The notes beneath the pieces were generated by a model. The model was not told where the DNA came from. It searched no databases and saw nothing but the letters and a program-made list of their open reading frames with translations. A program made the position numbers and the translations under genes. Below are positions 1 to 64,000 of a stretch of DNA of 64,000 bases, in pieces (position 1 is the stretch's first letter; each line of letters opens with the position of its first letter). Source of the stretch: Cyanidioschyzon merolae (taxonomy: Eukaryota). The DNA is taken from NCBI GenBank assembly GCA_000091205.1, contig AP006499.2. One strand, given 5' to 3'.

Positions 1-100
1 CAATGAAACTCGCTCTGGGTCACAAGGAGGTCAAAACTCCAGCGATGTCGAAAAGCACAAGGAGGCGTCTGCCTCATCTGGGCAGTCCGGGAGAAGCGAT

Positions 101-955
101 ATGGGTACGCGGGATATTGAATTTAACCTTGGCCCCAAAGGCGAGTCCCTTACTGCGTCAGCTACCGAAAAACCAAATCCATTCTTGGAATATATCCGCT
201 CCTTGTCTCCGCCAGAGACTTTGAAGCGTTTTGCCGAGTCGGCACCCAAAGAAGTTCAAGCTGCCATGAAACAAATGGTCGTCAACATGTTGGGCAACCT
301 GCCGCCTTTCGCGTATGCAGTTACCATCACCACGCTGGGGCAGCGTCTAGCGGACCTGCTGTATTCTACAGCGATGACGGGCTACATGTTGCGCAATGCT
401 GAGTACCGTCTCTCGCTGACGCGCTCGTTGGGATACTGGAGTCCCAACGATAATCAGAGTAACGAGCGGTTGCGGCAAGAGATCGAGCGCATAGCACCGG
501 ATTCTGTCATTCGTCTGCGCAACTCGGATGGCACAACCACCGAGGTTCCCGCCGCGAAATTCCTCGGAGAGCTCTGTGAAGAAGTGCGCGCTCTGAAAAG
601 CGAATTAGCCCAGTACGAAGCGGGAAGCAATCGGATTCTCTCCTACATTCGCTCTCTGAAACCCGAGAACCTGGAGCAGCTGACAAAAAGCGCAGGCACT
701 GAAGCTGTAGATGCAATGAAAAGGACAGTGAAAACCTTGCTTGAGCAGTCGGGAGTTAAGGGCGAGCTTCCAGTCACCCTCCCGGCAGCTGAGCTGTCAT
801 CGCTCCTCTTCTGGCTCATGGTTCTCGGATATGATATTCGAGAAAAAGAAGTGAAAATGGATTTTGAACGACAGTTTCATAGGGGTTATCTATCGAGTTC
901 GAACGAACAGAAACCGGAGGACGAAGGAAGCGGCCCGGACGCGCCTCAGCCGTAA
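101..955 (+). CDS. DUF760-family protein (plant/cyanobacterial-type; chloroplast proteins in land plants); the frame is open upstream to the window edge, so it may be 5'-truncated
   Basis: 284-aa ORF with DUF760-like conserved blocks (e.g. ...FLEYIRSLSPPE..., ...LSYIRSLKPENL...), an apparent internal duplication of the domain. The reading frame carries no stop between position 2 and 101. Confidence 0.55.
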   Translation: MGTRDIEFNLGPKGESLTASATEKPNPFLEYIRSLSPPETLKRFAESAPKEVQAAMKQMVVNMLGNLPPFAYAVTITTLGQRLADLLYSTAMTGYMLRNAEYRLSLTRSLGYWSPNDNQSNERLRQEIERIAPDSVIRLRNSDGTTTEVPAAKFLGELCEEVRALKSELAQYEAGSNRILSYIRSLKPENLEQLTKSAGTEAVDAMKRTVKTLLEQSGVKGELPVTLPAAELSSLLFWLMVLGYDIREKEVKMDFERQFHRGYLSSSNEQKPEDEGSGPDAPQP

Positions 956-1067
956 AAAAGCGAGGCAAGTCGATGGCTGACAAAATTTGTCGCTACTGTA
1001 TTTGGGCTGGGACGAGGAGGTCCTCGGAGCGCGCTGCATTGTCGCTACGACATCGTCTGAGCATTGC

Positions 1068-4000
1068 TTACAGTACCGGAATAGTTGACTGCTTCTGGGC
1101 AGCATCCCATTGGCGATAAAGTTGATGCCATCGACGCAAACGCCGTCGACGAGCTCGCTCGCTTGCGTGACGTTGGTGGCTGGCAGCGGCCTCCATGTGC
1201 GATGATTCCCCTGAGAAAGAATCTTGCTTACGTCGTAGCAACTCGTCACATGTTTCTCCAATATGGACCAAACGATTCGTGTTGAGAGACATTTTCGATT
1301 CGAGTCCGTTCGAAATCAGAACTTGAAGCATGAGCTGCCTTTTCCAGGTTTCGTAAAGCGATATTCGATCGGGATCCGATGACGTAGCGTGGCCAAGTCG
1401 GCGACACCAGGACGCAAAGGATCGCTCCAGCGGCACGTTCACAACAGAACGCTCGAAGGCGTAGAGTTTGCGGGCATCAACCGCCATCGGCAACATATCC
1501 AGCGTGTGTTGGTGCTGGTGTTGTCCTTGCCAAGCAAAGAATCCTAGATAGCTGGCCGCCGCTTCCGCAGCTGCAGCGGTATCGCGTCGACGTGGAATGC
1601 CCTCATCGCTTGTCAGCAGGGTTACAGTGAGGATTGCTGGAGTCGACGCCAGCGTGGCTCGATCCTCCTTGGGTTCGAGGTCACTGGCGCCTGACCCCAC
1701 TGGCCCCGGAGCGTCCTGCACCTGGAAGCGATAGAGATTCCCACCGCGCTCATCGCGTAGAATTTGTAGCGCTTTGATACAGTACGACACCTCTGCAATA
1801 CATAGAGCTTGCGCTTCCGCGTCGGTAACGCCATCACCATCAGGGACCAGACCGCGCACGAGATCCTGCTCTTGAGCAAAATACAAGGCAACGAGTCTCG
1901 ACTGAGCCGTGTTGTACGCTTGTTTCACTAACTTGAATAGCACCTTGTCTAAGGTAAAGAGCACGTACGATTCAGGCCCCAGTACGCGGCGGCAGTAGTC
2001 TTCATACTCTTGGCTATCGATGGCATTACTCAGGTACCTCCGGAGCATGTCCATATATTCTCTGTATATGTCCGAGGGGGCGCGCAGCGTCGCCTCCGCC
2101 CTCGCTTCACCTTCGGGATTGTAGAGGGAGTCGGAGATGGATTTGAGGTCCATGGCCGCCTCAGGCTGACGTTGCTCGTTCATTCGAGCTGATCGTTGCC
2201 TCTCGTACTGGGACTGCGCCATCTGTCGAGCGGCGGCCAGACGCTGGAATGCGATTTCGTAGAGCCGCATGAGAATATACAGGGACTCGTCGGCGAAAAG
2301 AACCGAGTCGTTCCGATAGCGCATCCTCTCGACTCTTGCATTGCGCTTCGGACCCGGCACAGAAGTCGACCCGGTTTCCGCCTTGATCGCTGGTGCCTCT
2401 CCGGGTCGCACACTGGGCACCTCCTCTGACAACGACAGAATGACTGGATCGAGGCCATTCCCGCCATCCCGTGTGTCCATCTCAGCACAGAAGTTTTCAT
2501 CAGGCGATGACTTTCGCGAGACGCTGTCGGAGGCCGCCGGCGAGTCCCCCGCTGAGCGCTCATCTGCAGCACGAGCCAGCTCATTCCGCAAAAGGCCACT
2601 CACATCCGCAAGCTCCGAATCCGTCTCTTCGCGAACGACGGGCGCAGTGCACTCGCCAGGAGTCTCGACTGCGCGAACACCAGGATCATGCAAATTGATG
2701 CCAAAGAATCTCCCGAAAAGCTCCGCATAGAACTGCAAGAGATGCGCACATTCCATCGGCCCGTACTCTAGATGAGACAAAAACGACACCAGTGCATATA
2801 GGTCCTGATGCGCCTTCTTCAGACGGAGGCGGAATCGCAAGCACGGAGGCTCTAGCGCCGACACCACCGCAAAGGGGTCGCGTTCAGGCGCCGCCGCTGA
2901 ATCGCCACACGCAGCGCTCAGTGATGCGTGCGCGCACTCGAACGTGCCCCCGTGGACGCACTGCAAAGCAACTTGCCGAGCGCGCCAACTGTTTTCGAAC
3001 TCACGGCTGAGCGCAGGGTGTCCGAAACCGCAGCCGAAAGCGACACAATCACAGGAGCCAGCCATGATATTCGCGGCAAAGACAGCGACCGTGATCGCTT
3101 CCATGAGCGTCCGGACCTCTGCGATGTCGTGGATGTCCTGGAGGAGGCCACGGACGCTGATTGTGCGCTTATCACTCTGTCTGAAATAAAAGCTTCGGTG
3201 ATCCAGGCTCTTGAAATAGTTGCGTTCACAGATTTCTCTCCAGAGTTTGTTCATTTCGACGCGAGCTCTTCGCCATTCCTCGTCCTTCTGTTTGAGGCGG
3301 TTCAGGACAATTGGAACTGCCACACTTGGTTGCATCTTCACATGCATGACCATTTCTGGGCCGTGTGCTCCATAGACTCGCTCTATGGCCCGGTAATGCA
3401 CTGCACTGAGGGCGTGCTCGGCGAGCATATGTTTTGCCTTTTCTTCGTCGCTCATATGGGCGATCACCATGGCCAGAGGTTCAAGCTTATGAATCGTTGC
3501 CGCATTCGTCTCGATGACCATATCCAGCTCGTAGCGATCGTCTTCACATCGAAAGAGATTGTCTTCAAACTGATTGCGACGCATGTGCTTGAACGAGCCC
3601 TCCTCGCTCCCGGTCGGCACTGACACCCAGATATCGTTCAGTACCTGTTTCTCAAGCTCACCGCGACCACTACATGGCATGGATTGAAATTCGGAAGGTA
3701 TGCGTTTGTAGCTGGTGTCACAACGTTCCCGGGACTCTGCTGCCGCCTCGCTGAGCGACTTGTAGCGCCAGAGCCCGTCAACCGGGGGGGCGGTCGCCGA
3801 CGGTGGAGCACGGCCCTCTAGAATCGCCAGCGCTGCCTCGACGCCCGACATTGCACTTTCTGCATCGGTTGGATGCTTGGACCTGCGTGCTGGGGCACAA
3901 GCATCCAAGAACGTGCGGAAGGCCTCGCTTAAAATATGCCTGTGTCCGAAAAGTTCATCAGCAAGGCTCATCAGCTCTGTTCTGCCGATAATCTCCTGGT

Positions 4001-5723
4001 TGTAAAGACTCAGGCACTTGATGAACTCATGAAATTGATGTGCTTCCATGCGCTCCCGCAATTTTTCGAAAAAGAGAAGCTCGGCTCGAGCTCCGTAAGA
4101 AATGGGCGAAAGTCCAGACAACGCAGTAGCAGCCGTTGAAGACGCGTGCGGCGCTGTCGCAATCGTCTGTTCCAGGTGCTGTGGAACGAGTGCAGCCTGG
4201 AGCGGAGCATCACGCCCGTCGAGGCTAACTCCCTGCGCAGTTTCGCTGCGTCGACTCCTTTTGGTTCGCTTTGTGGGTCCTCCCGTCGCACCAAGGTTGC
4301 TCGCCGCTCGTTTTGCCCAAGTTATTTGTCTTGCGCTCTCGATTTCATCCTCCACAGAATCTGGAAGAAAACTCTTGAACTCTTCCAGGAGATCTGGATG
4401 ACCGCGAAAGATCTGAGAGACTTCATCCAGCACGCTGAATTTGTCCTCTCCGTCGCGCTGATAGGCCTGCAGAATGTTCAGAAACCTCTGGTAGATTGCT
4501 GGTTGGTTCTGAAAACGCTGCTTGACTTTGTTCACGTATTGGATAGCGTGGTCGAATTCCTCATTGTTGAACGTGGACAAGCTTGGTGGTACCCCAACGG
4601 CTTGTGCGTTCACGACAGCTGCACTGTCGGCGACGGTATCCGCAACACGTTGCGGGACGTGCAGCTGTTTGGGTTCCTGCGAAGGCTGAAACGCTCGAAA
4701 CGCTTCAGGTCCAGCTCTAATGTGGGCGTTTCCCATGGCAGAAGACATTTCAGCGACTCTGTATGCGTCTGGAACAGCATGCTGACTTGGACGAGTGATT
4801 GCGCCTGGATATGGAGCGCGAGCACGGGTATCCTCTGCAGCGACCGTAATCTTCGCATCATCCCTTTCATTTGCAGGGCCGGGTGTTTCTGCGTGAACGG
4901 GTGCTGCATCCAAGCAGTCTGAGAGCTCAATTTTGTATCCCGCCGGCAGAAAAGTGTTGAAGCCAAGCACAAGGTTGGGATAGCCGCGAAAAAGACGCGT
5001 AACTTGCTCAATTACGCCTGGTGTATCGATTGTTTGCGCCTTGAATTCTTTCATGATGTCCAGGAATTTTGCATAGATTCGCGGCCGATCCTCGAACTGG
5101 GCCTTCACCTGCTCTAAATAAGCCAGAGCGTCCTCGACTCTCAAAGCTCGCGCCTGCGAGCCTTCCTCGGTCTCAGCAGGTTGATTCATTCGGTCAGCAG
5201 CTGCACTGGTCTCCTCGGACTGGGGATCGAGCTTAAGCACCGTGCGTGCGGCACCAGCTCGTTCTGTGCTGTCGCTCTCGCGTTTCGAGCTACTATTTTT
5301 ACCGCTCACCGTCGGTTCAAGGTTTTGCGTAACCTGTTTCTCTGTAAACTCTAAGTGCGTTTTGTGCTGGCTCGAAGTAGGCGATATAGGCTGGGTTGCT
5401 GTCTCCCGAACGTGCGAATGCGCACCCTCAACTAGCGTCGCCAGTTCATCTTCTATTGTTCGTGCACCTTCTCTCGGCATGGTGTCCGCCGTGACATCTC
5501 TGGGCACGTTTTCGGTCTCCGAACGTAGCGCTTCAGCGCGTTCGCTACGATCATCTGTGCTTTGCAAAATCATCCCGGCCTCTTCGCTGCTTCCGAGACC
5601 AGCAGATCCCTGCGGACGCTGTGGTTCTGCCTCAACGCGCAGAGGCACTGTTTGCGTTTCTGGTGGCACCAGTGATGCCTCACCCGAGATCCGCTCCAGT
5701 AATCTATCTTCAGACTCCTCCAT
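1068..5723 (-). CDS. SIN3: Sin3-family transcriptional co-repressor (paired amphipathic helix protein), encoded as one uninterrupted ORF
   Basis: Two clear PAH repeats ([32 protein letters not shown]...; [32 protein letters not shown]...). Sin3 HDAC-interaction domain (...[66 protein letters not shown]...) plus a C-terminal Sin3-C-like region. 1551 aa with no in-frame stop. Confidence 0.8.
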   Translation of the reverse strand: [1551 protein letters not shown]

Positions 5724-5889
5724 CTATTGTGGCGAGTTGGCTTTTGCCCAGGTTGCGACCAAGGCAAGCTCACGACTATATTTCCACAGCAGTGCTGGCT
5801 TTCCTCGAGCGAGAGCAACCTGCGCGCAGCAGTCTCAGATCCGACTCCGCTTCCCCGGGGCGCGTAGCTTCTAGAGTGGTGAAAACATT

Positions 5890-6170
5890 ATTAACACAAT
5901 CCGTGACCTGTATTGAAATTGTGCAAGCTAACCAGATTCAAGTAACGGGTAATAAATATAAAAATAAATCTTATCGTCGTCATTCAGGACGTCCAGGAGG
6001 GATGAAGATTCGTTATTTTTATCAAATAGGTGGAAAAAGAGCATTGGAACATGCAATTAAAGGTATGCTTCCAAAAGGTGTGAAAGGTCGCCAATTGTGG
6101 CGAAAAATTCGTATAGAAGCTTAGAAAGAGTTATGTATGCCATAGGAAAACGTAAATGTGCCATCCCCGG
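5890..6170 (+). pseudogene. rpl13: Plastid-derived DNA fragment (NUPT): the 3' two-thirds of rpl13 followed by the first ~12 codons of rps9, then decayed
   Basis: AT-rich island (~35% GC) in ~52% GC surroundings. Translation ...VTGNKYKNKSYRRHSGRPGGMKIRYF...AIKGMLPKGVKGRQLWRKIRI matches bacterial/plastid L13 (VTGNK..Y..H.G.PGG.K......AVKGMLPK...GR....KLKVY). A stop is followed 8 nt later by MYAIGKRKCAI.., matching the S9 N-terminus (Y.TGRRK.AiA), and then similarity is lost. The rplM-rpsI order is bacterial/plastid-like. Confidence 0.55.
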
Positions 6171-7127
6171 GGAAGCAACCAGCCTGTATCGTGTACCAAG
6201 CTGCAATCCATATTTGTGCATATTAATTCTAAACATTCCACGATTGAACTGGATCCAGTGCAGCCTCGAATCGCGATGCCACCCTGGCGGCTAACCTGCT
6301 GCGCGTACCTGGCAGCTAAAAATGATTCTTGTTCCTCTAGTTGCTTTCAACTTAATTCAGTTCCAACCCCGCTGTATAAAATCGAATGATTTTTCTCAGT
6401 GTAGAGCACGAGATCGAGGTCACTATGTAATTTATTGTGTACATCTTAGATGAATAGCCTGTAGGATATATTCTTTAGTAAACAATCCCTGCAGGACTGT
6501 ATTTATCCTTCAGGTCAGTCATACAACAGTACTCAGACGGCTCAGGAACACTGAAAGAAAGGAGTATATGCGCTCCGCGCCAAGTACCGATATTCTCAAA
6601 GCATGGTTGCGGTGAATTGTAGGAATTGGACCCGTTGATCGTTTTTTACGGAAAGCAAAAGCGAAGATAATAGCGAACACGGGCGTCACTTTTCTCACGA
6701 GCTTGTTCGGGTGGCGCTGAAAACAGAGGTATACTGCCGGAGAAAAGAGCCCAGTCTCATGCACGGCAATCTCCCGCTGAAATCGCCTCAGCAGAACTCC
6801 TGGAACGTTGCGATCTGTAAGAAGTAGAGGAACTCCGGATCGTTTTCTCTGTCAATCAGACTTTATTAGGAAAATACGGTCGGTGCGTGTATGGGTATTC
6901 GCAGAGCAGGCAGCCGGTTGTATGTAAGATGAAACTCACAGAGAACGAGGATATTATCATCTATTCTAGCTGCGGTGGATTTACTTGGCGGCCTCGGTTT
7001 CGCTCGTAGAAGAGAATCATGCAACAGCACCTGCTACGTCGAACCATTGAAGACTTTCCCCTGACGTCTCACGACGGCCTTCTATTGGACACCGTAGCAT
7101 TGCAACATTCCCCTTGCGTTCGAGCTC

Positions 7128-7790
7128 TTGCCGATCCTGTCTGGGGTAGAGCTGCTTTTCAATCCTTCATACACTCCCTGGAAAAATCCAATCGAAGGAA
7201 TGTTTTCTATTGTGAAACGTACTGATCGCTCTACTGGACGAATCGCTGAAGATCTCAGCACATGGTTACACCGAGGCACATGTCGCATGTCGTCCGCAAG
7301 TCCTCCTCGCTCCAGGAAGGTCCTCACCTCAGGGCCTAAAGATTTGCATTCATTTTCAAAAACCAAAAATCTCAGGGATGAGCTGGGGTGCACGCTTCAC
7401 AAGGTCGAGATGGAAAGAAGGCAACGGATCGCCTCGGCGATGGAAATGGACAGAGACATCACAGAGCTGCAAGTGGCATTGAGGGCGCGCATTCGAGGAC
7501 TCCTTGCACCGATGAGTATCACGAGTGAGAAGAAATGCATGGAGTTCGCGAACCGAGATTTCAGCGCCATCGTCAATATCAGATGATGTGCGGTGCTGAA
7601 GACAAGACCCGAGGAGCTGACGTGATCCACTTTTTGGGGCAGTATATCAGGCTCTAAGTGTACAGGGATAGAAACTGAACCTGACAGCAGGATATCGGTT
7701 GAAAAAGGCTGGGGCATCCGCGAATGGGCGAATATATACCATCCATAGGCGTGAAATGTGTATCCTTTTTCCTGCAGTATGTATTCATGC
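7128..7790 (+). mobile_element. 3'-terminal remnant of a TnpB/Fanzor-like (OMEGA-type RuvC nuclease) element, copy 1, degenerate
   Basis: ORF end ...DELGCTLHKVEMERRQR...RGLLAPMSITSEKKCMEFANRDFSAIVNIR is homologous to the zinc-finger and RuvC-III ('NRDFNAAINI') region of the 29.5-31.7 kb copy. The downstream ~220 nt is conserved with the other copies (..gatccacttttt...tgaacctgacagcagg...ttgaaaaaggctgggg...). Confidence 0.5.
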
Positions 7791-10700
7791 ATTCATCACG
7801 ATTAGGTGGATCGAGTGGCGACCTCTCGTTCGTACGCTGAACGCGCGTCCGAACAGCAGCTTTGCTGGAACAGGGGCAGTGCTTTGTTGTCGAAAACAGG
7901 CCGAAAACCAAGCCGCGGCTTGTTGCCAGTCAGCATTTTCCCGAGAACGATTCCCATTGATCGACATCGTAAATTTGAATCCGAGATGCCTCCTGCATGA
8001 AGCTTGCTACGCACTGGGTTTTGCTCCACTCGATACAAACCTGCGCAATCTTTCCACGAATGCTGAAGTCCCAGTTTCGGAGCAACGAGTTGTACTATGA
8101 ATAGAGCAAACTTGCAACCAGTTCATGATTTCGTAAACTTGCACTAGGGCGGCTGGCAAGAAACACTGGCTTTTCGATACGGCGCATGCTGAGCGATATC
8201 AGCCCGATATTGAAATACGGTATTTTCTTCTCGTGAAATGCAGCAGGCAGCCCGCGCAGAAGGAACCTGAGCCGAAGCATCCCAGAAGTGCCTTTCGGGG
8301 AGAAAGCAGCAAAGTACATGACAAATTTCTACGCAGATCATTATGCGTATGGCCTGGCCACATCCAGCGGGCATCTTTGTGAAACAGCACTTTCATAAGA
8401 CGCTGCTGTGAAAAGCCCTTGAATGCATCACTATTTCCAAGTTCTGCGCGTGCGCCGCCACCGATACAGCATCTTCGGCTCCTTTATGCATGCACGCAGA
8501 TACATCCACGTCAAATTCAAATGGAACCGGGCACATTCACCTAACACGGATGTTTACTCTAAAGTTTGGGTCCGGTCCCTTTGCCATCAACACCAGCATT
8601 TGCGGCATTTTTACGCGACTGCTTCCTCTTGCTTTCTCTCACCGCCGGCTTTAAATATGCAGGTCTTTCCATTTCTCCAGCCGCGTTGCCAGAATTCGAT
8701 TGATCTGGATGACAGCATCAAGGTCCTGATTATGATGCTTCCGGCAGCTGCCGACGCAATTAAAGCAGATGCGGAAGTTGCTATCTACACCCTGCTTGCC
8801 ATTTTCATCTTCTTCTTACATCGCCTCGGTGTGCCCATTGCAGTAGATGCACTTGGCTGCGGTATAAAATTCCCATGGTTACACCACATATTCTCCTCAT
8901 AGGGCGGCCCTCTGAAGCGTGAACGTTTACTTCATCGCTTGCAGTAGGTCGATGAAGAGTACTTGAGGCTCCCCTCGGTTGCGTTCTCCGTTTCCGATCC
9001 CGATATCATGCCCCAAGATCATAAGCTTTTCCGGGGCAATCACATAAACGAGCTATCTGTCCGATGCGTGAACGCGCACTGTTCCATTCGATAAAAGATT
9101 TGTGGAATTCGATGTTGTCCATGGTGGAACAAATGCTAGAAGGGAAATTCGCGCAAGCGATCGAATCGAGAAATTTCGATCCGTTTACGCTCCATTCGTG
9201 CAAATTGTTGAAGCACTGTCGACTAGAAGCGATCGCTGCTATGATGCGAGTCCGAGTCCAAGAGCCTTTTCTATGGAAACAGAAGATATGGAATCATCTG
9301 AAAGATATCCATGTAGAGGTATGACGCTGGTGTGGACTGCATTTTCGTCGATAGCCACAAAAAGATGAATGATTCGTCTTCCGGAAGAAATTGATTATAT
9401 GGAATGAAATGCTCAGTATGTGTTCGGCGTGAGCTCGTGAAGAAATCGTCATGGAAGGTGACCGAGTGTTTTATTTCGTCCATAGAGCAGCGCGGATTGC
9501 TGCGCCCAAGATTTGCGTTGAAGTAGAAAAAAAATTCTTCGAAATTCCTTATTTGACTATGCAAGAGGTAATAAAAAGATAAGAAAGAATTCTTTTACAC
9601 ATGGATTGGATGATCAAATTGTTTATTCGAAGCACCGTCGTTTGAGGGTGTCACGAATACTCTTTATAACGGTGACGTACCAAAATTCCAGGGGCAGAGT
9701 GTCGACAGTGCTACTCCAAGAGAACGATCGCAAACCCCAAACTGCTTATGCATCCATCAGCCCTTGGTGCTGTGCATCGAATGTTAAGGCTGTACATCTA
9801 TAAAGAAGATCGACAAAGTCGACATGCATAAAGCGAGTGCGCGGCTCAGTTTCACATTTAAATTTCACTTCAGGATTATATCAACTCTAGAGGGCGTACT
9901 GGGCATTCGATAATTGTCCAAAAACGCAGCGCGTCACCTCTGCCAAGTTGTGAAATTCCATGAAGTACAGTATGCGTTCCGTCATGCTGTCGCTTCCACT
10001 AGAAGCACCCGCGGTAACATTCCGTGGGAAAGGATGCGCGGCTGCGCATTGCATGCAAAACAACTTGGTTGTGAGAGAAGAGATCGCTGTTTGAAATATC
10101 CATCACTCTGCATAGCCAACACGGATGCAAAGCACAAGATCTCCAGCGAATCTTCTCGTATAGAGTGTTCTTCTGTCATGTCGCCGTCATTAACAAGAAG
10201 AGCCCTTGAATCCACATATCTTTGGAGCCCAGTAGAGATGCGCAGCGCTCTCGAGCGCAGTATCTGGCGAGGATATCTCTCCTCATCCTGGGTTCGGGGC
10301 TCTTTCGCAAGCTCCAGACGAGACTCTCACTCACGAATGTAGAATGACTTAGCCTCATCGTAGTTCATCACTTGCCACGGAAAATCGTTCCCTGCGTATA
10401 CATGCGACGTTGAAACTTTGCTGGATTAACGAACAGTACCACACCAGCGACACGTGCCAGTTGGGAATCGAGTGCGATCACTCCTGGCGGCTGAGATTCT
10501 TCTCGACGGTCGTCTTCACCGTTTCAGCGCAACGCCGACACTGAGTAATGAGCGATTTCCTCGAAATTTCGCTTGAGACAGAGCTGCTGAAAGCTCAGGA
10601 AGCACGAGAAGTTTCCGGACGTTGGTCGAGATCTTCAAGTCACGATGCAGAAACCGCTTGCCGGAATGCGTAAAGTTGGAATCACAGCCAAGAAAGCATC

Positions 10701-13101
10701 TCATCTTCATCCATGATGGCATCTGACGGTGAACCGGCGTACCGAATAATATCTCGTACACCCAGTTCAGTTTCAATGTATTTTTTTCGACCTGTTCCCG
10801 CAGGCGCCCATGCACATGTTGCCTGGATGCCGTAAAAAACTGATCGATGAGACTCACATAGAATCGATTCTAGCACTTGTCATGCGCTCTCGTTGAAGGC
10901 GTGGGAGTGAAGCCTTTTAACGGTCCAGCACGTTCATAATAATCGGATACCATCAAACGACACGATTTCTCGGTCATATTCTTTCCCAAGTCATTGAAGA
11001 AGTTGGCAAATGCGCGCTGCCCTGCCCTGTACAATTAAAACCGTTGGCGGCTCGAGCACGTTTCCATATGCGCCCAACAGGAATCGTACGCATGAGCCAC
11101 TTGGACGCATTCGCATTCTCTGACTGGAGAAAGCAAAGCATTGTCCCTGCTCGACAAATTGCCAAGGGCGTTGAGACTGGTCCTGAAGCTGCCATTCCGC
11201 CCATTGGTATTCCTAATAGCGCGCATCATTCTCGAGCCCAGATGGTATCGACCTCTGGGAAATTGCTTTTCTTGATCTACTTTCTGTTCATGTATTTAAC
11301 TTGGCCCTCTTTATTTAGAGGTACCCTGGCAGCCATGGCGGTCTTAAATCGGCGATCTATGCCCCTGAAATGATCGTTCTATTCATCTTCTCTAAAGATT
11401 AAAAACGAGTCATGTTGCTCGACTCAGTCCTAGGTTTCACGAGTTTCTTGATGTCCTCCCAGCTAAATTCTCTGCCGGTCTCCGTGGTCCATGTAAAAGC
11501 TTTCCGTTTCACCCCTGTAGACGAGAAACCTTGCACGAGCTCCGCCGATGCTCTTCCCGATATTGTTGGAATGCGTCGTGGTTTCTCGCAGAGGGCAACT
11601 CTATCTTCACCTTTCTCGCTCCATGGCTGGCCAGCATGAACGTTGTTGCTCAGCTTCACATCCGTTTTCCCCGCAGAATCCAGACGCACCGTCCAGACGC
11701 ACTGCTCCGAGCGTGTTACCGAAACTTGCCCTCTCTATTCATGTATCCTCTATTTCTTAACTAAATTTTCGCTTTCTGCTCCGTCGCGAGCATGCCCATG
11801 AACCGAAGCGCGCCTTTTCGCTTCCTCTCTCGCATGAGTTGAGGAGCAACGCAGCAGTCGTGGTGTTTTGAAAGCAGAGAACGATTTTGCGAAGACCGCT
11901 ATCACGGATGCGAATGACTCTTCTGTATCATAGATCATATAAATTGCGTTTGACGGTAGAGTAGACACCTTTGACTGGACTGGGCCAGGGAGAGTAAATA
12001 CGCACGAAGAGAAGCTCAAATCTTGTCCCAGCAGTGTCCCGCTAACCGTTTTGAGTAATATGAAGCAGTGTAATCTAGGAACAGGAAACAGGTATGTGGG
12101 AAGGAGCCGCCCCGAGTTATGCCTCGAGAAATGATGAGCTATTTAATGATTCATTCAGTTTGACCATTCGATTCATACACCGCCGAGGCTGATAATGGCG
12201 GATTACTCGCTTTTCTAGTCTTCAGAAATAGTTATTTGCCTCTTGCTGAGTGCCCGTGTAGAGTTCTCGCATTTCTCTCGAATGCAGTCTCATCTAGTGA
12301 TTCGAAAACCCATCTCCAATCTAATGAGCGCTCCTATTTTAGTACCAATTCTACACCATGCTGCTCAGCGCGCGATGGTTTCCAGTAGAAGCGCGCGTTT
12401 TGCTTTATACATCCACGTCTCTTCGCCACCGTCCGTTCCAACGATGCGAGAAGCTCATTTCCTGTCGATTTTTCAATGTTATTTCTTAGGGAACGTATGG
12501 AGTGGCGTGAATCGGCTACGGGGCAGCCTTGCACATAGTGATCGGATGGTTCTGTTTCGTCGACGCGACCTCCGGGATAAAAGCTAAGATATGGATGGTC
12601 CATCCCCTTGTTGATCCATTGAACGACTAACCTCGTCGAGTAAGTTTTTATTTCTCGCCAGCTAATATTGACAGTATAAAGCCTTTCCATAACCTTTCCC
12701 TAATCTACAGGATACAATACTTTCGTTAAATACCCGCTAGAAGAGCAAACATAACCAGTAAGGTTGCGGTGATCCAGATAGTCCAGAATTCACTGCACTG
12801 AGTACAACGCACATGAAACCAACGCACACAAACCAAGGACAGTTGCATTCTCGCCAAACTGCGCAGCATTCTCAGGCTGATGACTGCCAAATAGAATATA
12901 GGCACGAGAGCAACCGATATGGAACACTGCTTTCCATGGTAGATCGAGAGGTCGGTGTCGTGCACCTGAACAAGCAGCCAGCCTTGGGTGTGAATCCACC
13001 CCTAGGGATGCACGCCCAGAACTGTATCGTCGAAACAAGACGCGTGCCTTGAGTTCGGGAAGCCCAGTTTCTCGCCTATACTTGTTAGGAACTGCAGTTT
13101 C

Positions 13102-13935
13102 TTGAGAAAGGCACTCCCAGTAGTAGTGAGGGCGTGTTGGTGCTTCCTGGCTTCGAAGCTGGAAACGAGAGCACTGAATTCTGGGTTGGCGAGGACTCTA
13201 GGAAACTGGCCTGCGGTCTCAATGATAGAGCGCTGCGGTAGTTCTTTCTGTACAGCCTATATCGCCTTATCCGTCCTCTTCGACGTCTATCTTGTGCGAT
13301 TTTTTTTGGACGCGGTAAAGGTTGCCTTGGGTCTACCCAAATCAGCGGGGGAAAAGCTCTTCTCCGCAAGACTCTACAAAGCCCTTCAGAGCACGAAGAA
13401 GAGATCTATTCCCCTCTTCGTCCGGGTGATTTCTTCGAGTTGTGACGGTACCATTTGGTTCTTCTTCCCTTTGCTTGTGGGGCTCGTCGCAAACAGTCCT
13501 TTTGCATGGCCTCTGCTGCTGCACTGTTTCCTAGTGCCAGCGCTAGCCGAGCTTGTGGTGAAGAGCATCTTCAGACGACCGCGCCCCAGTCACAATACCC
13601 GTCACGTGTTTCTGGCCCCTGGGGAACGCTTTTCCTTTCCTTCTGGCCACTCGACGAGAGCAGCCGCCATCGCATGTTTCTGGACAAGATGGTTATGTTG
13701 CGCTTTGAGTCCTCGAAATGTGTGTTTAGCGCTTTGCGTGCACTTCTGGGCAATCAGCATCTCGCTCTCGAGAGTGACTCTCGGACGCCATTATCCCAGC
13801 GACGTCATCGCAGGGCACTTGGTCGGGACTCTTGCAACGATCATTTCGCAAGAGGTGCTTCTCTTGGATGCGCGATTGCCGCCCCCATGGCAACTCCTGC
13901 ACAGTAACCTGTTGTCCAGGCGTTTTGCAAATTGA
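13102..13935 (+). CDS. PAP2-superfamily lipid phosphate phosphatase (membrane protein)
   Basis: PAP2 signature motifs KSIFRRPRP...(motif 1), SFPSGHS (motif 2), SRVTLGRHYPSDV (motif 3). Multiple hydrophobic segments. Confidence 0.65.
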   Translation: MRKALPVVVRACWCFLASKLETRALNSGLARTLGNWPAVSMIERCGSSFCTAYIALSVLFDVYLVRFFLDAVKVALGLPKSAGEKLFSARLYKALQSTKKRSIPLFVRVISSSCDGTIWFFFPLLVGLVANSPFAWPLLLHCFLVPALAELVVKSIFRRPRPSHNTRHVFLAPGERFSFPSGHSTRAAAIACFWTRWLCCALSPRNVCLALCVHFWAISISLSRVTLGRHYPSDVIAGHLVGTLATIISQEVLLLDARLPPPWQLLHSNLLSRRFAN

Positions 13936-15214
13936 AGCCGCCGGTTACACCGTCGACATCGAGCACTTCCCCGCCAAAGTATAGACCTGGCACGCGCTTG
14001 CTCTCGCACGAGGCCATATTCACATCGCGAAGGTCGACGCCGCCTGCCATTACGAACTCTTCCTTGAAGGGAGAGCGGCCCACTATATGAAGCTCACAGC
14101 GAGTAAGAGCATCACCGAGACGTTTCATTTCCGCTGCGCTTAGGTTTGCGTAATTTTGCGTGCTATGAATTCGAGCTACCTTGGTTACAAGTGCAGCCCA
14201 GAGCCTCCGAGGCAACATGAAGGGATTCCTGGTGAGAATGCCAAGACGACGACCCGAGCTCTTCCGCCAGCTCTCCATGACCTCCGTGAAAGGGCCGAAA
14301 GAAGGAATGAAATTCAATTGAGCAGTGAAGCGGTACTTGCGTTCACAAAATACTCGAGCGCCAAAAGCAGATAGGGCAAGCACCGCTGGCCCCGTTATAC
14401 CACTGTGACTTATGAGCAATGGACCAGTCTCCTTTAGTGCAGGGCCATTTAGAGTTGCTCGGGACGCGGGTTGCGCGCTCGGCTCCGCGAAACTGACCTC
14501 AGCTTCTGGTATCGCGATGCCAGCCAGCTCGAGAAGCCATGCATGTCTCTCGGGGCATACCGTAAAGCTAAACAGACTGGGTACGAGCGGCACGACGCGA
14601 TGATCGCCGAGCATCTGGGCCCAGTCGAGTGCTCTTTGTGAGGCTCCAGTTGCCAACATCAGCCTCCGCGAACTAAAGTGCCCGCGCTTTGCAACGTCGA
14701 CTCGGAACAGCGGCTGGTCGCCCTCGCGCTCGTGTGCAACGTCCGTGACTTTGCAGTTTGTCTCGACTTGCACACCAAGCCGATCAGCCTCTGAAACGAG
14801 GGCGTCTACTATACTCTGGCTTTTATTAGAAACCGGAAAAACTCTTCGATCAGATTCTACCTTTAACTTAACTCCGCGACGCTCAAACCAGTCGAAGGTT
14901 TCGCGAGGCCCAAAGCGACTCAACGGTCCGAGTAGCTCACGACTTCCACGTGGATAACGTCCGGAAAAAGTTTGCAGATCGAACGCTGCGTGCGTCACGT
15001 TACATCGTCCACCACCGCTTATACGAACCTTCCCCAGCACTTGAGAACCGGCTTCGAAGATAAGCACCCGCGGTTGAGTGCCGCTGAGCGCTAGCGCACA
15101 CTGAGCACAATGAATCGCCGCGAAGAAACCAGCGGGGCCTCCACCTACTATGACAACGTCAAATATCATCAGTGAGATACGATTCGATTCATCTAATGCG
15201 CCTTGTCTAGCCAC
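13841..15214 (-). CDS. HI0933-like / BaiN-type FAD-dependent flavoprotein (aminoacetone-oxidase family)
   Basis: N-terminal dinucleotide-binding motif FDVVIVGGGPAGFFAA. Family-typical GGGRCNVTH and ...GRYP... blocks. C-terminal ...YFGGEVLDVDGVTGGFNLQNAWTTG. ~440 aa, typical for the family. Confidence 0.7.
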   Translation of the reverse strand: MARQGALDESNRISLMIFDVVIVGGGPAGFFAAIHCAQCALALSGTQPRVLIFEAGSQVLGKVRISGGGRCNVTHAAFDLQTFSGRYPRGSRELLGPLSRFGPRETFDWFERRGVKLKVESDRRVFPVSNKSQSIVDALVSEADRLGVQVETNCKVTDVAHEREGDQPLFRVDVAKRGHFSSRRLMLATGASQRALDWAQMLGDHRVVPLVPSLFSFTVCPERHAWLLELAGIAIPEAEVSFAEPSAQPASRATLNGPALKETGPLLISHSGITGPAVLALSAFGARVFCERKYRFTAQLNFIPSFGPFTEVMESWRKSSGRRLGILTRNPFMLPRRLWAALVTKVARIHSTQNYANLSAAEMKRLGDALTRCELHIVGRSPFKEEFVMAGGVDLRDVNMASCESKRVPGLYFGGEVLDVDGVTGGFNLQNAWTTGYCAGVAMGAAIAHPREAPLAK

Positions 15215-16121
15215 GGGAGCGTCAAGTAACGCGGCAGTGCCTGGCCCTCAGCACTGAATACACAAAAGTCTTACGAAGGCTGGCGATGCCCTGCCGCAAA
15301 TCACCAGAATCACAGGGATTGGTTCGCTGCTGGGCGCTGTTTGCGCCCCGTATAGGATACAGCATGATTGTTCCGCCTTCTTTGCTTCCGTCATGTCGTG
15401 TCATACGAAACTTGGATGCTTCGAGCCGTTCTGTAGAGTATTGTGGCGGAGCGCATGCCAAAAGATGCCGCTCGTCGAGGCTCCGCGGCTGGCGAGATGC
15501 ACTTTATGCTTGGGTTCGATAGTGGAGCGCATCTGACTTGCGTGATAGGTGTCTGTTCTGGAGGGGTTGTTGGAAAAGCGGAGTCTCTGGACTGAGACAT
15601 TCAATGGTGTGCATCAACGCTATTTGCCGTTTAAATTGGCTCCGGAGCGCCTCAAATCCTGACGATCTGCCGCCGTTTTGGGCGGCATTCTCTGCACCTG
15701 CCTCAAGCAATAGATCGAGTATATCGTGGAACACTACTGGAGCATTTCTTCCCGAAGCAGACACCCGCAGCATTTCGGTCTGACGCCACTGGAGCTTAGG
15801 CTGCTTCTTCGGCAGGGGGTCTAGGTCTTTTTCCCGCAGCGGCTGCATGCAGATAAAAAGGATCCGTCCATTTCTCCAACTGAAGGAAAGATTTTATGTT
15901 CGTGCAAAAGCGGTATTTCTATCGACGGGCATGGCAATGGACACGGGAGGAACTTGAATACATTCGAAGGATTTCAGCGTGTTTAGCTTGCAGACGAACA
16001 CCTGCCTCGAAAAGCAGCTCTCAACGAACCCGACCAGATGCTCCATCGGAGAAATTCACCTTTGTATCTAATGCATGTGCCCTATAGGAATGGATGCTCC
16101 AGTGGAAGGCGCGCCAACGAC

Positions 16122-16988
16122 TCAGCACCGAACGAATCGAATCCGAAAAATCTGTCGACCGTTCAAAATGCAGCGCATCTCACGCTCGCTCCGCACGGGA
16201 TACGGAGAATCGCTCAGGTTTTCGGCGGTGAACTTTCCGCTGCTGACGAAAACCTCTCTGATATACTCGTGGACCTCTGCTACATCGGTTTGGCACACCA
16301 CTTCTGCGCCAGGGGCCAGGCCTTCCGACAAGCAGTGCACCAGCTCAGGCTGCACCACGCGTCTTTTGTGCTGACGTCGCTTAAAATAAGGATCCGGAAA
16401 GTTCAGCGAAATTCGGCGCACCATGCCCAATGTATATGTCGATATAATTTTTTCCATGGCAGCGTTCGCATTACAGCACACGAAAAAGACCCTGTCGGCC
16501 ACGTGTGCGCGCTCTGCGCGTATATTGGCGAACTCTACGAGTGGACGACGAATCTCCAATCCGACATAGTTGTAGCTTGGATCTTCCTGCGATAACTCAA
16601 GCAGAAAAGTTCCGGTCGCACAACCAATATCAATATGCAACGGTGCCCGACGATCGTTATACACTCCGACCGGCCATTCCGGTGGAAGCTCTACCAAAGT
16701 TCGCAGGTGTTCCGATAAAGGGTTCACGTGCTGCCGCACTCTCGGGCGCTTTGCGCGATCTGATCCAGAGTCTCCTACATTGGGAACCATACCTTTCAGA
16801 TCAAAACTGTTATCGGGCGCGTTCTGTGAGGCGTGGGCGCATACTAGACAGCGGCGCGACAGGCAAAGTAGCAGGCTTCGCTGAACGGAGCACGCTCCGG
16901 GCCTTGTGGCGTTCTCCACTGCGAACTGACCAAAAGCACTTCGAGGGAAGCAGAAAAGAGAGGCAAATAAAAGCCTTCTCAGGAGCAT
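16122..16988 (-). CDS. TRMB: tRNA (guanine46-N7)-methyltransferase (TrmB/METTL1 family)
   Basis: Conserved blocks HVNPLSEH, IDIGCATGTFLLEL (SAM motif I), ISLNFPDPYFKRRQHKRRVVQPELV, all characteristic of TrmB/Trm8. Confidence 0.75.
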   Translation of the reverse strand: MLLRRLLFASLFCFPRSAFGQFAVENATRPGACSVQRSLLLCLSRRCLVCAHASQNAPDNSFDLKGMVPNVGDSGSDRAKRPRVRQHVNPLSEHLRTLVELPPEWPVGVYNDRRAPLHIDIGCATGTFLLELSQEDPSYNYVGLEIRRPLVEFANIRAERAHVADRVFFVCCNANAAMEKIISTYTLGMVRRISLNFPDPYFKRRQHKRRVVQPELVHCLSEGLAPGAEVVCQTDVAEVHEYIREVFVSSGKFTAENLSDSPYPVRSEREMRCILNGRQIFRIRFVRC

Positions 16989-19399
16989 TCAACAGGATCA
17001 GGGCTCTTCGTGAAAGTGTATAAGGTGGAGTAACACGAAACTCTTCGGCCTTCGTGCGTGGCGCACAGGGCCAAATGCAATGCCACAGGTGGCTCTTTGA
17101 ACAGCAGGTGCTAGCCCGCGGCATCTTCATTGAGCTCCAGGGGAACAAAAGAACGAGCAGACCTGGTTATCCGGTGTTTGTATGACCCAGAAATGCAAAG
17201 ATAGTGTCCGCAGGTGAGAATCCCCCAGAATAATCAGTTTTGCTACAATATGCCGCCGATGCACGCGGAATGCGCTCGATTTATCGCATGACGCAGTCGA
17301 GGACGCTTAGGTTTTGCACCCGTGTGCATTCGTGCCTTGTCATCGACGCACCATGTGACACCCTCGATAGGATCGGTTTAGGTTCGGCATCCAGGCCTGC
17401 AGATCCGACAAACGCACCCCAGCAGTTAATGTTTGTAATTGAGGTGTGTAGATGAATCGATCCAGACGCTCCTGGATGCGCGAGTATTCAGAGCCTGGAT
17501 GCACGGGAGAGCTCTCGGTTTCGGATTGACGCCTCTTTGTTGCAGCAGCTCCACATCACCTTTCGCAACCGGAAACAGAAGCTCGATCGATCTAGTGATA
17601 CCAGGATGTTGAGTTTACAGCACGCGCATCCAGCAGCACCGAAAGCACCGCCGCCCATGTCCCGAGGAGTTCGCGCGTGTCCGCTATCCCTGAAGGTCTA
17701 CGATCGATGTAACTAGCCAGAATGCTTCAGATAAGTAGTTTTATGGGCGTGGGATCGTTTAAACGAACCAGGGATCCCCTTTCCTGATTTAGTGCAGCAC
17801 TCCAGAGCGTATACGCGGAGTTCTTCAAGGAAATTAGACGAACGGGCCAGATATGCCCTTGCGGCTTTCAGGTTGCAGTCCGTTCGACGCGACGATACCA
17901 CCTGCATTCGAGCGGAATGCGACATGAGGGCAGAATAACGCTAGCGTTGCGGCTTTTAGGACGGAGTTGGTGCACCCGCAACCCGAGTGCGATAGAGCGG
18001 GACAGCCGGGTTGTTCAAACCGGGTTGATCCATTAGAGGCCTTGTGAGACAGCAACCGAGCTTCGGTGCTGTCCGCAAGCGTAACGCTGGAGAACACACG
18101 GTTTCGGCGGCCGTGCGAGTTACTTGTCTTCGAAGGTGCACGGCTTGGTTCCCAAGCAGCTGCTCCCTGCTCGTTGAATTAGCACAGCCGTGGTACACGG
18201 GTGTCGTGTCTTTCCACCACAGCACGGCTGCTAAGCACCGGCACTCGTCGCAAAGTTCCGCTATAGACTGCGACCGCGCCTAACGCGCTCCGACCTTGAT
18301 AGCTCGAAAGCGTCCACGAATTCGTAGGGAGCGAGCCTGGAACGGAGTGCTGGTCTTCAGCGGAACTAACTGCAAAGCTACGTCTTGCACTGCAGCTACG
18401 TCCAGCGAGCGTTGACCAGGACCGCTCAGACGCCTACAGCGAATCATAGAAAGCGGGCCAGAAACTAGTTTCTGTGCAGAAAAGACCTCGGACGTGTCAG
18501 CAGAGAGCCGGACTCCTCAGATCTGCAGACTCGGGTGGCCTGCGCAAGTCGTCGCCGCAGTAACGGTGACTGGACGCCGGTCCAGAAACTTTTGAGCCGC
18601 GTGACGCCAAAGTACACCCATGGTTACTTCATGCGGCAGAGCTGCACGCCTGCGAGCGTGCTCCCGGATGTGCCAGCAACTGGAGCTCGAAGACGGCAGC
18701 AGTGTCCCGTTGAAACAATGGCAACCACAGCCTGCATACCAACGAGACGCTGAGCAGAAGGTCTCCATATATCGCCAAAGCCACTGCATGCTGCTGTGTC
18801 TGTTTCGAGGTGCGCACTCAACGCCATGCGGAAGCAGCTCATCGGCCGAGCAACCGCCTCCGACAGATACTGCTTCTCGAGGAGCCGAGCAGCAACACTA
18901 GTCGACAGCGACCGGTGCTGGGGAGGCCTCGGTCACCCATGCACTTCCGGACGCTCTTGTTCTTCGACTCAACTGCGCACATGTTGTACCAGCCGCTTAC
19001 TGATGCTGGCGCGCGCATAGAGCACGTTGCTGGTGCTTCAGGGTGCATGACTAAACTGAATCACCGCGCGGGGATGTTAACGGCGAGATCGATTTTCCCG
19101 CGGTGGTGCTACTGTAGCGCCTGCTCGCAGCAGCAACAGCAGCATCAAAAGCTGCAGTCATGCCGGTACATGGTGCACTGTTTACTGCGTGCGCGTTGCG
19201 CAAGCAGAGTCCTCTATATCCCGAAATTGTGTTTCGCGCAGTCTCATCACAGGCAGTTTGTTGGCTTCGAGCGCGCTTCATCGAGTCCCGAGTTGGTATC
19301 ACAAATAAAGAAACTTTCGAATGGTGTCTTAGTCGTTGCAGTAGATGCAAACGATCGCGTGATGCCTTTCGTGCAGCACTCTTGCGGTCGCGAATGCCG

Positions 19400-19997
19400 A
19401 TGCCGGGGTTTGCTGTGTCGGCGTCTATGGCGTGCACGCACTCGCAGCAATAAGTACACATGCGGGAGCTTTTGTATCGCCAGTAAAATGGACAACATTT
19501 CATGATCATAGAGGGAAAATATATACCTTCTCACAGACGCTTCCCAGCCTTTTTCAATCAGTTGCCTGCTATCGGTTTCAGTGTTTATCCCCGCACGCGT
19601 CGAGCCTACGAGGCTATCCCAAGAAGTTGGATCGCTCCAGCTCCTTGGGTCTCGTCTTCAGTGCGACACACCTTCTGATATTAATGGCGGCGCTGACGTC
19701 TCGGTGCAAGAACTCCACGCGTGCATTGACGCTGGTTAAACTCGCCACTGCAAGGATTGCTGGAAATCGTGCCCTCTGTGTAACTACAGTCTCGTCATCG
19801 TCCCGTCTCGTAAACACCTTTCCTCGCCTGTCTCCTCTTTTTTCTTCTTCGTCACTTGCTCTGCTTCGCTCAATATTCGGCGAGAAGAGAATTTTTTCCG
19901 TTTCCTTCAGGCAGCCAACGATGACGGCCTTCCAGGATCCGGGACTTCCATGCCCATGCTTTGTCCTTGGATTTTTTATTTCTTCAAATGAACGCAC
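19400..19997 (-). mobile_element. 3'-terminal remnant of a TnpB/Fanzor-like element, copy 2, highly degenerate
   Basis: Minus-strand translation ...VEFLHRDVSAAINIRRCVALKTRPKELERSNFLG (RuvC-III-like). Conserved non-coding tail on the minus strand (...tgaaaccgatagcaggcaactgattgaaaaaggctgggaagcgtctg...) shared with copies at 7.6 kb, 31.7 kb and 38.6 kb. Confidence 0.45.
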
Positions 19998-20208
19998 TTG
20001 GGGTCCATCTGCGATAAACCGCGAAAAAGCATTTGCTTACACGCACCTGGGGTCGGAATATCATTGAGGTCAAAGACTAGAAGCAGAATCCTCTGGGTAC
20101 TTACGCGGGGCGTCGTCCCTCTGGCGAACTTGCGCTCGGAGAGGCGCGCGGATTGTTTATGCAGATTCTCGCGTTTCAACGCATATCAAAAAGGTTTCCG
20201 CAGGCCTC

Positions 20209-20547
20209 ATGGATACGGAACAGCCACAGGATATCTCTCCTGACGAGACTCGGCTGCGGCCTGGCGAGGTTGAGAGGAGAATAATTCAGGTGGAGTCCCA
20301 GCTGACAATGGCTAGGCGCGCCCGTCTGGTAGCCGAGGCGGCACTCGAGGCGCTCGGAACTGTTGCGCCAGAGCGCCAAGTTGCACGCGCCGTCGGCAAG
20401 TGCTTTGTGCTCTCGACACATTCTCGAGTGGAAGATCAGCTACGTGCGGAACTAGTGCGTTCGGAGGAAAGCATCGCGAGGCTCTCGGAACTCAAGTCCC
20501 TGTTTGAGAAAAAGTTAGCACCGCGCACTGTGCGCTCGGAGCATTAG
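20209..20547 (+). CDS. Small coiled-coil protein, possibly a prefoldin beta-type subunit
   Basis: 112-aa ORF with two heptad-rich helices flanking a central ...VGKCFVLSTHSRVEDQL... beta-hairpin-like segment, as in prefoldin beta subunits. Weak. Confidence 0.3.
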   Translation: MDTEQPQDISPDETRLRPGEVERRIIQVESQLTMARRARLVAEAALEALGTVAPERQVARAVGKCFVLSTHSRVEDQLRAELVRSEESIARLSELKSLFEKKLAPRTVRSEH

Positions 20548-22096
20548 GTGCCTCATTCCGCGCAGCGAGTGCACGCAGATTTGCGCAGAACCCACGGTCC
20601 GCCGAGCTTGCGCGTTAAGAGAGCTTGACGTGTGCGTCCGGCTGCAGCTGGAGCGGTATATTGGTGAATACGGTCTCAAAGTTTGGGGCACCTGCCCAGC
20701 CGGAGCATGACAGCTGCGGATAGTTATGGGATAGCAGCATACACGAGTAGCTTCGGAAACGCAGTGTATCTGCAGCGAGCTCGCCTAACAGCCGTACTGA
20801 TGCGAGCGGCTTGCGCATAGACTGCAAACGGATCTCGATGACGCTACGAAGTGGTGCCTTTGTCTCGCCAGCTGTGTCCTCGGCATCGGGCCAGCACTGA
20901 GCCCTGTAGAATGCGAAGGACCGACTATTCGTACGATAGAATGGGGTGAGGGGTTCGCGTTGTACAGTTGCACACCACCTGTTCGTGAGCATCCGAGCGC
21001 CGCGAGTCGAGAGCTCGCGTCTTCCCATATGATCGCCAGATCAGGGGCACCTGCTGCAATGCATTGCGAAGGCCGTGCATTGCTTATCAGAGCTGGCACG
21101 CTGCATCTGCGTTGTCGCGATACAACGCGAATATGCCGTGAGCCGAGTGGTGCTCTTGTGGCAGGGGGCGTAGCGCTGCCTTGTGGCCTGCACAGCATCA
21201 CGCGATGTCATCGAACGATGACTCGCCATTGCTGTCTGTAAAGCATTTACACACAGTTATTGCGCTCATTGCATGTCATGCAACCAGGCGTCGATTGCGA
21301 GTGACTGGCCTGGGCGCAGGTGCAGTTTATGAACATGCCAGCGACCGGGTGCTCCTGGCCCTTTTTCAGACGAGTTGCTACGTAGAGCATGCGACTCCAA
21401 TATCTCAGGTCTGAATGGCTGGCAAGCTGGCTGGCCCTGGGTGCTCTGGAGATGCATCCGCAGCGTAGTCCGTGCCGGCTCGCATAACCGAACAAATATA
21501 TACATTTTTGTATCTTTTAGACCATCGATGATTCACCAGACGGTGCGCGAGACGGAAGTCACCCGCCGGGGTGGCATGCATATGACGCTCCACGAGCGCG
21601 TCGCTCGAAAGCGTCCAAGTTCCTTGGTACGCCGGGCCTCCCTGTGGCTGGCTTATCCGACAGGCCAACCACTTGTATCGTGCTTCTCTTCACGCTGATT
21701 CTATGAATCGAATACCCCCTCCTCGGCACCATGCACATGCCCGAACGCAAGTCGTTTTTCGCAGTACGTCAGATCCAAGTATTCCTGATCGTTAAATTCT
21801 TTTTAGGCACTTTTATGAATGGACGTCTAATGCTCTTCTGCTGAGCCAGCTCGCGAATCTAAGGTCGGTTGTTAATTTGAAGTTTTACGTTCAACACTCA
21901 CGAAGCGTCCGCATGAATGCGCACCGCCGATTGAAAGAACAAAATCGATCGCAATAGCGTCTACAGCCATGTTCTCGTGGAAGTATTGCTGCGTATGTGA
22001 AGGCTCAGATACACAGATATCTAAGAAGCTTGGATCCGTTCACCCTCTGGATCGAAGCACTGAGTTACAACACCAAGCTTCAGATGCTGGTACAAT

Positions 22097-23164
22097 ATGC
22101 CAAAGTGGTCGCCCTCGAGGTTCCACCGCTACCGGGCACGTCTGTTTTCTCTACTATTCGCTTACACACTAGCACTTGTTGCGTTCGCTGCAGCCCTGCG
22201 CGCACTTTCCCTTAGGGGCTTCTCTAAGACCCCATTTCCCGCCCAAAAGGCACCAGTCTCGTTGCTCATTATAGTTTTAGGTTATAATCGACCGTTGGCG
22301 CTTCGGAGGCTCTTAGAGTCGCTAGCCAAAGTCAACTGGCTGCAAACTCGTATAGACTTGAGAGTTTGGATCGATGCTGGGGATATTGCGGCTTCCTACG
22401 ACGTAGCTAAGGGCTTCCATTGGGACCACGGCCAGAAAATTGTTCGCCAACGTCTGAGGCACCACGGCCTGTGCGGGTCCTGGCTGAACGCCTGGCCAGC
22501 CTGGGACACGCACGAGTATGCCCTGATACTGGAGGATGATCTAGAGGTCCACCCACAAATTTTCGAAGTTTTCCAATACCTGATTGCAAAGGGCGTTCGG
22601 GCGAACGCTTCTGGCTTTATACTGGAAAAGCTTGCCGAGGTTCCCTGTGGGTCTCTTGTTCATTACGCTTCCAGCTGGGCCCCCGTTTTCTCGCGCCGCC
22701 TTTTCCAGGACTTCGCGCGCTGGTACGATTCACGTCGAAAATGCGCCCCAGACTTTAGACCTTTCATTCGCGGCCATGATGAAACGTACAACCTTTGGAT
22801 TCGGGAGCATCGCGACGTATGGTCACCATGGCTCCGGAGATTTCTCTTCGAACGCGGCATCGCTCTTACGTATCTGGGTTCTCTCGATCTGGTGCATAAT
22901 CATCAGGAGCGAGGTTCCAGTCGAAAGGGTGCTTCTCCTTTCTTCATTCGCACAGTTGATTGGAGGCATATCGAATTGGATCTAATTGACACCTGCGTCG
23001 TGAGAGAGCCGCCTGTGTACGAGTGCTTCCTGAAAGCGAGCAAACATTTTTGCACGCGTTTAGACGGCAATCGAAGCTCTCTTGTAGACCGAGGCTGGAT
23101 CGAGTTTTTGACGGACAAACTCTGGATCTGCTCACCATCGGCCCCGTCTGTAAAGGCGAAATGA
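22097..23164 (+). CDS. Putative glycosyltransferase, GnT-I (GT13)-like fold
   Basis: N-terminal membrane anchor. ...IIVLGYNRPLALRRLLESL... and ...EYALILEDDLEVHPQIFEVFQYL... resemble the GT13 (GnT-I/POMGNT1) EDDLEVAPDFFEYF catalytic block. Confidence 0.4.
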   Translation: MPKWSPSRFHRYRARLFSLLFAYTLALVAFAAALRALSLRGFSKTPFPAQKAPVSLLIIVLGYNRPLALRRLLESLAKVNWLQTRIDLRVWIDAGDIAASYDVAKGFHWDHGQKIVRQRLRHHGLCGSWLNAWPAWDTHEYALILEDDLEVHPQIFEVFQYLIAKGVRANASGFILEKLAEVPCGSLVHYASSWAPVFSRRLFQDFARWYDSRRKCAPDFRPFIRGHDETYNLWIREHRDVWSPWLRRFLFERGIALTYLGSLDLVHNHQERGSSRKGASPFFIRTVDWRHIELDLIDTCVVREPPVYECFLKASKHFCTRLDGNRSSLVDRGWIEFLTDKLWICSPSAPSVKAK

Positions 23165-23767
23165 TCGGTTTTGGGTAAGAAACACAGAGCAAGGCAAGTG
23201 AAGACGCCTATTCAGATTCTGGCATTCAGAATCCAGCTCGGATATCTATTATCTTCGAAGTGCGGCGCGCTTGAACATCCCGACCGGATGCTCTAATACT
23301 GAAATTTGCGAATGAATTTTTCGATGCCTCGAACGATGGTTCATGAAAGCGTTTTGGGCCAATCGTCCCGTATGTGCAACTGACAGAGCGTGGCGTGTTC
23401 ACAGGGCGGAGACAAAGCTATCATAACATGGAAGTTGAAGGAATCCACGTTCTGAGCGCAACGCTAGTAAACTTGACCGAGCAAGCCAGATAACCTTCGG
23501 TGACGGCGCTGAATATCTAAATGACGGCGAAGTTTGTTGGTCAAATCCGGTGACAAGGCTCAAAACACGTTCCGAGTCCAGACATACAAATCGAAGGAGC
23601 AAGGCTGTTTTACCGCATACATCTTCAGAACCAACTCACTGGGATACATATCCCCCGGTTTCTAGAATCATGCATCTTAGGCTGATGTCAATCGGACACA
23701 GCGATTTGGTAATCAATGCGGATGCGTTTGCATGAAAACGACGAAAAAGCATTCACCATCTCGGGGT

Positions 23768-26002
23768 TCAACTCGTCTGCTCCGGCTCGCGGTATCCATA
23801 CGCGACATCCTCGCGTTCGACGATACCGACTAGTTTCCCACGTTCGGTGACATATATCATTGAAGGCATCAGCATAACGAAAAGAAAATGAAGTTGTCGA
23901 ACGAGCGAGTAGCTCGTGACCACAATGGGCGAAACATCACAAGGGACGACAAGAGAGGAGGTTGGTTCCAAAACTGTCGCGGTCCGCTTGCCTTTGGATG
24001 AATGCTCGCCACTTGGCGTTTCATCGACAAGACCCTCGATATTCTCACTCAGATCCGCAGCGTCCAGAAGGACTAAGGTCCGGTGGCCGGCGATCGGCTC
24101 TGGAACATCTTCTAGTACGTGTTGCAGTCGATCCACAATTTCCTTCCGAGATATAGCGCCAAGAAGGTATCCGTTTGCGTCGATCACGGGAAAAACCAGT
24201 CTATTCGGAAACTTCTCAAGGATCCCCTTAATATGTTGTGGCTCTGAATCTGGAAAAAGATGAGGTTCTCCCTCTATCGGGTGCATGATTTCTCGAGCCG
24301 TCATCTCAGGGCTCCTATCTCTCCGCAAAATTGGCATATAGGGGAGGTGTTTCATCAGAACAAGCGTTTCGTACAGCGATCGATTGAAAGCGTTGCCCAC
24401 AATAACTGCCAGCAAAACCGAAATCAGAACAGGCACAAGGTGCCGAATCTGACCGGTTACCTCGAAGATGATTACTGCACACGAGAGCGCCCTAGTGACG
24501 CCTGCTGTGAAGGCGGCTGCCCCCACAACTGCATAGCTGCCGGGAACGATCGCATTCCCGAACACAACACGCATCAGCTCACCGTACAGCCGCCCGAAGC
24601 CGGCTCCGATGAGAAAGCTGGGCACAAAGACACCGGCGGGAAGTGGAAGACCGATGGACAAAGCAACCAAAATGAACTTAATTATAGGCATTAGTATCAG
24701 TTCTGTCCAGCCAAAATGATCCGTTTGGTACAGCGGCACAGCCTTGAACAGATCATTGATCGTGGCGCGTGGGTCCAACGCAAACAAGCGAAATGGATAC
24801 TGCAGCGCCGACGCAAAAAGCGCCACGACACCCACAAGAAAGTAGCGATTAGTGCCTGGATAGTGTCGCATTCGTAGTTCGTAGATGCTACGGACACAGC
24901 GGATGAATAATGCTCCAAGAACGCCCATGAGAGCCCCCAGAATGGCGTACAGCAAAGTTTGTGTTCGGCTCACATCGGAAGCGTCAAAGTTTGTACCCTC
25001 AAATGCCTCAACGAGTGGCGTCGTATAGAGCAGCTCGTAAACGATGGCACCGGATAGCGCACTCAGCACCCCCTTCCAAAAAGCTTGCACGAGATAGAAT
25101 GAAGCTATGGTTTCAATGGAATAGAGTACGCCTCCAAGAGGCGCACCAAACGAGGATGCAAGACCCACTGCGCATGCTGCCGCCAAAGTCTGCAGGCGCA
25201 GGGCCCGGTCTGTACAAAGCTCCTTGAAAACACCTAGCCGATAGAACTGATGAGCAATGATGCAGGCGATATGCACGTTGGGGCCCTCCCAGCCTACGGG
25301 CAGGCCACCACCGATCGCACATATGAGGCCCAGTGCTTTTGCAAAAAGAACTCGAAGTTCAAGAGCACTTCTCATTTTGTCATAGAACCCTGAAAGTATT
25401 GACTTCATCTGCGGGAGGCCGGACCCCTCCGCCTCGGTGCTTAGAACAGCGCACCAAAACGTCGACAGCAGGCACAACGCGACGCCGGATACTACGTACA
25501 GAATATAGCCGGCGAACCGTCCAGCGAGACGGCTGATCTTCATGCGCAGCTCCTCCAGTCCGTGCACCGCGAGATCCACAGCGAAAATAAACAGCGCCGC
25601 GGTCACTCCGAGCAGGGTTAAGAAACAGACGAGCCGCAGGAGGTACATCAGAGATCCCCTTGGCGTGCAGCTACCAAGCGCATTCCAACAACGGTATGCA
25701 TCTCGCGGTGAGACGGAGCCGTATGATCGCTCGTTGGCGTCAAAACCTGTGTCGTAGGGAGCCAGCCTCAGACCGCTCTCCGTTTCCTCGAGGGAGATTT
25801 GCTGACTCGATTCCGACGCTCTCGTTCCCACCGGGGTTGGATGGCGGGCGAGGTTGCCCATACTATCAAGAAGTCCATAGTCTACTTCAAGTGTCCCAGT
25901 TATTTTGGAGCTCATGAACGCTCGCTGAAGCGTTCTATGGATACGCGTCTGAAACTTGTTTTCGATGTCAACAATATGAATTGTTATTAAGGTAAACGTC
26001 AT
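23768..26002 (-). CDS. CLC: CLC-family voltage-gated chloride channel / Cl-/H+ antiporter with C-terminal CBS pair
   Basis: CLC selectivity motifs GSGLPQMK (GSGIP), GLPVGWEGPNVHI (GKEGP), GVFVPSFLIGAGFGRLYG (GxFxP). ~10-12 predicted TM helices. Two CBS-like domains at the C-terminus (...HPIEGEPHLFPDS..., ...SMIYVTERGKLVGIVERED...). Confidence 0.8.
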   Translation of the reverse strand: MTFTLITIHIVDIENKFQTRIHRTLQRAFMSSKITGTLEVDYGLLDSMGNLARHPTPVGTRASESSQQISLEETESGLRLAPYDTGFDANERSYGSVSPRDAYRCWNALGSCTPRGSLMYLLRLVCFLTLLGVTAALFIFAVDLAVHGLEELRMKISRLAGRFAGYILYVVSGVALCLLSTFWCAVLSTEAEGSGLPQMKSILSGFYDKMRSALELRVLFAKALGLICAIGGGLPVGWEGPNVHIACIIAHQFYRLGVFKELCTDRALRLQTLAAACAVGLASSFGAPLGGVLYSIETIASFYLVQAFWKGVLSALSGAIVYELLYTTPLVEAFEGTNFDASDVSRTQTLLYAILGALMGVLGALFIRCVRSIYELRMRHYPGTNRYFLVGVVALFASALQYPFRLFALDPRATINDLFKAVPLYQTDHFGWTELILMPIIKFILVALSIGLPLPAGVFVPSFLIGAGFGRLYGELMRVVFGNAIVPGSYAVVGAAAFTAGVTRALSCAVIIFEVTGQIRHLVPVLISVLLAVIVGNAFNRSLYETLVLMKHLPYMPILRRDRSPEMTAREIMHPIEGEPHLFPDSEPQHIKGILEKFPNRLVFPVIDANGYLLGAISRKEIVDRLQHVLEDVPEPIAGHRTLVLLDAADLSENIEGLVDETPSGEHSSKGKRTATVLEPTSSLVVPCDVSPIVVTSYSLVRQLHFLFVMLMPSMIYVTERGKLVGIVEREDVAYGYREPEQTS

Positions 26003-26037
26003 GTGGCCGGTTAGCGCAAGCGCGCTACAATAATCAT

Positions 26038-26880
26038 TTGAGTCTCGCAGTCTCTACAAGTTCGGTGTCAGCCTCTTGCCACTCTGGCCGTTTCTGCTTT
26101 AATTCTGTAGAACACTTTGTTCAAGCAAGAGGAATTCTCGTTCCCAGGAGCCAAAAAGCGCTGCTGAATATGGGTCAGGCTATGTCTAGGTGGTACGAAA
26201 CAACCCTCTTCGATGGGGCGATGGAACTCTTCGAGTCCAATACGCAACGGAAACTGCGCCAGAGACTCTTTCAGTACATGGATTGCGATGAGCCAACGAA
26301 TACTACGTCGGTGCTCGAAATAGGAGCTGGCGCAGGTTTGAATCTCCCACACTATCCGGTATGGGTCAAAGAGCTTCACGCTTCGAGTCTATCGCCCGAC
26401 TTACCACCAAAAGCTAAAAAACGAGCGAGGAAGAGGAACATCAAGGTATACTACAAACAAGGAAAGCCAATAGGTCTACCATATCCGGAAAACTCGTTCG
26501 ACTATGTCGTTGCTACGTTGATCCTTTGCTCTCTACCGGATCGCGAAGGTTTCGTGAAGGAGATCTATCGAGTACTCAAGCCAGGCGGAAAGTATTTGTT
26601 CATGGATCACGCTTGGCAAAGTGCGGAGGCTCAGACTCATCTGTCCCGCATGCTTGCCCCGCTACATCGTAGGCTAGCTCTCGGATGCAGCCTCAAAAGT
26701 GTCTGGGCTGACTCAGTTTTTACCTCTGCTGGTTTCAAACGAGAGGATCTTCATGTAGAAGAAGAGATACCGAAGGGGTTTTCATGGCTTGTAGGTAAAA
26801 TTTTTCTGGGCTATGCGACAAAGCGTCCGGAGGCTAGCGACTTTAAAATGGACGACCGGCATGGCCAGAGGGCGTGTTGA
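26038..26880 (+). CDS. Class I SAM-dependent methyltransferase, METTL7 (AAM-B)-like
   Basis: VLEIGAGAGLNLPHYP (motif I), DYVVATLILCSLPD, IYRVLKPGGKYLFMDH closely parallel the METTL7A/B blocks (LEvGcGTGaNF.fYP ... DvVVcTLVLCSV ... RVLrPGG.fyF.EH). Confidence 0.7.
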   Translation: MSLAVSTSSVSASCHSGRFCFNSVEHFVQARGILVPRSQKALLNMGQAMSRWYETTLFDGAMELFESNTQRKLRQRLFQYMDCDEPTNTTSVLEIGAGAGLNLPHYPVWVKELHASSLSPDLPPKAKKRARKRNIKVYYKQGKPIGLPYPENSFDYVVATLILCSLPDREGFVKEIYRVLKPGGKYLFMDHAWQSAEAQTHLSRMLAPLHRRLALGCSLKSVWADSVFTSAGFKREDLHVEEEIPKGFSWLVGKIFLGYATKRPEASDFKMDDRHGQRAC

Positions 26881-29530
26881 ATTTACTTGTGTCGATGTGT
26901 AGAACAGGTGAGCAGTCCAAAGAGCACACAGCATTGGATGGGTGCGATAGCCATATGGCTATGCTGATGAAGTCTGTGACGAGGTCCCTCTGCTTAATCG
27001 CTGAGAAACTTTTCTCGTCCGATACAGTGCCTTGCATGGGTTTCGGATGTTCGGCTTGAACGCTGTTTCCGTCAAAACGCCGCACGGGTGCAACCGCACG
27101 AAACCTCTCCCAGCCTTTAAACATCTAGGGAGCACCCCCTTTGGATTCTACGCTTCTACCAGCGAGCAAGCAAGAGAGATTTTTGCTGATGATTCAGAGG
27201 CCGTCAGAATAATTAGAAGGGTCTTCCTTAACGTTTACCCGAAAGGCTGTAGCACGCCAGCTCGACAGGAGTCTTCAAAAAAGCTCAAAGTGTTGACAGT
27301 ACGTGAGCGAAGAGCAACTGCACTCATGCAAACGTCTACCCCTACACCGCATGGAGACTTTCCAGTATGCGGGATTCTTGGATACAGCATCCTCCAAACC
27401 AGTGGGAAAATGAATTTTACTTAACGCGTCCTTGAGCCGCCGCCCGCGAGGGTGCTGTAAAGCTGCGCTGCCTCTGTACGACGTGCACAGACCCGCGCCT
27501 CGCACCCGAGAGAGCCCCCACTGGAGACTAGGCTGCTGGAGAGCCGCGTGCTCGATCAAGCCAATATTCCACAGGCGTTTCCATGACTAAAGCTGGCTGA
27601 GCGAGGAAATGCCCGTGGGTGAGGTGAATTCTCTGTTCTGAGCATTGAGAGTACGTCCACATCAGTGGAAACTTTTAGAAGCTTTCATCTAAATGAAATA
27701 ATTAGTGCATTTACCTCATCGGGCTGTGCCCGACTCATGAAATGACTAAGCGTTTGAACTAGACTGTCTCATTTCCGCACCAATGAAATGGCGCTTTTTT
27801 CCCGCGGAGCTGTTTGTTCACTTACGTTGTAGCTGTATATCAACGAATCCAATCATCACTATCCAAAAGCTGAGTTGCAGTTGGATGCTGAGGAAGAAAT
27901 CACTGTAGCAATCGAGGCCTCCGTAAGTTAGACCGACCCCACCCGTGTGTCAGAATAAAACGGAACGTCGCACTGCTCGCTTTTCCCATGCCTTTCTAAT
28001 TTTAGCCCAATCATTTCTTAGATGCGCATCCTCCGCACTCAAACTAAAATAATAAAAGTTTACAGGTTCACTCGTGGTTTTTTTGGATTCTCGTTCGTTT
28101 TTCCGTGGTAGCTTGTTCGACTCTTTGTTGCTGGAATGCGTTTCTTTGTCGAAATCATAATGATTCACGACGCCATTGAACAAGGATTCGTAAAGTACCC
28201 GATTATATTATCCAGTTGATACGTCCAAGATTCCATTTTTCTCCTTTCTTTGCGTCTAGTACGATGAAACAGCGCATTCTTCAAGTGTTTGACCTTTCTG
28301 CTTCAAGACAGCTGGAGCGCGTAGCAACTTGCACCGCTGGATTGACGACGACGAAGAAAATTCGACATCGTCCCTTGAATAGCGTTTCGTAAACGCACGC
28401 CAAACGCTCACTGAACCAATCACAGCAAGTAATCGATGCGGTTCGAAAAGCAAGTCCTTCCCTCTTGATCGCCATCGACGAAACGGGATTCCGCCGCAAT
28501 TATAAGCTATCTCTCACGGGACCCGCTCCCAGAGGCACCCATCTCATTTTCCGCGCGGAAAAGGTTCTTGGACTAGAACTAGAGTCGTCGCTGCGATCGC
28601 TTCCACTCGGGATTCCGTCACCGCTTTGAGCCTGGGGGCGTACACGGATCGAGATCTCTCGAGCGCTTTCACAACCTGGAGCTTCCTTCTGGTACTTGTT
28701 TCAGCATGGTCAACATAGCGTTCCGTGAATCCTCTATCGAATAGAACAGCGAGCACTCGGGCGCGCAGCAGACATAGTACTCGCCAAGTAGTCACCCAGC
28801 TCAAGCACGTCATCGTAGAGTTCGCCGTCGGACCCGGAAACGGAGGAGCGAACGGACAGGACCCTTTTCTGGCTGTCAAATTGGCATGTGCCGAACGATG
28901 AAGAAAGGGTTCATGATCTGCAGGGCGACCCTTTGAGGAACAGTTTTCGGGTATATAGGGGAACACTTGACCACAATCAGATGTCATCGCCGCGATGAGC
29001 GCACCGCGACTTTACGCGAGGAAGACGCAAATGGCAAGCAAAGCGTAGATCGCATCTCCCTTTCGAGCATTAGATGCGTGAGCAGCAGCCGGAAGCAGTG
29101 AAATGGTGGCTTTGACACTGCCATCAACATACTTCTACTTCTGAAAACGGAGCTAGAGGGACAAGAGAATTCTGCGTTGCTACAGGCGCATATGAGAGAG
29201 ACAAGGGAAGTAGTCAAACATCATGCCCGCCAAGACTGGTATTGACGAAAGTGAGAAGCGACCCAAAGCCTAGTCTTTTCTCCCGAGTTAGAGGGTCGGT
29301 CCTCGTTTGTTCAGAAATGAGTGTAGATCTGCCTCCACGTTGGGGGCCTATTAATGAAATGATTCATAATCCGCGTCCTCCTGCTGGCAAACCTGCTCTT
29401 TCTACTTATGGTCTATCACCTCAATTTAGTTCCAATCTCAGGTGAGCGTCATCGAATGCTTTTTCGCAGTTTTCAGCAGGAGCATTGGAGTGCATTCATT
29501 TTGAAGAAATGAATAATCCAAGGTGAAGCT

Positions 29531-31800
29531 ATGGATATGCAGGACAGAGATCCTGTTCACCAAGTGTCGCCGGCTGCCAGAGAAAAGCAAAAAGCAGTGT
29601 CTAGTCCAGAGGAAAAGGAGAGGACAAGAAAGAAACGGCAGGTGGCCCGAAGTCAATGGCCGCAAGAAAGACGAATGTACGACGATACGGTGGTGATAGC
29701 CTGTCTTTTCGGACATATCACGGATACGTACGAGGAAAAATTGCGAGACGCCATCAGAAACCGTGTCGATTCGTACTCCATGAGTACTAGAAAGGCGTCG
29801 TCAGGGCTAATGCATTTGGTGATGAAGATGAACGAAAACGTGACGCACATGGAAACAGTCGCGGTTCCGGACGAGTTTTTCGACAAGACCTTTATTCGTA
29901 ACCTAATGCTTGGCACAGGCGAAACACGGAGAGAAAATAGCGGGTTCACGCCCTCCACGAAAATTATGCCGAACTCCGCTTCGAGGGTACTCGAAACAGG
30001 GGTGACCAGGATATTTACGCATGCGGAGCGATGAAGTATCTCACGAACCTGAAGAACCATTTGACGATGAACCTCGAACGTTCCATGATACGCGCCGTGG
30101 TTGCACTCTACTCGGGCCTGTCTCGCAAAGGACTGCGGGCGATTATCAATGGCATCACGAAGGATCGCAAGCATGAAGATGAGATCGAATTCGTCGACAA
30201 GAAGACGTCACGCAGGAGCACAAATGAAGCGTCTGTAATCCAAGGGGTTATAAAAGAGCGCCGTACAGTGTTGGGGCTGGCGAATCCAGTAGAAGAGGTA
30301 TCAGATATGAAAAAAATGAAGAGAGACACTATCGCCTCGTCCTGCGATATTTCGTGTTTTTGGACCAAGAGGTCGAACGCAAGAAGGAGATGAAGCTGAG
30401 TGAGCAAAAAATGAAGATTGGGAGAGACGGAAGGCTGCCCTGACGGGGAAGCGCTTCAACGTCGATCCGATATGTAACGTCAAGTCATACTTTGTGGGTA
30501 TCGATTCAAGAGTCCTCCATGGAATCATGAAGGAGATCAGTCCGGAGTTCAATGTAAGGAAGATAGAGTTCACTGGTGAAACAAGTGAGACGTACTGGAA
30601 AAACATCTTCGATATCAAACATCTCAAAACGAGCAAGCAAAAGGTATTTACTGGGATGATTGAAACCGATGGAGTAGCCTCGTGTGTGCACTATCGGCGG
30701 TTGAAGAAAGATCGGCCAGTCCCTTCGTCGGCTGCGCCCGTTACGAAGGATGAAGAAAACAATGAGGAGGATCCTGCGATGCAGGAGGTGCAGGATAACG
30801 ACCTTGTCTTTGACATGACGAAGGATGAAGAAAAGAAGAAGGCGGATCCTGCGATGCAGAAAACGCAGGATAACGACTTTGCCGTCGGCGTGGACCCTGC
30901 GAATACGAATGTCATAAGTATCGCAGTACCTAAGCGTGCGGAAAACGGTACTGACGGTAATTTACGTCAGAAAGACATGCGTCTGTTGAGATTCTCGAGA
31001 GCGAGATTCTATTGGGAATCGGGAATAATGAATGCGAGGAAGAAAATCGACACTTAGAATGCAGGAATGAATAATCACCTGGAAGCTTTGAGCGAGGTGA
31101 CTAGCCGAGGAGCGTACTATGAAGCCTTTCGGAAATTCATGGAAGTTCGTGTTGCCCACTGGGATGCGCTGTGGGAAGAGTATACTAAGCCCCGGTGGGC
31201 TCTTTTGCGAATGAATCTATACGGTGAGAGGCAGCGGGCGTTCGCGAATCTTTTCAATCAGTTGAGCGCCCTCAAAGAGGATCAAAGTCAGAGGCTGGTA
31301 GTGGCATACGGAGCACGGCGATGGAAGACCAAAAAAGGGTATACGCCAGCTCCAACGACAAGAACGTACAAGGATTCCGCAAGGCGTTTCGTCACGATAC
31401 CTCTAGATGAGTTTCGAACATTGCATACACACCATGAACTGGGGTGTACATTTCAGAGAGTGGAGATAGAAAAGTGCCAGAGGAGCCCTGAGGATATAAA
31501 AAAGTATGGACCGCTGACGGAAGAGCAAATGGAAAGGATTTCGAAAGTTCGTGGACTACTTGCATTAGTAAGTAAAACCAGTGATGGTAAGAAACGTATG
31601 GAGTATGTGAACCGAGATTTTAATGCCGCTATCAATATTAGGGAATGTGCGGTGCTGGAGAATAGGCCTCCAAAGTAGACAAGAGAGAACTTTATTGGAC
31701 AACCTCTCAAAGTGGAACTATATGAGAGAAAGTTGGAAGCAGTGGTGGATGCCCGGTCCGAAAAGACGGGGAGGCGTCTGCACGTCAGCTGGAGAGGATT
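29531..31800 (+). mobile_element. Near-full-length TnpB/Fanzor-like RuvC-nuclease gene (OMEGA-type), disrupted. ORF pieces are 29531..30034, 30031..30393, 30494..31057 and 31067..31678; likely a pseudogene, or a gene with short introns.
   Basis: RuvC-I-like ...FAVGVDPANTNVISIAV... Then ...GYTPAPTTRTYKDSARRFVTIPLDEFRTLHTHHELGCTFQRVEIEKCQ... (the TnpB 'DPAYTSQxCxxCG' region with a zinc finger). RuvC-III ...RMEYVNRDFNAAINIRECAVL... An in-frame TAG at 31055-31057 separates the last two pieces in the same frame. Protein-level similarity to copy 4 continues past the stop at 31676-31678 (TRENFIGQPLKVELYERKL vs TRVNFVGQPLRIELYNDKL). Confidence 0.55.
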
Positions 31801-31836
31801 TGTCTAAGGCGCGCTGATCGCCACTACTGTCCACCG

Positions 31837-31870
31837 CCGGCGAGCACGCGCTCGTGCGCGTGCTCGCCGG
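31837..31870. repeat. Perfect GC-rich palindrome / hairpin (15-bp stem, 4-nt loop)
   Basis: ccggcgagcacgcgc-tcgt-gcgcgtgctcgccgg. The two arms are exact reverse complements. It lies ~40 nt past the conserved 3' segment of the Fanzor-like copy and ~90 nt upstream of the PPR ORF. Confidence 0.8.
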
Positions 31871-31958
31871 ATGCCGCTCCGCGACATGAAATCCGCCACC
31901 AACCCCCTTTTCGGTTTATTGCTGAGGTGGTGGGAGTGTATTGCTCGTTTGAAAAACC

Positions 31959-34391
31959 GTGAATTCGGGAAAGATGCGGGAATCAAAAATTTGCAAGCCA
32001 CGTGCGGTCTGCTTTCTGACGCCCTCAACAGCGTCGGCCACGCCAGCTAGAGGAAAGCCGACTCGAACTGCGCAATGTGAGACGCGCCCACAGCAGGACC
32101 TTGGGACGACAGAGTTCGCGGATGAGCAGGAGATCTCGGTAGGAGGCTTGGTTGACTCAACGTCTTCACGTGCGCAGCGGACCTGTGACTCATCAGGAGC
32201 GGTGTGTATTGAGCCCGTTTCAGAGTTCAGCGAGAGGCTTGTCGTGTCCACTGAAACGAACCCGCGTACCGAAGGTAACTGGTATTTTGAGCTTCCCTGG
32301 CCAGATGGAGGACTTTGCTCCCAAGACCAGGGAGGCGCTTGTAGAAAAGCTCCAGATGTTCGTCTTCCGCGAGGCGCCGCCCAGGGTGGGGCAGCTGCTA
32401 CGAGTGTACTGCTGAAGCACTCGGCTAGTCTTTCACGAGACTCGAGTTCTGCGAGGCGCCAGACGAAACCGGGCCCGTCCCAGACGGTTGCGTCTTTTCT
32501 TTTTAGCGCTCAAAAAGTGGTTGACGCTCCCCGGAATTTCTTCGTATCAAGCTGCGGATATGTTGCGAACGAGCCTGATTCAGCGAAAAATCTCTCAAAT
32601 TGCTGGCAGGTACCTCTCGAAGGTGCCTCAGACAAGCCTGCGGTCTGGAGGCAAGACGTTCAGGAAACTTCTCATGGTTATGAGTATTCTCTTGCGACAG
32701 AGCGTGTTGCGTTTGAAACTGCATCCGATGTGCTTGCCGATGAGGAGCAGAAATTATTCAACCAACAAGAATCGAGCCATCCTACAGTGCGGGACAACAT
32801 GTCGCCATCCTTCTCCACAAGCGGGGACTCTACGAACGAGGATCCTGAAAGGAACGAAATTACTCGTTTCACGCCACCAAGAGCTCCAGCTTCGAAGACA
32901 TCGTATGAGCGCAGACTTGCTGAGAGCAGGAATCTGTTCCCCGTTTCAAATCTGAATGTTGCAGATGCAGACCTCAGATCTCCGTTACATAGAAGCGCTT
33001 CACAACATCGGAGCGATGGAAGCCTAGCACCTCAAGTAAGAGAAATCAGATCTACACGACAGCTGAATAAGATACTCAGCGCACTATACAAATCAGGTCG
33101 GGCAGCGGATGCACTCAGTTTGTGTAGAATTGTGGAGAGAGAGGGACATATTGAGATAGATGTAGCATCCTACTCTATCCTTATCTCGTGTCTTGGGAAA
33201 TGCGGCGCGTCGGCACAAGCAATCGAAATGTTTCACAAAATGATAAGAAATGGCGTAGCGCCCAATGCATTCACGTTTTCAGCGCTCTTCGGAGCGTTGA
33301 CTGACGGTGCCTTCTTCGATCAGGCAATGCGGCTCTTTCAGATGATCAGAGCAAGCTATCCCAATGAGCTTAATGTCGTAGTATACAATGCCGTTCTGAA
33401 ATACGTGGGCCGGGCGGGCAGAATCGACGCAGCGTTGGATCTACTGGGGCAGATGGAACAAAACCGGAACGTGCAACCAGACATCGTAACATACGGGACA
33501 ATACTCGATATTTGCGCAAAGAAGCAAGACGTCTCGCTGGCGTATGCGGTTCTCGATCGGATGCGAAAACGTGGCATGCGACCGAACAACTTCTGTTACG
33601 CGTCTCTCATTGACGCATGTGCACGTGCGGGTCTCCCGGACCAGGCCGAGTCTCTGTTCCGGCAACTACGAGCCGAAGGCCTGGAGTACGACTTGTTTAT
33701 CTGCAATGCCCTGCTTGGCGCTTTCGCCCGGGCAAAAATGGTGGAGCGAGCTTTTCAGGCCTTCGAGGAAATGCGCAGCGCGGGCGTGCGAGGAGATCGC
33801 ATCACCTTTAACACCTTGATCACCGCAGCGGCGCGTGCACGCGAGTTCGACAAAGCCTGGAAAGCTTTCGAGACGATGAAAAAGTCGAACATTTCTGCAG
33901 ACGCAACGACATACAATGCTCTGATTGATGCCTGTAGCAAGAGCGGCATGACTGAGCTGGCGTTTGCGCTTTTCAACGAAATGCGCCAAGCTCATCTGCA
34001 GCCGACGATCTTTACCTTCAATGCTCTCATTGGAGCATGCACGAAATTACAGGATATGCGCAGAGCCACGCAGGTTTTAATGCTCATGCATGGCTTTGGT
34101 GTGTATCCGGATACATTTACACTGAACATTCTTTTAACAGCATGTGCGCGGAACGAAGACTTTGACTATGCGATAAGTTTGGTTCGGGAGTTCGAAACGA
34201 ATTATCGCGTTCGCCTGGATCGCCTCGGTTCTAGCATTGTAACAAACCTTTGCATCAAAGCGTGCGACTCTCAATCAAGGGACCGTTGCTTGAGGCTTCT
34301 TGAGGCTGCAGTACTCGAAGGCTACGAAACATTACGAGAGGTTCGAGATCGAGCTCGTAGCGCTTTCGCAAACCCAATGACTGGCTCATGA
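31959..34391 (+). CDS. Pentatricopeptide-repeat (PPR) protein with a long low-complexity N-terminal extension (organelle RNA metabolism)
   Basis: From ~aa 360 onward there are >10 tandem 35-aa PPR motifs (e.g. VASYSILISCLGKCGASAQAIEMFHKMIRNGVAPNAFTFSALFGAL...; ITFNTLITAAARAREFDKAWKAFETMKK...; TTYNALIDACSKSGMTELAFALFNEMRQAHLQP...). The true start may be downstream of the first ATG. Confidence 0.75.
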   Translation: MNSGKMRESKICKPRAVCFLTPSTASATPARGKPTRTAQCETRPQQDLGTTEFADEQEISVGGLVDSTSSRAQRTCDSSGAVCIEPVSEFSERLVVSTETNPRTEGNWYFELPWPDGGLCSQDQGGACRKAPDVRLPRGAAQGGAAATSVLLKHSASLSRDSSSARRQTKPGPSQTVASFLFSAQKVVDAPRNFFVSSCGYVANEPDSAKNLSNCWQVPLEGASDKPAVWRQDVQETSHGYEYSLATERVAFETASDVLADEEQKLFNQQESSHPTVRDNMSPSFSTSGDSTNEDPERNEITRFTPPRAPASKTSYERRLAESRNLFPVSNLNVADADLRSPLHRSASQHRSDGSLAPQVREIRSTRQLNKILSALYKSGRAADALSLCRIVEREGHIEIDVASYSILISCLGKCGASAQAIEMFHKMIRNGVAPNAFTFSALFGALTDGAFFDQAMRLFQMIRASYPNELNVVVYNAVLKYVGRAGRIDAALDLLGQMEQNRNVQPDIVTYGTILDICAKKQDVSLAYAVLDRMRKRGMRPNNFCYASLIDACARAGLPDQAESLFRQLRAEGLEYDLFICNALLGAFARAKMVERAFQAFEEMRSAGVRGDRITFNTLITAAARAREFDKAWKAFETMKKSNISADATTYNALIDACSKSGMTELAFALFNEMRQAHLQPTIFTFNALIGACTKLQDMRRATQVLMLMHGFGVYPDTFTLNILLTACARNEDFDYAISLVREFETNYRVRLDRLGSSIVTNLCIKACDSQSRDRCLRLLEAAVLEGYETLREVRDRARSAFANPMTGS

Positions 34392-34802
34392 TGAGCTGGA
34401 AAGCGACTTGATTTGACCAGGATCGTCGGACTTTGAATCGAACGGGATTCGCTTAACGTATTTGGGATATTTAGTCATTTTCATGGGACAGATACGTCGT
34501 TGCAGCCGCAACGGTTTGCGATGAGGCGTTGATACTGCTTTAGACTGATGCGCTCAAACCTAGCGAGCTGTCCTGCATAGCTATACGAGCGCACCGGCAT
34601 TCTTTAGAGTGAATACAACGTGTCGAGATTTGGAGGTACTCGCTTCACCGGCGCACAATATGCCGACGTCGCGATATGCAGCCGATCCCTGAGCTCCTGT
34701 ACAGAGGAGGCAATATCTCCCAGCGGGTAGCTTTTGGAAATTAATCCGTCGAAAATTATGGGAATCTGAACATGTACATATGATTGGTCACAATGAGGCT
34801 AA

Positions 34803-36043
34803 AGCACCCGCCGTAGCTCGGTTGCAAGGGACTCCACCCCCGCCCGGTCGACCGCTCGCCAATCGTCCGGCCGCATGCAGCGTCACTGGCGGACCCAAGT
34901 ACCAAACGCCCCGTGCGAAAGGCACAGCGCCATCGCCGATGGCCCGGGGGCCGCTGCGCCGGCGCACTGACACCCAAACAAGATGCGTCCCGCCTTTACG
35001 CTCCATGATTGATGAATCTAGCCTGACCTTCCCGGATGCGCGCATGCTCTGGCGAGCAACAGCGGTATACGCCGTCAGCTCCATCCGTGTGCCATCGCCA
35101 GCCGCAGCTTTCGCCGCTCGCGCGCGCACGCACGAGCATGGCTGCGGACGCACACGCACGCCATGCGCATCTCAGCTATCATAGGCACAGGGAATGAACG
35201 TCGCTGGTGCGGCCGCGCGCTACCATATCGTGCAGCCGCATTGCAAATCAAGTCGCACACGCATCACCCGATACATGCGACGTCTGGCGCCGCTGCACGC
35301 TGCCCACAAATCATCGCAACATGATCGGAACTTGCCAGCGCCGGTGAATCTGCATGCAGCGCGCCACAGTCCAGATATGAGTACGAAGCGGGACTTTCGC
35401 GCTCTGTATGGTCGATCCCAACTGTAGCGTACAGCACGTCAACTGGCGGTCCACAGAACGGCGCATCGATTCCGGCTTCGTTACTTTGCAAAACGCTACA
35501 AGCGTCTGCGCGGTTGAGTCGCTCCTGCTGCGCGGACGTTACTGCATATGCCCCTGTTGCGTCTTTCTGAGACTGCATAGTGTGTGCGTAGACGCACGCA
35601 GGCGCACATCGCGGGCGTTGTCCATCCGGTCGCTCTTCAGCATTGCATTTCAGTAGCATGTGCGCCGCACATCAAACATGAATCTATGCGTGCGCATCGA
35701 GCGCGGCTTCCTCGGAGCCCAGCTTCCGCTGCAACGGAACACGCCGCAGCTGTGGGCAGAGGCGCGCTCATCGCCAGTGATGAGCGTACATGTGTCGAGC
35801 TGTTATTCGAGCGCACACAAGGAGAACTTGCATGCCGAGAATTTTCGCTCAGGGTGCCCTGAGATGGTGCTCGTGTGGGGTCATCAGGCGGACCCAGCAG
35901 TTCCTCCGTTCCATCAAGAGCCGAGTGAATAGCGGAGACTACAAGCGCTACCGAGTGACCCATGAGGCATCGCATGCTCCAGGCGCAGACGCTAGCAGTC
36001 GGGGCGCGTGCAGCGCAAGTGTCATATCAGGAGAGATGGTTTC
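34803..36043. repeat. Inverted-repeat arm A (~1.24 kb), partner of 39800..41037
   Basis: Reverse-complement identity is seen through identical or near-identical ORF translations on opposite strands (e.g. 35637..35975- equals 39868..40206+; 34788..35159- equals 40684..41073+), with only a few substitutions. The boundaries were mapped by loss of complementarity. Confidence 0.8.
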
Positions 36044-36618
36044 GGCCCCGCTCAAAAACTCTGATTTGGGATCTCAGTGATATGGGACTGAGCGGGGAGC
36101 GCGCATGTTTGCATAAATCTGTTCCAGATCGCCTGTGAAGTTCCCTCTTTCCGAGCAGATGTACGAATGAGGAACCAAGTGCAATCTTCCCGGATTTTCA
36201 GGATATCTGCTCAGCATGATCCAGGGTGAATTGCGCGATCACTCTACATATTCCAAGTTGTCTTCCACAAAAAGCATGAAGAATTCGGGTCATTCAGAAA
36301 CCAAGAAGCAGTATGCTAGTGCAAAACGAAACCGTGCTCATCACGTGCCGAACTTTTTTAAGAGCGCGCACGATGCTCCTTGTTATGCTTGCAGACCAAT
36401 GCGTGGAGCAAAGTAGTGCCCGCTTACCTAAATGCGGAGAGCAATCGCGCATTGAAACGATCCCTGCTAAGACTAATTGAGTTCTAGCCATGAAAATCTA
36501 CATAAAAGATTACTACTGGCTCTAAGCACAGCATGCTCGACAGGAAAAAAGCTCATTTCACGAAAATTTCCGAACTGATTCTGATCCGGAATGAAAATAC
36601 TTGAAAAAGAGAAAGCGT

Positions 36619-38538
36619 CTAAAAAGCCGGCAAGAATGCCTTGTCGCGTGCCAGCGGATTTGCTCTGCCATCTTGGGGTCCATTTCTGAGCATCTGAAGA
36701 ATCAAGACGGATGATAAAATGAAACCGATGTGACGCACTCGGACGTGTGATGGCACTAATGATCGCACTTTCAGACGAGGACGATCGCGGTTTCTCAGAA
36801 ACACATTTTCACCAATGGTCACAAAACGATCGAGGAAAGAGATCCCGTTGGGAAGAATCAAATTACCCGCCGAATCCCGCGGACAAGACTCCGAGTTTTC
36901 GACTACACAGACAGGAATGAATATATCCCTTCGACCGGATACGCGATGTACTTCCTCTTGTGCAAGATGCATCCTTCTAGCAAGATTCTCTTCAAATGTG
37001 AGGCCCTCTGGAGGGAGCGCATACCCATGTGTGAAAACCAGTATGCATCGCTCCCATACTCCACCATCGAAGAGACTCTTCAGTTCCTCCAAAACTAGCC
37101 TGAAACAATGGGATCGGTACGAATCCAGTCGCTCTATAATGCAGACAATGTCGATTTCCAAACCGCGAAGCGCAGCTGCGACACTCTCGCATGTTCCAGC
37201 GCGGCTCCATTTCTTAGAATCCTCCCCAGCTTCATCGTAAAAATATTTTTCAGAGGAAGGGATCTCAATCAAACGCAGAGACATCCCTTCCTTTTCTACA
37301 GGATAAATCAGAACGTTTTCGTTCGGCGAAGGAACGAATTCAGTCTTGCGATTTGGATGCGCTCTTTGTTCCCTTTCACGTTCATACGATCGCTCTTCTA
37401 TTACTTCGAGCCCATGCTCTGGATCTCGTTCTAAAATCTCATCATCCGATAGTATGAGAGCCATGGTGTGGTTGGTTCGTGCGACAGGGCTTCCAAGAAT
37501 GCGGTTAATTGTGGCAGACTTTCCTGCACCGATCGTGCCAGCGAAAAGAATAGTGGCATCTCGAAATGGAGAATGCGCGCGAACGACGTCCACTAATTGA
37601 TTTACAGTGGCGCACCCTGGCCGCGAATCATTCCCAAAGCCGCGAATGATTTCCTCATAGTTCCTTCTTTGGAGACCGACTTGCTTCATGCAAGCTGTGA
37701 ATGCTTCCGAGTCCGTCTTTTCGGCGTAAGCACAAAGCACTTTGCACGCAAGGTGCAGATTTTTTCCTTCAATAACGTCTTCTGGCTCAAACAGTGCATT
37801 GGCATCGAGCCCCGCATTCCGTGCAGAATCCAGAAAGAGCTGAATGCACCGCCGCATGCTGTCCAAATTCCGTGCATCTCCAGAGCACGGAGCGTCTATT
37901 CCGGCAATATGCAAGAAAACGTTAGGGTCGCTGAGCACAGCCCGAAGCCCGTTTGAAGAAGATTCCGATGCGCCTGTTTTTCGTGCGATCCACAACAGGC
38001 AGAGCCTTTCCAAGGCTTTTTCAGTGGCATCTGGAATAGCTCCCCAAGGTTGCTCCCCACAGACCTCCGACAGCGAAGGCTTATCAGAAAGCGTAGGGCT
38101 GGGCCCCTGCTGCCAACTCGACCCAGACTCTTTGAGATCTTTGCTATATGGCGCTGGGCTTGTCACCACGAGTGCTGCGAGACGAGACAGGTTAAGCTCT
38201 TGCTTCACGTGTATACCCATGTTGTAAAGATGTCGCTCATCGGATATGAAGAATTCTCCGTCAGCTGCGTTTTCCGCTCCGTGTCCTTCAGATTCCGTGC
38301 CTTTTCGGGACTGGCTAAGCACCCCTGGAAGAAGATTACGCCGAAAGAGTTGGCGCCGACGTGACCGAGTTCGTCCTGTGGAAGGCCTCGAGCCTCTCGT
38401 GGTTTTATCCGAGTCGGCTGTGCGCCGGCCAGAGACGTCGCGCCTTTCAGCAGCATCATCACCGCGAGGCTCGACACGCTCTGCAAAATCCAGTCTGACT
38501 TGTTCTCTAGTCTGCGGAGAGGTAAAGCTCTCCGTCAT
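36619..38538 (-). CDS. Toc34/Toc159-family GTPase (chloroplast outer-envelope translocon receptor-like; AIG1-type G domain) with an N-terminal extension
   Basis: G1 motif FAGTIGAGKSATIN. Then ...IDIVCIIERLDSYRSHCFRLVLEELKSLFDGGVWERCILVFTHGYALPPEGLTFEENLARR..., which aligns closely with Toc34 (IDVLLYVDRLDAYRVDNLD..GKGIWNKAIVALTHAQFSPPDGLPYDEF.SKR). The annotated N-terminus (38507-38538) overlaps the TnpB-remnant tail, so the true start is probably an internal Met. Confidence 0.6.
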   Translation of the reverse strand: MTESFTSPQTREQVRLDFAERVEPRGDDAAERRDVSGRRTADSDKTTRGSRPSTGRTRSRRRQLFRRNLLPGVLSQSRKGTESEGHGAENAADGEFFISDERHLYNMGIHVKQELNLSRLAALVVTSPAPYSKDLKESGSSWQQGPSPTLSDKPSLSEVCGEQPWGAIPDATEKALERLCLLWIARKTGASESSSNGLRAVLSDPNVFLHIAGIDAPCSGDARNLDSMRRCIQLFLDSARNAGLDANALFEPEDVIEGKNLHLACKVLCAYAEKTDSEAFTACMKQVGLQRRNYEEIIRGFGNDSRPGCATVNQLVDVVRAHSPFRDATILFAGTIGAGKSATINRILGSPVARTNHTMALILSDDEILERDPEHGLEVIEERSYEREREQRAHPNRKTEFVPSPNENVLIYPVEKEGMSLRLIEIPSSEKYFYDEAGEDSKKWSRAGTCESVAAALRGLEIDIVCIIERLDSYRSHCFRLVLEELKSLFDGGVWERCILVFTHGYALPPEGLTFEENLARRMHLAQEEVHRVSGRRDIFIPVCVVENSESCPRDSAGNLILPNGISFLDRFVTIGENVFLRNRDRPRLKVRSLVPSHVRVRHIGFILSSVLILQMLRNGPQDGRANPLARDKAFLPAF

Positions 38539-38824
38539 TTACGGTGCCCTGGAGGTGTCGAGTCCTGCAACTATGCACCTGAGACGCAGCTGAACGAAGC
38601 CCAAACGTTCTGCAGAATCTGAGTAAATTAATACCGGCGTGCAGACGCATACCAACTTTTTTTGACCGTCTCCATGCTATCGGTTTCAACTTGTCATTGT
38701 ACAGCTCGATCCTGAGAGGTTGCCCCACAAAGTTGACTCTTGTCAGCTCCTTGGGTCTCATTTTCAGCACCGCACATTTTCTGATATTGATGATGGCATG
38801 GAAGTCTCGGTTCACGAACTCCAT
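38400..38824 (-). mobile_element. 3'-terminal remnant of a TnpB/Fanzor-like element, copy 4
   Basis: Minus-strand ORF MEFVNRDFHAIINIRKCAVLKMRPKELTRVNFVGQPLRIELYNDKLKPIAWRRSKKVGMRLH.. (RuvC-III plus a conserved tail). The downstream nucleotides ...agttgaaaccgatagcatggagacggtcaaaaaaagttggtatgcgtctgcacgc... match the tails of copies 1-3. Confidence 0.5.
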
Positions 38825-39799
38825 GCGTTTATTGCCTCTGGATCAACGCACTATTGCTAGAGTTCCTCGAACTCGTACCCACTGTCCCACTACAGTCTCG
38901 TCATCCTCCCGTTGGGCATACATCTTTTGCTCAGTTGGCTCCCCTATTTTTCTTCGTCTTCGTTATTTCCTCTTCTTCGCTGCATGGTTGGCGAGAACGA
39001 GATGTTCCGTTTATTACTGCAGTCATCGATGACGGCCCTCAAGGATTCGCAAATTCCAGATCCATAACATTCTCACAGATTTTTACTTTTGGAAAAGAAC
39101 GCACTTAGAACGTATTTACTGAAACCTGGGAAAAAGCATTTGCTTACGCTCATCTGCGGACGGAACACAGATGAGGTGCAAGCCTCGAAATGACGCGATC
39201 GCAAATTTGCACAGTCCATTCGGTTTGGAAAGTCTTGATTAGAAAGTCTTCTGCTCTACTAGAACGAATCCGGATATGCTTGGGAGGACGCTGAGTTTAT
39301 TAAAGTCAAAAGTGGCCAGAAGTGCCCCGTTTCTTCACGCGAAGCATGGACCGCAGAACTACTACAAAGGAAACCGCTGTCGTCGGCTGGGTCGACACAC
39401 GCGCAAGGGTGGGTACGTCGTAGACCACGCAAACAAGGTCCCTGACTTCAGAATACCGCAAATTCCAGAAGATTTTCCACTGAAACCATATGTTGCAGTT
39501 GGTTCGTAAAGGTTTCTGGGGCTACGTTTGGACACCTTTCGTCGTGGCGAGGGAAAAATCTGCAGGGAGTTTCAAATAACGCTGCAATATGGACGACTAT
39601 GATGAGAAGACGCTTCTTTCCCCAACTGAGGCGCAACGGTTTTTACACCACTGCCAATATGACGATTAAGGCAAGTACTTACCTCTGAGAGTCCTGATGC
39701 AACCCTGTCAAAAACATATAGCGCAAAAGCACGAATAAGGTCACGGTCCTTCTGTGAGTGGCAGTATTTCACAACGTTGAGTTTTACTCGAAGCAGCTG

Positions 39800-41037
39800 G
39801 AAACCCTCTCTCCTGATATGACACTTGCGCTGCACGCGCCCCGACTGCTAGCGTCTGCGCCTGGAGCATGCGATGCCTCATGGGTCACTCAGTAGCGCTT
39901 GTAGTCTCCGCTATTCACTCGGCTCTTGATGGAACGGAGGAACTGCTGGGTCCGCCTGATGACCCCACACGAGCACCATCTCAGGGCACCCTGAGCGAAA
40001 ATTCTCGGCATGCAAGTTCTCCTTGTGTGCGCTCGAATAACAGCTCGACACATGTACGCTCATCACTGGCGATGAGCGCGCCTCTGCCCACAGCTGCAGC
40101 GTGTTCCGTTGCAGCGGAAGCTGGGCTCCGAGGAAGCCGCGCTCGATGCGCACGCATAGATTCATGTTTGATGTGCGGCGCACATGCTACTGAAATGCAA
40201 TGCTGAAGAGCGACCGGATGGACAACGCCCGCGATGTGCGCCTGCGTGCGTCTACGCACACACTATGCAGTCTCAGAAAGACGCAACAGGGGCATATGCA
40301 GTAACGTCCGCGCAGCAGGAGCGACTCAACCGCGCAGACGCTTGTAGCGTTTTGTAAAGTAACGAAGCCGGTATCGATGCGCCGTTCTGTGGACCGCCAG
40401 TTGACGTGCTGTACGCTACAGTTGGGATCGACCATACAGAGCGCGAAAGTCCCGCTTCGTACTCATATCTGGACTGTGGCGCGCTGCATGCAGATTCACC
40501 GGCGCTGGCAAGTTCCGATCATGTTGCGATGATTTGTGGGCAGCGTGCAGCGGCGCCAGACGTCGCATGTATCGGGTGATGCGTGTGCGACTTGATTTGC
40601 AATGCGGCTGCACGATATGGTAGCGCGCGGCCGCACCAGCGACGTTCATTCCCTGTGCCTATGATAGCTGAGATGCGCATGGCGTGCGTGTGCGTCCGCA
40701 GCCATGCTCGTGCGTGCGCGCGCGAGCGGCGAAAGCTGCGGCTGGCGATGGCACACGGATGGAGCTGACGGCGTATACCGCTGTTGCTCGCCAGAGCATG
40801 CGCACATCCGGGAAGGTCACGCAAGATTCATCAATCATGGAGCGTAACGGCGGGACGCATCTTGTTTGGGTGTCAGTGCGCCGGCGCAGCGGCCCCCGGG
40901 CCATCGGCGATGGCGCTGTGCCTTTCGCACGGGGCGTTTGGTACTTGGGTCCGCCAGTGACGCTGCATGCGGCCGGACGATTGGCGAGCGGTCGACCGGG
41001 CGGGGGTGGAGTCCCTTGCAACCGAGCTACGGCGGGT
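39800..41037. repeat. Inverted-repeat arm B (~1.24 kb), partner of 34803..36043
   Basis: See arm A. Near-perfect reverse complement. Together the arms bracket a 3.76-kb unique core holding the Toc-family GTPase gene and the TnpB remnant. Confidence 0.8.
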
Positions 41038-42253
41038 GTGCTGTATTTAGTTTTCATGGGTCGGAGGAGGTAACCTTCGCGATGCCGCTCCATGCGTCGC
41101 GACCGTATTGGAGAGAGCCACATTGTACCAATTGGCATGATGAACTGACCCGTTTGCGTAGATGCAACTAGCATTGAAAGAAATCGCAGCACGACTTCAT
41201 GAAGGATCCGAATCACGAAAATCGATACCACAGATTAATTGAACTTCCTCCAGTGCGCATTGGCCTTCTACACGGAGAATGGAGTATACTACACCGACGT
41301 CGAACTGCGCGACAATCTTCCATCTATTCGTCTTCATAGTCCAATCGGATAGATTACACCCGGGGTCCGAGAAAGATCCCTCAATTTTTGTGCGGGGCGT
41401 CGAGTCCACTGCGTCCAGTTCATTCTGTTCAGGGATCGTCTCCCTTTAGCTACGGCACGCATGTCCAACGCTTCGTGCATGATTGCGAAAAGGGTCTCAT
41501 GGAGGCTGAGCCCCCGATAGACGAGACCCCAATCAGTTCCGGCCAAAATGGTCGCGAAGTATTGTTGCTACGCAGGTTGCCGCACCCTCTGGTGGGACGC
41601 CTACTGCCCGCCAGCGAACGCGAGCGCTCCTATCTAAAAAATAGACGTAAGCGCTAAAACGGTTTTCGATGTGTAAAAGGCTTAGAAACTCCGTGAAAAG
41701 TTTGTCCTTCCGTGAAGGTGTGTAAATCAGACTCCCAGCAGGCAGCAACTGTTTCTGAAAACCTACCAGAAGGCGATCAAGCAGCCTTTCATTTACTGTT
41801 AACTCATATATGGGAAGTCTTTTTTCTGCCTCAGTCAGAATTCCGCGCCATGTGTCTAGTGCCTGTTGAGAAAACGCACGAAAGCCCAAAAGAAGCCAGC
41901 TTTCCTGCTTCCCTCCACTGGTAAGGTATGCGCGAGAGTCCTTAACGACAGTGCTTTTCCCTGCAACTTCGAATGCGATTTCCGGAAAGAGCCGCGCTTC
42001 CTCCGTTCGGATAAGACTAGGCAACAAGAAACTGTCCTTTAGACCGCGGATAACCTTCGGCGACAACCTAGTCATGAAACCAGGACGCTACGAGGCGCAT
42101 ACAGACGATAGAAATTTTGCCCGCATTCTAGCCACACGCCGCTCGCTCGCCGAAATGCACTGCAGGCAGCTGCTAAATAGATGACAAACGCTTAAATGCG
42201 AAGCAAAACAGACGCTGCTACAATGATCCATCGACGGCTTCTCGGGGCATTCG

Positions 42254-44872
42254 TTATGGAAACTCATAGGCGACTTCCAAAAGAGCAAAATCACATCCCG
42301 GTGCCGCGCGATACAGAGCCAGCAGGCAAGCCATTGGTTTGTTACGAATAGCGGCGAGTCCCTTCTCACGTAGCGAGCCGCGCAAGCTTGCGCCGAAGCG
42401 ACCCAGAAATGCTGTGCGTTTGTTGTAAGTTTTGGCGATCCCTGACCCGAAAACAGTTCTTCCAGGGGTGATGACGACAGGGATCCAGCTATTGTTGTCA
42501 TTCAGAGCGCGAAGGTGCCCAATGTGAATCTCATCGAAGTAAACAGTAGCGAATGAGGATCCTGCTAGCCCTAAAGCCTTCGCTTCCTCGAGCTGAGCCT
42601 TCTCAGGTTTTGAGGTGGATCTGAAGCACGAAAGATATCCGTATACCAGAACCTCTCGTCTTTCTCGTAGAAAGATTTCCGACTGGACTGCTCTAAGTCG
42701 CTCAAACTCAATGCAAAGGTTTTCAATTTTCTCCTGGCCTCCATACAGTGCTGCTAATTGCTCTAGCGTGTCAGTGTATCGAAAGGTGCTATGCTGGATC
42801 CTTCCAAGTGCGAATGTTTGACGTATCTTGACAGATTTTTTCCCCTCCGAGGATTGAATCCATCGAGCTAATGCCAGTATACGACGAACAAGACGATCCT
42901 GCAGAATTACTTTCGGAATATTTTCAGGGAGGCTCGTGCCCTCCGTTCTTTTTTGCTGTTCTCTTACTCCATCTAGCAGGTACATTGAGGTCCATCGGGT
43001 CGAATGTACCTCCATGATGCTGACACCATCAAAAGGAGCATTGTACAGCTCTCGCTTTTCGAGGGATGTTAGCAGGATTGCCGCACCTGGAACGCAGATA
43101 GCATCAAATGCATCGCGTTGGGAGGTTTCATAAAGGCGAATGCAGACGTCTCGCGCTTCGGATCCATCGCGCGCCAAAATGATTCTATATTTCCTAAAAA
43201 TGTAGTAGTCATCTGATGCACTCAGTATTTGCGGTGCACTCGTCCGTTCTGCAGACCTGTACGTCCCGCGCTCTCGATACAGAGGTGACACATGTGTCAC
43301 AATGCATGCTAGAGAGAAATACGAGCGGTCGTCCCATGCATCCAGAGCGCTGGTAAGAATGCAGGGGTGGTAGAGTTCACCCGTTCGACCACCGCCAAGC
43401 TTTGCAATAGGTCCGAAATCAAGTAACTCCTCATAATTATCTGAAAGCTTCCGAATAATGCCCTGGGGCGATGATGCATTCAGGTGAATCTCGCCTCTGC
43501 GTACACGGTAATTCTCTATGATAAGGATGTCACCGAGTTGAATGTGATAAAAATATTTGGAACAAAGCGAATTCCACACGACAACAGTAGCAGAATCCGC
43601 ACCGTCACCTATCTCAAATTCGAATTTGAATGGCACTGACTGCCGCATGTCACTCTTTTTCGGCCATGGCATTAGGGACGTCTTTCTGAGGACGCGCCCG
43701 ATGATTGGTCGCTTCACGTCTCCCATCAGCGCCCTGGCGATGCGCACCGCTGCACTAGTGACTGATTTAATCGAAGCTGGGTCTTCGACACGCTCTACGT
43801 TGCTAGGGTCTCGCAATCTGGAATCGACAGGTAAGGCATCAAACGCTCCAGGACCAAGATAACTCTTTCTCGACGATGCCAAAGGGACATTTGCAGCAGT
43901 CTCAAGCGGGGTGGATGACGTTGTCCAAGCGCATGTCAGGGGAACGTCTATCCAAAAATCCTCGTGGGGTCGACGTAGTACGAGACAGTCATACACAACG
44001 ATTACTCGAGGCGGGTAGAGTCCGCGCAATTCGTTGAAACGAACTGACCATTTTCTTATTTCTAAAATGCTCCCTCGATCTAGGTCACCGGACTGGACGA
44101 TTGAATTCAAATGTGGGTGTAGGCAAAAGCGTGTTTTCGTCTGCTCAACCGGATTGCAGACGGTAATGTCATACGCATCTGCATCCATCTCAGGGATTTC
44201 ATCTTTTGTGCCGTTGACCGTAAACCAATAGGCTTGATCCCGGATATAATGCCGGACGCATAGAACTAGGAACACGATTGAACCGCGGCATTCTTCCCCA
44301 GGAGCACACTCGTGGAGCTTTTCCGTGCCAGCAGTCGTGAATATTTGGTCTCGTTCCTTTGGCTCTGAAGAGCCGCTCTGAACCAGGCTTGAAGAGGCTG
44401 AAACCTGACCTGTGTTGGACTTTGCAAGCTTTTGATTTGCGACTTTTAACGTGCCCTCCCTCGGCCGCTTGCGCTGGTTTCCACGGTTTCCAGTCTGTCG
44501 CTTGCTGCGTGAGTCCCGCGAGTCAGACCCTTCGACCTGTACTGTACGATTCTCTACAGCCTTCTGCAGCGGCTTTGCTCGACTCTTTTGCAGCTCTTCG
44601 TCTTGCCTCCTTTGGAAAATAGGTTTCACATAGTCATCAGCCTTGGTGTCGCCGAAGCGTCCACTTTTACGAGGCATTAACCGTTCTGTACGAGAACGTT
44701 TGTTGTTTTCTCGGATACACTCGCAATCAGAAATTTGCGCCACATTCAAATTGGGCGCGTGCTGGACAGATGGTGCATCATAAGCACAGGATGTATCCAG
44801 CTGCGCGCAGCTTCCGCCTATATCAGTCAAAGATAGAATAGACCCCGTGAGGAAAGTCGGACGTACTCGCAC
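42254..44872 (-). CDS. Large hypothetical protein with possible OB-fold-like segments (RMI1/RPA/CST-like?); function unassigned
   Basis: 872-aa uninterrupted ORF with a basic/acidic low-complexity N-terminal third. The C-terminal part (...SFATVYFDEIHIGHLRALNDNNSWIPVVITPGRTVFG...) looks like a nucleic-acid-binding OB-fold, but I cannot place it. The first ~22 codons (44805-44872) lie inside a dispersed repeat, so the true start is probably an internal Met (~44677). Confidence 0.4.
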   Translation of the reverse strand: MRVRPTFLTGSILSLTDIGGSCAQLDTSCAYDAPSVQHAPNLNVAQISDCECIRENNKRSRTERLMPRKSGRFGDTKADDYVKPIFQRRQDEELQKSRAKPLQKAVENRTVQVEGSDSRDSRSKRQTGNRGNQRKRPREGTLKVANQKLAKSNTGQVSASSSLVQSGSSEPKERDQIFTTAGTEKLHECAPGEECRGSIVFLVLCVRHYIRDQAYWFTVNGTKDEIPEMDADAYDITVCNPVEQTKTRFCLHPHLNSIVQSGDLDRGSILEIRKWSVRFNELRGLYPPRVIVVYDCLVLRRPHEDFWIDVPLTCAWTTSSTPLETAANVPLASSRKSYLGPGAFDALPVDSRLRDPSNVERVEDPASIKSVTSAAVRIARALMGDVKRPIIGRVLRKTSLMPWPKKSDMRQSVPFKFEFEIGDGADSATVVVWNSLCSKYFYHIQLGDILIIENYRVRRGEIHLNASSPQGIIRKLSDNYEELLDFGPIAKLGGGRTGELYHPCILTSALDAWDDRSYFSLACIVTHVSPLYRERGTYRSAERTSAPQILSASDDYYIFRKYRIILARDGSEARDVCIRLYETSQRDAFDAICVPGAAILLTSLEKRELYNAPFDGVSIMEVHSTRWTSMYLLDGVREQQKRTEGTSLPENIPKVILQDRLVRRILALARWIQSSEGKKSVKIRQTFALGRIQHSTFRYTDTLEQLAALYGGQEKIENLCIEFERLRAVQSEIFLRERREVLVYGYLSCFRSTSKPEKAQLEEAKALGLAGSSFATVYFDEIHIGHLRALNDNNSWIPVVITPGRTVFGSGIAKTYNKRTAFLGRFGASLRGSLREKGLAAIRNKPMACLLALYRAAPGCDFALLEVAYEFP

Positions 44873-47635
44873 TATATTCTGGACCTATTTTGCACGACCA
44901 TCAGCACAAGTCATTGCAGTTTGCACCGCGACCGCTTCCTTCTCCTTTCCCGTATCTCCGACTTTCAATACGCTGGCGTCTCCTAGCCCTCCAGCTTCGA
45001 TGTCAGCAGGCGAAGGATGCCGATGGCTGCGTTCATTCGAACCCAGAGTTTCCTGCTTCCAGCCCTCATCGACGTACTTCATGCAAAGGCGGAAGTTGTG
45101 ATCTGCGCTTCTTTTAGCATTTTCATCCTTTTTGTCCACAACTCCGGTGCACCCTTCGCAGCGAGGACACTTGCCCGTTGTCCGGTGCCGCCATACGTCC
45201 ATCGCACGTCTTGCTCCGAGTGCCGCCCTGTGGCGCATGCCTGCTTGCAGTGTCGCTCGGTACACGCCCTCGACGGGTGCAGAGCGCTCCGCTCCATGCG
45301 CTCTTCAGTTTCTGTGCCCAGCGCCATACCCTGCGATCACAGGCTCGGGCTGGGCGATCCCCGCGGCAAGCACCCTCACTGCTGGGCGCGTAAACGCTCG
45401 CTGCTCGATTCGAGTACTCGGAATCCGCTCCCTCGCACGCTCTTCGTTTTTCGCGTACGCTTCCCATCGAAGCTGCCGACGAGCATCACGCGACTCGAGG
45501 TGCCGTGCCAGCTCATGAGTATTGTGCGCGCAGGTTCCATCCACTTGCGACGATGCGGGTCAGCCATCTGCGACTCCCTTCGTCTCCGGTCGCTCGCTCG
45601 CTCGCTTGCGTGTTCTTCTATCCCCATACTCGTTCGCTTCCGCTTCAGCGAAGATGGCAGGCGCGGGAGGAGAAGTCACGACTGTGGGCGTAACTCGGAC
45701 GTTTCCGATCCCGTGCCCCGGGACGGGGTGTCGGTTTCCACATGGGCGTCGGGCTTCGCCTCGGGTCTCACGGAGGCGCTGGTGCAACGCTTCGCTCTCC
45801 TTGGGCTCCTGCCGTTGCTAAGTGCACTGGATTGCAGGTTCACGAGGCCACGCATCTGTACAGCTTGCTGCTCATCGTCGCCGTGTTTCCTGTTCTGAGC
45901 AGGGGTGCGTTGGAGCTCTGATGGGGCCTTGAGGCATGTAGGGCGCTCACGACTGATAGCGGTGGATGCTGCCAGGCCATCGGTCTCGAACGAGGACACC
46001 ACGCCTCCTCGACTTTATGTGAGCGTTCTGTTTCTATCTGTTCCCTGCCTGTCGCATCTCTCTTTAGCGTCGTTCGCTTTTCGTTCCCCCAGCGGTTCAT
46101 GAGTGTCTCCGAAGTTTCGGGCGAAATTTGCGTAGTACGCTTCATGTACTCTATGCTGTCGATGGATACCTCCTCTTCTTCGATGTGCTCCTTGGCCTCC
46201 ATAGGACGTTTCCATGCCCTAATCCCTCGTGCGTGGGCGCCCACTTCGCAGCGAGGCGAAAAAGCCGCGAACCGGGGCGCGCGTACGAGCGACCTATAAA
46301 TGCGTTTACAGCAAGGCGAAAATCCATTCCATTCAGGGGCTCTGGAACAGTTCCCGAGGTGCAGAGGCTGTTTCACTCGCTCGGGTAGGCACTCGCAGGC
46401 TGCAGGTCTATAGTCTCCTCGACATGTTCGTCTTCCAGGATACTCAACGGAGGCTCACGCGCTCTGTATATCCGCCCAGCATATTCAAGTCGGCGAAGCG
46501 CCCGTCATGAAGAGCTCGTCCATGCCGTCCAGGCTGGTATCTGAGTCGTCATCCGCACGTATCCACGTCATCGAATCCTTCACGCGCCATGGGAATGAAT
46601 GCTGGCATGATCCAGGGTCGCGCGGCGTAGTTTTCCGCCCATATACACCTTTGAGTTATCCAGGCTGATTTGGGTCGCGAAGCGAATGCTGGCCTCGAAA
46701 TGCGCAACGTCGTTCGGCTATGGAGCCAAAGTGCCCGCGACGTCGATGAAAGCACAGTGCAGGTGAGGTGTGTCCCGACTACGCTTCGAGACAGTGACGG
46801 CATGAAAGGCCATCGATGCCAACGGTGCATCTACGAAGTTGTTCGGTTTCTCAGGGACCCCGATGCACTGGACGTACACGGTCCTAGGCAGGAGGTAAGC
46901 GCGCCACTGACGCATGCTGCAAAGAAGCGCATGTTTGCGGACGCGGAATCTGATATCCGGCGGGTGCGGGTGCATTTCGAAGTATCCCTTGCCGACAGTG
47001 GTGCCGTAGAATACCTCATACAAACAGCGAAGGAGGGAGTTTCCGAGATCGTATCCCGTGAGATGTAGCGCACTGCTTATTTGGGATGTGGTTTCGTTGA
47101 TGGTTGGAAAGCGAGAATATTTTGTGTTTCAAACGGAATCGATTATATGAGGTGAGGATTTGAACATACTTTCGGTATGAGCTCTTGAAGAAGTATTCGC
47201 ACGAAAACTTCCAACTTTTGCGTCGTCAACCGAGCGTAGCGGCCTGGTGCGCCCACGAGTAGCCTTGAAACATGGAGATCGGAAGCGTGCAGAATGCCTG
47301 ACTTGAGCGTGCAACGCGTAACTAAAGGAAAAGAGTTCAGGCTTCCTTGTACGAATTGCATCATGATATCGGCTATTTTAGGCAACGGTATGTGAGGATA
47401 TCTCGAATCACCTTGATGCTGGTGATGTAACGAATCCCTTCGGTGCAAAGTCGAGGGAGCCACTTTGAAGAGTCGACCGAGAATCCTAGAACGATGCATG
47501 AGTCCTGAGGCCCTCATTGCTGGACTATGAATACTCGGGTCCTGCATCTGAAAATGAGTTCGGGTGAAAAATCGAAATCGAGGAACACAGGCAGCAGCTC
47601 CGTGTTCTACTTCACTCCGACCCGGGTGCCGACTC
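44805..47635. repeat. Unclassified ~2.8-kb GC-rich dispersed repeat, copy 1 (full length)
   Basis: Identical ORF-track translations recur at 50.6-52.0 kb and 60.1-62.9 kb (e.g. the 293-aa ORF at 45017/50774/60270). End points were mapped where the copies diverge. There is no long conserved ORF and no recognisable transposase, RT or LTR/TIR structure. Confidence 0.75.
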
Positions 47636-47858
47636 CGGCGATGCATCGCTGTGACGGCCAGCGGGCCCGCTGAGCTGCTTGCCCGGCGGCGGCAAACGGA
47701 CACGCTGTTGAGTGCACTCGGGGCACACGTTGATCTCGCGCCGGCGTCTATGCGACGCGTTTGAATAGGAACAAACAACAGCAATTTGCTCAACGAACAT
47801 AGTTCTGTGCCAAAGCTTTCCTGGGGAAGGCAGCTATCGAATATGCACAACTTTTAAT

Positions 47859-49118
47859 ATGCCGCAGTACGGAGCTCAAAATTGTTTTCTTCTGCGGGAG
47901 CTTTTCAACCATGTGGGGGATGGAGGATCCTTTTGGCAAAGACAAGCTCTCGTGCTGGTATTCGTGTGCCTCGCGGCGTTTTTGAATTCCATCACAGTCA
48001 TACTTCATTTCGTTGGCCAGAACTGGATGGCTCGTTGCTTGCAGTTCCATCTCGCAAAACAGGTTGTGAGGGCTCAGAGGAGGGCCGCGCAAGACAGAGC
48101 TTTTCGCTTAGGCAGCACGGTTGGACACACCGGCACCGGGGGCACACCTGAGTTTCTGTGCGCTTGCAAAGGCTGTAGGAAACTGAGCTCTGTGCTGAAC
48201 CCACAACAACGGCAAGCACTTGAGGCGAGCAGAGTTGTTAGAGTGAGGAAGCTTCTCGGTCAGCAAGGACTGCACGCTGAGGCCGCGAACAGCTCACAAT
48301 GGTGCTCTGACCTAACAATCATGCGCTATCTTGACTCGTACGGCTCTTGCCCTGCTCTCGCGGCGAAATATTTAGCCGCTACCATTAAGTGGAGGATCCA
48401 AAATTCTGTCCATGAGCTTACTGTCACTGAGTTTACTGAGGAGCTCAGAAAAGGTGTCGTTTCTTTCGGTGGGTTTGATTCGCAGTCACGACCGGTTTTC
48501 ATCGTCCGGTTCGTACCTGGTTTCAGCTTGAGACTTTTAATTTTCATGCTTGAAGTTGGTGAAAGCATCATTCGTAACTCTATGGAGCCTGATGTGCTGC
48601 GCAAGGATGCGCCAAGCGCATCAGCCACTCCAGGTGTCTGGCAAAGGATATACCGTTCAATGTTTCGGGGTATGAAACGGGTAGAATCTGACCGCAAGGT
48701 GCAAAATCGGGATCGATGGGTCTGGATCGTGGAATGGGGGAGCGTTCAGAGAGAATGCACCCGGGAAGCTTGCACGCAATGCACCCCTTCCGAAGACAGC
48801 CCTGTCCCTACAAAATACGCCGGCGGTGTCTCCGCATCGGAGCTTATAGGCGCCTTCCGAATATGTAATGAGCACTACCCGAACCGCTTGCATGCTGCAT
48901 ACGTCCTTGGAGCACCGGAACCTATCGTATCGCTGTTCAGAATCTTGGCAAAGAAGTCTACGAAGCGGAAGGTGCGATTTGTGCGACTAAGAGACGGATG
49001 TGATAGGGGTTCGCTTAGCGAATACGGTCCAATATGGCGCCGGCCCTGGGCTGCTACGGATTTTATTCAGCTGATCAACTATATTGATGGATCACTTGCC
49101 GTACAGAAGAGCAAATAA
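47859..49118 (+). CDS. Sec14/CRAL-TRIO-domain lipid-transfer protein
   Basis: CRAL-TRIO N-terminal helix bundle (...QWCSDLTIMRYLDSYGSCPALAAKYLAATIKWRI...) followed by ...GGFDSQSRPVFIVRF... and ...LGAPEPIVSLFRILAKKSTKRKVRFV..., matching the Sec14 core blocks (g.D..GRPV ... iiNaP..f...w...kp.l...T..Ki.f). The first ~100 aa may not be real; the start is uncertain. Confidence 0.55.
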   Translation: MPQYGAQNCFLLRELFNHVGDGGSFWQRQALVLVFVCLAAFLNSITVILHFVGQNWMARCLQFHLAKQVVRAQRRAAQDRAFRLGSTVGHTGTGGTPEFLCACKGCRKLSSVLNPQQRQALEASRVVRVRKLLGQQGLHAEAANSSQWCSDLTIMRYLDSYGSCPALAAKYLAATIKWRIQNSVHELTVTEFTEELRKGVVSFGGFDSQSRPVFIVRFVPGFSLRLLIFMLEVGESIIRNSMEPDVLRKDAPSASATPGVWQRIYRSMFRGMKRVESDRKVQNRDRWVWIVEWGSVQRECTREACTQCTPSEDSPVPTKYAGGVSASELIGAFRICNEHYPNRLHAAYVLGAPEPIVSLFRILAKKSTKRKVRFVRLRDGCDRGSLSEYGPIWRRPWAATDFIQLINYIDGSLAVQKSK

Positions 49119-49674
49119 GGCAGTCCATATACAATTTACAGCTCGAGTGCTTCGCCTAAGCATTCGATATCGCGAATTGATCAGAATTTCTTCTGTTAGT
49201 TATGATGCGGCGGTCGGCTTTGTGCGTGCAAAACCCAAACAATGGAACAATGGTGACTGTTTTCTACGCGTTGCAGCCATCCGTTCCCACGTGCGACTCG
49301 GTTTCAGGACCTTCGGATCAGTACCTGAGCTCGCCACTTATTCGAATACTTTTCATGCTATTGGACGAAGCAGATCACCTCCGCGAAAGTTGACACCGCA
49401 TGAGACTTATTTCGTGGACGCGATGTCCAGAAGGCATGCTTAAAGAGCGGCTTGGATGCCTTGACGAGGTGCAGTTCGCCATCTGGCATTTAGGAGAAAA
49501 TGGCCGTACGAGCAAGGGCAGCAGAATCTGCGAGCATTCTAAAGGAAGAATATATGAAGCATCATCTCGAAGATGGCATGGCAGAATTATCTCATCTTTT
49601 ACCACCGTCAAATACTATTCCCCAAGCTTCTAAAATCCTCCGAAGCGTACGTCTCTTACAGTCCCTTTGCCCCT

Positions 49675-50319
49675 TCACTGTAATGGTTGAAAGTTCGTTA
49701 TCTGCTCGAAAGGCATCTTCCCGTTCAAGAACTCACCATGGATGATGCCCGCAAAGCCGAGCATGGCAAGTCGCCCGTTATTCACTTCCCGATCCCGCAT
49801 GGCCTTGTCGTTCGGCAAGTTGAGGGGATTGAAGCCCAGCTCACCAGGCTTCCGCCCTTTCCATTCCATATCGGAATAGAGCACCTTGCCACGGTGGAGC
49901 AGGAACTCAAGAAACCCGATGAATGCTAAGATCTGAATCATGGCCCCAGACTTGACGAAATAGTCATGGGCTGGTCCAGCGAGTTTAGGAGCCCCCGCGA
50001 AGAACGGAAACTGGTAAAACTCGGTTACGAAGAAGTGCAGGCAAGCGAGCATTGCGACGCGCCCGTTCTTAATCTCGCCCTCTTGAAGCCAGTTAACGTC
50101 GAACGCATCAGAGAAGCGAAGCGGGTCAAAACCACGATATCCCGGCATATCAGGCGACAGGTTAGGCGGTTTCGAAAGGAACGGTAGCGCCGGCGACTGC
50201 TCCATTTTTAGAGTAGCATAACCCGAAGCATGTCTCGAACGGATAGCGCTGGTGCCAGTTGCCTTGGATACCGTATTGGCGCGCTGAACAAGTGGAGCGA
50301 AACTCACGAAAGCGTACAT
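49675..50319 (-). CDS. LHC: Light-harvesting complex protein (LHC superfamily; red-lineage Lhcr/FCP-like chlorophyll-binding protein) with N-terminal transit-type presequence
   Basis: Both LHC helix motifs are present: PGYRGFDPLRFSD...EIKNGRVAMLACLHFFV (helix 1) and GFNPLNLPND...REVNNGRLAMLGFAGIIHGEF (helix 3). ~214 aa, three predicted membrane helices. Confidence 0.85.
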   Translation of the reverse strand: MYAFVSFAPLVQRANTVSKATGTSAIRSRHASGYATLKMEQSPALPFLSKPPNLSPDMPGYRGFDPLRFSDAFDVNWLQEGEIKNGRVAMLACLHFFVTEFYQFPFFAGAPKLAGPAHDYFVKSGAMIQILAFIGFLEFLLHRGKVLYSDMEWKGRKPGELGFNPLNLPNDKAMRDREVNNGRLAMLGFAGIIHGEFLNGKMPFEQITNFQPLQ

Positions 50320-50562
50320 TATCCAACAGTTGCCTCTGTCGAGAAAGAACGATCACCACACAACCCGAGGGCTTCTAGCGAGAATCTCCGGGCATTTTAC
50401 AGCGCACATGGAGCTGTTGCCGATCGCGGGAGCTCTGCGCCTGCACGCCGCTGCTGTGAGCTCGACGCTCGAAAAGCGATCGTGCCTTCCGAGGCGTCGC
50501 GCGTCACCACAAAATCGGTGGGTGCGCTCGAGCCAGCAACCTCGCCGATGCTGCAGCGGGCG

Positions 50563-51950
50563 CGCAGCTTCCGCCTATATCAGTCAAAGATAGAATAGAC
50601 CCCGTGAGGAAAGTCGGACGTACTCGCACTATATTCTGGACCTATTTTGCACGACCATCAGCACAAGTCATTGCAGTTTGCACCGCGACCGCTTCCTTCT
50701 CCTTTCCCGTATCTCCGACTTTCAATACGCTGGCGTCTCCTAGCCCTCCAGCTTCGATGTCAGCAGGCGAAGGATGCCGATGGCTGCGTTCATTCGAACC
50801 CAGAGTTTCCTGCTTCCAGCCCTCATCGACGTACTTCATGCAAAGGCGGAAGTTGTGATCTGCGCTTCTTTTAGCATTTTCATCCTTTTTGTCCACAACT
50901 CCGGTGCACCCTTCGCAGCGAGGACACTTGCCCGTTGTCCGGTGCCGCCATACGTCCATCGCACGTCTTGCTCCGAGTGCCGCCCTGTGGCGCATGCCTG
51001 CTTGCAGTGTCGCTCGGTACACGCCCTCGACGGGTGCAGAGCGCTCCGCTCCATGCGCTCTTCAGTTTCTGTGCCCAGCGCCATACCCTGCGATCACAGG
51101 CTCGGGCTGGGCGATCCCCGCGGCAAGCACCCTCACTGCTGGGCGCGTAAACGCTCGCTGCTCGATTCGAGTACTCGGAATCCGCTCCCTCGCACGCTCT
51201 TCGTTTTTCGCGTACGCTTCCCATCGAAGCTGCCGACGAGCATCACGCGACTCGAGGTGCCGTGCCAGCTCATGAGTATTGTGCGCGCAGGTTCCATCCA
51301 CTTGCGACGATGCGGGTCAGCCATCTGCGACTCCCTTCGTCTCCGGTCGCTCGCTCGCTCGCTTGCGTGTTCTTCTATCCCCATACTCGTTCGCTTCCGC
51401 TTCAGCGAAGATGGCAGGCGCGGGAGGAGAAGTCACGACTGTGGGCGTAACTCGGACGTTTCCGATCCCGTGCCCCGGGACGGGGTGTCGGTTTCCACAT
51501 GGGCGTCGGGCTTCGCCTCGGGTCTCACGGAGGCGCTGGTGCAACGCTTCGCTCTCCTTGGGCTCCTGCCGTTGCTGAGTGCACTGGATTGCAGGTTCAC
51601 GAGGCCACGCATCTGTACAGCTTGCTGCTCATCGTCGCCGTGTTTCCTGTTCTGAGCAGGGGTGCGTTGGAGCTCTGATGGGGCCTTGAGGCATGTAGGG
51701 CGCTCACGACTGATAGCGGTGGATGCTGCCAGGCCATCGGTCTCGAACGAGGACACCACGCCTCCTCGACTTTATGTGAGCGTTCTGTTTCTATCTGTTC
51801 CCTGCCTGTCGCATCTCTCTTTAGCGTCGTTCGCTTTTCGTTCCCCCAGCGGTTCATGAGTGTCTCCGAAGTTTCGGGCGAAATTTGCGTAGTACGCTTC
51901 ATGTACTCTATGCTGTCGATGGATACCTCCTCTTCTTCGATGTGCTCCTT
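50563..51950. repeat. Dispersed repeat, copy 2 (3'-truncated, ~1.39 kb)
   Basis: Shares the same 5' boundary (including ~70 bp gcgcagcttccgcctatatcagtcaaagatagaatagaccccgtgaggaaagtcg) with copy 1. Identity ends at ...gatgtgctcctt | gttctaacgc. Confidence 0.75.
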
Positions 51951-52155
51951 GTTCTAACGCGGCCTCAAAACCTTTTTCTTGATCGCGGGACACCTACTTA
52001 GCTGGAACATTGTATGCAAAATCGCTCATGTTTGTTAATACAGAGACCCCGGAGGCACATTCACATGCACGTTCGGGCCCACATTCTCATTCGAAAAAAC
52101 TAACATACAAGTAAGTTCCACAATGCCAAATCTGGCGTGGTTTATGGCGGTACAA

Positions 52156-53922
52156 CTATTTTCTGCTATTCATAGGCTTGGGATCACGAAAAAGTTTCTC
52201 GTCGCTCAGACCATGTGAGTTGAGAAATGTCACTAGAAGTCGCACACGTTTTTCGATTTTTGTAGGCTCTGCCACAACTGAAGTATCCACAGATCGTTCC
52301 GCAGTAGGACACGTGTTTCGTAGCACTTGGCGGAGAGGAGAAAGAGCTTTTCTTCCATAAAAGGAGCAAAGTTCAATCAGAAGATGGCCGTAAAACTCGT
52401 TCGTCTTCTTTTCATTCAGATAACACTGGAGAATAGCTTCTAAAGCCTGATACAGCGAAGCGCTTCGTGAACTACGGCTTAGTAACTTGTAAATTCTTGA
52501 AGCGGCTTCTATGAAATTCACAGAGGAGGCCAAAATCTCAACAACTGATCTGCCAGTCGCGCTCCAGATACGATTCCTATCCAGTAAAGAAGAGATTCGA
52601 TCCTTGGATTCCAAGAGCTCAGTAGCTCCTGACGTACCCTTCGACGAAGCCCTTCTGGTGAGGCTAGAATTCTCCCAAAGGATCCCGCCATCAGTTACTA
52701 GGCTCTCCTTGCTCGCATCATCACAAACTTCGGGGCGTTTTGAAATAGTCGCGTTTGCTCTAATGCGTTTTTCGTAAACGAAAGATGATCCTAGTTTGGC
52801 ATGAACCCACAGTAAAGCTTCGGGCACAGGTTCCAGAGCGCTCTGAGCGCTCAGCTCTTGTGATCGACTTTCGCGTACGACGTCCGCAATAACTGTTTCT
52901 ATCATGTAAACTGTGCAGCCTTCATGAAACTCTCTGAAGTGGCTGCTTCTTTCGCATCCACACGAGGTAGTCTCATGCATGTTCCTACAGATACTTCTTA
53001 GTTGAGCCTCGAATGCCGCAAACTTTTCGGGAAAAGAATTACGAAGATGCAAACCACAGAGCTTCGTGACATGAAGCATACCAACGAGACCGACTGCGTT
53101 TCCGCTGTTGAGCACGGATGACTTGGCAAGTTCAAATACGACTTCCCATTCAATCATTCCGCCCAGAAACAGATGGCATAGCGGCGTTAAAGCATCAAGC
53201 AAATTTTGCAAGTCTAATCTTCCGGATGCTCCAACATTTTGGAGCCTCTCTGTGACTTTCACGAAAAAGCAGTTGACGAAACTAGCGTCGACGGTGCAGT
53301 GAAGATAAATCAGAACAGCACACAAAGCTGCACAGTTAAATGTTGATACGCCTTCATGCTGCCCTTTTGGGTTTTCCATAGCAACCGAATTTTCAAACGT
53401 GCGCCCCATGCGAGCAGAACAAAGAACTGTACAAAATATGTCTCTCAAATGGACGAACCCAAGGGGGTCATGACGAATCTCAGAAAAATACTTGTAAAGT
53501 TTGCTGCAAGTGAGGTCCAGATTCGTGTCCGAAACTCGGTTAAGAATGCTGCTCAGTTGCGAAACGAGACTATCAATCTCATTTTGGGTCCAGGTTTTTC
53601 CCTTTTCCCGCGCACTCGACAGCTTGGTAGCCGTCCCCTCTTGTGGGGCCACATCTTCGTCAACTGCATCTGCGGAAAGACTGGTCTCAGCACCAGACTT
53701 CATCGACTTAACCTTCTGGTTGTTGCTTTTTAAAAGCGGTCCTATGATCACGCCCAGAGAGTCTACGTCGTTTGAAAGAAACTCCGCAGCCTCCCACGTC
53801 TTCAAATCAGTTTGAGGAAAGGCGTACGGGCTCCCACGGCTCTTTCTCTTTCTTGAAAACTTCCGATCGAAGCCTTCAATCTTTCTCTTCAATCTGCTTT
53901 GCAGGCTCAGCTCCTCGTCCAT
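52156..53922 (-). CDS. MIF4G/MA3-domain protein, NOM1/Sgd1-like (nucleolar, ribosome-biogenesis family), tentative
   Basis: Central segment ...FNCAALCAVLIYLHCTVDASFVNCFFVKVTERL... resembles the NOM1/Sgd1 MIF4G block (...vyAALvaaL...G.efga.flq.lve.l). Basic N-terminus, and a C-terminal helical region compatible with MA3. Confidence 0.4.
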   Translation of the reverse strand: MDEELSLQSRLKRKIEGFDRKFSRKRKSRGSPYAFPQTDLKTWEAAEFLSNDVDSLGVIIGPLLKSNNQKVKSMKSGAETSLSADAVDEDVAPQEGTATKLSSAREKGKTWTQNEIDSLVSQLSSILNRVSDTNLDLTCSKLYKYFSEIRHDPLGFVHLRDIFCTVLCSARMGRTFENSVAMENPKGQHEGVSTFNCAALCAVLIYLHCTVDASFVNCFFVKVTERLQNVGASGRLDLQNLLDALTPLCHLFLGGMIEWEVVFELAKSSVLNSGNAVGLVGMLHVTKLCGLHLRNSFPEKFAAFEAQLRSICRNMHETTSCGCERSSHFREFHEGCTVYMIETVIADVVRESRSQELSAQSALEPVPEALLWVHAKLGSSFVYEKRIRANATISKRPEVCDDASKESLVTDGGILWENSSLTRRASSKGTSGATELLESKDRISSLLDRNRIWSATGRSVVEILASSVNFIEAASRIYKLLSRSSRSASLYQALEAILQCYLNEKKTNEFYGHLLIELCSFYGRKALSPLRQVLRNTCPTAERSVDTSVVAEPTKIEKRVRLLVTFLNSHGLSDEKLFRDPKPMNSRK

Positions 53923-54029
53923 GGTCAGCTAAACCCGTCTCCAGTAAAGCAAGGGAAACCAGCTGTGCACGCACGCCTTTTATCGAGGGACTGCCGTTTT
54001 CGAAATCGCGTTGTATGGATCGCTAACTG

Positions 54030-55393
54030 CGCCCATGCAGGAGTGATTTGGAACTGGTCCCACGTAATTTACTCGGTCGAACACTCTAGTCTTTCAGCCT
54101 CTTCCGTCCGTCATTAACTTCAGCCTTTGCGAGCAGTTTCTGCGTATGTTTCCTTTCCTTTTCCCGTACCTCCGGCTTTAAGTGTGCCGGTACCTCACTT
54201 CCATCCAGCTCCGTTCGAAGCAGTCGAAGGATGGTAATAGTGGCCTTAGGGTCCCGAGTTCATTGCCTACGGTTGCTTTCTACGCATTTCATGCACAGAC
54301 GGTAGTTGCGGCCTGCGCGTCACTTCCCATTTTTATTTTCTATGCATACAGCCTACGTGTGCCCTTCGCTGCGGTGAGACTCGGCCCGGTTCAGTTGTTC
54401 ACATATTTCTACAATGTCCCGTCCTCCGCGGGCACCCCTGTGGCTCGAGGTAGCTTGCTATATCGCTCAGTATATGCCTTTGACCCGTACAGAGGTCTTG
54501 TATCGATGCCCTCCTCGGTTTTTCGCGCGCGGTGCCGTATCCTACGATCATGGGCTTCTTCTGGACGGTTTTCTCAGCGAACATGCTGAAGGCTGCATGC
54601 ACGTGCGAACCTTGTTCCATTTGATAAAAGATTTCTTGTATGCGTGAATGCCCTTGATGGTGCACGCACCGGTAGGTTAATCCCGCATGGAGAAGTCTAG
54701 AAATTCCGATCCGAGTGCGCTTCCTCTGTGGAGAGCGGTGACGCAGACGCCACAGGGAGCGATCGTTGTCATGACTGAAGACGGAGTCCAAAAACATTCT
54801 CCAAGCGAACAGACGACTCAAGAGCCACTCGGAGCGCATCCCTAGAAGGTACCATGCTCCTGCAGAGTCTTATTTAATCGACGGCCGCTAAAAGAGGTAG
54901 ACCAGTTCGTCGAACAAAATCGACTGTTGAACTTGGCAAGTTAGGTCAACTTTCTGAACGACTTTGTGAACATGTCGTTCATGGACGACGTAGAGCCTAT
55001 TTTCTCGTCAATTCATAGGCACGAATTACCGCGACAATGAGTTGCCTTGAAGCAGAGAGATCCGCAACATGAAGAACGCGGGATATGAAAATGTTACAAG
55101 AAAAGAAAGGAAAATACCATGGGTGTGGCAGTATTAATTGGAAACGGTGCCGGCCATTGTACGAACGCTCGTTCCACGGCACCGCGAATCATCCTGATTC
55201 CGGTGATGCGTTTAACTCCGGCAGCGAAACGTCGATGTAAACTTTCCGAAAATACGACCAAGCACCCTGAACTAAGAATGAAACAGTCAAGCCTTATTGC
55301 GACACCTGAGAGAGTCGAGGCTGAACGACTGAAAACCTGGGGGAAGATCATAGCACAAGTATAGAGCAAACCATTCAGTGGTGCACTTAATGC
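54030..55393. repeat. Inverted-repeat arm (~1.36 kb), partner of 56856..58225
   Basis: ORF translations are mirrored on opposite strands (54182..54589+ equals 57661..58068-; 54399..54839- equals 57411..57851+; 55119..55364+ equals 56886..57131-), with one or two substitutions. Confidence 0.8.
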
Positions 55394-56855
55394 TTGCGCA
55401 TATGGTTACTGTGCACGGGATAATAGTATGGAGAGATCTCTTCTATACATCATCAATATGCTGTGTGGGAGGAAGGAATTCATATTCCTACCGCGTAAAA
55501 ACTCGTGCATTTCTATTCGCGTTCGGACAGTAACGTCTTCTAGTCACTGTCTGCGTCACCTTCGAAGACAAAAAAGCTTTGCTCGCAAAACTGACATTTT
55601 TCCGGAATATTTTTACAACGCCCGCAAATAATCGCTAATCCTACTCTATAACCGAATTGTTTAAATAACGGGTACCGGGAAAGATCTGGTTGTTCTACAA
55701 ATTGTGCACTGAACGTTCTGCGCGTGATGCATTTTACTTCTATAGAAAATTGAATTTTCAACACCGAAACCGCTTATTGCGCGCAACCTAAATCGGCGCA
55801 GCGGATTGAGTTTTGATTTACTGCTTGGAAGCTAACTGTTCTATGCTGAATATTCTCTGCGATACGGCAATTCTTTGATCACTTAGTAGACGTCGTTCTA
55901 CTTTTAACATATTCTAACTCTTTTGGGGTTGGCGTGTTCAATTTCGCCTGGCCCGTTCTAGCTGGGGCTGTCTAAAAAGACCAGTTGTCTCTTGTCGTGC
56001 GTTCCATTGCTGCCCGAATGCCATTTCATATTTATTGGTTCAAACCCAAAAAAACTGTCTGACTCTGCTCCGTTGTATCAAGCGAGCCACTTCAATGGGT
56101 CAGAGGTTGTTGAGAACGTCGTATTCTTTCAACCATTAACACAGTTTCAGAAGACGACCGAAGGTTTGCTGGCTGGGACAAGATTTTGCGAAAATTTGCA
56201 GTGCAGCAAATCGGGGATCGATTATTCTTAACAAGTAGAAATGAGATCAAGCTCGAAGAATCAATGAAAATGTGTTTATTCTGCCGTAGGTCGCTCGTTT
56301 TCATCCTTCTGTGCACCCATTATTGTTGGATGTTGTTGCGCTTGAGATGAAGACCCTTTCATAGCTCTCCTAGAATAGAAGTTCATTAGAAATGAAAACT
56401 GCACGATTCAGAAATAAGCTACAGATTCAGGAGTATCTGTTTTGATTCATTCTATTCTCTTCAATTTTTGCTGCCCAAAAAATGCATGTCCAGAGCCCCG
56501 ACGATTCTAGCTAAGCCCTATCTTTCCAGTTTTGCGAACCAGAGTAGTTTTCGACACTAGACATCAAATATTCGGCGTAGAGCGAGGCCGTTTATGATTT
56601 TGTAGCAGAAGAGAGCAAAGCATTCAATTCACGCGTGGTATCTCAGATCAAATGCAGAGTCTCAATCATGACCGTGCCATTTCCATGGCTTCATTTTAGT
56701 GGTGTATCTTCAGGATGTTTTCTGCAGCCGCTGACCGCAGGAAACCACAGTTTCATCGTACACAGACGCTAATTCACCTTGATGAGAGGCTATGGCAGGC
56801 ATATTGCGATGCAGGCGGATGCTGCGACCACAGCACTTCTTTGTACTTCAGTGTC

Positions 56856-58225
56856 AGCTTTAAGTGCACCACTGAATGGTTTGCTCTATACTTGTGCTAT
56901 GATCTTCCCCCAGGTTTTCAGTCGTTCAGCCTCGACTCTCTCAGGTGTCGCAATAAGGCTTGACTGTTTCATTCTTAGTTCAGGGTGCTTGGTCGTATTT
57001 TCGGAAAGTTTACATCGACGTTTCGCTGCCGGAGTTAAACGCATCACCGGAATCAGGATGATTCGCGGTGCCGTGGAACGAGCGTTCGTACAATGGCCGG
57101 CACCGTTTCCAATTAATACTGCCACACCCATGGTATTTTCCTTTCTTTTCTTGTAACATTTTCATATCCCGCGTTCTTCATGTTGCGGATCTCTCTGCTT
57201 CAAGGCAACTCATTGTCGCGGTAATTCGTGCCTATGAATTGACGAGAAAATAGGCTCTACGTCGTCCATGAACGACATGTTCACAAAGTCGTTCAGAAAG
57301 TTGACCTAACTTGCCAAGTTCAACAGTCGATTTTGTTCGACGAACTGGTCTACCTCTTTTAGCGGCCGTCGATTAAATAAGACTCTGCAGGAGCATGGTA
57401 CCTTCTAGGGATGCGCTCCGAGTGGCTCTTGAGTCGTCTGTTCGCTTGGAGAATGTTTTTGGACTCCGTCTTCAGTCATGACAACGATCGCTCCCTGTGG
57501 CGTCTGCGTCACCGCTCTCCACAGAGGAAGCGCACTCGGATCGGAATTTCTAGACTTCTCCATGCGGGATTAACCTACCGGTGCGTGCACCATCAAGGGC
57601 ATTCACGCATACAAGAAATCTTTTATCAAATGGAACAAGGTTCGCACGTGCATGCAGCCTTCAGCATTTTCGCTGAGAAAACCGTCCAGAAGAAGCCCAT
57701 GATCGTAGGATACGGCACCGCGCGCGAAAAACCGAGGAGGGCATCGATACAAGACCTCTGTACGGGTCAAAGGCATATACTGAGCGATATAGCAAGCTAC
57801 CTCGAGCCACAGGGGTGCCCGCGGAGGACGGGACATTGTAGAAATATGTGAACAACTGAACCGGGCCGAGTCTCACCGCAGCGAAGGGCACACGTAGGCT
57901 GTATGCATAGAAAATAAAAATGGGAAGTGACGCGCAGGCCGCAACTACCGTCTGTGCATGAAATGCGTAGAAAGCAACCGTAGGCAATGAACTCGGGACC
58001 CTAAGGCCACTATTACCATCCTTCGACTGCTTCGAACGGAGCTGGATGGAAGTGAGGTACCGGCACACTTAAAGCCGGAGGTACGGGAAAAGGAAAGGAA
58101 ACATACGCAGAAACTGCTCGCAAAGGCTGAAGTTAATGACGGACGGAAGAGGCTGAAAGACTAGAGTGTTCGACCGAGTAAATTACGTGGGACCAGTTCC
58201 AAATCACTCCTGCATGAGCGCATTC
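56856..58225. repeat. Inverted-repeat arm, partner of 54030..55393
   Basis: See partner arm. The arms flank a ~1.46-kb AT-richer, ORF-free core (55394..56855). Confidence 0.8.
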
Positions 58226-58886
58226 CATACAATGATCACCTCTGGCAAGCTCGAATCGCCCGAGAAACCTTGAAAGCATTCTATACTTTTTCAGAATTGG
58301 AGGGAAAATTGAAAGCTTTGCCTCAAAACGATTGATAACAAAAAAGGCTGCCTAACCCGAAACCCCGAACTCATACGTCCGTACGCTTGACTTAAAAACT
58401 CGTGCATGAAAACTATTCGAGATTGCCGTATACCAAAAAGTAGATCGATTCATCACATAAGTGCATATCTGCACCCTTTCGCTAATCTGAAACTTGTTCG
58501 TCTGTGGGTTCCAGGTCGCGTGAATAACTCTGCTTGAAGATACAAATCATGATAACGTGTGAAGTCTATGAATTACCACTGGATTGATGAAAAATTTCTC
58601 AGCATATGCGCATCACCTACTGTTTAAAAAGCTCTTGAGAATTTTTACAGAACATGCTCACAATTTCGAAATGCGCGGTTACTTGGTAAGCGACTCTCGT
58701 CTAGGCTGTACTGAACTCGGGGAGTATCTGATAATGAGATGCAGAAATATTGCAAGTATCTAGGCTCTCGAAAGCTTCTCATACCTTGCTAAGGATCACT
58801 GCCTGAAGCATGGCTGATCCTGGGAACATCGCTGTGGAAAATTCAGTTCCTCTAAATTAAGCGTTCTGTAAGTTTGTAGCCAGAAT

Positions 58887-59912
58887 ATGGTATTTGTTAG
58901 GGTACTAGCCAAACCTATTACCTTTCGCTATCTTTCCTTGATTTTAATTTTATACGGAAGTCTTTCTGCTTCTATTGTTGCTGAGAAAAATTGCGTAGTC
59001 TTGGCGGCAAATGTTTTCAACAACGTAGGAACGGTAGACCTGTTTCACACGCTCCTCTCTGACTTAGAGGGAATGCTACAAGCCGCTGGGTTTTCCACAG
59101 GCCTGTGCATCTACGAAGACAACTCGAGGGATGGTACCGACGTTCGAGTTTCCCAGTGGAATCAGTCCCGGCGAGGAACACCGTTCACGAGGATCCTTGC
59201 AGACAAGACACCCCCCACGGCAACGGAACGCGTGTCGAGAATAGCAGTTGTTCGCAGCCGTTTGCTGAATCTTATCCATGAGGTTCTGGCGGAAATGCAA
59301 AATTGTTCTGGACGGTATATATTATTTTTTAACGATGTTGTCTTCGAACCATCGGATGTTCATAAGATGGTGCTAGACGGAATCCGGCAGAACTTTGACA
59401 TGCTCTGCGCAGTGGACGTCTATCGAGGGTTTTATGACCGTTGGGTTACTCGGGATGCCTCTGGATTGATCCCATCGCGGTGGGCATCTGTCTTCTTCAC
59501 CGGGAAAACTGGTTCCAGAATACGCAATAAAGATGCAACTGAGTGGCGGACAGATTTTTGGCCTTCGAGAGCCTGCTGGAATGGAGCTGTTTTGGTTAAC
59601 GCAGAAAGTGCACCGCGCAGTTTCCGCAGTGCGAGGAATGACGAATGCTATGCTTCAGAATGCAAGCTTTTTGTTGACGATCTCTTGAAGGAACGTGGCG
59701 GCCAAGCGCGTGTTGCGGTGAGACTCGATACGCTTGTGGCGTACGACGTTATCCATCTCTTACTACATAAGTTTGTTATCAGGACATATGCCTCCCATAT
59801 TGCTGCTTTTCAAAGCCTCGGAGAACTCATTGTGAAAGCGAAGCATCGCTATCAGGCGGAGAGGGTTCTCCAATCAGACCCCTGTCCGAAATTACCAATG
59901 CTTTGTTGTTGA
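58887..59912 (+). CDS. Putative type-II membrane (Golgi-type) glycosyltransferase-like protein; family unassigned
   Basis: N-terminal signal-anchor (ITFRYLSLILILYGSLSASIV), then a globular domain with ...RYILFFNDVVFEPSDV... and ...DMLCAVDVYRGFYDRWVTRD.... Topology and spacing recall fungal/algal Cap59-like (GT69) or related transferases. Weak. Confidence 0.3.
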   Translation: MVFVRVLAKPITFRYLSLILILYGSLSASIVAEKNCVVLAANVFNNVGTVDLFHTLLSDLEGMLQAAGFSTGLCIYEDNSRDGTDVRVSQWNQSRRGTPFTRILADKTPPTATERVSRIAVVRSRLLNLIHEVLAEMQNCSGRYILFFNDVVFEPSDVHKMVLDGIRQNFDMLCAVDVYRGFYDRWVTRDASGLIPSRWASVFFTGKTGSRIRNKDATEWRTDFWPSRACWNGAVLVNAESAPRSFRSARNDECYASECKLFVDDLLKERGGQARVAVRLDTLVAYDVIHLLLHKFVIRTYASHIAAFQSLGELIVKAKHRYQAERVLQSDPCPKLPMLCC

Positions 59913-60102
59913 TTGCTACGGAAATGTTTTGAACTGTTTCACGAATCATTGTTATTTATTTTCAAAAGTAACTCATGAAACTCTCGCAAAGAATTGAAGC
60001 GCATGTGGCCATCCTCCTGTAAGGCGCTTAGCCGTTTAAAAACCATTAATATGGCCCACGCAGATCGTCTTAGACCTATATTAATTTCAGATGGAGGAGA
60101 TC

Positions 60103-62875
60103 CTCGCACACGGACGTACTCGCACTATATTCTGGACCTATTTTGCACGACCATCAGCACAAGTCATTGCAGTTTGCACCGCGACCGCTTCCTTCTCCTT
60201 TCCCGTATCTCCGACTTTCAATACGCTGGCGTCTCCTAGCCCTCCAGCTTCGATGTCAGCAGGCGAAGGATGCCGATGGCTGCGTTCATTCGAACCCAGA
60301 GTTTCCTGCTTCCAGCCCTCATCGACGTACTTCATGCAAAGGCGGAAGTTGTGATCTGCGCTTCTTTTAGCATTTTCATCCTTTTTGTCCACAACTCCGG
60401 TGCACCCTTCGCAGCGAGGACACTTGCCCGTTGTCCGGTGCCGCCATACGTCCATCGCACGTCTTGCTCCGAGTGCCGCCCTGTGGCGCATGCCTGCTTG
60501 CAGTGTCGCTCGGTACACGCCCTCGACGGGTGCAGAGCGCTCCGCTTCATGCGCTCTTCAGTTTCTGTGCCCAGCGCCATACCCTGCGATCACAGGCTCG
60601 GGCTGGGCGATCCCCGCGGCAAGCACCCTCACTGCTGGGCGCGTAAACGCTCGCTGCTCGATTCGAGTACTCGGAATCCGCTCCCTCGCACGCTCTTCGT
60701 TTTTCGCGTACGCTTCCCATCGAAGCTGCCGACGAGCATCACGCGACTCGAGGTGCCGTGCCAGCTCATGAGTATTGTGCGCGCAGGTTCCATCCACTTG
60801 CGACGATGCGGGTCAGCCATCTGCGACTCCCTTCGTCTCCGGTCGCTCGCTCGCTCGCTTGCGTGTTCTTCTATCCCCATACTCGTTCGCTTCCGCTTCA
60901 GCGAAGATGGCAGGCGCGGGAGGAGAAGTCACGACTGTGGGCGTAACTCGGACGTTTCCGATCCCGTGCCCCGGGACGGGGTGTCGGTTTCCACATGGGC
61001 GTCGGACTTCGCCTCGGGTCTCACGGAGGCGCTGGTGCAACGCTTCGCTCTCCTTGGGCTCCTGCCGTTGCTGAGTGCACTGGATTGCAGGTTCACGAGG
61101 CCACGCATCTGTACAGCTTGCTGCTCATCGTCGCCGTGTTTCCTGTTCTGAGCAGGGGTGCGTTGGAGCTCTGATGGGGCCTTGAGGCATGTAGGGCGCT
61201 CACGACTGATAGCGGTGGATGCTGCCAGGCCATCGGTCTCGAACGAGGACACCACGCCTCCTCGACTTTATGTGAGCGTTCTGTTTCTATCTGTTCCCTG
61301 CCTGTCGCATCTCTCTTTAGCGTCGTTCGCTTTTCGTTCCCCCAGCGGTTCATGAGTGTCTCCGAAGTTTCGGGCGAAATTTGGGTAGTACGCTTCATGT
61401 ACTCTATGCTGTCGATGGATACCTCCTCTTCTTCGATGTGCTCCTTGGCCTCCATAGGACGTTTCCATGCCCTAATCCCTCGTGCGTGGGCGCCCACTTC
61501 GCAGCGAGGCGAAAAAGCCGCGAACCGGGGCGCGCGTACGAGCGACCTATAAATGCGTTTACAGCAAGGCGAAAATCCATTCCATTCAGGGGCTCTGGAA
61601 CAGTTCCCGAGGTGCAGAGGCTGTTTCACTCGCTCGGGTAGGCACTCGCAGGCTGCAGGTCTATAGTCTCCTCGACATGTTCGTCTTCCAGGATACTCAA
61701 CGGAGGCTCACGCGCTCTGTATATCCGCCCAGCATATTCAAGTCGGCGAAGCGCCCGTCATGAAGAGCTCGTCCATGCCGTCCAGGCTGGTATCTGAGTC
61801 GTCATCCGCACGTATCCACGTCATCGAATCCTTCACGCGCCATGGGAATGAATGCTGGCATGATCCAGGGTCGCGCGGCGTAGTTTTCCGCCCATATACA
61901 CCTTTGAGTTATCCAGGCTGATTTGGGTCGCGAAGCGAATGCTGGCCTCGAAATGCGCAACGTCGTTCGGCTATGGAGCCAAAGTGCCCGCGACGTCGAT
62001 GAAAGCACAGTGCAGGTGAGGTGTGTCCCGACTACGCTTCGAGACAGTGACGGCATGAAAGGCCATCGATGCCAACGGTGCATCTACGAAGTTGTTCGGT
62101 TTCTCAGGGACCCCGATGCACTGGACGTACACGGTCCTAGGCAGGAGGTAAGCGCGCCACTGACGCATGCTGCAAAGAAGCGCATGTTTGCGGACGCGGA
62201 ATCTGATATCCGGCGGGTGCGGGTGCATTTCGAAGTATCCCTTGCCGACAGTGGTGCCGTAGAATACCTCATACAAACAGCGAAGGAGGGAGTTTCCGAG
62301 ATCGTATCCCGTGAGATGTAGCGCACTGCTTATTTGGGATGTGGTTTCGTTGATGGTTGGAAAGCGAGAATATTTTGTGTTTCAAACGGAATCGATTATA
62401 TGAGGTGAGGATTTGAACATACTTTCGGTATGAGCTCTTGAAGAAGTATTCGCACGAAAACTTCCAACTTTTGCGTCGTCAACCGAGCGTAGCGGCCTGG
62501 TGCGCCCACGAGTAGCCTTGAAACATGGAGATCGGAAGCGTGCAGAATGCCTGACTTGAGCGTGCAACGCGTAACTAAAGGAAAAGAGTTCAGGCTTCCT
62601 TGTACGAATTGCATCATGATATCGGCTATTTTAGGCAACGGTATGTGAGGATATCTCGAATCACCTTGATGCTGGTGATGTAACGAATCCCTTCGGTGCA
62701 AAGTCGAGGGAGCCACTTTGAAGAGTCGACCGAGAATCCTAGAACGATGCATGAGTCCTGAGGCCCTCATTGCTGGACTATGAATACTCGGGTCCTGCAT
62801 CTGAAAATGAGTTCGGGTGAAAAATCGAAATCGAGGAACACAGGCAGCAGCTCCGTGTTCTACTTCACTCCGACA
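60103..62875. repeat. Dispersed repeat, copy 3 (near full length; lacks the first ~70 bp seen in copies 1 and 2)
   Basis: Co-linear with 44875..47635 at near identity. Single-aa differences appear in the mirrored ORF translations (e.g. RSMRSS vs RFMRSS). The end point cttcactccgac | atgagtcc is identical to copy 1's. Confidence 0.75.
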
Positions 62876-64000
62876 TGAGTCCTGAGCGAGCCCAATAGGC
62901 GCAGGCTTCCATTAACTATGGAATCGGAGCTGTCGAGGTAACCATAAGCAAGAACTGCTAAACATTCCTGTATCTTCTCCATATTACGTGCGCAACCAAG
63001 TAGTAATGAGTCTCACAGGGTTTTGATTATGCTTATGTACCGCCTACGGTCGAAGCATTGTATTTTTATAGGGCATCCCGCTTCCTGGAGCTACTCGCTC
63101 AAAGGCTGGAAACTGTTCTGCAACCAGTTTTTATCCATGATACTGCTGGGGAATAGGTTTAAAAGCTTTCAGAGATTAAATTCCATTTTGTTAGAATGTT
63201 CGATGCCACTTTTGCGGGAACGTAAACCATATTTTTGTGGTTCTGAATTACTTTCCGCGTTCCGGATCCTCTGTTTGTTGGTGTACCTGCGCTTTGCTTG
63301 CATATAGAATTTCTGAAATCGCTGAAAGCCTGAAAGAGAATATTGAGCCCAAACACATAGAGGAAGACCCGCTGAACGAAGGCCGGTGCGCAGCATGAAG
63401 CGTCATAGCGTGCTCGAGCACCGAAGACAGGCGTCCCAGTGCAGAACAGTGGAAGCTGTTCTACGCCACTATTCTTTTGCATTTATCGTGGTATTCCGTA
63501 TGTCCAGAGAAAAATCAGAAGGTTCGAAATGGGTTCGCGACGTACTCCACCACAATCGTAGGGGCGATATTGTCTTCGAAGCGGACAGGGCTCCTGAACA
63601 TATTATACGGGCGAGAGAGAAAATTTGGTTTCGATCTAATGACCACATGCATCATATTTTTGGGCAGACTTGCCTCTCTTTAGTCTAGCATTTATGGCAT
63701 CAAAAAATAGGCACCATCGGATCCCTTAAAATTGCACATCGCTGGTGCAGTCCAAGGAAGCAACCAATGGTAGTGTGCCGCGCAAGTTTTCAGGGTTTCA
63801 GCTGCTACTGGGTGATACTCCTCCAGGCCTGGCCCTAACAAAATGCTCAAGGAACTCAGCTACTTCATCGGGATCTCGAAGCCGCCAAGTCGCTGCCGTT
63901 TCGCGTGAATCATCCTCCGTGACGATGATGCCAACGCCGCCGAAGTTTGTGACGAATCTCAAGGCGTCCTCGTCGGTGACGTCATCTCCAACGTAAACAG

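Follow-up and report, generated by a model that had tools for sequence, protein, structure and literature searches.

Chromosome 17 of the red alga Cyanidioschyzon merolae 10D contains a real inverted repeat of 4.2 kb, which consists of two near-identical, opposed copies of a non-coding dispersed repeat. The sequence analyzed here (the window) is a 64-kb interior stretch of this core chromosome that covers about 5% of its length, and the term 'accessory region' used in the initial annotation was therefore unfounded. On balance, we favor the explanation that two inverted members of the repeat family are kept near-identical by gene conversion and provide a substrate on which recombination could invert the spacer between them. 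Rather than a novel type of mobile element, the structure most likely represents a side effect of repeat insertion and gene conversion.

The left arm (54028–55394, plus strand) and the right arm (56856–58222, minus strand) are each 1367 nt long and are separated by 1461 nt. They differ at three positions (54033/58217, 54582/57668, and 55391/56859; 99.8% identity), with a single mismatch in the central 1357 nt. The initial annotation had recognized the inverted repeat and the near-identity of its arms, but the coordinates it gave (54030–55393 and 56856–58225) were off by 2–3 nt. The left arm points its 5′ end outward and its 3′ end toward the core. Outside the arms, an extra 9-nt match, TTGTATGGA, is present at 54011–54019 and 58224–58232, past an indel of 8 versus 1 nt. 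Read directly from the sequence, the outer extremity of the left copy (54011–54027, plus strand) is degenerate and consists of TTGTATGGA followed by 8 nt, and the outermost part of the right copy (58223–58232) is its mirror image with 1 nt replacing those 8; the left element probably starts at about 54011. Three of the four arm-arm differences fall within 25 nt of an arm end (P ~2e-4 if uniform), a clustering that is partly definitional because the arm ends are where identity stops. The whole foldback is gene-free, has a GC content of 47.6% over 4.2 kb (50% in the arms, 51.7% in the window), and fills the intergenic region that separates the divergent genes CMQ144C and CMQ146C.

All four junctions of the inverted repeat were recovered in independent, short-read environmental assemblies. 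The flank-to-arm junctions are reproduced in metagenome, ENA, and Logan contigs (L002–L004 and L017–L020), the arm-core-arm arrangement in contigs L028–L030, and a collapsed 1357-nt arm contig was also found (L031–L033). Because independent assemblies reproduce every junction, the foldback is not an assembly artefact. Hairpin-capped breaks and foldback duplications leave little or no spacer. An origin of the palindrome in a hairpin-capped double-strand break, a breakage-fusion-bridge cycle, or fold-back priming, or in faulty assembly, would agree with a kb-scale, near-perfect inverted duplication with another foldback at a distance of 13 kb (from the arm end at 41038 to the arm start at 54028). 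We nevertheless regard this origin as extremely improbable, given that the spacer of 1461 nt is not short, that the duplicated segment is exactly one unit of a repeat family and not arbitrary flanking DNA, and that the junctions recur in many independent short-read assemblies as well as in the finished, Sanger-based reference genome (PMC1955436).

Contigs also provided information on the copy number of the arm. A scan with 24-mers from the outer end returned three contigs only, each of which continued into one of the two flanks. The 81-aa ORF of the arm was found in at least 13 contigs, and all 10 placements listed map to the foldback locus. No third copy of the arm sub-family was present among the contigs from either search, and among contigs carrying arm ends or the arm ORF the arm-core-arm composite was seen at the foldback locus only. 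A scan of viral contigs for 24- to 28-mers of the arm and the R copies gave no match. In Yellowstone-type contigs, both those linked to the left flank and those linked to the right flank have a C where both 10D arms have a G (54971/57279), a shared difference that favors concerted change of the arms but could stem from collapsed assembly of both.

Each arm is a complete short-form copy (~1.4 kb) of a repeat family that has seven members in the window: the two arms, X, Y, and R1–R3. X (8479–9879, plus strand) and Y (27940–29336, minus strand) are solo short forms that are ~55% (over the full length) and ~56% identical to the arm, respectively. R1 (44803–47621, plus strand) is a long form in which ~600 nt at the 5′ end and ~600 nt at the 3′ end are homologous to the arm ends, and its insert of ~1.6 kb carries a paralogue of the small gene CMQ147C. 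R2 (50560–51951, plus strand) comprises nucleotides 1–1392 of the long form and is 99.9% identical to R1. R3 (60056–62874, plus strand) also has the long form, matches R1 with 99.9% identity across 2764 nt, and contains the annotated gene CMQ147C (61096–61455, minus strand). Searches with the ORFs of the R copies found almost no homologues in protein databases: a 293-aa ORF returned its own cluster only, and phmmer with the insert ORF gave one real distant homologue of 175 aa, a match to a TPR protein being rejected as spurious.

Membership of the arms in this family was established with pairwise comparisons, terminus alignments, and a profile built from the left arm, X, and Y and searched by nhmmer. 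The profile aligned with the left arm at 54007–55400 (model positions 3–1402) and with the right arm at 58223–56851 (23–1401). It also matched R1, R2, and R3 at model positions 24–619 and R1 and R3 at 803–1401, with E values of 1e-70 to 6e-72. Because the profile itself includes the left arm as one of its three source sequences, the informative results are the matches to R1–R3 and the pairwise scores. In the latter, arm positions 54133–54595 were 65% identical to 44916–45384 of R1 with a local score of 110 (shuffle maximum 18), and scores of 160 (shuffle 18) and 177 were obtained for 54049–55056 versus 8522–9527 in X and for 54071–55298 versus 29288–28051 in Y. The initial statement that the arm is unrelated to the 2.8-kb dispersed repeat was wrong, since the profile matches both ends of these repeats with E ~1e-70. 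Sequence comparison did agree that the arms are unrelated to those of the 34.8–41.0 kb foldback, a result that lends no support to the specific mechanisms proposed there. At the inner terminus, arm-arm identity stops no more than 4 alignment columns from the divergence of R1 and R3; at the outer terminus, it begins within ~15 nt of the start of agreement between R1 and R2, and just before the start of R1 lies GATGTATCC, which is similar to TTGTATGGA. Both arm boundaries therefore coincide with family termini, and the foldback contains two complete copies arranged tail to tail.

The near-identical members of the family are physical neighbors: the arms are 1.5 kb apart and R1, R2, and R3 lie within 18 kb, and all remaining pairs are 51–59% identical. 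The arms would owe their near-identity to upkeep by intrachromosomal gene conversion between two complete copies that lie tail to tail, 3′ ends inward and 1461 bp apart, between CMQ144C and CMQ146C. C. merolae is valued because its genome is fully finished and almost free of repeats and because its homologous recombination is efficient; this efficiency makes conversion plausible. Homogenization of the interior by conversion also leads to the expectation that differences are found at the arm ends. Alternatively, the near-identity may stem from recent local copying of one element, by inverted duplication or local transposition of a resident copy, in which case the resemblance of the arms would reflect their recent origin. 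The identity of 99.8%, the detection of just two copies of the sub-family, and the coincidence of arm boundaries with element termini, which fits element-specific copying, are all consistent with this alternative. It appears unlikely, however, as neither copy has a target-site duplication and the extreme 5′ ends differ by an indel and a substitution although the interior is almost perfect; a generic template-switch duplication, moreover, would not be expected to stop at both element termini. Maintenance by conversion stays our preferred reading; against it count the lack of a third sub-family copy among the contigs and the coincidence that two independent insertions 1.5 kb apart would represent. 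The old copies are about equally divergent (51–59% identical) and have conserved lengths of 1.38–1.40 kb, which hints at constraint and is not explained by a passive model.

The arms and the core contain nothing that resembles coding sequence and match no known RNA family. The ORFs of the arms score ~0 bits per codon (codon log-odds), compared to 0.06–0.14 for 13 real genes. Comparison of family members by tblastx gave equal strength in all six frames, and their substitutions displayed no 3-nt periodicity. No Pfam domain was detected in the arms, and Rfam searches at the gathering threshold and at E<=5 returned nothing in arms or core; tRNAs are absent as well. Hallmarks of mobile elements were also sought, at the ends in particular, as had been suggested at the outset. 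No direct repeat indicative of a target-site duplication was found around either arm or the composite (outer flanks ...atcgcg/TTGTATGGA and TCCATACAA/tgatcac; inner flanks tgcgcat and gacactg), and comparisons for terminal inverted repeats within the arm gave shuffle-level scores only. Poly(A) and an encoded enzyme are absent from the family, and TRF detected just one 12-nt x 1.9 repeat per arm and no tandem sub-repeats. Helitrons have 5′-TC and 3′-CTRR termini with a sub-terminal hairpin and insert between A and T. The arm ends (TTGTATGGA.../TGCGCC... and ...GCACTTAATGCT) and the 3′ end of R1 (...CACTCCGAC) do not have these features, and a Helitron was rejected.

These results bear on the possibility that the whole 4.2-kb arm-core-arm unit is mobile as a Foldback/MITE-like composite transposon, which we consider highly improbable. 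Long terminal inverted repeats around a non-coding core and the membership of the arms in a dispersed family are in line with such a unit. Foldback (FB) transposons have terminal inverted repeats made of tandem sub-repeats, however, and the arms have none; a target-site duplication is lacking, the window holds no second copy of the core, the contigs with arm ends or the arm ORF all map to one locus, the other family members in the window are solo and never foldbacks, and 4.2 kb is far too large for a MITE. Of the active foldback-generating process postulated in the initial annotation, the involvement of a repeat family and a rearrangement-prone neighborhood were borne out in a loose sense, and the Foldback/MITE and hairpin-break mechanisms were not.

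The spacer between the arms (core, 55395–56855) is 1461 nt long, has 43.0% GC, is non-coding, and has no second copy in the window. The description of the core as AT-richer and devoid of a recognizable gene holds, as the core has no ORF longer than 89 codons and no match in Pfam or, at E<=5, in Rfam. When the two halves of the core, the two outer flanks, or the core and parts of the R copies were compared, similarity was at the shuffle level only, which for the halves and the flanks concerns extended homology. The core is the lowest-GC stretch of its length in the window (0.4th percentile), and low GC is typical of intergenic DNA across the window. By analogy with other organisms, an AT-rich unique core with inverted-repeat flanks could represent the centromere of chromosome 17. 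The low GC of the core and of the gene-free foldback as a whole is compatible with this idea, and the foldback resembles the C. merolae centromeres described in a secondary source as single, 2–3-kb low-GC regions with a mean of 48.4% GC compared to 55% for the genome (bioRxiv 10.1101/096016). Against the idea, the window represents only about 5% of the chromosome, low GC is common to its intergenic DNA, and the same source gives low GC as the sole pattern (bioRxiv 10.1101/096016); a 1.4-kb perfect inverted repeat presumably would have been noted. A centromeric foldback is therefore very improbable, and only marginally less so is the proposal that the core would be a CENH3-binding centromere or a flip-flopping segment used as one.

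CMQ144C (52156–53922, minus strand; 588 aa, MA3 domain) and CMQ146C (58887–59912, plus strand; 341 aa, CAP59-type mannosyltransferase family) are both transcribed away from the foldback, and the start codon of CMQ144C lies 106 nt from the left arm. Both arms thus lie upstream of genes that face outward, and their orientation relative to these genes is the same, an arrangement that would suit a functional element: an invertible switch between the two genes, duplicated upstream regulatory modules, or a long hairpin RNA gene. Transcript-like contigs of CMQ144C stop at 53988–54011, right at the border of the left copy, and no protein bears the locus number CMQ145. Among the transcript-like contigs, however, none ties the arms to either gene, and those of CMQ146C begin at 58653–58708, ~430–480 nt outside the right arm. 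A functional RNA is disfavored by the lack of an Rfam match, and C. merolae is not known to have Dicer or Argonaute, which speaks against a hairpin RNA. For a switch, contigs that join the core in both orientations (L001/L021 versus L027) would be pertinent, but assemblers take arbitrary paths through repeats of 1.2–1.4 kb: L011 joins R3 to the flank of R2, and at the second foldback L039/L040 disagree with L035/L036. Because the same assemblies cross other repeats of this size by paths that contradict the reference, core orientation in contigs was rejected as evidence. We judge a functional element to be quite improbable; the structure is probably without a dedicated function.

Around both foldbacks, genes are ordered and oriented differently than in Cyanidiococcus and a third lineage. 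A homologue search with CMQ144C returned its own cluster only, and tblastn on related loci identified orthologues that are 31–32% identical. In two related lineages a distance of 1.8 kb separates the tandem orthologues of CMQ146C and CMQ144C; the C. merolae genes are transcribed divergently and have the foldback between them. Cyanidiococcus has its own 1.9-kb inverted repeat around the orthologous gene block (a 175-aa ORF in its arm was rejected as the P0023 homologue of CMQ147C). When arms and core were compared with the syntenic loci of Cyanidiococcus and lineage B, no similarity emerged at the nucleotide level, with profiles, or after translation. Under conversion between inverted copies, arm homology would permit reciprocal recombination and hence spacer inversion, and such copies are likely agents of the nearby changes in gene orientation between the genera. 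Spontaneous inversion is likely at a kb-scale inverted repeat that conversion maintains in intergenic DNA on the promoter side of genes, and such a repeat is a practical hazard for gene targeting and short-read assembly near CMQ144C/CMQ146C and for the choice of 'neutral' integration sites. The coincidence of inverted repeats with gene-order differences from Cyanidiococcus offers a concrete handle on rearrangement in such a compact genome, and the dispersed family combines well-defined termini with both short and long forms and is homogenized locally. These findings do not overturn current knowledge. If the centromere reading were true, a red alga would have an inverted-repeat centromere like fission yeast and Komagataella; if a weaker variant were true, conversion-maintained inverted repeats would drive the gene-order inversions that separate the Cyanidioschyzon and Cyanidiococcus lineages.

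Several known systems resemble the foldback in part. Like FB elements and MITEs, it has long inverted termini and a non-coding interior, but it lacks sub-repeat arrays and a target-site duplication, is seen at a single locus among the contigs searched, and is 4.2 kb long. As in a composite transposon, the arms are complete copies of an element that has solo copies elsewhere; in contrast, the foldback has no transposase, element terminal inverted repeats, target-site duplication, or evidence of movement. With the inverted-repeat centromeres of S. pombe, Candida tropicalis, and Komagataella phaffii it shares a gene-free, AT-rich unique core (1–4 kb) and kb-scale inverted repeats. This resemblance is structural only: C. 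merolae centromeres are reported to have no repeat pattern, and a second foldback in the same window means that the structure is not unique per chromosome. Palindromes kept by conversion, such as plastid inverted repeats and those of the primate Y, likewise have kb-scale arms that are at least 99.8% identical, a unique spacer with the potential to flip-flop, and differences at the arm ends. They differ in that the foldback arms are gene-free and are copies of a dispersed repeat, not of a unique segment, and in that conversion and flipping are proposed processes here.

With respect to the family itself, an interspersed repetitive element of C. merolae is present on all chromosomes in 253 copies with a mean length of 3.2 kb, makes up ~5% of the genome, and has a truncated ORF weakly similar to WSV486 of WSSV (Nozaki et al., 2007; PMC1955436); its copies have also been termed 'WSV repeats' (PMC5405695). 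The family in the window differs from it in that the arms are a 1.38-kb short form, 51–59% identical to the other members, and in the near absence of homologues of the R ORFs. The two are alike in being dispersed and intergenic without a recognizable transposase or reverse transcriptase, and the long form of 2.8 kb, the density of seven members in 64 kb, and transcript-like contigs that run through R3 also agree. The family in the window may correspond to the WSV486-like repeat of Nozaki et al. (2007; PMC1955436).

A search of the named region of the window for inverted repeats returned a single long one, the foldback, with a left arm at 54028–55394 (+) and a right arm at 56856–58222 (−), each of 1367 nt, around a core of 1461 nt (55395–56855). 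The arms are nearly identical, as the initial annotation stated, and differ at exactly three positions (54033/58217, 54582/57668 and 55391/56859, in mirrored coordinates). Therefore, one differing site lies in the central 1357 nt. Past an 8-versus-1-nt indel outside the arms is a further 9-nt match (TTGTATGGA, 54011–54019 and 58224–58232), beyond which the outer flanks resemble each other no better than shuffled sequence; similarity between the two core halves is also at that level. The core is indeed AT-richer (43.0% GC, compared with 50% in the arms and 51.7% in the window), is the lowest-GC 1461-nt stretch of the 64-kb window, and has no second copy within it. We considered whether the foldback is the centromere of chromosome 17. 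In structure it is similar to inverted-repeat centromeres, and in composition it agrees with what has been reported for C. merolae centromeres (2–3 kb, about 48% GC), but those were reported without any other pattern (bioRxiv 10.1101/096016) and the window is only 5% of the chromosome. We consider this identity very improbable.

The junctions recur in contigs of JGI metagenomes and of ENA and Logan assemblies. The left flank continues 80–147 nt into the arm in L002–L004, and the right flank likewise runs into the arm in L017–L020. Contigs L028–L030 contain an arm, the core and a stub of the opposite arm, and L031–L033 consist of the arm alone, a 1357-nt contig delimited by the two end mismatches, which is the de Bruijn-graph appearance of a collapsed two-copy inverted repeat. 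The foldback is well supported and is not an assembly artefact. Flipping of the core was also considered, since L001 and L021 run from the left flank through the arm to the far core end, opposite to the reference, whereas L027 shows the reference arrangement at the right flank. These paths were rejected as evidence because the same data sets cross other 1.2–1.4-kb repeats against the reference: L011, by mis-join or structural variation, leads from one copy of the 2.8-kb dispersed repeat (R3) into the flank of another (R2), and L039/L040 and L035/L036 connect an arm of the window's other inverted repeat (the first foldback) to either flank, so that paths across that repeat are unreliable. The hot-spring metagenomes (JGI 3300001340, 3300005861, 3300025503 and others; L001–L033) contain Cyanidioschyzon sequence that, over several kb, matches 10D, the reference strain from Italy, at 99.7–100% identity; in several newer samples identity is 100% over 2.1–2.4 kb.

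The arms and core are non-coding, in keeping with the initial description of the core. The longest ORFs of the arms, of 135 and 146 aa, overlap on opposite strands and score about 0 bits per codon, on a scale where 13 real genes score 0.06–0.14. Pfam searches of arm, core and dispersed-repeat ORFs gave no match, and no Rfam match (even at E≤5) or tRNA was found. Among family members, tblastx similarity was equally strong in all six frames and substitutions had no 3-nt periodicity. When the core and arms were compared with the syntenic loci in two related lineages, no similarity was seen at the nucleotide, profile or translated level.

The arms had been described as unrelated to the 2.8-kb dispersed repeat, which proved incorrect. 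Sensitive BLASTN aligned each arm with all three copies of that repeat (R1, 44803–47621; R2, 50560–51951; R3, 60056–62874; all +) at 64% identity over 415 nt, and also with the window at positions 8.6–9.3 kb. Local alignment scores were 110 for arm/R1, 160 for arm/8522–9527 and 177 for arm/29288–28051, compared with shuffle maxima of 16–18, and the 3′ parts of the arm and of R1 also aligned. We combined the left arm with two solo copies, X (8479–9879) and Y (27940–29336, minus strand), into a profile, which matched R1, R2 and R3 at model positions 24–619 and R1 and R3 at 803–1401 (E about 1e-70). This makes the 2.8-kb repeats long forms of the arm element with an internal insert of ~1.6 kb, R2 being the 1392-nt 5′ portion of a long form; the arms, X and Y are short forms of 1.38–1.40 kb. 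The start of arm–arm identity is about 15 nt or less from the point at which R1 and R2 begin to agree, and its end is within 4 alignment columns of where R1 and R3 cease to agree. Thus, and this is our key point, the ends of the inverted repeat are element ends; each arm is a complete element, and the two are arranged tail to tail. No third copy of the arm sub-family was visible in the contigs scanned: an outer-end 24-mer occurred in three contigs only, each joined to the left or right flank, and all 10 places listed for the arm's 81-aa ORF, from 13 contigs read, map to the foldback locus.

This family probably corresponds to the "novel interspersed repetitive element" described in C. merolae, which has 253 copies averaging 3.2 kb, makes up 5% of the genome and is transcribed (PMC1955436). 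The published element is defined by a WSV486-like ORF, and the ORFs of R1–R3 have almost no database homologues. H3K27me3 has been reported on about half of all repetitive elements annotated in C. merolae, counting WSV repeats together with transposable elements (PMC5405695). The old members (X, Y, arms and R ends) are all about equidistant, yet near-constant in length, and have in common a CT-rich block ~130–160 nt from the 5′ end. That copies so divergent have kept their length hints that this supposedly non-coding repeat is under some constraint. CMQ147C, an annotated 120-aa hypothetical gene in the long form (61096–61455, −; paralogous copies at 45843–46202 and 51600–51950, −), has a 175-aa homologue, P0023 (43% identity, tblastn E about 5e-20, contigs up to 175 kb), and may thus be a genuine, conserved gene carried along by the repeat. 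A separate short similarity (150–220 nt, 70–73% identity) is common to four intergenic sites of the window (7472–7639, 19600–20082, 31586–31738 and 38684–39189), one of them in the spacer of the first foldback.

Exact protein look-up identified the flanking genes as CMQ144C (52156–53922, −; MA3 domain) and CMQ146C (58887–59912, +; CAP59-type mannosyltransferase family) of 10D chromosome 17 (1,232,258 bp). That genome is finished and Sanger-era (PMC1955436), and the site is the interior of a core chromosome, not the "accessory region" first proposed. Both genes face away from the foldback, which thus occupies a 4.96-kb divergent intergenic region. Transcript-like contigs of CMQ144C stop at 53988–54011 (six samples) and those of CMQ146C begin at 58653–58708 (five samples), outside the arms; the neighbouring mRNAs therefore exclude them. 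The 5′ end of the left copy adjoins the CMQ144C start region, and the putative promoter of this gene would overlap that copy. The ~8.1-kb segment from CMQ144C to CMQ146C lies between R2 and R3, which are direct repeats (99.9% identity over 1392 nt), an arrangement consistent with the gene pair having been relocated through recombination at repeat copies.

Orthologues of CMQ146C (49% identical) were found in Cyanidiococcus yangmingshanensis (L044) and a third lineage (L045–L048). Both relatives have the order Toc34-like (−), CMQ146C orthologue (+), CMQ144C orthologue (+), MRP-L27 (+), the last three in tandem with a CMQ146C–CMQ144C spacer of about 1.8 kb. The C. merolae genes CMQ144C and CMQ146C diverge from the intervening foldback, with R2 and R3 outside, and the Toc34-like gene (36619–38538, −) and MRP-L27 (39276–39506, +) are 12 kb away, enclosed by the first foldback (arms 34805–36043 and 39800–41038). 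Cyanidiococcus has its own gene-free 1.9-kb inverted repeat (L044 4220–6122 and 15685–17586, GCA_026122185.1; 97–99% identity) around the entire four-gene block. Compared with its arrangement in the third lineage, this block is inverted with respect to a RADX-like neighbour; the third lineage (L045) has no such inverted repeat. This suggests a repeat-mediated inversion or a long-lived, conversion-maintained inverted repeat in Cyanidiococcus. Thus, inverted repeats recur at gene-order differences in this neighbourhood, which loosely supports the earlier view that it is rearrangement-prone; the arms of the three inverted repeats have no detectable sequence in common, consistent with the annotation for the two in the window. 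C. merolae may be the outgroup, which bears on the polarity of these changes. The arms of the first foldback show no relation to the dispersed family, and their 9 mismatches are evenly spread. Transcript-like contigs from near 39230 extend from MRP-L27 into the right arm of this foldback, the left arm of which begins about 410 nt downstream of the stop codon of a PPR gene, and transcript-like contigs connect that gene to an arm; the MRP-L27 and PPR-gene mRNAs may therefore carry complementary 1.2-kb 3′ extensions.

Near-identity within the family is confined to neighbouring copies, namely the arm pair and R1, R2 and R3 within 18 kb; all remaining pairs are 51–59% identical. Of the four differences between the arms, three fall no more than 25 nt from an arm end (P about 2e-4 for a uniform distribution, with arm ends partly defined by where identity stops). 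Relative to both 10D arms, the Yellowstone-type contigs linked to each flank have one substitution in common, a pattern that a collapsed assembly could mimic. Taken together, these patterns are consistent with a pair of inverted family copies that would have been homogenised internally by intrachromosomal gene conversion. Conversion would be expected to continue, and occasional reciprocal exchange between the arms would invert the 1461-nt spacer; efficient homologous recombination is a known trait of C. merolae (PMC8504449). The main alternative is a recent element-specific copying event that made the two arms, which one genome window does not separate from conversion. Under either mechanism, the inverted repeat is most likely a by-product of the repeat family and not a dedicated foldback element.

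The Foldback/MITE-like origin and the hairpin-capped breakage proposed initially are not supported. Tandem sub-repeats and terminal inverted repeats inside an element are absent, and the target-site duplications sought at either arm and around the whole unit were not found; the foldback thus lacks the tested defining features of Foldback elements and MITEs. It differs likewise from Helitrons, whose canonical termini are absent from the element ends, and from break-induced palindromes, its arm boundaries being element termini. In architecture it is similar to a composite transposon, but without the defining features tested for that class. The foldback also resembles conversion-maintained palindromes.
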